A DNA stretch of 64,000 nucleotides, taken from Scyliorhinus canicula (Eukaryota). The notes below the pieces were generated by a model, which made no database searches, was not told the origin of the DNA, and saw nothing but the letters and a program-made list of their open reading frames with translations. Each line of letters begins with the position of its first letter. The first letter of the stretch is position 1. A program made the position numbers and the translations under genes. The stretch is taken from contig NC_052158.1 of NCBI RefSeq assembly GCF_902713615.1, forward strand, positions 39,485,729-39,549,728. The letters run 5' to 3'. Shown one piece after another: positions 1 through 64,000 of the stretch.

Positions 1-11730: not shown

Positions 11731-12142
11731 GAAAAGTACAGGCAGTGCAGGTTGAGGAGATAGAGAACACACATCCCACTCACCAGCACTGGGAGCGGCC
11801 CCTCAACCCCCAATAATCAGGAGGGGCCGCAAATGACGAGCACTCAGCCGCTAGACACGAAAAACTACCACAACAGAAATACAATAATAAACATCCAATC
11901 TCCCAACAATAAAACAAAAAACAACATCAGTACAAGCAGTAAACAGTCAATCAGTCCACTGCCCTGCCACTCCCACAGTACCAGCATCTTCTTCAGACAC
12001 TATCCAGTCCAAAACTGCAAAAGCCAGTTCTTTCTCTTCCACCTTCAGCCTGGCAGCCGGCCAATCAAATTCCGCTCCTTGCTCCAATCACAGCCAATAA
12101 ACAGATAAGCTGTCAGTGACGGGTGTGGGAAGTGCAGACAAG

Positions 12143-14835
12143 CTCTCTCCTCTCTCTCCACTGCTAGCAACTGGCAGCAGCAATAGGATCCTCTCTCCTC
12201 TCTCCACTGCTCACAACTGGCAGCAGCAATAGGCTCCTCTCTCTCCACTGCTCACAACTGGCAGCAGCAATAGGCTCCTCTCTCCTCTCTCTCCACTGCT
12301 AGCAACTGGCAGCAGCAATAGGATCCTCTCTCCTCTCTCTCCCCTGCTAGCAACTGGCAGCAGCAATAGGATCCTCTCTCTCCACTGCTCACAACTGGCA
12401 GCAGCAATAGGATCCTCTCTCCTCTCTCTCCACGGCTCACAACTGGCAGCAGCAATAGGATCCTCTCTCCTCTCTCTCCACTGCTCACAACTGGCAGCAG
12501 CAATAGGATCCTCTCTCCTCTCTCTCCACTGCTCACAACTGGCAGCAGCAATAGGATCCTCTCTCCTCTCTCTCCACGGCTCACAACTGGCAGCAGCAAT
12601 AGGCTCCTCTCTCCTCTCTCTCCACTGCTCACAACTGGCAGCAGCAATAGGCTCCTCTCTCCTCTCTCTCCACTGCTCACAACTGGCAGCAGCAATAGGA
12701 TCCTCTCTCCTCTCTCTCCACGGCTCACAACTGGCAGCAGCAATAGGATCCTCTCTCCTCTCTCTCCCCTGCTAGCAACTGGCAGCAGCAATAGGATCCT
12801 CTCTCCTCTCTCTCCCCTGCTAGCAACTGGCAGCAGCAATAGGATCCTCTCTCCTCTCTCTCCCCTGCTCACAACTGGCAGCAGCAATAGGATCCTCTCT
12901 CCTCTCTCTCCCCTGCTAGCAACTGGCAGCAGCAATAGGATCCTCTCTCCTCACTGCTCACAACTGGCAGCAGCAATAGGATCCTCTCTCCTCTCTTTCC
13001 ACTGCTCACAACTGGCAGCAGCAATAGGCTCCAATCTCCTCTCTCTCCACTGCTCACAACTGGCAGCAGCAATAGGATCCTCTCTCCTCTCTCTCCACTG
13101 CTCACAACTGGCAGCAGCAATAGGCTCCTCTCTCCTCTCTCTCCCCTGCTCACAACTGGCAGCAGCAATAGGATCCTCTCTCCTCTCTCTCCACTGCTCA
13201 CAACTGGCAGCAGCAATAGGCTCCTCTCTCTCCACTGCTAGCAACTGGCAGCAGCAATAGGATCCTCTCTCCTCTCTCTCCACTGCTAGCAACTGGCAGC
13301 AGCAATAGGATCCTCCCTCCTCTCTCTCCACTGCTAGCAACTGGCAGCAGCAATAGGACCCTCTCTCCTCACTGCTCACAACTGGCAGCAGCAATAGGAT
13401 CCAATCTCCTCTCTTTCCACTGCTCACAACTGGCAGCAGCAATAGGCTCCAATCTCCTCTCTCTCCACTGCTCACAACTGGCAGCAGCAATAGGATCCTC
13501 TCTCCTCTCTCTCCACTGCTCACAACTGGCAGCAGCAATAGGCTCCTCTCTCCTCACTGCTCACAACTGGCAGCAGCAATAGGATCCTCTCTCCTCTCTC
13601 TCCACTGCTAGCAACTGGCAGCAGCAATAGGATCCTCTCTCCTCTCTCTCCACTGCTCACAACTGGCAGCAGCAATAGGCTCCTCTCTCTCCACTGCTCA
13701 CAACTGGCAGCAGCAATAGGATCCTCTCTCCTCTCTCTCCACTGCTCACAACTGGCAGCAGCAATAGGCTCCTCTCTCTCCCCTGCTAGCAACTGGCAGC
13801 AGCAATAGGATCCTCTCTCCTCTCTCCTCACTGCTCACAACTGGCAGCAGCAATAGGATCCTCTCTCCTCTCTCTCCACTGCTCACAACTGGCAGCAGCA
13901 ATAGGATCCTCTCTCCTCTCTCTCCACTGCTCACGACTGGCAGCAGCAATAGGATCCTCTCTCTCCACTGCTCACAACTGGCAGCAGCAATAGGATCCTC
14001 TCTCCTCTCTCTCCCCTGCTAGCAACTGGCAGCAGCAATAGGCTCCTCTCTCCTCTCTCTCCACTTCTCACAACTGGCAGCAGCAATAGGCTCCTCTCTC
14101 CTCTCTCTCCACTGCTCACAACTGGCAGCAGCAATAGGATCCTTTCTCCTCTCTCTCCCCTGCTCACAACTGGCAGCAGCAATAGGCTCCTCTCTCCTCT
14201 CCCTCCCCTGCTAGCAACTGGCAGCAGCAATAGGATCCTCTCTCCTCTCCCTCCCCTGCTCACAACTGGCAGCAGCAATAGGCTCCTCTCTCCTCTCTCT
14301 CCCCTGCTAGCAATTGGCAGCAGCAATAGGATCCTCTCTCCTCTCTCTCCCCTGCTCACAACTGGCAGCAGCAATAGGCTCCTCTCTCTCCCCTGCTAGC
14401 AACTGGCAGCAGCAATAGGATCCTCTCCACTGCTCACAACTGGCAGCAGCAATAGGATCCTCTCTCCTCCCTCTCCACTGCTCACAACTGGCAGCAGCAA
14501 TAGGATCCTCTCTCTTCCCTCTCCACTGCTCACAACTGGCAGCAGCAATAGGATCCTCTCCTCTCTCTCCCCTGCTCACAACTGGCAGCAGCAATAGGAT
14601 CCTCTCTCCTCTCTCTCCACTGCTCACAGCTGGCAGCAGCAATAGGATCCTCTCTCCTCTCTCTCCACTGCTCACAACTGGCAGCAGCAATAGGATCCTC
14701 TCTCCTCTCTCTCCCCTGATCACAACTGGCAGCAGCAATAGGATCCTCTCTCTCCCCTGCTAGCAACTGGCAGCAGCAATAGGATACTCTCTCCTCCCTC
14801 TCCACTGCTCACAACTGGCAGCAGCCATAGGATCC
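12143..14835. repeat. ~48-bp minisatellite, about 56-60 copies, with (CT)n length variants
   Basis: Unit CTCACAACTGGCAGCAGCAATAGGATCCTCTCTCCTCTCTCTCCACTG; the 16-aa periodicity of the track ORFs matches. Confidence 0.97.
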
Positions 14836-14920
14836 ATGACGATATGTGAACTAGGATTTGTGTACATGATATAAAAACCAAACTGGATATAAACATTAGT
14901 GCCTGTATGTATAGATTTGC

Positions 14921-15253
14921 GGCAGCATGGTGGTTAGCATAAATGCTTCACAGCTCCAGGGTCCCAGGTTCGATTCCCGGCTGGGTCACTGTCTGTGTGG
15001 AGTCTGCACGTCCTCCCCGTGTGCGTGGGTTTCCTCCGGGTGCTCCGGTTTCCTCCCACAGTCCAAAGATGTGCGGGTTAGGTGGATTGGCCATGCTAAA
15101 TTGCCCGTAGTGTCCTAATAAAAGTAAGGTTAAGGGGGGGGTTGTTGGGTTACGGGTATAGGGTGGATACGTGGGTTTGAGTAGGGTGATCATGGCTCGG
15201 CACAACATTGAGGGCCGAAGGGCCTGTTCTGTGCCTTACTGTTCTATGTTCTA
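14921..15253 (+). mobile_element. V-SINE (HE1-like) with CR1-derived 3' tail
   Basis: B box GGTTCGATTCCC; V-domain GGGTTTCCTCCGGGTGCTCCGGTTTCCTCCCACAGTCCAAAGA; tail GGGCCGAAGGGCCTGTT...(TTCTATG)n matches the CR1 3' end near 27440. Confidence 0.9.
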
Positions 15254-15387
15254 TTACATTTCTAGCATCCGGCCTCAGGGGGCGTGGCAGCAGGAGAACG
15301 TTACTGGAACACAGACACACGTGAAGCAGAACGTGGATAGCAGGCGTCGAGTCCGGTTGCATATCGAGTAGCTCCTTAGTCAATAGC

Positions 15388-15560
15388 AATGAAATTAAAA
15401 ATAAATGTAAATCGTTTAGTGTCACAAGTAGGCTTCAAATGAAGTTACTGTGAAAAGCCCCTAGTCACCACATTCCAGCACCTGTTCAGGGAGGCTGGTA
15501 TGGGAATTAAACTGTGCTGCTAGCCTGCATTGGTCTGCTTTCAAAGCCAGCGATTTAGCC
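15388..15560 (-). mobile_element. tRNA-derived SINE (family A)
   Basis: Reverse complement of 5410-5601. Confidence 0.8.
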
Positions 15561-16034
15561 CTGGCTGGTTTAATTAATGCTAACTAATTAATGCTGGTTA
15601 ATCACAATTATTTGTATTTAGCCATATTATCCAACTGTACTTATCATTCACATCGTAGAAATCTTTATACTGTTTTGTTAGTTAATAAATAGTTTTGTTC
15701 TTTAACAAAGCCATATGTTCTCTTATTGATTCAACCACAAAAACATTGCCATCCGTGAACATAGAGAACATCACAAGATCCTCTGACCCTCTGGTAGGTA
15801 ACTGGTCGCAGCATCGTTCTCCCTTACCGTAGTCCAGGCTTCAAAGTGCTGAAAAGGCAGCCAGCAGACAGAATCAAACACCAGGTGGGTAAACCGGGTT
15901 CCAGCCAGAAGCAGCAGGAGCTCAGTGAAACACAGCCTGAATGTGACAGGCCTGAGCTTCACCCAGCTAAGGATGATTGTACCCTTGTCCAGATTGGACC
16001 ATAACCCTCAGGGAGGTCACAAGAGAAGGACAAT

Positions 16035-17015
16035 AGATTCCAGGTGGCCAATATTTTAAGTTTATTGACAACTCCAGAATATAAAAGCAGCAAAAAGCTA
16101 AAAACAGGCAGGCAAATCAGTAATATGCCAAAAACATTCACACACTATAAACAAAACCAGGAGCTCTCAAGCCAGTACACACCCAGCACCAACTCCCCCC
16201 CCCCCCCCCCTAACAGTAGCCCCACATCGGTGGAAAGGCGCCAAAACGGGAAGCAGAGGCCATTGGAAAAGGACAGACCGGTGCAGAGCACAATGAGAGA
16301 GAGAGAGGGAACACCCTCCCCTCCCAAGAGGGAGCACATTTCAACCCAAAACAATTCCTTCAAACAAATCACCAATTGTAAAGTCAGCGTATAGCCACTT
16401 CACCCCCCCCCCCCCCCCAATGGTAACCCCACATCAGTGGAAAGGCATCCAAAGACCAGCGGAAAAGCACACACCGATAAGGGGCGTGGGAGAGAGAGAG
16501 AACTCACTTTACCAAAAAAAATCAAGACACAATGCAGGGTAACTACAAAACAAAACCCATCAAGCAATTAAGTACAAGGCCAAGCCGGCAGCACTCAGGC
16601 CAGCGCACGCTCCTTCTCCCCCCACCCCCTCCTTCCACCCCCCCCCCTCCTTCCACCCCCCCCCCTCCCCCCCCCCTCCTTCCACCCCCCCCCCCCTCCC
16701 CCCACCCCCCCCCCCTCCTTCCACCCCCCCCGGATCCAGCAACAGTCCCACATTGGTGGAAAGGCACTGCAAGCAGCACAGTCCACCAGAAAAGGGCAGG
16801 CAGTGCAGGACTGAGGAGAGAGATAGAAAACGCTCCTCCCTCTCATGAGCACTGGGAGGGACCCCTCAACCCCCAGTTTGCAGAAGCAGGAGGGGCCGCA
16901 ACTGGGAATCTCCCAGCCACTCGGCACAAATATAACACACAACAAAAATACAATATTAATTATACAATCCTCCCACAATGAAACAAAAACCAACATCAGT
17001 CCAAAGTAGCAAGCA
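16035..17015. repeat. Unclassified ~1-kb dispersed repeat, copy 2
   Basis: Direct-orientation homolog of 10917-11945, lacking the 122-bp Penelope insert and with longer poly-C tracts. Confidence 0.7.
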
Positions 17016-17310
17016 TGGTCAGAGAAAATGCTGGAAAATCTCAGCAGGTCTGGCAGCATCTGTAGGTAGAGAAACGAGCTAACGTTTCGAGTCCGATGAC
17101 TCTTTGTCAAACCAAACAGACAGTGAAAGTGGGAAATATAGTGGAGTTTGAATGAAAGATGAGTCATAGCCACAGAAACCCTGGGAAACCGGGTGCTAAT
17201 GGCCACAGATACCATGGGGAAAGAGTGTTAATGGCAGTCCCCAGAGAGGACAAAAGATGTGAAAGGTCAAACAGCAGGGAAACTATCATCAGACGATGAA
17301 CTGTGATAGA
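17016..17310 (-). mobile_element. Penelope pLTR fragment of a second family, with a decayed hammerhead
   Basis: Minus strand 17113-17076 reads TTTGACAAA-GAGTC-ATCG-GACTC-GAAACGTTA: perfect stem II and GAAAC/ACGT palindrome, but CUGANGA is mutated to UUGACAA. Confidence 0.6.
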
Positions 17311-17318
17311 TGGTCGCC

Positions 17319-17576
17319 ATGATGTGGAGATGCCGGTGTTGGACTGGGGTGAGCACAGTAAGAAGTCTTACAACACCAGGTTAAAGTCTAACAGGTCTTT
17401 CCTCACTGCTTTCCGCATTGCTGCTTTCTCAGGTGATTGAAGAAGTATGTTCCAGAAACATATATCCAGACAAATTCAAAGATGCCAGACAATGCTTAGA
17501 ATGCGAGCATTTGCAGGTAATTAAGTTGTTGCCGATCCAGAGATAGGGGTAATCCCAGGTTAAAGAGGTGTCAATT
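17319..17576 (-). mobile_element. 3' end (pLTR) of the minus-strand Penelope copy, left of the Rex/Babar insertion
   Basis: 17425-17576 is the reverse complement of 21690-21830; 17319-17398 matches the pLTR terminus also seen at 11609. Confidence 0.8.
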
Positions 17577-18844
17577 CGCATACCGTCGCAACCGGTCCAC
17601 ATCAGACGCCATTTCCCTAGCCCTACACTCATCCCTAGAGCATCTCAAAAACAAGGACTCCTACATCAGACTCCTATTTATTGACTACAGCTCTGCCTTC
17701 AACACCATAATCCCAGCCAAGCTAACATCAAAGCTCCAAAATATAGGACTTGGCTCTCCACTCTGCAACTGGATCCTTGATTTTCTGACCAACATACCAC
17801 AATCAGTAAGAATGAACACCAACACCTCCTCCACAATAGTCCTCAATACCGGTGCCCCGCAAGGCTGCGTACTTAGCCCCCTACTATACTCGCTGTACAC
17901 ACATGACTGTGTGGCAAAACTTGGTTCCAACTCCATCTACAGGTTTGCTGACGATACGACCATAGTGGGCCGGATCTCGAATAATGACGAGTCAGAATAC
18001 AGGAGGGAGATAGAGAACCTAGTGGAGTGGTGTAACGACAATAATCTCTCACTCAATGCCAGCAAAACTAAAGAGCTGGTCATTGACTTCAGGAAGCAAA
18101 GTACTGTACACACCCCTGTCAGGATCAACAGGGCCGAGGTGGAGATGGTTAGCAGTTTCAAATTCCTAGGGGTGCACATCACCAAAAACCTGTCCTGGTC
18201 CACTCACGTTGACGCAATCACCAAGAAAGCACAACCGCACCTATACTTCCTCAGGAAACTAAGGAAATTCGGCATGTCCACATTAACCCTTACCAACTTT
18301 TACAGATGCACTATAGAAAGCATCCTATTGGGCTGCATCACAGCCTGGTATGGCAACTACTCAGCACAGGACCTCAAAGAACTTCAGAGAGTCGTGAATA
18401 CCGCCCAGTCCATCACACAAACCTGCCTCCCATCCATGGACTCCATCTACACCTCCCGCTGCCGGGGGAAAGCGGGCAGCATAATCAAGGATCCCTTCCA
18501 CCCGGCTTACTCACTTTTCCAACTTCTTCCATCGGGCAGGAGATACGGAAGTCTGAGAACACGCACGAACAGACTCAAAAACAGCTTCTTCACCATTGTC
18601 ACCAGACTCCTAAATGACCCTCTTATTGACTGACCTCATTAACACTACACCCTGTATGCTTCATCCGATGCCAATGCTTATGTAGTTACATTGTGTACCT
18701 TGTGTTGCCCTATTATGTATTTTCTTGAATTTTGTTTAATTCCCTTTTCTTCCATGTACTGAATGATCTGTTGAGCTGCTTGCAGAAAAATACTTTTCAC
18801 TGTACCTCAGTTCACGTGACAATAAACAAATCCAGGAATCCAGG
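17577..18844 (+). mobile_element. 5'-truncated Rex1/Babar-type LINE (RT domain + 3'UTR) inserted in a Penelope element
   Basis: [41 protein letters not shown]; AATAAA and short AATCCAGG tail; AATT on both sides (17573-17576, 18845-18848). Confidence 0.88.
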
Positions 18845-19671
18845 AATTGTCTCAAGCCAGGACAGTTGGTAGGATTTTGCAAGTCCTGGCCAGATGGTGG
18901 GGGGTGAATGTAATATGACATGAATCCCAGGTCCCGGTTGAGGCCGCACTCATGTGTGCGGAACTTGGCTATAAGTTTCTGCTCGGCGATTCTGCATTGT
19001 CGCGCGTCCTGAAAGCCACCTTGGAGAATCAGAGATCAGAGGCTGAATGCCCTTGACTGCTGAAGTATTCCCCGACTGGAAGGGAACATTCCTGCCTGGT
19101 GATTGTCGCGCGATGTCCGTTCATCCGTTGTCACAGCGTCTGCATGGTCTCGGCAATGTACCACGCTTCGGGACATCCTTTCCTGCAGCATATGAGATGG
19201 ACAACGTTGGCCGAGTCACACGAGTATGTACCGCGTACCTGGTGGGTGGTGTTCTCACTTGTAATGGTGGTACCCATGTCGATGATCTGGCACGTCTTGC
19301 AGAGATTGCCATAGCAGAATTGTGTGGTGTCGTGGCCGCTGTTCTGAAGGCTGGGTAATTTGCTGCAAACAATGGTTTGTTTGAGGTTGCGCGGTTGTTT
19401 GAAGGTAAGTAGTGGGGGTGTGGGGATGACCTTGGCAAGATGTTCATCTTCATCGATGACATGTTGAAGGCTGCGAAGAAGATGTTGTAGTTTCTCCGCT
19501 CCGGGGAAGTACTGGACGACGAAGGGTACTCTGTTGGTTGTGTCCCGTGTTTGTCTTCTGAGGAGGTCGGTGCGGTTTTTGCTGTGGCGCGTTGGAACTG
19601 TTGATCGATGAGTCGAGCGCCATATCCCGTTCGTACGAGGGCATCTTTCAGCAGCTGTAGATGTCTGTTAC
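18845..19671 (-). mobile_element. Penelope-like element, inverted copy (RT C-terminus + GIY-YIG endonuclease)
   Basis: Reverse complement of 21150-21690 plus a segment deleted from the + copy; encodes LKDALVRTGYGARLID and VVYLI.C..GC..AWYI-type sequence. Confidence 0.88.
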
Positions 19672-21912
19672 CAGCAGCAACCAAGCTTCCCCCAATACCA
19701 CAGTAGAAAACAATACAGGGAAATCTATTGTCAACTTGTCGGACTACACCCTTCAACCAGACGAAATCGAAGTCCTCAGCAGAGGGCTCAATTTCTGCAC
19801 CACCACCAAAATGGACCCCATCAGTCTTGTGGCAGACACGGAGGAATTCATCAGGCGAATGAGGCTCCGGGAATTCTTCCACAGACCCCAAGAGGCCGAC
19901 AGTGAACCCAAGGAGACGACCAATGAACCGGAACAGCAGACCGAGAGATCTGCGGTGCGGCAACCGAAGAGGAAAGAGTCGAATTGGACCCCTCCGGAAG
20001 GCCGCTGCCCTAGACTCGACATGTATGCTCAAGCGTCAGGAGTCGCGTCAATGCCAGATTCATCAGTCGCATTCACAAGGCAGCCCCGAACATCACCCAA
20101 GCACAACACAACGCCATCCGCGTTCTCAAGACCAACCGCAACATCGTCATCAAACCAGCAGACAAAGGAGGGGCCACCGTCATACTGAACAGAACAGACT
20201 ACTGCAAAGAGGTATACAGACAACTCAACAACCTGGAACACTACAGTTACCCGCAGATCCGACCAAGGAACACATCCGTCAACTCAACAGACTGATCAAG
20301 ACCTTGGATCCAGACCTTCAGAACACCCTACGTGCTCTCATCCCGCATACTCCCTGCATTGGAGATCTTTACTGCCTCCCGAAAATACACAAGGGTAACA
20401 CACCAGGACGTCGTATCGTTTCAGGCAATGGGACTCTGTGTGAGAACCTCTCTGGCTACATCGAGGGCATCTTGAAACCCATCGTACAAGGTACGCCCAG
20501 CTTCTGTCGCGACACGACGGACTTCCTACAGAAACTCAGCACCCATGGACCAATTGAACCAGGAACATTCCTTGTCACAATGGATGTCTCGGCACTCTAC
20601 ACCAGCATCCCCCATGACGACGGCATTGCTGCAACAGCCTCAGTCCTCAACACCGACAACTGCCAATCTCCAGACGCAATTCTGCAACTCATCCGCTTCA
20701 TTCTAGATCACAACGTCTTCACCTTCGACAACAAATTCTTCATCCAGACGCATGGAACAGCCATGGGGACCAAATTCACACCTCAATATGCCAACATCTT
20801 CATGCACAAGTTTGAACAAGACCTCCTCACCGCACAGGACCTTCAACCGACGTTATACACCAGATACATCGATGACATTTTATTCCTTTGGACCCATGGC
20901 AAAGAATCACTGAATCGACTACACGATGACATCAATAAGTTCCATCCCACCATCAGACTCACCATGGACTACTCTCCAAAATCAGTTGCATTCTTGGACA
21001 CACTCATCTCAGCACTTTGCTTTACCGCAAGCCCACGGATAACCTCACGATGCTCCACTTCTCCAGCTTTCACCCTAAACACATTAAAGAAGCCATCCCT
21101 TATGGACAAGCCCTCCGTATACAAAGGATCTGCTCAGACGAGAAAGAAAGTAACAGACATCTACAGACACTGAAAGATGCCCTCGTACGAACGGGATATG
21201 GCGCTCGACTCATCGATCGACAGTTCCAACGCACCACAGCAAAAAACCGCACCAACCTCCTCAGAAGACAAACGCGGGACACAACCAACAGAGTACTCTT
21301 CGTCGTCCAGTACTTACCTGGAGCGGAGAAACTATGACATCTTCTTCGCAGCCTTCAACACGTCATCGAGGAAGATGAACATCTTGCCAACGTCAACCCC
21401 ACACCCCCACTACTTGCGCGACAATCACCAGGGAGGAATGTTCCCTTCCAGTCGGGGAACACTTCAGCAGTCAAGGGCATTCAGCTCTGATCTCCGGGTA
21501 AGCGTTCTCCAAGGCGGCCTTCAGGACGTGCGACAACACAGAATCACCGAGCAGAAACTTACAAAAAAGTTCCGCACACATGAGTACGGCCTCATCCGGG
21601 ACCTGGGATTCATGTCGCATTACATTCATCCCCACCATCTGGCCTCAGCTTGCAAAATCCTACCAACTGTCCTGGCTTGAGACAATTCACACCTCTTTAA
21701 CCTGGGGTTACCCCTATCTCTGGATCTGTAAAGATTTAATTACCTGCAAATCCTCGCATTCTAAGCATTGTCTGGCATCTTTGACTTTGTCTATATACAT
21801 ATTTCTGGAACATTCCTCTTCATTCACCTGAGGAAGGAGCAGTGCTCCGTAAGCTGGTGTTTGAAACAAACCTGTTGGAATTTAACCTGGTGTTGTAAGA
21901 CTTCTTACTGTG
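19672..21912 (+). mobile_element. Penelope-like retroelement, frameshifted RT, partly deleted GIY-YIG, 3' pLTR
   Basis: IVIKPADKGG, YCLPKIHK, GTAMGTKF.PQYANIFM, YIDD at 20865-20876; pLTR with mutated hammerhead (GTAA for GAAA) at 21825-21859. Confidence 0.92.
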
Positions 21913-21929
21913 ATAGATGGAGAAGTGGG

Positions 21930-22520
21930 GGGGAGGGGAAGGGGGAAGCAAAGGGAAGAAAGGGTAAGGAAAGGTGGATAAGATGGGGGGGTTAAGAAAG
22001 ACAAGAAAGAAAGAAATGGTAAGAGACAGTAAAAATGAAATGGGATGAAAACAAATGGGTCGAGGTGGGTGAGAGCTAATCATCTGAAGTTGTTCAATTT
22101 GATGTTCAGGCCGGAAGGCTGTAGCGTGCCTAACTGGAAGATGAGATGTTGTTCCTCCAGTTTGCGTTGAGCTTCACTGAAACACTGCAGCAGGCCAAGA
22201 ACAGACATGTGAGCATGGGAGCAGGGTCTTTTGTTAAAATGGCAAAGAACAGGAAGGTCAGGGTCCTGAATACGCACAGACCGAAGATGCTCAGCAAAGC
22301 GATCATCCAGTCTGCGTTTGGTCTCTCCGATATAGAGGAGACCACATTGGGAGCAGCGAATGCAATAGACCAAATTGAAAGAGGTGCAAGTGAAACGCTG
22401 CTTAACCTGGAATGAGTGTTTTAGGCCTGGAATGTTAAGCATGGAAGAGGTAAAGGGGCAGGTGTTACACCTTCTGCGATTGCGTGGGAAGGTGCCATGG
22501 GAGAGGCACTGGGTATGGTG
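21930..22520 (-). mobile_element. Penelope (second family) GIY-YIG endonuclease fragment
   Basis: FTCTSFNLVYCIRCSQCGLLYIGETKRRL..RFAEH...L.IFQLGTLQPSGLN. Confidence 0.88.
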
Positions 22521-22564
22521 GAGGAGTTCCTTCCAGTTGGGGAACACTTCAGCAGTCAAGGGGG

Positions 22565-23465
22565 GGCAGATCTTAGCCTTTGCTTCGCTGATTGCCCGGA
22601 GGCAGGTCCTGTTGGGGTGGAGGTTAGCTTCTCCATCATGTGACACGGCTTGGCCGGGGGGGGGGGGGGGGGGGGGAACTACTTGAATATTTTGACTCTC
22701 GAGAAGGTGAAGTCTCAGCTAATGGAGATGAAGGAAGGCCTTCACAATTAATGGAGGCTGTTGATCATGCACTTCCCAGAATTATTCACCATTGAACAGT
22801 AGGGGTCGGCAATATGGTTGTCTTTGCTTAAACTGTTTATGGATTGATTGTTAATTCGTGTTTTTTACCTGGAATGTACGTCCGGGTGGATGTTTTGGTC
22901 TGTATATTGAGGGGGGGGGGGGGGGTGTTTATTATTGGGGGACTGTTATTGTATTTGTTATTGGATGTTTTTTCTTTGGTTGTTTATTGATGAAAATGTT
23001 GAAAATGAGGAGAGTAAAAGGATTTAAAATAAAAGGATGAATCTGTCATGCACACTCGCTGGGAGATGGGTGCACACTTGCACTCTGCGCATCTCATGGT
23101 TGCACACTAGCTGCGTATTGAGGAAGTGGAACACCTTCCAGTTGATGAAAGGGAATCCCTGGTGACCTGGGCTGCGAAGTGTCCCCTGCACCTGTGCAAC
23201 CTGCTATCTGGTAAAACCTCGTGGATAGGGTGGGGACTCTGGAGCGAAGCACGACCAAGGGCTCACTCAACCTCCAAATGCACAAAACCCATCCCAAAAC
23301 AGCTAAAAGTGATACGCAGAGCCCACTTAACAAGAACCCGAATGAGTAGGTTCTTCCCAGAAGCAGAGGACAGATGTGAAAGGTGCCAAGGAGGCCTTAC
23401 CAACCATGCCCACATGTTCTGGTCTTGCCCCAGACAGCCTTCTTCGAGGCAATGTCCAAAGTGAT
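22565..23465 (+). mobile_element. L1/Tx1-clade LINE ORF2 C-terminal and 3'UTR fragments
   Basis: LAFASLIARRQVLLGWR at 22570-22630, G/T-rich 3'UTR ending AATAAA near 23030, and CERC...HAHMFWSCP zinc-knuckle motif at 23370-23430. Confidence 0.75.
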
Positions 23466-23471
23466 GGGTAT

Positions 23472-24753
23472 TGTTTTGTTATACTCTTGACGTACCATAA
23501 GCTGCTTCCTTGATGTGCACTCTGACAAAGAAAGGTTCAGACGTGGAGATAACTTCAACACGATAATTAAACTATTAACAATTCTCCTACTTGGATTAAG
23601 TGGGCGTGGTCTGGGGCCTCTGATGTCATGAAGCATGTGATATAGGTTGTAGGAAGTGATTGGGCATGCTCAGATCTTTGTTCCTTTACTTGGGGACTTT
23701 TTCTCAACTGCGCATGTGCAGCACCTTTATCAAGATGGCCGCCAATTAAAATTGTCGTTCTCTTCTCCAGGGCCTCGGCCTCGTGGTGAGTATTGGCGCC
23801 TCTCTTACCATTTTCTGTTGGTTTGTATGTGTTTTCCTCGCAGTATTGTTCGAATTTGTCCAGGACTGCCTGGAAGTCGCTCCTGTTGGAGAACTTGAAT
23901 GTTTTGAAGATTTCTTCTGCTCTGGCACCCGCGATGGTGAGCAGAAGCTCTGTCTTTTCAGAATCGGCCATGTCTTGTAGGTCGGCTGCTACCTGGAAGA
24001 TCTCAAACCTTTGCCTGAATGCACGCCAGTTTTCACTGAGATTGCCCTGGCACCTGAGCCGCTGTGGAACCGGAATCTCGATCATCTTGCCTGGGTGTTG
24101 TTGCTGGTTGTCACTGTTTGCTGAGTTGTAACTATATGGATTTAAATGGTCACTTCTGTGTACCATGTTTTGTTATGCTCTTGACGTAGCATGAGCTGCT
24201 TCCTTGATGTGCACTCTGACAAAGGAAGGTTCAGACATGGAGATAACTTCAACACGTTTATTAAACTATTAACAATTCTCCTACTTGAAAATGAAAAAAA
24301 TGAAAATCGCTTATTGTCACGAGTAGGCTTCAATGAAGTTACTGTGAAAAGCCCATAGTCGCCATATTCCGGTGCCTGTTCGGGGAGGCTGGTACTTGGA
24401 TTCGACTCTACTGTTAATCCTTCTATAGCTACTCAGACTGACGAACCAGTCTGCTACAATCCACGTGGTGGGTGTGATGTTGAATCAACCATGTGCCTGT
24501 ACTCACTGAGTGTCTCCACTGGAAAGAGGAAGATCATGTGTGCTGTGTCCTTTATATATGGGTTGATTTAATGCCCCCCTGTAGTAGTGTAACCGCTGTG
24601 TGTATCGTGAATGCCCATTGGTCATGTCCTATCTTACTGACCTATTGGTTGAGTGTCTGTGTGTCATGTCTCTGGCACTCCCTCTAGTGTCTAGCTAGTC
24701 TACGTGTACTTACATTAACCCCTTGTGTATCTACAGTGATGCATATCACCACA
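23472..24753 (-). mobile_element. Internally deleted Gypsy LTR element: 5'LTR 24753-24166, PBS, gag N-terminus, partial 3'LTR
   Basis: TG...CA LTR ends; TGGTAC PBS at 24165-24160; gag GNLSENWRAFRQRFEIF...LLLTIAG..AEEIFKTF; 23472-23600 duplicates 24166-24290. Confidence 0.85.
24290..24395 (-). mobile_element. Truncated family A SINE inserted in the Gypsy LTR
   Basis: Interrupts the LTR at CTCCTACTTG|GATT relative to the 23580 copy. Confidence 0.8.
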
Positions 24754-24754
24754 G

Positions 24755-24910
24755 ATATGAGGGTGGAACCGTGCCCGAAGGTGGCAGTATTTGGGTGGAG
24801 GGCGGATTCCGTTGCCTTTGCCTCCCTGATCGCCCGCTTTGGAACCCTGCTCAGCTGGCGGTCAGCAGCACCACCTAAAGCTGCAGACTGGCTGTCCGAC
24901 GTATCGGCAT
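24755..24910 (+). mobile_element. L1/Tx1 ORF2 C-terminal fragment
   Basis: VAFASLIARFGTLLSWRSAAPPKAADWLSD, homologous to 22570-22640. Confidence 0.65.
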
Positions 24911-25115
24911 TTCTCCAAATGGCTCCCACAGCCTTTTGGTGGAGAGAGTTCCAGATTTCCATTGCCCTTTTTGTGAGGAATTGCTTCCTGATTTCACTCC
25001 TCAATGTCCTCAGTCTAATGTGAAGATGATGCTCTCTTATTCCAGATTCCACCAGCAGAGAAATGTCCAGAGATTCAGTTCCAGCCACTTGGACAAGAAT
25101 CAGCTGATCCAAGAG

Positions 25116-25303
25116 AGACAGGATTCTCCGTCTCGCCAGACCCGTTTTCTGAGGCTGCGCGCCCCCAGCGACAGCGGGATCCACCGTCCCGGCAACAGGC
25201 CAATGGAGTTTCCCATTGCGCCCATCCCCAATCCGTCGGGAAATCCGCGGGTCTGAGTGCGCTGCCGGAGAAGCAGAGGTTCCTGCCGCAGAGAATCCCG
25301 CCC
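25116..25303. mobile_element. Short MITE
   Basis: GGATTCTCCG...CAGAGAATCCCGCCC inverted ends. Confidence 0.6.
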
Positions 25304-25428
25304 ACGATGGATTTGTGAAGGGGAGCTCATGTCTGACTAATCTCATTCGTGGATAAGGGAGTGTCTATGGGTCTGGTCCAGGAGGATTTCCACAAGGTCA
25401 GGAAGACGGGTACAAGGAGAAAATTCTG

Positions 25429-25590
25429 GGGTGGGATTCTCCGGCCCGCTAGACCCATTGTCCAGTGCGGCGCTCCCACATCCGGCCAATGGGGTTTCCC
25501 ATAGTGGCAACCTCACTCTGTCGGGAATCCCGGGAGTGTGGGTGCACAGCCGGCAAAGCGGAGTATCCCATCGACAGAGAACCCAGCTGC
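25429..25590. mobile_element. Short MITE
   Basis: Starts GGGTGGGATTCTCCG; degenerate CAGAGAACCCAGC right end. Confidence 0.5.
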
Positions 25591-25595
25591 TGATC

Positions 25596-27486
25596 TTTTT
25601 TCAATGTGTTTCAGAAATACCGGAAAACCATGTGGGAAACCATGTAAGGAAAGTCCGAAGGAAAATCCCAAGGCTTTTTCCATGTACATAAAAAGCAAGA
25701 GGATAGCCAGTGAAAGGGTTGGCCCACTGAAGGACAGATGAGGGAATCTATGCGTGGAACCAGAGGAAATGGACGAGGTACTAAATGAATACTTTGCATC
25801 AGTATTCACCAAAGAGAAGGAATTGGTGGATGTTGAGTCTGGAGAAGGGTGTGTAGATAGCCTGGGTCACATTGAGATCCAGAAAGACGAGGTGTTGGGC
25901 GTCTTGAAAAATGTTAAGGTAGATAAGTCCCCAGGGCCTGATGGGATCTACCCCAGAATACTGAAGGAGGCTAGAGAGGAAATTGCTGAGGCCTTGACAG
26001 AAATCTTTGGATCCTCACTGTCTTCAGGTGATGTCCCGGAGGACTGGAGTATAGCCAATATTGTTCCTTTGTTTAAGAAGGGTATCAAGGATAATCCAGG
26101 GAACTACAGGCTTGTGAGCCTTATGTCAGTGGTAGGGAAATTACTGGAGGGAATTCTTCGAGACAGCATCTACTCCCATTTGGAAGCAAATGGACATATT
26201 AGCGAGAGGCAGCACGGTTTTGTGAAGGGGAGGTCGTTTTTCAAATAGAGTTTTTCAAAGAGGTCACAAAGGTGATTGATGCAGGTAAGGCAGTGCATGT
26301 TATCTATATGGACTTCAGTAAAGCCTTTGATAAGGTCCCTCATGGCAGACTGGTACAAAAGGTGAAGTCACATGGGATCAGGGGTGAGCTGGCAAGATGG
26401 ATACAGAACTGCCTCGGTCATAGAAGGCAGAGAGTAGCAATGGAAGGGTTCTTTTCTGATTGGAGAGCTGTGACTAGTGGTGTTCCGCAGGGATCAGTGC
26501 TGGGACCTTTGCTGTTCGTAGTACATATAAATGATTTGGAGGAAAATGTAACTGGTCTGATTAGTAAGTCTGCAGACGACACAAAGGTTGGTGGAATTGC
26601 TGATAGTGATGAGGACTGTCAGAGGATACAGCAGGATTTAGATCGTTTGGAGACTTGGGCGGAGAGATGGCAGATGGAGTTTAATCCGGACAAATGTGAG
26701 GTAATGCATTTTGGAAGGTCTAATGCAGGTAGTGAATAAACAGTGAATGGTAGAACCCTCAAGAGTATTGACAGTCAGAGAGATCGAGGTGTACAAGTCC
26801 ACAGGACACTGAAAGGGGCAGCACAGGTGGAGAAGGTAGTCAAGAAGGCATACGGCATGCTTGCCTTCATCGGCCGGGGCATGGAGTATAACAATTGGCA
26901 AGTCATGTTGCAGCTGTATAGAACCTTAGTTAGGCCACACTTGGCGTGTAGTGTTCAATTCTGGTCGCCGCATTGCCAGAAGGATGTGGAGGCTTTAAAG
27001 AGGGTGCAGAAGAGATTTGCCAGGATGTTGCCTGGTACGGAGGTCATTAGCTATGAGGAGCGGTTGAATAAACCCGGTTTGTTCTCACAGGAATGACGAA
27101 GGTTAGAGGCAGGCCCTGATAGATGTGTACAAAATTATGAGGGGCACAGAGTGGATACTCAGAGGCTTTTTCCCAGGGTAGAGGGGTCAATTACTAGGGG
27201 GCATAGGTTTAACGTGCGAGGGGCAAGGTTTCGAGGAGATGTACGAGGCAAGTCTTTTACACAGAGGGTAGTGGGTGCCTGGAACTCCCTGCCGCAGGAG
27301 GTGGTGGAAGCAGCGGCGATCGTGGCATTTAAGGGGCATCTTGACAAATACAGGAATAGGCTGGGAATAGAGGGATACGGACTCAGGAAGTGCAGATGAT
27401 TTTAGTTTAGATGGGCAGCATGGGCGGCACTGGGTTGGAGGGCCGAAGGGCCTGTTCCTGTGCTGTACTTTTCTTTATTCTTTGTT
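25596..27486 (+). mobile_element. 5'-truncated, degenerate CR1 LINE (RT domain + 3' tail)
   Basis: KSPGPDGIYPRILKE, YMDFSKAFDKVPH, GVPQGSVLGPLLF, (F>S)ADD, split over several frames; tail GGGCCGAAGGGCCTGTT...TTCTTTATTCTTTGTT. Confidence 0.93.
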
Positions 27487-27578
27487 ACCATCAATTCGCA
27501 ATTATAATCAGATCAGTGATTCTGGCGCTGTTATAGTTGGGATAATCGGAATAATCATCGGGAAAAGACAATGGAAAG
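27487..27578 (+). pseudogene. Decayed paralogous MHC class I TM-exon fragment, inverted relative to the intact gene
   Basis: ATTATAATCAGATCAGTG...GGAATAATCATCGGGAAAAGACAATGGAAAG|GTAAG aligns with TM exon 48989-48870 (AVIVGIIGIIIGKRQWK vs AVMFGIIGIIIWKRHQR). It has a frameshifting deletion, no acceptor, and abuts a CR1 tail. Confidence 0.8.
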
Positions 27579-27589
27579 GTAAGAATCCG

Positions 27590-28413
27590 ACAGATGGGAA
27601 CGTGGAACTGAGGGACAGAGTGAGTGTGGGGGGATCCCCAGTACTGGGAGTACAGGACACTGAGAGGGGAGAGAGAGGGGAATGTAGAACTGAGGGGACA
27701 GAGTGAGTGTGGGGGGAATCCCCAGTACTGGGAGTACAGGACACTGAGAGGGGAGAGAGAGAGAGAGGGGAATGTAGAACTGAGGGGACAGAGTGAGTGT
27801 GGGGGAATCCCCAGTACTGGGAGTACAGGACACAGAGAGGGGAGAGAGAGAGAGAGAGGGGAATGTAGAACTGAGGGGACAGAGTGAGTGTGGGGAATCC
27901 CCAGTACTGGGAGTACAGGACACTGAGAGGGGAGAGAGAGGGGAATGTAGAACTGAGGGGACAGAGTGAGTGTGGGAATCCCCAGTACTGGTAGTACAGG
28001 ACACTGAGAGGGGAGAGAGAGGGGAATGTAGAACTGAGGGCACAGAGTGAGTGTAGGGGAATCCCCAGTACTGGGAGTACAGGACACTGAGAGGGGAGAG
28101 AGAGAGAGAGGGGAATGTAGAACTGAGGGGACAGAGTGAGTGTGGGGGGAATCCCCAGTACTGGGAGTACAGGACACTGAGAGGGGAGAGAGAGAGAGAG
28201 GGGAATGTAGAACTGAGGGGACAGAGTGAGTGTGGGGGAATCCCCAGTACTGGGAGTACAGGACACTGAGAGGGGAGAGAGAGGGGGGAATGTAGAACTG
28301 AGGGGACAGAGTGAGTGTGGGGGAATCCCCAGTACTGGGAGTACAGGACACTGAGGGGGGAGAGAGAGAGAGAGAGGGGAATGTAGAACTGAGGGGACAG
28401 AGTGAGTGTGGGT
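27590..28413 (+). repeat. ~83-bp minisatellite, about 9-10 copies, inverted copy of the array at 47328-48860
   Basis: Unit GGGGAATGTAGAACTGAGGGGACAGAGTGAGTGTGGGGGAATCCCCAGTACTGGGAGTACAGGACACTGAGAGGG(GA)n. Confidence 0.97.
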
Positions 28414-28660
28414 GAATCTCCAGGGCTGTTTTTTTCCAAGTGTTGAAGTGTCAATTACAAGGAGGCACAGTTTCAAGGTGAGAGGGTGAAAGTTTAAGGG
28501 AGATGTGCGGGGTAAGTGGTAGGTGCCTGGAATGTGCTGCCAGAAGATGTGGTGGGAGCAGGCACATATTAGTGACGCTTTTTATACAAACGGTCATCTG
28601 CTGATAAATATTTGTCTTAAACTCCCTCACTTCCTGTCTGCTCCGGCCCAGAGACAAAAG

Positions 28661-29211
28661 GGGCTGGATTCTCCGATTCAGCGGCTAAGTGCCGGCTTGA
28701 ACGGAGAATCCGCGGGACATTTACGGAGATAAAATCGGCGCCGACCCCTCACCGATTCCGGGACCGGTGAGGAGCTAGCAGCGGTGCCGGGTGATACTCC
28801 CGTGCTGAAAACGGCCGGAGAATAGCCGGGTCCATGGCCGCGCGTCCACAACCCCACAGGCCACACACTGGCCAACCCCCCATCAGTCCCTCAGCCCTCG
28901 TGGAAGCCCCCCGGCCAGCGGCATGGATCCCGCCAAGTGTGGCGGCGCTGGACACAGACCATTCCCGCCACAGCGCGTTCCCGACTGCTGAGACCACACG
29001 TGTCCCGTGTAGAATTTGGCCAATCGAGGCCAATGATGTGACAAAGCCGTTGCAACAGCGTGCGGCTCGCGATGCGATGATGCAATTTCAGAGGGGCGGA
29101 GCATAGCTGACCGGCGTCAAACTGCCGCTAGTCCCGATTTGGACGTCAGAGTCAATTCTCTGCCTGATCGCCGATTACGATATCGGCTTCAGGCACCGGA
29201 GAATCCTGCCC
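28661..29211. mobile_element. PIF/Harbinger-type MITE with 3-bp TSD
   Basis: AAG|GGGCTGGATTCTCCG...CGGAGAATCCTGCCC|AAG. Confidence 0.8.
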
Positions 29212-31063
29212 AAGGTGTCTGTCACGTTGAGACACCAGTACGTTCCTCAGTTCTGGAATTCAAACCTGTCCCATAGAGTGTCAACATGGGGCTGATGTGG
29301 TCCACGTGTCACTGAAGAGCATGGAGCAAGTTGTTAAAATACTGCTGTCTTATCTTTTGTCTGTCCTGTGTTCCCCTTTTCTTATCCGCGTCCTGCGGCC
29401 TGCTTTGAACTACAGTTTTCCAATTAGCTGCTACAACATTGTGACACCATTTGGGATTTCTGTTTAAACTATAAATTTTAGGCAGAGTTGGAACCCCCTA
29501 TCGTGGTGGACCAGGACAAGACATCCCCTTTAGGTTCCGTGGCAAATCATGTGATGGTGATTTGATAGACTTGGCAAGCAACCAATCGGGGAATGTACAA
29601 TTTGCACCCTTCTCCTATTGTGGCCTGTGATTGGTGGAGTCAGTCAGAAAGTTGTGGAAAGGAGGTGGGACTTCTGAAGAGTTCCATTTTGTCTTCTGTT
29701 CTGGGAAGAGTTTCAAGCATGAGGCAGTTTCAAACAACTCTCTCTCTCTCTGACTGGTGATTAAGAGAGCATTCTGCAGCCTGCAGTTTCTAGTTGTAGA
29801 CATCATGAGGAGATCACTGGATACAAAGAACTATGTCGGCAGCAAAGAACAATCTCATACCAATTAATCCCTGTTATTTTAAACTTCCTCCTGCATCTCT
29901 GCCTTGTGTGTCTGTCAAGGGTGTTTCTGGATGGAGGGTGAGATCGGGTTTTATGATTAGTAGATTGTTAGATAATTGTTCTCTGATTTCTTTATATATT
30001 CATCTTTTCATCTTATTATTAAACAGTTTGTTAGCATTTTTACTTATAAATCTGGGGCGTGAATCCCGCTCCGCCAGCCGCCGAATTCTCCGGCATCGCG
30101 ATTGCGCCGGTCGCCCCCCCCCCCCCCCCCCGGTGTTCTCTGGCCCACGATGGGCCGAAGTCCCGCTGCTTCTATGCCGGTTCCGCCAGCGTAGATTGAA
30201 TCAGTGACCCCTTGGAATTCTCTCTTCCTCAAAAGGCAATGGAAGGAAGGAAAACCTTCAAATCTTTTTAAGGCAGAACGAGATAGATCCTTGACGAACG
30301 AGGAGGTGAATGGCTATTCAGGGTCGGCGGGAAAGCTGGGAATTGAATTTACAATCAGATCAGTCATGATCTTATTGAATGGTGTAAGGAACCTCTTTTA
30401 AATCCTTGTCTGACCCTTGTTTCCCATTTTAATTCCTGTCCTTAATTCAAGAAATCAAATGGTTTTTTGACCAGCAGAACATTTGGTCTTAGAAATAGTT
30501 TGTTTTAAATCTCCTTTGGAAAATGTGCATCAGCCTGGAATCATTCTGGGAAGTGGTGGATTGTACTTGTGTTTAAAGTGAAAGTAATTACTCCGTCTGG
30601 GTCACTTTCCTGGATCCTATATTTAAGAATCTAGAAAGCTGTTATTAAACGGGTCGTTTTTTTGTGTATTTGCGGCAACTCATTTCGGAAGTTAATGCGT
30701 AAGATTCATTCCCAATTGTGTATCTTTTGCCTTGTGTGTTTTCGATTTATCTTTTCATTTCTATCAATAAATATTTTAAAGGTTATCACTGGAGTCCTGT
30801 GCTTTTGTGATCAGTAGCTTTTCCTCCGTGTTTCAGCAGAGATGGGTTTCAATTTGAGGTCTGGCTGGTTCCGCATTAACATCAGCTGTGGTTGTAACTC
30901 GAGGCTTGTAGCGGCTGGAGTTTAATAATAATAATCTTTATTGTCACAGGTAGGCTTACGTTAATGCTGAAATGAAGCTACTGTGAAAAGCCCCTAGTCG
31001 CCACATTCCGCCGCCTGTTCGGGTCACAGAGGGAGAATTCAAAATGTCCAAATTGCCTAACAG

Positions 31064-31690
31064 AGTTAGAGGTGACTTGATTGAAACATCTCAGATGCTG
31101 AGGGGTATTGAGATGTGGAGAGGAAGTTTCCTCTTGTGGGAGGATCGAGAACCCGGGGTCCATGTTTGAAAACAAGGCGTCGCTCATTTAAGACAGAGGC
31201 GAGTAATTTTCTTTTCTGAGGGTTGTCAGTCTGTTGAACTTTCTTCCTGAACAGGACGTGGTAGCAGAATCTTGGAATATTTTTAAGGCAGAGCTGGATA
31301 GATTATTGATCAATAGGGCGGCATGATAGCACAGTGGTTAACACTGCTGCCTCACGGCACCGAGGGTGCAGGTTTGATCCTGGCCCCGGGTCAATGTCCG
31401 TATGGAGTTTGCACATTCTCCCTGTAACTGTGTGGGTCTCACCCCCACAACCCAAAAAGATGTGTAGGGTAGGTGGAGTTTCCACACTAAATTGCTCTTA
31501 ATTGGAAAAAAGAATTGGGTGTTCTAAATTTTAAACAAAGATTCTTGATCAACAAGGGGGTAGAAGATATTTGGGGTCGGCAGGAATGTGGGGTTGAGGT
31601 TTAAATCAGATCAGCCATGATCTTATTGAAGATGGAACAGGCTCGAGGGGCCGAGTGGCCTACTCCTGTTCCTTGGTCATATGTTTGTAC
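31064..31690 (+). mobile_element. CR1 3' fragment interrupted by a V-SINE
   Basis: AGAGGTGACTTGATTGAAAC...ATCAGCCATGATCTTATTGAA...GGGCCGAGTGGCCTACTCCTG typical CR1 3' end. Confidence 0.75.
31314..31539 (+). mobile_element. V-SINE with 13-bp TSD
   Basis: GATTATTGATCAA (31301-31313) and GATTCTTGATCAA (31540-31552) flank a head GGCATGATAGCACAGTGGTTAACACTGCTGCCTCAC. Confidence 0.8.
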
Positions 31691-32059
31691 GTAGAGCTGT
31701 TCCCACTCACAGTCTCTGTGACCTCCTTCCTCACCAAGACACTAACTTTCTGAGGTTCTCTACACTTCTCATTACTGAGAAGCTGGTCACACTTCACCCT
31801 CACCTCATTGGGAAATGTGTTGGAGTTTGATTCACTAACGTTATGAGGCGTCTTCCTCTCCTCTGTCTCTCGCTGTCATCTTCTTTTCTGTAAATAAGTG
31901 AATCAATGCTGATGGGAAGCAGTGAATGATACTGACATTTGGGATGAACTCAGCCAGTTCCCATTGAATTGAACCTCAACAAGTTCCCATTCCAAGGGTC
32001 ACAAGCTGCTGAGTGAATGAATTAAACCTTTCTTGTGAAATCAGGAAAGAAGAATTCAG

Positions 32060-32818
32060 TCAGTTCAAACACTGACAATTATTTATTGACAAGAAACCAA
32101 AATTGTCGTGAAACATTGAGGATCTAAATAATAATTGCCTTTGTCACATTAATATATTTTAGTTCCAAAATTTACAATGATACATTATTAAACATTGTAA
32201 ATATAACATCACATCAGACCATCAGACATTGGAGTAGAATTAGGCCATTTGGCCCATCGCTGCTGCTCTGCCATTCGATCGTGGCTGATATGTTTCTCGT
32301 CCCCATTATCCTGCCTTCTCCCCATAACTCCTGACCCTTATTAATCAAGGAATTGCCTCATTAATCATGAATGACAGATTTGTGCTTCAAGTGCGAAATA
32401 GACTGATTGCTCTCAATATATAATTTGACCATCTGAATTTCCTCACTACAATTACACAGTTCAGGTTAATCACTCGACCCGAACAAGATGTTGATGATAA
32501 GTAAGGCAAAGGGCAAAATTATCCCTGAAGATCTCTTCGACTGTGAGAGGCGTCACATTGCTGATGCTGGATATAAATCAGAATTCAAAAAGTCTCAATT
32601 GATGAATCACAGTCCCATCTGATTGATCCGGGATAAACTGTTCAATCTGTGGAAACACATTCCCAGGAAAAATCGATTTCAATCATCAAGTAACTAAGTG
32701 TAAACAATGAGCTGTAATTCTGTGTGTCTGCTGTGACATGGAAGGATGGACAATGATGTCCAGGTTTACACTAGAACAGGCCAATCCCGTTATTCATCAA
32801 TGAGGCTCCGGGAATGTC
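32060..32818 (-). other. Probable non-coding last exon (3'UTR) of the MHC class I-like gene
   Basis: Pyrimidine-rich ...CTCCACTGCAG acceptor at 32819, just beyond the 59-bp array, and a downstream AATAAA. The 3' end is approximate. Confidence 0.5.
32082..32087 (-). terminator. Probable polyadenylation signal of the class I gene
   Basis: Minus-strand AATAAA about 730 nt downstream of the 32819 acceptor. Confidence 0.5.
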
Positions 32819-32880
32819 CTGCAGTGGAGCCCAGTAAACCCACGAGGTAAGGAATGGAGAGAAACAAGACAATCGGTTCA

Positions 32881-34185
32881 GGGTCAGGAGGGAGTGAAAT
32901 TAGTCTGACAGGTTTAACAGTGTCTGGGAGGGTGAGACAGGGTCAGGAGGGAGTGAAATTAGTCTGACAGGTTTAACAATGTCTGGGAGAGTGAGACAGG
33001 GTCAGGAGGGAGTGAAATTAGTCTGACAGGTTTAACAGTGTCTGGGAGAGTGAGACAGGGTCAGGAGGGAGTGAAATTAGTCTGACAGGTTTAACAGTGT
33101 CTGGGAGGGTGAGACAGGGTCAGGAGGGAGTGAAATTAGTCTGACAGGTTTAACAGTGTCTGGGAGAGTGAGACAGGGTCAGGAGGGAGTGAAATTAGTC
33201 TGACAGGTTTAACAGTGTCTGGGAGGGTGAGACAGGGTCAGGAGGGAGTGAAATTAGTCTGACAGGTTTAACAGTGTCTGGGAGAGTGAGACAGGGTCAG
33301 GAGGGAGTGAAATTAGTCTGACAGGTTTAACAGTGTCTGGGAGGGTGAGACAGGGTCAGGAGGGAGTGAAATTAGTCTGACAGGTTTAACAGTGTCTGGG
33401 AGGGGAGACAGGGTCAGGAGGGAGTGAAATTAGTCTGACAGGTTTTAACAGTGTCTGGGAGAGTGAGACAGGGTCAGGAGGGAGAGAAATTAGTCTGACA
33501 GGTTTAACAGTGTCTGGGAGAGTGAGACAGGGTCAGGAGGGAGTGAAATTAGTCTGACAGGTTTAACAGTGTCTGGGAGAGTGAGACAGGGTCAGGAGGG
33601 AGTGAAATTAGTCTGACAGGTTTAACAGTGTCTGGGAGGGTGAGACAGGGTCAGGAGGGAGTGAAATTAGTCTGACAGGTTTAACAGTGTCTGGGAGGGT
33701 GAGACAGGGTCAGGAGGGAGTGAAGTTAGTCTGACAGGTTTAACAGTGTCTGGGAGAGTGGGACAGTGTCAGGAGGGAGTGAAATTAGTCTGACAGGTTT
33801 AACAGTGTCTGGGGGGGGTGAGACAGGGTCAGGAGGGAGTGAAATTAGTCTGACAGGTTTAACAGTGTCTCGGAGAGTGAGACAGGGTCAGGAGGGAGTG
33901 AAATTAGTCTGACAGGTTTAACAGTGTCTGGGAGAGTGAGACAGGGTCAGGAGGGAGTGAAATTAGTCTGACAGGTTTAACAGTGTCTGGGAGAGTGAGA
34001 CAGGGTCAGGAGGGAGTGAAATTAGTCTGATAGGTTTAACAGTGTCTGGGAGGGTCAGACAGGGCCAGGAGGGAGTGAAATTAGTCTGACAGGTTTAACA
34101 GTGTCTGGGAGGGTGAGACAGGGTCAGGAGGGAGTGAAATTAGTCTGACAGGTTTTAACAGTGTCTGGGAGAGTGAGACAGAGTT
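32881..34185. repeat. 59-bp minisatellite, about 22 copies, filling the last intron
   Basis: Unit GGGTCAGGAGGGAGTGAAATTAGTCTGACAGGTTTAACAGTGTCTGGGAGAGTGAGACA. Confidence 0.97.
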
Positions 34186-34230
34186 AGAAGGGAGTGATGT
34201 AAATGGGAGATGAATTAAAATTTCACTTAC

Positions 34231-34266
34231 TGAATTAAGAAGCTTCCGGAACAGGGACATCAGATG
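34231..34266 (-). CDS. MHC class I-like gene, second cytoplasmic exon (36 nt; T-SDVPVPEAS*), stop at 34237-34235
   Basis: TTTTGTTATTATTTTCTCAG acceptor, GTAAGT donor, phase 1 matching the previous exon. Confidence 0.7.
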
Positions 34267-34398
34267 CTGAGAAAATAATAACAAAAATGGAATAAAATGT
34301 AAAATCAAGGAAATGAGATTTTCTATCCTGGACTCAGGATTTCATCAGTATAAACTATTAAACGGACTCACACCTGGTAAATATGAACAGAGACAGAA

Positions 34399-37300
34399 TG
34401 GAGGGTGAGTGAGTGCACTGTGAGGGAGTGGAGGGTGAGAGAGTGCAGTGTGAGGGAGTGGAGGATGAGCGAGTGCAGTATGAGGGAGTGGAGGGTGAGA
34501 TAGTGCAGTGTGAGGGAGTGGAGGGCGAGCGAGTGCACTGAGGGAGTGGAGGGTGAGCGAGTGCAGTGTGAGGGAGTGGAGGGTGAGGGAGTGGAGGGTG
34601 AGAGAGTGCATGGGAGGGAGTGGAGGGTGAGAGAGTGGAGGGGGTGAGTGAGTGCAGTGTGATGGAGTGGCGGGTGAGTGAGTGAAGGGTGAGCGATGGT
34701 GCAGTGAGGGTGTGTGGAGGGTGAGTGAGAGAGTGCAGTGTGAGGGAGTGGAGGGTGAGAAAATGCAGTGTGAGGGAGTGGAGGGTGAGCGAGTGCACTG
34801 AGAGAGTGGAGGGTGAGAGAGTGGAGGGTGAGAGAGTGCAGTGTGAGAGAGTGGAGGGTGAGAGAGTACACTGTGAGGGAGTGGAGGGTGAGAGAGCTCA
34901 CTGTGAGGGAGTGGAGGGTGGGGAAGTGGAGGGTGAGAGAGTGCAGTGTGAGGGAGTGGAGCGTGAGCGAGTGCATTGTGAGGGAGTGGAGGGTGAGCGA
35001 GTGCAGTGTGAGAGAGTGGAGGGTGAGAGAGTGCAGTGTGATGGAGTGGAGGGTGTGAGAGAGTGATTGTGAGGGAGTGGAGGAGGGTGAGAAAGTGCAC
35101 GTGAGGGAGTGGAGGGTGAGAGAGGCAAGTGTGAGGAGAGTGGAGGGTGAGAGAGTGCGTGTGAGTGAGTACAGTGGAGGGAGTGGAGGGTGAGAGAGTG
35201 CAGTGTGAGGGAGTGGAGGGTGAGAGAGTGCAGTGAGGGTGTGGAGGGTGAGAGAGTGCACTGTGGGAGTGGAGGGTGAGCGAGTGCAGTGTGTGGGAGT
35301 GGAGGGTGAGCGAGTGCAGTGTGAGGGAGTGGAGGGTGAGAGAGTGCACTGTGAGGGAGTGGAGGGTGAGAGTGCACTGTGGGAGTGGAGGGTGAGCAAG
35401 TGCACTGTGAGGGCTGGAGGGTGGGAGAGTGCAGTGTGAGGGAGTGGAGGGTGAGCAAGTGCAGTATGAGGGAGTGGAGGGTGGTAGAGTGCACTGTGAG
35501 GGAGTGGAGGGTGAGAGAGTGCAGTGTGAGGGAGTGGTGAGCGAGTGCAGTGTGAGGGAGTGGAGGGTGAGAGAGTGCAGTGCGACGGAGTGGAGGATGA
35601 GTGAGTGCAGTGTGATGGAGTGGAGGGTGAGAGAGTGCACTGTGAGGGAGTGGAGGGTGAGAGAGTGCAGTGTGAAGGAGTGGAGGGTGAGAGAGTGCAC
35701 TGTGAGGGAGTGGAGGGTGAGAGAGTGGACTGTGAGGGAGTGGAGGGTGACCGACTGGAGGGTGAGAGATTGCACTGCGAGGGAGTGGAGTGTGAGGGAG
35801 TGGAGTGTCAGAGAGTGCAGTGTGAGGGAGTGGAGGGTGAGCGAGTGGAGGGTGAGAAAGTGCAGTGTGAGGGAGTGGAGGGTGAGAAAGTGCAGTGTGA
35901 GGGAGTGGAGGGTGAGAGAGTGCTTTGTGAGGGAGTGGAGGGTGAGAGAGTGCAGTGTGAGGGAGTGGAGGGTGAGAGAGTGCAGTATGAGGGATTGGAG
36001 GGTGAGAGAGTGCTTTGTGAGGGAGTGGAGGGTGAGAGAGTGCAGTGTGAGTGAGTGGAGGGTGAGAGAGTGCAGAGTGAGGGAGTGGAGGGTGAGAGAG
36101 TGCAGTGTGAGGGAGTGGAGGGTGAGAGAGTGCAGTGTGAGGGAGGGGAGGGTGAGAGAGTGCAGTATGAGGGAGTGGAGGGTGAGAGAGTTGACTGTGA
36201 GTGAGTGGAGGGTGAGAGAGTGCACTGTGAGGGAGTGGACGGGGAGAGTGTGCAATGCGAGGGAGTGGAGGGTGAGAGAGTGCAGTGAGGGAGTGGAGGG
36301 TGAGAGAGTGCACTGTGAGGGAGTGGAGTGTGAGAGAGTGCAGTGTGAGGGAGTGGAGGGTGAGAGAGCGCACTGTGAGGGAGTGGAGGGTGAGAAAGTG
36401 CACTGTGAGGGAGTGGAGGGTGAGAGAGTGCAATGTGAGGGAGTGGAGGGTGAGAGAGTGCACTGTGAGGGAGTGGAGGGTGAGAGAGTGCACTGTGAGG
36501 GAGTGGAGGGTGAGAGAGTGCACTGTGAGGGAGTGGAGGGTGAGAGAGTGCAGTGAGGGAGTGGAGGGTGAGAGAGTGCAGTGTGCGGAGTGGAGGGTGA
36601 GAGAGTGCACTGTGAGTGAGTGGAGGGTGAGAGAGTGGAGGGTGAGAGAGTGCAGTGTGAGGGAGTGGAGGGCGAGAGAGTGCACTCTGAGGGAGTGGAG
36701 GGTGAGAGAGTGCAGTGTGCGGAGTGGAGGGCGAGAGAGTGCACTCTGAGGGAGTGGAGGGTGAGAGAGTACACTGTGAGGGAGTGGAGGGTGAGCGAAT
36801 GCAGTGTGAGGGAGTGGAGGGTGAGAGAGGCAGTGTGAGGGAGTGGAGGGTGGGAGAGGGCACTGTGAGGGAGTGGAGGGTGAGAGAGTGCACTGTGAGG
36901 GAGTGGAGGTGAGAGAGTGCAATGTGAGGGAGTGGAGGGTGAGAGAGTGCAGTGTGAGGGAGTGGGGGCTGAGAGTACACTGTGAGGGAGTGGAGGGTGA
37001 GCGAGTGCACTGAGGGAGTGGAGGGTGAGAGAGTGCACTGTGAGGGAGTGGAGGGTGAGGGAGTGCAGTGTGAGGGATTGGAGGAGAGCGAGTGCACTGT
37101 GAGAGAGTGGAGGGTGAGAGAGTGCACTGAGGGAGTGGAGGGTGGGAGAGTGCAGTGTGAGGGAGTGGAGGGTGAGAGAGTGCACTGTGAGGGAGTGGAG
37201 GGTGAGAGAGTGCACTGTGAGGGAGTGGAGGGTGAGAGAGTGCACTGTGAGGGAGTGGAGGGTGAGAGAGTGCAGTGTGTGGGAGTGGAGGGTGAGAGAG

Positions 37301-40300
37301 TGCAGTGTGAGTGAGTGGAGGGTGACAGAGTGCAGTGTGAGGGAGTGGAGGGTGAGAGTGCAGTGTGAGGGAGTGGAAGATGAGAGAGTGCACTGCGAGG
37401 GAGTGGAGGGTGAGTGAGTGCAGTGTAAGGGAGTGGAGGGTGAGAGAGTGCAGTGTGAGGGAGTGGAGGGTGGGAGAGTGCAGTGTGAGGGAGTGGAGGG
37501 TGAGAGAGTGCAGTGTGAGGGAGTGGAGGGTGAGTGAGTGCTCTGTGGGAGTGGAGGGTGGGAGAGTGCAGTGTGAGGGAGTGGAGGGTGAGAGAGAGCT
37601 GTGTGAGGGTGTGGAGGGTGAGAGTGCACTGTGAGGGAGTGAAGGGTGAGTGAGTGCAGTGCGACGGAGTGGAGGATGAGTGAGTGCAGTGTGAGGGAGT
37701 GGAGGGTGGGAGAGTGTACTGTGAGGGTGTGGAGTGTGGGAGAGTGCAGTGTGAGTGAGTGGAGGGTGAGAGAGTGCACTGTGAGGGAATGGAGGGTGGG
37801 AGAGTGCACTGTGAGGGAGTGGAGGGTGAGAGAGTGCAGTGTGTGGGAGTGGAGGGTGAGTGAGTGCAGTGAGGGAGATTGGAGGGTGAGAGAGTGCAGG
37901 GTGAGGGAGTGGAGGGTGAGTGAGTGCAGTGCGACGGAGTGGAGGATGAGTGAGTGCAGTGTGAGGGAGTGGAGGGTGGGAGAGTGCACTGTGAGGGAGT
38001 GGAGGGTGAGAGAGTGCAGTGTGTGGGAGTGGAGGGTGAGTGAGTGCAGTGAGGGAGATTGGAGGGTGAGAGAGTGCAGGGTGAGGGAGTGGAGGGTGAG
38101 TGAGTGCAGTGCGACGGAGTGGAGGATGAGTGAGTGCAGTGTGAGGGAGTGGAGGGTGGGAGAGTGCACTGTGAGGGAGTGGAAGGTGAGAGAGTGCAGT
38201 GTGAGGGAGTGGAGGGTGAGTGAGTGCAGTGAGGGAGATTGGAGGGTGAGAGAGTGCAGGGTGAGGGAGTGGAGGATGAGTGAGTGCAGTGTGAGGGAGT
38301 GGAGGGTGGGAGAGTGCACTGTGAGGGAGTGGAGGGTGAGCGATTTCACTCTGAGGGAGTGGAGGGTGAGAGAGTGCAGTGTGTGTGAGTGGAGGGTGAG
38401 AGAGTGCAGAGTGAGGGAGTGGAGGGTGAGAGAGTGCACTGCGAGGGAGTGGAGGGTGTGAGAGTGCAGTGTGAGGGAGTGGAGGGTGAGAGAGTACAGT
38501 GTGAGGGAGTGGAGGGTGAGAGAGTGCAGTGTGAGGGAGTGGAGGGTGAGAGAGTTCAGTGTGAGGGAGTGGAGGGTGAGCGAGTGCAGTGTGAGGGAGT
38601 GGAGGGTGAGAGAGTTCAGTGTGAGGGAGTGGAGGGTGAGTGAGTGCACTGTGAGGGAGTGGAGGGTGAGAGAGTGCAGTGTGAGGAGTGGAGGTGAGAG
38701 AGTGCACTGTGAGGGAGTGGAGGGTGAGCGAGTGGAGGGTGAGAGATTGCACTGTGAGGGAGTGGAGTGTGAGGCAGTGGAGTGTGAGGGAGTGGAGGGT
38801 GAGAGAGTGCAGTGTGAGGGAGTCGAGGATGAGAGAGTGCTTTGTGAGGGAGTGGACGGTGAGAGAGTGCAGTGTGAAGGAGTGGAGGGTGAGAGAGTGC
38901 AGTGTGAGGGAGTGGAGGGTGAGAGTGTGCAGTGTGAGGGAGTGGAGGGTGAGAGTGCACTGTGAGGGAGTGCAGGTGAGAGAGTGCACTGTGAGGGAGT
39001 GGAGTGTGAGAGAGTGGAGGGTGAGAGAGTGCAGTGTGCGGAGTGGAGGGTGAGCGAGTGCAGTGTGCGGAGTGGAGGGTGAGCGAGTGCAGTGTGAGGG
39101 AGTGGAGGTGAGAGAGTGCACTGTGAGGGAGTGGAGGGTGAGCGAGTGCAGTGTGCGGAGTGGAGGGTGAGAGTGCACTGTGAGGGAGTGGAGGGTGAGA
39201 GAGTGCAGTGTGAGGGAGTGGAGGGTGAGCGAGTGCAGTGTGAGGGTGGAGGGTGAGAGAGTGCACTGTGAGGGAGTGGAGGGTAGAGAGTGCACTGTGA
39301 GGGAGTGGAGGGAGAGAGTGCAGTGTGAGGGAGTGGAGGGTGAGCGTGCAGTGTGAGGGAGTGGAGGGTGAGAGAGTGCACTGTGAGGGAGTGGAGGTGA
39401 GAGTGCACTGTGAGGGAGTGGAGGGTGGAGAGTGCACTGCGAGGGAGTAGGGTGGAGAGTTCAGTGGTAGTGAGTGATGAGCGAGTGCACTGTGAGGGAG
39501 TGGAGGGTGAGAGAGTGCACTGTGAGGGAGTGGAAGGTGAGAGTGTGCACTGCGAGGGAGTGGAGTGTGGGAGAGTGCACTGTGAGGGTGTGGAGGGTGA
39601 GAGTGCTGTGTGAGGGAGTGAAGGGTGAGTGAGTGCAGTGCGACGGAGTGGAGGATGAGTGAGTGCAGTGTGAGGGAGTGGAGGGTGGGAGAGTGTACTG
39701 TGAGGGTGTGGAGTGTGGGAGAGTGCAGTGTGAGGGAGTGGAGGGTGAGAGAGTGCACTGTGAGTGAGTGGAGGGTGAGAGAGTGCACTGTGAGGGAATG
39801 GAGGGTGAGAGAGTGCATTGTGAGGGAATGGAGGGTGAGGGAGTGCAGTGTGAGGGAGTGGAGGGTGAGAGAGTGCACTGTGAGGGAATGGAGGGTGAGG
39901 GAGTGCAGTGTGAGGGAGTGGAGGGTGAGAGAGTGCAGTGTGAGGGAGTAGAGTGGGAGAGAGTGCACTGTGAGAGAGTGGAGGGTGAGAGAGTGCACTG
40001 TGAGGGTGGAGGGTGAGCGAGTGAAGTGTGAGGGAGTGGAGGGTGAGCAAGTGCAGTGAGGGTGTGGAGGGTGAGAGAGTGCACTGCGAGGGAGTGGAGG
40101 GTGAGCGATTTCACTCTGAGGGAGTGGAGGGTGAGAGAGTGCAGTGTGAGTGAGTGGAGGGTGAGAGAGTGCAGAGTGAGGGAGTGGAGGTGAGAGAGTG
40201 CACTGCGAGGGAGTGGAGGGTGTGAGAGTGCAGTGTGAGGGAGTGGAGGGTGAGAGAGTGCAGTGTGAGGGAGTGGAGGGTGAGAGAGTACAGTGTGAGG

Positions 40301-41640
40301 GAGTGGAGGGTGAGAGAGTGCAGTGTGAGGGAGTGGAGGGTGAGAGAGTGCAGTGCGAGGGAGTGGACGATGAGTGAGTGCAGTGTGAGGGAGTGGAGGG
40401 TGAGAGAGTGCAGTGTGACGGAGTGGAGCATGAGTGAGTGCACTGTGAGGGAGTGGAGGGTGAGAGAGTGCAGTGTGAGGGAGTGGAGGGTGAGAGAGTG
40501 CACTGTGAGGGAGTGGAGGGTGAGCGAGTGGAGGGTGAGAGATTGCACTGTGAGGGAGTGGAGTGTGAGGCAGTGGAGTGTGAGGGAGTGGAGGGTGAGA
40601 GAGTGCAGTGTGAGGGAGTCGAGGATGAGAGAGTGCTTTGTGAGGGAGTGGACGGTGAGAGAGTGCATTGTGAGGGAGTGCAGGGTGAGAGTGTGCAGTG
40701 TGAGGGAGTGGAGGGTGAGAGTGCACTGTGAGGGAGTGGAGGGTGAGAGAGTGCACTGTGAGGGAGTGGAGGGTGAGAGAGTGCACTGTGAGGGAGTGGA
40801 GTGTGAGAGAGTGGAGGGTGAGAGAGTGCAGTGTGCGGAGTGGAGGGTGAGAGAGTGCACTGTGAGGGAGTGGAGGGTGAGAGAGTACACTGTGCGGGAG
40901 TGGAGGGTGAGCGAGTGCAGTGTGCGGAGTGGAGGGTGAGAGAGTGCACTGTGAGGGAGTGGAGTGTGAGAGAGTGGAGGGTGAGAGAGTGCAGTGTGCG
41001 GAGTGGAGGGTGAGAGAGTGCACTGTGAGGGAGTGGAGGGTGAGAGAGTACACTGTGAGGGAGTGGAGGGTGAGCGAGTGCAGTGTGTGGGAGTGGAGGG
41101 TGAGAGAGGCAGTGTGAGGGAGTGGAGGGTGGGAGAGTGCAGTGTGAGGGAGTGGAGGGTGAGAGTGTGCGGAGTGGAGGGTGAGAGTGTGCAGTGTGCG
41201 GAGTGGAGGGTGAGAGTGTGCAGTGTGAGGGAGTGGGGGGTGAGAGTACACTGTGAGGGAGTGGAGGGTGAGCGAGTGCACTGTGAGGGAGTGGAGGGTG
41301 AGAGAGTGCACTGTGAGGGAGTGGAGGGTGAGTGAGTGCAGTGTGAGGGTACACTGTGAGAGAGTGCAGTGTGAGGGATTGGAGTGAGAGCGAGTGCATT
41401 GTGAGGGAGTGGAGGGTGAGAGAGTGCACTGTGAGAGAGTGGAGGGTGAGCGAGTGCACTGTGAGGGAGTGGAGGGTGAGAGAGTGCACTGTGAGGGAGT
41501 GGAGGGTGAGAGAGTGCACTGTGAGGGAGTGGAGGGTGAGAGAGTGCACTGTGAGGGAGTGGAGGGTGAGAGAGTGCAGTGTGAGGGAGTGGAGGGTGAG
41601 AGAGTGCAGTGTGAGGGAGTGGAGGGTGAGAGAGTGAAGT
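34399..41640. repeat. 30-bp G/purine-rich minisatellite, about 240 copies, degenerating toward 42000
   Basis: Unit GTGAGGGAGTGGAGGGTGAGAGAGTGCA(C/G)T; 180-bp higher-order blocks visible at 37921 and 38101. Confidence 0.97.
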
Positions 41641-42246
41641 GCGAAGGACCTGGATGGTGAGGGAGGGGTGGCTGAGGGAATTTGGGGTGGAGTGGAGGGT
41701 TAGAGAGTGGAGGCAAGGGAATGGACGTTGAAGGAATGGAGGGTGAGGAAGTGGTGGATGATGGAGTGGATAGTAAGAGAGTGGAGGGTGAGGGAGTGGA
41801 GGGCAAGGGAGTCAAGGGCGAGGAAAAGTGAGGGAAAGAGTCGAAGAGGAAGCAGTGGAGGGTGTGGGAATGGAGAGTGAGGAAGTAGAGGATGAGGGAG
41901 TGCTGGGTGTTGGAGTGGACAGTGAGAGGGTAGAGGGTGAGTGAGTGGAGGGTTATGGAGATGGAGTGAAGGTGGAGAGAGTAGAGGCTGAGGGAGAGAG
42001 CTAAGATGATGAGAAATGTCTTCTCTCTGATATTTGTGAATCTTTGGAACTGTTTCTCCAACTGATTCTGGATGATCAGGCAGTGAGAACGGTCCGCACT
42101 GGGATCCAGCGATTCTGGAGCACTGAGGGGCAGCAAGGAAACTGGGAATGATGTAGTAAAGAAGAATTGGAATCGAGTTGAAGCAAAATCCCTGAAAATC
42201 ACTGAAGGAAACCATTCTGCCCATCTAGCTGTGCTGCCCCTTTGAG

Positions 42247-45200
42247 AGAACATAAGAACATAAGAACATAAGAACTAGGAGCAGGAGTAGGCCATCTGGC
42301 ACCTCGAGCCTGCTCCGCCATTCAATTAGATCATGGCTGATCTTTTGTGGACTCAGCTCCACTTTCCGGCCCGAACACCATAACCCTTAATCCCTTTATT
42401 CTTCAAAAAACTATCTATCTTTACCTTAAAAACATGTAATGAAGGAGCCTCAACTGCTTCACTGGGCAAGGAATTCCATAGATTCACAACCCTTTGGGTG
42501 AAGAAGTTCCTCCTAAACTCAGTTCTAAATCTACTTCCCCTTATTTTGAGGCTATGCCCCCTAGTTCTGCTGTCACCCGCCAGTGGAAACAACCTGCCCG
42601 CATCTATCCTATCTATTCCCTTCATAATTTTAAATGTTTCTATAAGATCCCCCCTCATCCTTCTAAATTCCAACGAGTACAGTCCCAGTCTACTCAACCT
42701 CTCCTCATAATCCAACCCCTTCAGCTCTGGGATTAACCTAGTGAATCTCCTCTGCACACCCTCCAGCGCCAGTATGTCCTTTCTCAAGTAAGGAGACCAA
42801 AACTAAACACAATACTCCAGGTGTGGCCGCACTAACACCTTATACAATTGCAACATAACCTCCCTAGTCTTAAACTCCATCCCTCTAGCAATGAAGGACA
42901 AAATTCCATTTGCCTTCTTAATCACCTGTTGCACTTGTAAACCAACCTTCTGTGACTCATGCACTAGCACACCCAAGTCTCTCTGAACAGCGGCATGCTT
43001 TAATATTTTATCGTTTAAATAATAATCCCGTTTGCTGTTATTCCTACCAAAATGGATAACCTCACATTTGTCAACATTCTATTCCATCTGCCAGACCCGA
43101 GCCCATTCACTTAACCTATCCAAATCCCTCTGCAGACTTCCAGTATCCTCTGCACTTTTCGCTTTACCACTCATCTTAGTGTCATCTGCAAACTTGGACA
43201 CATTGCCCTTGGTCCCCAACTCCAAATCATCAATGTAAATTGTGAACAATTGTGGGCCCAACACGGATCCCTGAGGGACACCACTAGCTACTGATTGCCA
43301 ACCAGAGAAACACCCATTTATCCCAACTCTTTGCTTTCTATTAATTAACCAATCCTCTATCCATGCTACTACTTTACCCTTAATGCCATGCATCTTTATC
43401 TTATGCAGCAACCTTTTGTGTGGCACCTTGTCAAAGGCTTTCTGGAAATCCAGATATACCATATCCATCGGCTCCCCGTTATCTACTGCACTGGTAATGT
43501 CCTCAAAAAATTCCACTAAATTAGTTAGGCACGACCTGCCTTTTACGAACCCATGCTGCGTCTGCCCAATGGGACAATTTCTATCCAGATGCCTCGCAAT
43601 TTCTTCCTTGATGATAGATTCCAGCATCTTCCCTATTACCGAAGTTAAACTCACTGGCCTATAATTTCCTGCTTTCTGCCTACCTCCTTTTTTAAACAGT
43701 GGCGTCACGTTTGCTAATTTCCAATCCACCGGGACCACCCCAGAGTCTAGTGAATTTCGGTAAATTATCACTAGTGCATCTGCAATTTCCCTAGCCATCT
43801 CTTTTAGCACTCTGGGATGCATTCCATCAGGGCCAGGAGACTTGTCTACCTTTAGCCCCATTAGCTTGCCCATCACTCCCTCCTTAGTGATAACAATCCT
43901 CTCAAGGTCCTCACCTGTCATAGCCTCATTTCTATCAGTCGCTGGCATGTTATTTGTGTCTTCCACTGTGAAGACCGACCCAAAAAACCTGTTCAGTTCC
44001 TCAGCCATTTCCTCATTTCCCATTATTAAAACTCCCTTCTCATCCTCTAAAGGACCAATATTTACCTTAGCCACTGTTTTTTGTCTTATATATTTGTAAA
44101 AACTTTTACTGTCTGTTTTTATATTCTGAGCAAGTTTACTCTCATACTCTATCTTACTCTTCTTTATAGCTTTTTTAGTAGCTTTCTGTTGCCCCCTAAA
44201 GATTTCCCAGTCCTCTAATCTCCCAGCAATCTTTGCCACTTTATATGATTTTTCCTTCAATTTGATACTCTCCCTTATTTCCTTAGATATCCACGGTCGA
44301 TTTTCCCTCTTTCTTCCGTCCTTCCTTTTTGTTGGTATAAACCTTTGCTGAGCACTGTGAAAAATCGCTTGGAAGGTTCTCCACTGTTCCTCAACTGTTC
44401 CACCATAAAGTCTTAGCTCCCAGTCTACCTTAGCTAGTTCTTCTCTCATCCCCTTGTAATCTCCTTTGTTTAAACACAAAACACTAGTATTTGATTTTAC
44501 TTTCTCACCCTCCATCTGTATTTTAAATTCCACCATATTGTGATCGCTCCTTCCGAGAGGATCCCTAACTATGAGATCATGAATCAATCCTGTCTCATTA
44601 CACAGGACAAGATCTAGGACCGCTTGTTCCCTCGTAGGTTCCATTACATACTGTTCTAAGAAACTATCGCGGATACATTCTATAAACTCCTCCTCACGGT
44701 TGCCTTGACCGACCTGGTTAAACCAATCGACATGTAGATTAAAATCCCCCATGATAACTGCTGTACCATTTCTACATGCATCAGTTATTTCTTTGTTTAT
44801 TGCCTGCCCCACCATAACGTTACTATTTGGTGGCCGATAGACTACTCCTATCAGTGACTTTTTCGTCTTACTATTCCTGATTTCCACCCAAATGGATTCA
44901 ACCTTATCCTCCATAGCACCGATTTCATCCCTTACTATTGCCCGGATGTCATCCTTAAATAACAGAGCAACACCACCTCCCTTACCATCCACTCTGTCCT
45001 TCCGAATAGTTTGATACCCTCGGATATTTAACTCCCAGTCGTGACCATCCTTTAACCATGTTTCAGTAATGGCCACTAAATCATAGTCATTTACGATGAT
45101 TTGTGCCACCAACTCATTTACTTTATTCCGAATACTACGAGCATTCAGGTAAAGTACACTTATGTTGGTTTTTTTACCTCTGTTTTGAATCTTAACATCT

Positions 45201-46335
45201 CCAGTTTTATTCCTTTTGTTATTACTGGGCCTATTCACTGTGCTCCCCTCAGTCACTGTACCTTGTACTGTCGCCCTTATGGATTTCTGACTATGTCTTC
45301 TCTGCCTTGCACTTTTCCCCTTACTTCCTTTTGTTTCTGTCCCTGTTTTACTACCTTCCAACTTCCAGCATTGGTTCCCATCCCCCTGCCACATTAGTTT
45401 AAACCCTCCCCAACAGCTCTAGAAAACACCCCCCCTAGGACATCGGTTCCAGTCCTGCCCAAGTGCAGACTGTCCGGTTTGTACTGGTCCCACCTCCCCC
45501 AGAACCGGTCCCAATGCCCCAGGAATTTGAATCCCTCCCTCTTGCACCATCTCTCGAGCCACGCATTCATCCTATCTATCCTGACATTCCTACTCTGACT
45601 CGCTCGTGGCACTGGTAGCAATCCTGAGATTACTACCTTTGAGGTCCTACTTTTTAGTTTAACTCCTAACTCCCTGAATTCCGCTTGTAGGACCTCATCC
45701 CGTTTTTTACCTATATCGTTGGTGCCTATGTGCACCACGACAGCTGGCTGTTCACCCTCCCCCCCCCAGAATGTCCTGCAGCCGCTCCGAGAAATCCTTG
45801 ACCCTTGCACCAGGGAGGCAACATACCATCCTGGAGTCTCGATTGCGTCCACAGAACCGCCTGTCTATTCCCCTTACGATCGAGTCCCCTATCACTATAG
45901 CCCTGCCATTTTTCTTCCTGCCCTGCTGTGCAGCAGAGCCAGCCACGGTGCCATGAACCTGGCTGCTGCTGCCTTCCCCTGGTGAGCCATCTCCCTCAAC
46001 AGTATCCAAAGCGGTGTATCTGTTTTGCAGGGAGATGACCGCAGGGGACACCTGCACTGCCTTCCTACTCTTGCTCTTTCTTTTGGTCACCCATTTTCTA
46101 TCTCCCTCAGTAACCTTCACCTGCGGTGTGACCAACTCGCTAAACGTGCTATCCACGACCTCCTCAGCATCGCGGATGCTCCAAAGTGAGTCCATCCGCA
46201 GCTCCAGAGCCGTCAAGCGGTCTAACAAGAGCTGCAACTGAACACACTTCTTGCACGTGAAGGAGCCAGGGACAGTGGACGTGTCCCTGAGCTCCCACAT
46301 CGCACACGAGGAGCATGACACGGGTCTGGGATCTC
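42247..46335 (-). mobile_element. Near full-length CR1 LINE (ORF1 zinc-finger/SGNH esterase, ORF2 APE endonuclease + RT), 5'UTR missing, inactivated
   Basis: ORF1 SCSSCAMW...CKKC, IGDSIVRG, VHIGTNDI. ORF2 YLNARS, AITETWL, GDFN, SDH, YLDFQKAFDKVPH, FADD. Nonsense TAG at 43081-43079 and 42805-42803; ORF1 frameshift at C-run 45759-45767; (TTCTTATG)3 tail. Confidence 0.96.
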
Positions 46336-46974
46336 ATCATGCTTTGTCCCAGATTCTCACTTTTTGTCTTTATCCCTGTGAGTTCCTCATCTTCAATATC
46401 TGTTCAACTCCCTTTTAATATTATTGATGGAATCAGCTTCCACCACATTGCCAGCTGTAACATTCCACATCCCCACATTCCCAGAGTGAAAAACTTTTCT
46501 CCTCTTCTCCTCTCAGGATCAATGATTGGAAATCTATAACCGCGAGTTATTGATCACTCACCAGAAAGAATCATTTTTCTCCATCTCATCTACAAAAACC
46601 TATCATCACCCAGAAACCCTCAATTCAATTTCCTCTTCACCTTCTCTGTTCCCAGGAGAACAGTTTCCAATCTCCCTGTTACTGTTGAGATTCAGTCAGG
46701 TTGTTACTGAGGGTGGAATATGGCCCCTTCCTGCTGCTATTTCTAATCTTCATGGCCCTGACTCTGGGAGTAGAGGGTGAGGCAGTGAGGGGTGAGGGAG
46801 TGAAGGGTCAGAGAGTGGATGATGAGAGAATGGAGGGTGAGGGATCAAAGGGTGAGGGATCGGAGGCTGAAGGTGCCCCCTGTTTAAGCCCTGAGTTACT
46901 CGCAGGAGAATGTAATTCGACAATTTTCAATCCCGTCTCTTTAATTCCCAACAATCTGTCCCTCAGTCACTTAC

Positions 46975-47007
46975 TGTGAGCTGTTGTGTAGATCACACTC
47001 GGTGAAT
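46975..47007 (-). CDS. MHC class I-like gene, first cytoplasmic exon (33 nt; D-SPSVIYTTAH)
   Basis: TTTTACTTCTGCAG acceptor, GTAAGT donor, phase 1/1; 33-nt Tyr-containing exon as in classical class I exon 6. Confidence 0.82.
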
Positions 47008-47327
47008 CTGCAGAAGTAAAATAAATGTCAGTTAGAATGGGGAATAATCCATTATCAGAGAGTGAGAACACAACAAGTGTGAGGGAATGGAGATTGTGTG
47101 AGAAATACTCATTCCCACACTCCCCTCCATCCTTACACTTTATGGAGATCCATTAGATCTCTGCCATGCCATCCATATTCAGTAGGTGAGGATGTGAGTG
47201 TGTGTGGTGGGTTTAATGATCAATATTAGACCTGGTCTGGGCTGATCACACAAAGGAAGATCAGACAGGGAACAAGATGTGTTTATACGTGTATCTGTGT
47301 GTGGGAATTAAATCAGTTCATTCAACA

Positions 47328-48860
47328 CAGTGTCCTGTACTCCCAGTACTGGGGATTCCCCCACACTCACTCTCTCCCCTCAGTTCTACATTCCCCTCTC
47401 TCTCCCCTCTCAGTGTCCTGTACTCCCAGTACTGGGGATTCTCCCCCACTCACTCTGTCCCCTCAGTTCTACATTCCCCTCTCTCTCTCTCTCTCCCCTC
47501 TCAGTGTCCTGTACTCCCAGTACTGGGGATTCCCCCACACTCACTCTGTCCCCTCAGTTCTACATTCCCCTCCCTCTCCCCTCTCAATGTCCTGTACTCC
47601 CAGTACTGGGGATTTCCCCACACTCACTCTGTCCCCTCAGTTCTACATTCCCCTCTCTCTCTCTCTAGCCCCTCTCAGTGTCCTGTACTCCCAGTACTGG
47701 GGATTCCCCCACACTCACTCTGTCCCCTCAGTTCTACATTCCCCTCTCTCTCCCCTCTCAGTGTCCTGTACTCCCAGTACTGGGGATTCCCCCCACACTC
47801 ACTCTGTCCCCTCAGTTCTACATTCCCCTCTCTCTCCCCTCTCAGTGTCCTGTACGCCCAGTACTGGGGATTCCCCCACACTCACTCTGTCCCCTCAGTT
47901 CTACATTCCCCTCTCTCTCCCCTCTCAGTGTCCTGTACTCCCAGTACTGGGGATTCCCCCCACACTCACTCTGTCCCCTCAGTTCTACATTCCCCTCTCT
48001 CTCCCCTCTCAGTGTCCTGTACTCCCAGTACTGGGGATTCCCCCACACTCACTCTGTCCCCTCAGTTCTACATTCCCCTCTCTCTCTCCCCTCTCAGTGC
48101 CCTGTACTCCCAGTACTGGGGATTCCCCCCACACTCACTCTGTCCCCTCAGTTCTACATTCCCCTCTCTCTCTCTCTCCCCTCTCAGTGTCCTGTACGCC
48201 CAGTACTGGGGATTCCCCCCACACTCACTCTGTCCCCTCAGTTCTACATTCCCCTCTCTCTCTCTCTCCCCTCTCAGTGTCCTGTACTCCCAGTACTGGG
48301 GATTCCCCCACACTCACTCTGTCCCCTCAGTTCTACATTCCCCTCTCTCTCTCTCTCCCCTCTCAGTGTCCTGTACTCCCAGTACTGGGGATTCCGCCCA
48401 CACTCACTCTGTCCCCTCAGTTCTACATTCCCCTCTCTCTCTCTCCCCTCTCAGTGTCCTGTACTCCCAGTACTGGGGATTCACCCATACTCACTCTGTC
48501 CCCTCAGTTCTACATTCCCCTCTCTCTCTCCTCTCAGTGTCCTGTACTCCCAGTACTGGGGATCCCCCCACACTCACTCTGTCCCCTCAGTTCTACATTC
48601 CCCTCTCTCTCCTCTCTCAGTGTCCTGTACTCCCAGTACTGGGGATTCCCCCCACACTCACTCTGTCCCCTCAGTTCTACATTCCCCTCTCTCTCCCCTC
48701 TCGGTGTACTGTACTCCCAGTACTGGGGATTCCCCCACACTCACTCTGTCCCCTCAGTTCTACATTCCCCTCTCTCTCCCCTCTCAGTGTCCTGTACTCC
48801 CAGTACTGGGAATCCCTCCACACTCACTCTGTCCCCTCAGTTCCACATTCCCCTCTCTCT
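47328..48860 (-). repeat. ~83-bp minisatellite, about 18 copies, in the TM-cytoplasmic intron
   Basis: Same unit as 27590-28413; begins about 10 nt after the TM donor. Confidence 0.97.
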
Positions 48861-48869
48861 GATACTTAC

Positions 48870-48989
48870 CTCTCTGATGTCTTTTCCAGATGATTATTCC
48901 AATTATTCCGAACATAACAGCCAGTACAATGATGACTGATCCAATTATAATTTCAAGATGGGTGCGTCCCCCACTGTTTCCTGGGAATT
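48870..48989 (-). CDS. MHC class I-like gene, connecting peptide/transmembrane exon (120 nt)
   Basis: ATCTGTTTCAG acceptor, GTAAGT donor, phase 1/1; E-FPGNSGGRTHLEIIIGSVIIVLAVMFGIIGIIIWKRHQR (hydrophobic span followed by a basic stop-transfer). Confidence 0.9.
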
Positions 48990-49288
48990 CTGAAACAGAT
49001 GTGAATAATATGAGGATTGTCTCTCTCTTCCCGGATCCATTCCCAGTTCTGTGTTAATTGGGGACAATTTGAACTGAAGCCGCCCATTGGGAATTGATGG
49101 GATTGGTGGGAACGTTGGTTGTACACTCGCCCGATTTCACTCTCCAGTGAAGTCACTAAAGATTCCCATTGATGGGGGTGTCAAAGCCGTGTTTTCCCAA
49201 TCCCGTGGGTTACCTTCCCGGCCAGTTCAGTTCTAATTCTCCCCAATGTCTCTGTGTCCTGTCCTTGCTCAATCTCCAGGGTTACATT

Positions 49289-50024
49289 GGGCCGGATTCT
49301 CCCCTACCCAGCGGGGCGGGGGGCCCCGGTGTATTGGAGTGGCATCAACCACTCCGGCATCGAGCCTCCCCAAAGGGGCGGGATTCTCCCCTACCCAGCG
49401 GGACGGGGGGCCCCGGTGTATTGGAGTGGCATCAACCACTCCGGCATCGAGCCTCCCCAAAGGTGCAGAATTCCAATGGCCCGCGCCGGAGTGGTTGGCG
49501 CCCCGCTGGCCGGCACGGACGGCCTTTGGTGCACCGGCAGCTGGGGCCAAAAGGCCTTTGCCGGCCGCTGTAAGTCCACGCATGCGCCGGAGCGTCAACG
49601 GCTGCTGACGTCATACCGGCACATGCGCAGGGGAGGGGGTCTCTTCCGCCTCCGCCATGGTGAAAGCCATGGTTGGGGCGGAAGAAGAAGAGGTGGGCCC
49701 CGATCATGGGCCATGCCACCGTGGGGGCATCCCCCGGGGTCAGATCACCCCCCTCCCCCCAGGACCCCGGAGCCCGCCCTGCGCCGCCAATCCCGCCGGT
49801 ACCAGAGGTGGTTTAAACCACGTCGGCGGGAAAGGCCTGTCAGTGGCAAGACTTCGGCCCATCGCGGGCTGGAGAATCGCCGCGGGGTGCCCGCCGACCG
49901 GCGCGGCACAATTCCCACCCACGCCAAATCTCGGGGGGCAGACAATTCGGAACACGGAGGGGGTGGGATTGACGCCGGCCCTTGGTGATTCTCCGAACCC
50001 CTGGGGGGTTGGAGAATTCCGCCT
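49289..50024. mobile_element. PIF/Harbinger-type MITE with 3-bp TSD
   Basis: ATT|GGGCCGGATTCTCC...GGAGAATTCCGCCT|ATT; the left 87 bp is tandemly duplicated. Confidence 0.8.
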
Positions 50025-50290
50025 ATTGTACGGCCCAGGATGCAGCATCACTGATGGGTTTTCACATCAAACTTCAAAGGGATGAGGAATAAACTGACCA
50101 CAGGAAACTGGGCTGAGCTGATAATGAGGAAAACAACAGAGAAACAGAACAAACGCTTCAAAAGAAGCACTAGGTGCAATCCAACACAGAACTTAGTCCT
50201 AATCGACTGCAGTGAAGCCACCATGGACAACTCATGGAATAAGTGAGAGAATCCATCACAAATGTCCAGAGATTGAGTTCCAGACACTTA

Positions 50291-51021
50291 GGGCGCGATT
50301 CTCCGCAAATGCGGAGAGTCGTGAAGGCTGCCGTGAAACCGGCCGTGTTTCACGGCAGCCTCCGCGCCCCCTCCCGGGAGCCGATTCTGCTCCCCGGTCG
50401 GGGCTAGCAACGGGACCCCGTGAACCACGGCATCGCAGGCTTAGCGAACTGTGCTAAGCCCACGCGCCAAAGTTAACGGCGGCTGACGCGCGCGATGACG
50501 TCAGCCGCGCGCGATGACGTCAGCCGCGCATGCGCGGATTGGATAGCTCCAACCCGCGCATCCGCGGATGACGTCATCGTGCACATGCGTGAAACCCGCA
50601 CATGCGCGGGCCGGTATGCCCATCAGCCGTCCCGTGAACTGATCCAGCGGGGCGGCGGAGGAACAAAGAGTGCGCGTGGTTCGGACCCGCTGCCCGCGAT
50701 CGGTGGGCACCGATCACAGGTCCATGGCAATCGCGGCCGTGCCAATCGGTGCCATGGTTACCCAGAACGGCACTTTGTGGCCGTTTTCACGAACGGTGAA
50801 AGCAGGTGTGTTGCCGTTCGTGAAAACGGCCGTAAAGGCCTGGGAAATCGGCCCATCGGCTAGGGGAGAATCGCTGCTCGCCGTAAAAAAACAGCGAGCA
50901 GCGATTCGTGTCGTGGGGCGGGTGTGGGGGGGGGGGGGAGAATAGCGGGAGGTCAGGAAAAATGTCAAAAAGGCCCTCCCGCTATTCTCCGACCGGTCGT
51001 GGGGGGCGGAGAATCGCACCC
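50291..51021. mobile_element. PIF/Harbinger-type MITE A
   Basis: TTA|GGGCGCGATTCTCCG...CGGAGAATCGCACCC|TTA. Confidence 0.85.
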
Positions 51022-51024
51022 TTA

Positions 51025-51581
51025 GAGCGCGATTCTCCGCTGCCACGCAGGTGGGAGAATCGCGGGAGGGCCGCTCTGGCACCCCCTTCCAAAACCGCCG
51101 TTTTTCATGGCAACCCGCGATTCTCCGACCCGGATGGGCCGAGCGGCCTGCCATTCCCGACCGGTTCACGCCGACGGCAACCACACCTGGTCGCTGCCGG
51201 CGTGAACATGGCGTCAGCAGCTGTTTTGTGGCTTGTGGGGTGTGGAGAGGGGAGTGAGCACCACGATCGTGCTCGGGAGGTGACTGGCCCGCGATCGGTG
51301 CCCGCCACATCTTGCGGGGCAGCGGAGGGGAGGACGGCAACCACGAATGCGCGGCTGACGTCATTAGGCGGGCCGGCCGCGTCATTTTCAGCGCGCCAGG
51401 CCAAAAACTCCAGCGAAAAGGCCCCGCGGCCGAGATTTACGGCATGGCCCCCCTAGCCCGCTTGGGGGGGGGGGGGGGGGGGGGAGGGAGGAGAGAATAG
51501 GGGGCAAGGAGCGGCCTCCGATGACGTCGTGAACCTCTCCGGGTTTCATGATGGCGTCGGGCCTTGCGGAGAATTCCGCCC
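51025..51581. mobile_element. PIF/Harbinger-type MITE B
   Basis: TTA|GAGCGCGATTCTCCG...CGGAGAATTCCGCCC|TTA. Confidence 0.85.
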
Positions 51582-51608
51582 TTAGAGAGGAATTAGCTGA
51601 ACCCAGAT

Positions 51609-51903
51609 GGCCTGGTGGCACAGTGGTTAGCACTGCTGCCTCACAGAACCAGGGACCCGAATTTAGTTCCACCCTTGGGTGACTAGGTTGTGTTTGCTCT
51701 TCCTCCTTGTGTCTGCATGAGTTTCCTGCGGGTACTCCAGTTTCCTCCCACTGTCCAAAGATGCTCAGGTTAGGTGGATTTGCCCTGCTAAATTGCCCCT
51801 TAGTGCCCAAAGATTGGATGCAATCACAGGGATGGGGAGCGGGCCTCGGTAGGATCAGTGTAGGGATGATGGGCTGAATGGCCTCTTTCTGCACTGTTCT
51901 ATG
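51609..51903 (+). mobile_element. V-SINE
   Basis: GGCACAGTGGTTAGCACTGCTGCCTCAC head; GGTTAGGTGGATTTGCCCTGCTAAATTGCCC V-domain. Confidence 0.75.
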
Positions 51904-52125
51904 AACTCGCTGGGAAGGTCGGCTTGATGATCGGTTCCTCTTCTCATTCCTGATGCTCATAAATAGAACTGAGGCCAAAATAATCCATTATCTCATGAAT
52001 CGTAAAACAGACTGAATAGACTGTATATATTGCATATATTGCATGTAGACGTACGCACACACACACACACAGATGCATGCACATACATAATCACACACAC
52101 ACACACATCCAGTACTGTTCCTTAC

Positions 52126-52404
52126 CCCACTGATGGAGCTTGGGCTCTGCCAGGCTGCTGTGTTCAATTTGACAGGAGTATTGATCCTCATCCCCAGCAT
52201 TTATTTCAATCTCTTTCTGGATCTGATGGCTCCCATCGTGGTTCGGTCGAAGCCCCGAGGATTGTGTCTCAGACATTACCTCTCCATTCCTTAGCCAGGT
52301 CACCTCGATGTCTACAGGATAAAACCCAGTAACCAGGCAGGAGAGAGTGAGCGGCTTGTACTGACTATTGGCCTCACTTCTGGAGATGAAGACTTCAGGC
52401 TGAA
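52126..52404 (-). CDS. MHC class I-like gene, alpha3 (Ig C1) exon (279 nt)
   Basis: TTTCCCATTACAG acceptor, GTAAG donor; LSCLVTGFYPVDIEVTW...PNHDGSHQ...YSCQIEHSSL with both Ig cysteines and the Trp. Confidence 0.96.
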
Positions 52405-52520
52405 CTGTAATGGGAAAGGGTGAAAACACAAACAATAGACAGACACTGAATGGAATGGGAGAACGGTTTGATAGATCAGTGAAGTTAGATCAGAACATGG
52501 ATCAAAACTCAAATCAATAC

Positions 52521-52796
52521 CTTTCCGTCCAAAATATTCCTTTCCAGCTTGTAAATATCTGTTCAAATGTTGAACAAATATTCCTTGAAGATATGTTTCC
52601 CAGTAGCTGTTCCAGGATTGATCCGAATCCCATTTCTCTTTAGTCTTCACTGCGATGTGATTGGTTGCGACCCATCTCTTTGTGTCTGGCTCTAAACTAA
52701 TAAAGTCCTTTCCATCAAATCCAAACCTCATCGATCTCCGAATGGAGCCGTCTTCAGTGACCTCGACATACCACATCCATTGAAGAGTGTGGATTC
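52521..52796 (-). CDS. MHC class I-like gene, alpha2 exon (276 nt)
   Basis: TTGTTCACTGACAG acceptor, GT donor at 52520-52519; canonical 92-codon size; G-IHTLQ...FGFDGKDFISL...W...TKEKW...YLQG...YLQAGKE. Confidence 0.95.
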
Positions 52797-53348
52797 CTGT
52801 CAGTGAACAAACAGGGATCAATAATCAATATGGAATAGTTAATGGACAATCACAAACATTCTGATCAGAGGGGAAGGTGTCTGAATCATCCCAGATTTCA
52901 CAAAGGAGGTTTTACCCATCAGCCTCTTTTCCTGCAGTATGATCCCATTCCCACCTCATTAATTATTAATCCATTGGGAACATACCGGATCGCTGGAAGG
53001 CCAGCTCAGCTTCTCCTGCCCATCAACATCTCAGGCCTTCAGTAACCCTGACACCATATTTAAAGGGTGCTCCTGCTCAGAGCTCCCTCCCTATGGGATA
53101 GGAAGCTGCTGGAAGATCATGGCTGCCAAGGGGAGGAACATGCTGCCCCACAATTTAGCGACGCCTCCCGCATGCCCACTGAGTATAAAGAGACCCGAGT
53201 CAGAGCGGAGACGAGCCAACAAGGTCACAAATCCAGCAGGGGAGGGGATCCACTGATGAAAGAGAATGGATAATCTCGTCCATTCTGCCAGAGCTGCATT
53301 ATAGCCGTGTTAAAGCTCTATTATAGAGTGCTATAGCTGTTTCACAGC

Positions 53349-56300
53349 TGCAGTGTCCCAGGGGTCAGTGCTGGGGGAATGAGTGCAGTGTCCCAGGGGT
53401 CAGTGCTGGGGGATGGACTGAGTGCAGTGTCCCAGGGGTCAGTGCTGGGGGACTGAGTGCAGTGTCCCAGGGGTCAGTGCTGGGAGATGGACTGAGTGCA
53501 GTGTCCCAGGGGTCAGTGCTGGGGGACTGAGTGCCGTGTCCCAGGGGTCAGTGCTGGGAGATTGACTGAGTGCAGTGTCCCAGGGGCCAGTGCTGGGGGA
53601 TGAGTGCAGTGTCCCGGGGGACTGAGTGCAGTGTCCCAGGGGTCAGTGCTGGGGGACTGAGTGCAGTGTCCCAGGGGTCAGTGCTGGGGGACTGAGTGCA
53701 GTGTCCCAGGGGTCAGTGCTGGGATACTGAGTGCAGTGTCCCAGGGGTCAGTGCTGGGTGATGGACTGAGTGCAGTGAGCCAGGGGTCAGGGCTGGGATA
53801 CTGAGTGGAGTGTCCCAGGGGTCAGTGCTGGGGGACTGAGTGCAGTGACCCAGGGGTCAGTGCTGGGGGATGAGTGCAGTGAGCCAGGGGTCAGTGCTGG
53901 GATACTGAGTGGAGTGTCCCAGGGGTCAGTGCTGGGGGACTGAGTGCAGTGTCCCAGGGGTCAGTGCTGGGGGACTGAGTGCAGTGTCCCAGGGGTCAGT
54001 GCTGGGGGACTGAGTGCAGTGTCCCAGGGGTCAGTGCTGGGGGACTGAGTGCAGTGTCCCAGGGGTCAGTGCTGGGAGATGGACTGAGTGCAATGGCCCA
54101 GGGGCCAGTGCTGGGGGACTGAGTGCAGTGACCCAGGGATCAGTGCCGGGGGACAGAGTGCAGTGTCCCAGGGGTCAGTGCTGGGGGACTGAGTGCAATG
54201 ACCCAGGGGCCAGTGCTGGGAGATCGACTGAGTGCAATGACCCAGGGGTCAGTGCTGGGGGTCTGAGTGCAGTGCCCCAGGGGTCAGTGCTGGCAGATGG
54301 ACTGAGTGCAGTGTCCCAGGGGTCAGTGCTGGGGGTCTGAGTGCAGTGACCCAGGGGCCAGTGCTGGGAGATGGACTGAGTGCAGTGTCCCAGGGGTCAG
54401 TGCTGGGGGTCTGAGTGCAGTGCCCCAGGGGTCAGTGCTGGGGGACAGAGTGCAGTGTCCGAGTGGTCAGGGCAGTGGGACTGTGCAGTGTCCCAGGGGT
54501 CAGTGCTGGGGGACTGAGTGCAGTGTCCCAGGGGTCAGTCCTGGGGGACTGAGTGCAGTGATCCAGGGGTCAGTGCAGGGGGACTGAGTGCAGTGTCCCA
54601 GGGGTCAGTGCTGGGGGACTGAGTGCAGTGACCCAGGGGTCAGTGCTGGGGGACTGAGTGCAGTGTCCCAGGGGTCAGTGCTGGGGGACTGAGTGCAGTG
54701 TTCCAGGGGTCAGTGCTGGGGGACTGAGTGCAGTGTCCCAGGGGTCAGTGCTGGGGGACTGAGTGCAGTGTTCCAGGGGTCAGTGCTGGGGGACTGAGTG
54801 CAGTGTCCCAGGGGTCAGTGCTGGGGGACTGAGTGCAGTGTTCCAGGGGTCAGTGCTGGGGGACTGAGTGCAGTGTCCCAGGGGTCAGTGCTGGGGGACT
54901 GAGTGCAGTGTCCCAGGGGTCAGTGCTGGGGGATGGACTGAGTGCAGTGTCCCAGGGGTCAGTGCTGGGGGACTGTGCAGTGTCCCAGGGGTCAGTGCTG
55001 GGGGTCTGAGTGCAGTGCCCCAGGGGTCAGTGCTGGGGGACAGAGTGCAGTGTCCGAGGGGTCAGGGCAGGGGGACTGAGTGCAGTGTCCCAGGGGTCAG
55101 TGCTGGGGGACTGAGTGCAGTGTCCCAGGGGTCAGTGCTGGGGGACTGAGTGCAGTGACCCAGGGGTCAGTGCTGGGGGACTGAGTGCAGTGTCCCAGGG
55201 GTCAGTGCTGGGGGACTGAGTGCAGTGTCCCAGGGGTCAGTGCTGGGGGACTGAGTGCAGTGTCCCAGGGGTCAGTGCTGGGGGACTGAGTGCAGTGTCC
55301 TAGGGGTCAGTGCTGGGGGATGGACTGAGTGCAGTGTCCCAGGGGTCAGTGCTGGGGGACTGAGTGCAGTGTCCCAGGGGTCAGTGCTGGGGGATGGGCT
55401 GAGTGCAGTGTCCCAGGGGTCAGTGCTGGGGGATGGACTGAGTGCAGTGTCCCAGGGGTCAGTGCTGGAGGATGGACTGAGTGCAGTGCCCCAGGGGTCA
55501 GTGCTGGGGGACTGAGTGCAGTGTCCCAGGGGTCAGTGCTGGGAGACTGAGTGCAGTGTCGCAGGGGTCAGTGCTGTGGGACTGAGTGCCGTGTCCCAGG
55601 GGTCAGTGCTGGGGGACTGAGTGCAGTGTCCCAGGGGTCAGTGCTGGGGGACTGAGTGCAGTGTCCCAGGGGTCAGTGCTGGGGGACTGAGTGCAGTGTC
55701 CCAGGGGTCAGTGCTGGGGGACTGAGTGCAGTGTCCCAGGGGCCAGTGCTGGGGGATGAGTGCAGTGTCCCAGGGGTCAGTGCTGGGGGACTGAGTGCAG
55801 TGTCCCAGGGGTCAGTGCTGGGAGACTGAGTGCAGTGTCCCAGGGGTCAGTGCTGGGAGATGGACTGAGTGCAGTGACCCAGGGGTCAGTGCTGGGGGAC
55901 TGAGTGCAGTGTCCCAGGGGTCAGTGCTGGGGGATGAGTGCAGTGAGCCAGGGGTCAGTGCTGGGATACTGAGTGGAGTGTCCCAGGGGTCAGTGCTGGG
56001 GGACTGAGTGCAGTGTCCCAGGGGTCAGTGCTGGGGGACTGAGTGCAGTGTCCCAGGGGTCAGTGCTGGGGGACTGAGTGCAGTGTCCCAGGGGTCAGTG
56101 CTGGGGGACTGAGTGCAGTGTCCCAGGGGTCAGTGCTGGGAGATGGACTGAGTGCAATGGCCCAGGGGCCAGTGCTGGGGGACTGAGTGCAGTGACCCAG
56201 GGATCAGTGCCGGGGGACAGAGTGCAATGACCCAGGGGCCAGTGCTGGGAGATCGACTGAGTGCAATGACCCAGGGGTCAGTGCTGGGGGTCTGAGTGCA

Positions 56301-59300
56301 GTGCCCCAGGGGTCAGTGCTGGCAGATGGACTGAGTGCAGTGTCCCAGGGGTCAGTGCTGGGGGTCTGAGTGCAGTGACCCAGGGGCCAGTGCTGGGAGA
56401 TGGACTGAGTGCAGTGTTTCCAGGGGTCAGTGCTGGGGGTCTGAGTGCAGTGCCCCAGGGGTCAGTGCTGGGGGACAGAGTGCAGTGCCCCAGGGGTCAG
56501 TGCTGGGGGACAGAGTGCAGTGTCCGAGTGGTCAGGGCAGGGGGACTGTGCAGTGTCCCAGGGGTCAGTGCTGGGGGACTGAGTGCAGTGTCCCAGGGGT
56601 CAGTCCTGGGGAACTGAGTGCAGTGATCCAGGGGTCAGTGCAGGGGGACTGAGTGCAGTGTCCCAGGGGTCAGTGCTGGGGGACTGAGTGCAGTGACCCA
56701 GGGGTCAGTGCTGGGGGACTGAGTGCAGTGTCCCAGGGGTCAGTGCTGGGGTACTGAGTGCAGTGTTCCAGGGGTCAGTGCTGGGGGACTGAGTGCAGTG
56801 TCCCAGGGGTCAGTGCTGGGGGACTGAGTGCAGTGTTCCAGGGGTCAGTGCTGGGGGACTGAGTGCAGTGTCCCAGGGGTCAGTGCTGGGGTACTGAGTG
56901 CAGTGTTCCAGGGGTCAGTGCTGGGGGACTGAGTGCAGTGTCCCAGGGGTCAGTGCTGGGGGACTGAGTGCAGTGTCCCAGGGGTCAGTGCTGGCGGATG
57001 GACAGAGTGCAGTGTCCCAGGGGTCAGTGCTGGGGGACTGTGCAGTGTCCCAGGGGTCAGTGCTGGGGGTCTGAGTGCAGTGCCCCAGGGGTCAGTGCTG
57101 GGGGACAGAGTGCAGTGTCCGAGTGGTCAGGGCAGGGGGACTGAGTGCAGTGTCCCAGGGGTCAGTGCTGGGGGACTGAGTGCAGTGTCCCAGGGGTCAG
57201 TGCTGGGGGACTGAGTGCAGTGACCCAGGGGTCAGTGCTGGGGGACTGAGTGCAGTGTCCCAGGGGTCAGTGCTGGGGGACTGAGTGCAGTGTCCCAGGG
57301 GTCAGTGCTGGGGGACTGAGTGCAGTGTCCCAGGGGTCAGTGCTGGGGGACTGAGTGCAGTGTCCTAGGGGTCAGTGCTGGGGGATGGACTGAGTGCAGT
57401 GTCCCAGGGGTCAGTGCTGGGGGACTGAGTGCAGTGTCCCAGGGGTCAGTGCTGGGGGATGGGCTGAGTGCAGTGTCCCAGGGGTCAGTGCTGGGGGATG
57501 GACTGAGTGCAGTGTCCCAGGGGTCAGTGCTGGAGGATGGACTGAGTGCAGTGCCCCAGGGGTCAGTGCTGGGGGACTGAGTGCAGTGTCGCAGGGGTCA
57601 GTGCTGTGGGACTGAGTGCCGTGTCCCAGGGGTCAGTGCTGGGGGACTGAGTGCAGTGCCCCAGGGGTCAGTGCTGGGGGACTGAGTGCAGTGTCCCAGG
57701 GGTCAGTGCTGGGAGACTGAGTGCAGTGTCGCAGGGGTCAGTGCTGTGGGACTGAGTGCCGTGTCCCAGGGGTCAGTGCTGGGGGACTGAGTGCAGTGCC
57801 CCAGGGGTCAGTGCTGGGGGACTGAGTGCAGTGTCCCAGGGGTCAGTGCTGGGGGACTGAGTGCAGTGTCCCAGGGGTCAGTGCTGGGGGACTGAGTGCA
57901 GTGTCCCAGGGGCCAGTGCTGGGGGATGAGTGCAGTGTCCCAGGGGTCAGTGCTGGGGGACTGAGTGCAGTGTCCCAGGGGTCAGTGCTGGGATACTGAG
58001 TGCAGTGTCCCAGGGGTCAGTGCTGGGTGATGGACTGAGTGCAGTGACCCAGGGGTCAGTGCTGGGGGACTGAGTGCAGTGTCCCAGGGGTCAGTGCTGG
58101 GGGATGAGTGCAGTGAGCCAGGGGTCAGTGCTGGGATACTGAGTGGAGTGTCCCAGGGGTCAGTGCTGGGGGACTGAGTGCAGTGTCCCAGGGGTCAGTG
58201 CTGGGGGACTGAGTGCAGTGTCCCAGGGGTCAGTGCTGGGGGACTGAGTGCAGTGTCCCAGGGGTCAGTGCTGGGGGACTGAGTGCAGTGTCCCAGGGGT
58301 CAGTGCTGGGAGATGGACTGAGTGCAATGGCCCAGGGGCCAGTGCTGGGGGACTGAGTGCAGTGACCCAGGGATCAGTGCCGGGGGACAGAGAGCAATGA
58401 CCCAGGGGCCAGTGCTGGGAGATCGACTGAGTGCAATGACCCAGGGGTCAGTGCTGGGGGTCTGAGTGCAGTGCCCCAGGGGTCAGTGCTGGCAGATGGA
58501 CTGAGTGCAGTGTCCCAGGGGTCAGTGCTGGGGGTCTGAGTGCAGTGACCCAGGGGCCAGTGCTGGGAGATGGACTGAGTGCAGTGTCCCAGGGGTCAGT
58601 GCTGGGGGTCTGAGTGCAGTGCCCCAGGGGTCAGTGCTGGGGGACAGAGTGCAGTGTCCGAGTGGTCAGGGCAGGGGGACTGTGCAGTGTCCCAGGGGTC
58701 AGTGCTGGGGGACTGAGTGCAGTGTCCCAGGGGTCAGTCCTGGGGAACTGAGTGCAGTGATCCAGGGGTCAGTGCAGGGGGACTGAGTGCAGTGTCCCAG
58801 GGGTCAGTGCTGGGGGACTGAGTGCAGTGACCCAGGGGTCAGTGCTGGGGGACTGAGTGCAGTGTCCCAGGGGTCAGTGCTGGGGTACTGAGTGCAGTGT
58901 CCCAGGGGTCAGTGCTGGGGGACTGAGTGCAGTGTCCCAGGGGTCACTGCTGGGGGACTGAGTGCAGTGTTCCAGGGGTCAGTGCTGGGGGACTGAGTGC
59001 AGTGTCCCAGGGGTCAGTGCTGGGGGACTGAGTGCAGTGTTCCAGGGGTCAGTGCTGGGGGACTGAGTGCAGTGTCCCAGGGGTCAGTGCTGGGGGACTG
59101 AGTGCAGTGTTCCAGGGGTCAGTGCTGGGGGACTGAGTGCAGTGTCCCAGGGGTCAGTGCTGGCGGATGGACTGAGTGCAATGACCCAGGGGTCAGTGCT
59201 GTGAGATGGACTGAGTGCAGTGTCACAGGGGTCAGTGCTGGGGGACAGAGTGCAGTGACTCAGGGGTCAGTGCTGGGGGACTGAGTGCAGTGTCCCAGGG

Positions 59301-61805
59301 GTCAGTGCTGGGGACTGAGTGCAGTGTCCCAGGGGTCAGTGCAGGGGAATGGACTGACTGCAGTGTCCCAGGGGTCAGTGCTGGGGGACTGTGCAGTGTC
59401 CCAGGGGTCAGTGCTGGGGGTCTGAGTGCAGTGCCCCAGGGGTCAGTGCTGGGGGACAGAGTGCAGTGTCCGAGTGGTCAGGGCAGGGGGACTGTGCAGT
59501 GTCCCAGGGGGTCAGTGCTGGGAGACTGAGTGCAGTGTCCCAGGGGTCAGTGCTGGGGAACTGAGTGCAGTGTCCCAGGGGTCAGTGCTGGGGGACTGAG
59601 TGCAGTGACCCAGGGGTCAGTGCTGGGGGACTGAGTGCAGTGTCCCAGGGGTCAGTGCTGGGGGACAGAGTGCAGTGTTCCAGGGGTCAGTGCTGGGAGA
59701 TGGACTGAGTGCAGTGTCCCAGGGGTCAGTGCTGGGGGACTGAGTGCAGTGTCCCAGGGGTCAGTGCTGGGGGACTGAGTGCAGTGTCCTAGGGGTCAGT
59801 ACTGGGGATGGACTGAGTGCAGTGTCCCAGGGGTCAGTGCTGGGGGACTGAGTGCAGTGTCCCAGGGGTCAGTGCTGGGAGACTGAGTGCAGTGTCGCAG
59901 GGGTCAGTGCTGTGGGACTGAGTGCCGTGTCCCAGGGGTCAGTGCTGGGGGACTGAGTGCAGCGTCCCAGGGGTCAGTGCTGGGGGACTGAGTGCAGTGT
60001 CCCAGGGGTCAGTGCTGGGGGACTGAGTGCAGTGTCCCACGGGTCAGTGCTGGGTGATGGACTGAGTGCAGTGACCCAGGGGTCAGTGCTGGGGGATGAG
60101 TGCAGTGAGCCAGGGGTCAGTGCTGGGGGACTGAGTGGAGTGTCCCAGGGGTCAGTGCTGGGGGACTGAGTGCAGTGTCCCAGGGGTCAGTGCTGGGATA
60201 CTGAGTGCAGTGTCCCAGGGGTCAGTGCTGGGATACTGAGTGCAGTGTCCCAGGGGTCAGTGCTGGGGGACAAAATGCAGTGTCCCAGGGGTCATTGCTG
60301 GGAGATGGACTGAGTGCAATGACCCAGGGGCCAGTGCTGGGGGACTGAGTGCAGTGACCCAGGGGTCAGTGCCGGGGGACAGAGTGCAGTGTCCCAGGGG
60401 TCAGTGCTGGGGGACTGAGTGCAGTGACCCAGGGGTCAGTGCCGGGGGACAGAGTGCAGTGACCCAGGGGCCAGTGCTGGGAGATGGACTGAGTGCAATG
60501 ACCCAGGGGTCAGTGCTGGGGGTCTGAGTGCAGTGCCCCAGGGGTCAGTGCTGGGAGATGGACTGAGTGCAGTGTCCCAGGGGTCAGTGCTGGGGGTCTG
60601 AGTGCAGTGTCCCAGGGGTCAGTGCTGGGGGACAGAGTGCAGTGTTCCAGGGGTCAGTGCTGGGAGATGGACTGAGTGCAGTGTTCCAGGGGTCAGTGCT
60701 GGGGGACTGAGTGCAGTGTCCTAGGGGTCAGTACTGGGGATGGACTGAGTGCAGTGTCCCAGGGGTCAGTGCTGGGGGACTGAGTGCAGTGTCCCAGGGG
60801 TCAGTGCTGGGGGATGGACTGAGTGCAGTGTCCCAGGGGTCAGTGCTGGAGGATGGACTGAGTGCAGTGCCCCAGGGGTCAGTGCTGGGGGACTGAGTGC
60901 AGTGTCCCAGGGGTCAGTGCTGGGAGACTGAGTGCAGTGTCGCAGGGGTCAGTGCTGGGGGACTGAGTGCAGTGCCCCAGGGGTCAGTGCTGTGGGACTG
61001 AGTGCCGTGTCCCAGGGGTCAGTGCTGGGGGACTGAGTGCAGTGCCCCAGGGGTCAGTGCTGGGGGACTGAGTGCAGTGTCCCAGGGGTCAGTGCTGGGG
61101 GACTGTGTGCAGTGTCCCAGGGGTCAGTGCTGGGGGACTGAGTGCAGTGTCCCAGGGGCCAGTGCTGGGGGATGAGTGCAGTGTCCCGGGGGACTGAGTG
61201 CAGTGTCCCAGGGGTCAGTGCTGGGGGACTGAGTGCAGTGTCCCAGGGGTCAGTGCTGGGATACTGAGTGCAGTGTCCCAGGGGTCAGTGCTGGGGGACA
61301 AAATGCAGTGTCCCAGGGGTCAGTGCTGGGTGATGGACTGAGTGCAGTGACCCAGGGGTCAGTGCTGGGGGACTGAGTGCAGTGTCCCAGGGGTCAGTGC
61401 TGGGGGATGAGTGCAGTGTCCCAGGGGTCAGTGCTGGGGGACTGAGTGCAGTGTCCCAGGGGTCAGTGCTGGGGGACTGAGTGCAGTGTCCCAGGGGTCA
61501 GTGCTGGGGGACTGAGTGCAGTGTCCCAGGGGTCAGTGCTGGGGGACAAAATGCAGTGTCCCAGGGGTCAGTGCTGGGATACTGAGTGCAGTGTCCCAGG
61601 GGTCAGTGCTGGGGGACAAAATGCAGTGTCCCAGGGGTCAGTGCTGGGAGATGGACTGAGTGCAATGGCCCAGGGGCCAGTGCTGGGGGACTGAGTGCAG
61701 TGACCCAGGGATCAGTGCCGGGGGACAGAGTGCAGTGTCCCAGGGGTCAGTGCTGGGGGATGGACTGTGCAGTGTCCCAGGGGTCAGTGCTGGGGGACTG
61801 AGTGC
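53349..61805 (+). repeat. 35-bp (35/39-bp variants) satellite, about 235 copies, with ~2.1-kb higher-order structure, upstream of the alpha2 exon
   Basis: Unit GTGCAGTGTCCCAGGGGTCAGTGCTGGGGGACTGA; variant patterns recur at a 2065-bp offset (54868/56933, 55255/57320, 55329/57394). Confidence 0.98.
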
Positions 61806-61905
61806 NNNNNNNNNNNNNNNNNNNNNNNNNNNNNNNNNNNNNNNNNNNNNNNNNNNNNNNNNNNNNNNNNNNNNNNNNNNNNNNNNNNNNNNNNNNNNNN
61901 NNNNN
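61806..61905. other. Assembly gap (100 N)
   Basis: Run of N; array orientation flips across it. Confidence 1.

Positions 61906-64000: not shown

What the first reader, a model, noticed from the sequence alone, without database searches (positions are those of the whole stretch)
52521..52796. Class I alpha2 domain lacking both disulfide cysteines but retaining peptide-anchor residues
Seen, aligned by eye to HLA-A2 numbering: C101 is V (QWMWYVEV) and C164 is F (YLQGIFVQHL), and there is no Cys anywhere in alpha2. T143, K146, W147, Y159, Y171, F123 and the b2m contacts Q96, D119, G120, D122 are kept, and alpha3, TM and tail are intact. Established: the C101-C164 bond is near-invariant in class I. 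Paired replacement by hydrophobic residues suggests an adapted fold rather than decay. Whether this belongs to a described shark lineage (UAA, UBA, UCA, UDA, UEA) or a new one cannot be decided from sequence alone.
Basis: partly seen in the sequence, partly recalled or inferred. Interest (0 to 1): 0.82.

Follow-up and report, generated by a model that had tools for sequence, protein, structure and literature searches.

The report
Cysteine-less shark nonclassical MHC class I exon
The exon is real and belongs to a catshark nonclassical MHC class I gene from a large, shark-only, already mapped gene family (most likely UEA) in which every member lost the alpha2 disulfide long ago, so the feature is an old family trait and not a new discovery or a decaying gene.

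Summary
**Observation:** confirmed. Window 52796-52521 (minus strand) is a 276-nt, phase-1 class I alpha2 exon. It has V at position 101, F at 164 and no Cys. T143, K146, W147, Y159, Y171 and the b2m contacts are kept. The alpha3, TM and tail exons are intact.

**Identity:** the genome is Scyliorhinus canicula chr13. The gene is RefSeq LOC119976118, already labelled MHC-Ib in Verissimo et al. 2023.

**The family:** it has at least 12 copies between UDA and b2m/brd2. The published map places the multicopy UEA lineage there.
- Of about 100 family proteins from 13 shark species, none has C101. C164 survives unpaired in 9.
- G100 and W167 are also always lost.
- The family is one clade (support 100).
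- C101 was lost once; C164 changed at least 5 times.
- Alpha2 dN/dS is about 0.47.
- An intact paralog models as a normal class I fold (pLDDT 92.5).
- It docks catshark b2m canonically (0.89 against control 0.00).

**Caveats:**
- The window copy has no leader or alpha1 exon in the assembly. Its intron-2 minisatellite runs into a gap at the centre of an inverted duplication.
- I could not read the UEA paper or obtain a labelled UEA sequence, so the UEA name rests on map position and distribution.

**Earlier scan:** it had already flagged the mirror copy (s1-253784).

**Verdict:** a known lineage, of modest interest.

The parts
52521..52796 (-). Alpha2 exon (276 nt, phase 1). V at position 101, F at position 164, no Cys.
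   Evidence: Identical in the mirror copy.
52126..52404 (-). Alpha3 (Ig C1-set) exon with both Ig cysteines. About 100% identical among at least 7 paralogs.
   Evidence: PF07654 hit, E = 2.4e-17.
48870..48989 (-). Connecting-peptide and transmembrane exon.
46975..47007 (-). Cytoplasmic exon 1 (DSPSVIYTTAH).
34235..34266 (-). Cytoplasmic exon 2 with the stop codon (SDVPVPEAS*).
   Evidence: Matches P0241.
53349..61805 (.). 35-nt minisatellite filling intron 2 upstream of alpha2. In intact paralogs the alpha1 exon lies just 5' of this array. Here the array runs into a gap.
61806..61905 (.). 100-N assembly gap at the centre of the inverted duplication.
61906..64000 (.). The same minisatellite in inverted orientation. 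It leads to the mirror gene LOC119976117.

Best explanation
**What it is.** The exon is the alpha2 domain of LOC119976118, one copy of a shark-specific multigene nonclassical MHC class I family. The family lies in the catshark MHC between UDA and b2m/brd2 and is most probably the published UEA lineage.

**How the state arose.** The ancestor of the family lost C101 once; it became V and has stayed fixed. That left C164 without a partner. C164 then drifted to L, F, Y, S, G, D and other residues, and remains as a lone Cys in a few genes. G100 and W167 were lost in the same family. In classical class I these four residues form one structural unit: the G100 kink lifts the disulfide, which orients W167 to close the N-terminal end of the groove.

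**How it probably works.** Shown by models here: the family keeps the class I fold, the alpha3 domain and the b2m interface. Shown by sequence counts: it mostly keeps the C-terminal anchor triad T143/K146/W147. Inferred: the N-terminal end of the groove and the pinned stretch of the alpha2 helix are remodelled, and that stretch is also the most variable part among paralogs. Inferred further: these are b2m-associated ligand-binding or receptor-binding class Ib molecules whose alpha2 helix is held by hydrophobic packing instead of a disulfide.

**This copy.** The window copy lacks its leader and alpha1 exons in the assembly. Its function cannot be assumed.
For: **Paralogs**
- At least 12 paralogous alpha2 exons lie on chr13.
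- All of them lack both cysteines.

**Identity**
- A hit protein lies on a contig whose length equals that of C13, which identifies the genome as S. canicula.
- P0241 is the RefSeq model of this gene.
- The gene is listed as MHC-Ib in the supplement of PMC10751288. The flanking markers are col11a2, rxrb, hsd17b8 and slc39a7 on one side and b2m and brd2 on the other.

**Homologs and residue counts**
- Homologs occur in 13 shark species, including the Squalomorphii. None comes from rays or chimaeras.
- Counts at positions 100, 101, 164, 167 and the anchor positions are.

**Phylogeny**
- The family is monophyletic (SH-aLRT 100, stem length 0.86).
- C101 changed once on the tree and C164 at least 5 times.

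**Selection**
- dN/dS is 0.22-0.78 across paralog pairs.
- The most variable segment is helix positions 159-175.

**Structure**
- The AF2 model of an intact paralog has pLDDT 92.5 and pTM 0.82.
- Its nearest structures are chicken BF2 (TM 0.92) and shark UAA 6lup (TM 0.86).
- The complex with catshark b2m scores ipSAE 0.89 against a best control of 0.00. That mark was reached by 51 of 78 solved complexes and 2 of 108 mismatched pairs. The three runs agree in at least 98% of contacts and the partner pLDDT is 92.
- The interface includes the Q96, G120, K121 and D122 equivalents.

**Expression**
- Exon-only word shares in small contig sets from several studies point to spliced transcripts.
- A partial processed pseudogene on chr1 joins alpha1 directly to alpha2.

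**Literature**
- The G100/C101-C164/W167 structural coupling is described in PMC8236899.
Against: - The UEA name is not tested by sequence. The defining paper (Almeida et al. 2021, PMC8454915) is not held, and no protein labelled UEA appeared in the searches.
- As I recall its abstract, UEA lacks the nine invariant residues. This family keeps K146 and W147 almost always, and T143 and Y171 mostly.
- AlphaFold and ESMFold do not sense disulfide loss. A class I/b2m pass can come from memory of solved complexes.
- No positive selection was seen on classical PBR-equivalent codons (0.32 against 0.50).
- The RNA evidence is indirect. The runs are only guessed to be RNA, and read laying was lost to a filter.
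- The window copy has no alpha1 or leader exon. Its RefSeq protein starts at a Met inside alpha2.
Confidence: 0.8

Rival explanations
1. The window copy itself is a 5'-truncated gene relic. A real palindromic duplication with its centre inside the intron-2 minisatellite removed the leader and alpha1 from both head-to-head copies. Any transcripts would encode no secreted class I chain.
For: - No alpha1 or leader exon exists for this copy or its mirror, although 9 other paralogs have one.
- The array is uninterrupted up to the gap.
- The arms differ by 0.3-4.6%, so this is not a foldback artefact.
- The RefSeq model starts inside alpha2.
Against: - All five remaining exons are open and are 100% conserved with the mirror copy.
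- The window-type alpha2 exon appears in exon-only form in contig sets from at least 3 studies, without its upstream flank. That suggests splicing from an upstream exon that is missing from the assembly.
- A 100-N gap sits exactly where alpha1 would be expected.
Confidence: 0.35
2. The inverted duplication is an assembly problem. The 59-kb stretch between the two gaps (2681-61805) is a retained alternative haplotype, or a misoriented contig, of the neighbouring locus. There is then really one complete gene, whose 5' end fell into the gap.
For: - The left arm is bounded by gaps at 2181-2680 and 61806-61905.
- It mirrors the adjacent sequence over about 50 kb.
- Both arms break inside the same long minisatellite.
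- MHC haplotypes can differ by about 1%.
Against: - Divergence reaches 3-4.6% without gaps at the outer end.
- The right-arm copy of the neighbouring SNTX-like gene is only a fragment.
- These two points fit an old paralogous duplication better than two alleles.
Confidence: 0.35
3. The family is a shark class Ib lineage distinct from the described UEA, that is, an undescribed lineage that shares the UDA-b2m interval.
For: - No sequence labelled UEA could be compared.
- The family keeps more anchor residues than my recollection of the UEA abstract suggests.
Against: - The published map names only UDA, UEA and the single-copy UFA in this interval. Only UEA is multicopy.
- These very loci are labelled MHC-Ib there.
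- The shark-only distribution, the large copy number and the hydrophobic replacements (Y7V, Y59F) match the description of UEA.
Confidence: 0.1
4. The missing cysteines are a private mutation, a sequencing error or pseudogene decay in this one copy.
For: None beyond the first impression.
Against: - All paralogs, and about 100 homologs in 13 species, lack C101.
- The state changed once, on the family stem.
- dN/dS is below 1.
Confidence: 0.02

Closest known systems
Shark UEA nonclassical class I lineage (Almeida et al. 2021, J Immunol 207:824; mapped in Verissimo et al. 2023)
   Same: - Multicopy.
- Sharks only.
- MHC-linked, next to UDA and b2m/brd2.
- Invariant peptide-terminus residues partly replaced by hydrophobic ones.
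- Sublineages with different grooves.
   Different: No difference was shown. Identity with published UEA sequences, and whether the paper already reports the loss of the alpha2 disulfide, could not be checked here.
Classical shark class I UAA (for example Triakis UAA; structure 6lup)
   Same: - Same exon plan, leader type and alpha2 length.
- Same alpha3 and b2m interface.
- T143/K146/W147 are present.
- The predicted fold matches at TM 0.86.
   Different: - UAA keeps G100, C101, C164, W167, Y7, Y59, R84 and Y159.
- It is a single or few-copy gene beside TAP and LMP.
- Identity to the family is only about 35%.
UDA (single-copy, ancient class Ib; the S. canicula gene at 39.16-39.24 Mb)
   Same: Same Ib cluster; it is the direct neighbour of the family.
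   Different: - UDA keeps both cysteines and all the anchors.
- It occurs in chimaeras too.
- It forms a separate clade.
Class I alpha1 and tetrapod/elasmobranch class II alpha1 domains, which lost the homologous C11-C74 pair (PMC8236899)
   Same: They are a precedent that an MHC groove domain can dispense with this ancestral disulfide.
   Different: Those domains rest on an Ig domain that stabilises them. The class I alpha2 disulfide sits in the part that has no Ig support, and the paper describes it as well conserved.
Xenopus XNC (mhc1-uba) multigene class Ib family
   Same: A large, diversified, oligomorphic class Ib family with conserved alpha3 and divergent grooves.
   Different: An independent origin. 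I did not test whether XNC keeps the alpha2 disulfide.

Membership tests
MHC class I heavy chain (Pfam MHC_I + C1-set) | Alpha1/alpha2 groove superdomain | tested here: met
   PF00129 matches P0241 with E = 2.1e-15 (alpha2 only) and the intact paralog P0194 with E = 4.9e-24. The AF2 model matches BF2 at TM 0.92.
MHC class I heavy chain (Pfam MHC_I + C1-set) | Alpha3 Ig C1 domain with its Cys pair, then a TM segment and a cytoplasmic tail | tested here: met
MHC class I heavy chain (Pfam MHC_I + C1-set) | C101-C164 disulfide in alpha2 | tested here: not met
   The window copy has V101 and F164. No C101 occurs in about 100 family proteins.
MHC class I heavy chain (Pfam MHC_I + C1-set) | Association with b2m | tested here: inconclusive
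   Model only: ipSAE 0.89 against a best control of 0.00, with a canonical interface. The pass may reflect memory of solved class I complexes.
MHC class I heavy chain (Pfam MHC_I + C1-set) | Leader and alpha1 exons present (for this window copy) | tested here: not met
   No alpha1 or leader exon is found near this copy or its mirror. The RefSeq model starts inside alpha2.
Classical class Ia (UAA) | Invariant peptide-terminus residues Y7, Y59, R/Y84, T143, K146, W147, Y159, Y171 | tested here: not met
   In the family Y7 is V, Y59 is F or Y, R84 is variable and Y159 is Y in only 19 of about 100. The window copy keeps the alpha2 subset.
Classical class Ia (UAA) | One or few loci tightly linked to TAP and LMP; high polymorphism | tested here: not met
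   At least 12 copies spread over 39.28-41.1 Mb in the Ib cluster. Polymorphism was not tested.
UEA lineage | Multicopy family in the Ib cluster bounded by col11a2/rxrb/hsd17b8/slc39a7 and b2m/brd2, together with UDA | tested here: met
   The UDA-like neighbour is L039, which resembles P0257.
UEA lineage | Present in sharks, not in rays or chimaeras | tested here: met
   Thirteen shark species, including Heptranchias and Pristiophorus. No batoid or holocephalan hit reaches 50% identity or more. This is limited by what the databases sample.
UEA lineage | Clusters with the published UEA sequences | not testable with these tools
   No labelled UEA protein was returned, and the paper is not held.

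The most novel reading that the evidence does not exclude
The joint, lineage-wide loss of G100, C101, C164 and W167, with T143/K146/W147 retained, has produced class I molecules of a distinct type. Their alpha2 helix is unpinned, and the N-terminal end of their groove is open or plastic. They would bind a ligand class that is anchored only at the C-terminal end, such as N-terminally extended peptides, lipopeptides or other hydrophobic ligands. Each paralog would tune the freed helix segment at positions 159-175. If the published UEA work did not analyse this, it is a new structural variant of the class I fold inside a known lineage.
Probability: 0.25. Interest if true: 0.6.

Novelty: already known. 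Interest (0 to 1): 0.3.

Why it matters
The alpha2 disulfide is one of the most conserved features of MHC groove domains. From my own knowledge of the mammalian literature, breaking it impairs class I assembly.

A whole gene family has done without it since before the split of the two main shark groups, while keeping the fold, b2m pairing and purifying selection. That makes the family a natural experiment in how the class I groove can be stabilised and remodelled.

The family is already published and this locus is already annotated. The value here is therefore a clearer description, not a discovery:
- The loss happened once and started with C101.
- It came together with the loss of G100 and W167.
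- The formerly pinned helix segment is where the paralogs differ most.

These points give concrete targets for structural and ligand work on UEA molecules.

Tried and rejected
I therefore have no read-level splice or 5' evidence.
- **Papers:** Almeida 2021 (PMC8454915 and by DOI) and Almeida 2020 (PMC7002201) are not held. Other papers gave no statement on UEA cysteines.
- **Lineage names:** cluster look-ups gave only automatic RefSeq names and no lineage labels.
- **Pfam genome scan:** it missed the family's divergent alpha1 exons. A family-specific protein query found them.
- **Positive selection:** the rough PBR against non-PBR dN/dS test showed none. I make no claim of diversifying selection.
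- **Foldback artefact:** rejected for the palindrome, because the arms differ by 0.3-4.6%.
- **Private mutation or sequencing error:** rejected.

Full report
**1.

On the minus strand, 52796-52521 is a 276-nt exon. It has an AG acceptor, a GT donor and phase 1. It encodes a class I alpha2 domain with no cysteine.

phmmer against PDB chains gives E = 2.5e-18 to chicken BF2. The two canonical cysteines of BF2 lie over V (in WMWYVEV) and F (in QGIFVQH). In this copy T143, K146, W147, Y159, Y171, F123, Q96, D119, G120 and D122 are all present.

The downstream exons are open:
- alpha3: 52404-52126
- TM: 48989-48870
- tail: 47007-46975 and 34266-34235

**2. Which gene it is**

The window is chr13:39485729-39549728 of a 4.2-Gb genome. 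A hit protein, XP_038671287.1 of Scyliorhinus canicula, lies on a contig of exactly the length of C13. The genome is therefore the catshark assembly sScyCan1.1.

The RefSeq protein XP_038672225.1 (P0241) matches the window exons residue for residue. It starts at a Met inside alpha2 and has no leader or alpha1.

The supplement of Verissimo et al. 2023 (PMC10751288) lists this locus, LOC119976118 at 39517788-39538521 on the minus strand, as MHC-Ib. It lists the mirror gene LOC119976117 the same way.

**3. The cysteine loss is a family trait**

At least 12 paralogous alpha2 exons lie between 35.9 and 41.1 Mb on chr13, and a partial processed copy lies on chr1. Every paralog lacks Cys at 101 and 164. 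The three neighbouring class I genes of other lineages, at 38.38, 38.53 and 39.23 Mb, keep both.

Homologs with at least 50% identity occur in 13 shark species. These include Heterodontus, Carcharodon, Cetorhinus, Rhincodon, Chiloscyllium, Hemiscyllium, Stegostoma, Mustelus, S. torazame, and the squalomorphs Heptranchias and Pristiophorus. Below them, identity drops to under 40% for UAA-like, UDA-like and UBA-like proteins.

Residue counts in about 100 family proteins:

| Position | State in the family |
|---|---|
| 101 | V (82), or A, I, L; never a genuine Cys. The single 'C' is an intron read-through in a mispredicted model |
| 164 | L, F, Y, S, G, D and others; an unpaired Cys in 9 |
| G100 | never G |
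| W167 | never W |

All 17 non-family proteins keep G100, C101 and C164, and 16 of the 17 keep W167.

On a maximum-likelihood tree the family is one clade, with SH-aLRT 100 and a stem length of 0.86. The C101 state changes once on that tree and the C164 state at least 5 times. C101 was therefore lost first and once, and the orphaned C164 was then replaced repeatedly.

**4. Not decay**

- All intact paralogs have open exons.
- Alpha2 dN/dS among eight catshark paralogs is 0.22-0.78, mean 0.47.
- Alpha3 exons are about 100% identical among at least 7 paralogs, while alpha2 exons are 76-92% identical and alpha1 exons 40-76%. This fits concerted evolution of the Ig domain with diversified groove domains.
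- The most variable alpha2 stretch is helix positions 159-175, the part that the disulfide pins in classical molecules. Classical PBR-equivalent codons show no excess of replacements (0.32 against 0.50).

**5. Fold and b2m**

An intact close paralog (P0194, 82% identical in alpha2) was modelled with an 85-row alignment. The model has pLDDT 92.5 and pTM 0.82. Its nearest solved structures are chicken BF2 (TM 0.92) and shark UAA 6lup (TM 0.86).

Paired with exon 2 of catshark b2m (L040:1604-1876), the complex scores ipSAE 0.89 against a best control of 0.00:
- That mark was reached by 51 of 78 solved complexes and 2 of 108 mismatched pairs.
- The three runs agree in at least 98% of contacts.
- The partner pLDDT is 92.
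- The interface contains the equivalents of Q96, G120, K121 and D122.

Class I/b2m complexes are abundant among solved structures. This result shows likeness, not proof of binding.

**6. Lineage**

The Ib cluster at 38.35-41.12 Mb is bounded by col11a2, rxrb, hsd17b8 and slc39a7 on one side (34.3-35.6 Mb). On the other side are b2m (41.36 Mb) and brd2 (41.46 Mb).

The paper states that this cluster holds single-copy UDA and multicopy UEA (plus UFA). It places UBA in a separate cluster between c4 and rxrb, which corresponds here to 32.1-32.4 Mb. A later review says the same.

The neighbour at 39.16-39.24 Mb is UDA-like. It groups with a nurse-shark nonclassical protein and with a chimaera protein.

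The cysteine-less multicopy family is therefore most probably UEA. I could not test this against labelled sequences or read the defining paper. Whether the cysteine loss is already described there is unknown to me; I think it likely.

**7. Mechanistic reading (inference)**

Wu et al. (PMC8236899) describe a coupled unit in classical class I:
- The G100 irregularity lifts the C101-C164 bridge.
- The bridge turns W167 upward, so that it blocks the N-terminal end of the groove.
- The bridge stabilises the part of the platform that has no Ig support.

This family has lost all four residues. It has also lost Y7 (to V) and mostly Y159. It keeps W147 and K146 almost always, and T143 and Y171 mostly.

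I infer a platform whose C-terminal pocket resembles the classical one, while its N-terminal end and the helix at 159-175 are remodelled and differ from gene to gene.

**8. The window copy is incomplete**

In intact paralogs the alpha1 exon sits just 5' of a 35-nt minisatellite that fills intron 2. In the window that array runs for 8.4 kb without interruption into a 100-N gap. It then continues in inverted orientation to the mirror gene.

- The window from about 7 kb to the gap is the inverted image of the next roughly 50 kb. Mismatch between the arms is 0.3-4.6%.
- The left arm is a 59-kb piece between two gaps.
- No alpha1 or leader exon belongs to either copy.

Either this is a real palindrome that truncated both genes, or the 5' exons are lost in the gap or a haplotig was misplaced. 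I cannot decide between these.

**9. Transcripts (indirect)**

Small contig sets from 11 studies hold 0.50-0.79 of the words of the alpha2-intron-alpha3 stretch. The exon-only ceiling there is about 0.71.

For alpha2 plus 454 nt of upstream flank, no set exceeds 0.35, which is the exon-only ceiling. Sets from three studies reach 0.25-0.35.

This fits spliced RNA that carries the window-type alpha2 exon without its upstream flank. The runs are only guessed to be RNA, and the one read-laying run was lost.

A partial processed pseudogene on chr1 joins alpha1 directly to alpha2. That is evidence that the family was transcribed and spliced in the past.

**10. Verdict**

The interpretation that this is an adapted state and not decay is right at the family level.

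The lineage is a published one and this gene is already annotated, so novelty is low. What remains of interest is the concerted loss of the G100-C101-C164-W167 unit and its likely effect on the groove.

The earlier scan had already flagged the mirror copy with the same observation (s1-253784).

Noticed in passing
window 53349-61805 and 61906-64000; L011:1960-7130: A 35-nt GC-rich minisatellite fills intron 2 (between alpha1 and alpha2) of every paralog examined; the alpha1-alpha2 distance ranges from 4.7 to 22 kb. A bamboo-shark model (P0004) reads through the same 'STDPW' repeat at the same place. The array therefore seems conserved across shark orders.
   Followed up: partly
window 47328-48860 and 27592-28423: Two intronic tandem repeats (units of 83 and 90 nt) carry GGGGATTCCCC, the class I enhancer-A type kappaB motif. 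It occurs 19 times, against 0.07 expected by chance. The earlier scan noted the same thing in the mirror copy (s1-253785).
   Followed up: partly
window 7034-10441 (+): An open 1135-aa single-exon ORF (within RefSeq LOC119975566). Its domains are SNTX-like MACPF, stonustoxin helical, thioredoxin-like, FN3 and a septin/AIG1-type GTPase. It looks like a perforin-like immune gene inside the MHC class Ib cluster. The right arm of the duplication holds only a fragment of it.
   Followed up: partly
window 52126-52404 versus L003, L006, L007, L008 and others: Alpha3 exons are 100% identical at the DNA level among at least 7 paralogs whose alpha2 exons differ by 8-24%. This indicates strong gene conversion or concerted evolution confined to the Ig exon.
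   Followed up: partly
G000:C1:23583314-23583899 (L025:815-1400): A partial processed pseudogene of the family lies on chromosome 1. Its alpha1, alpha2 and alpha3 pieces are contiguous but carry internal deletions and stop codons.
   Followed up: partly
window 2181-2680 and 61806-61905: Two assembly gaps bound a 59-kb piece that is the inverted image of the adjacent 50 kb. It is either a palindromic segmental duplication or a misplaced haplotig.
   Followed up: partly
P0197 and P0186 (paralogs at 39.37 and 40.09 Mb): RefSeq isoforms of intact paralogs skip the TM exon and join alpha3 directly to the cytoplasmic exon. These are predicted TM-less products.
   Followed up: no
window 42356-46333 (-) and 34399-41968: LINE-type reverse-transcriptase ORFs and a 7.5-kb array of a 15-nt repeat lie inside the 12.7-kb intron between the two cytoplasmic exons.
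   Followed up: no
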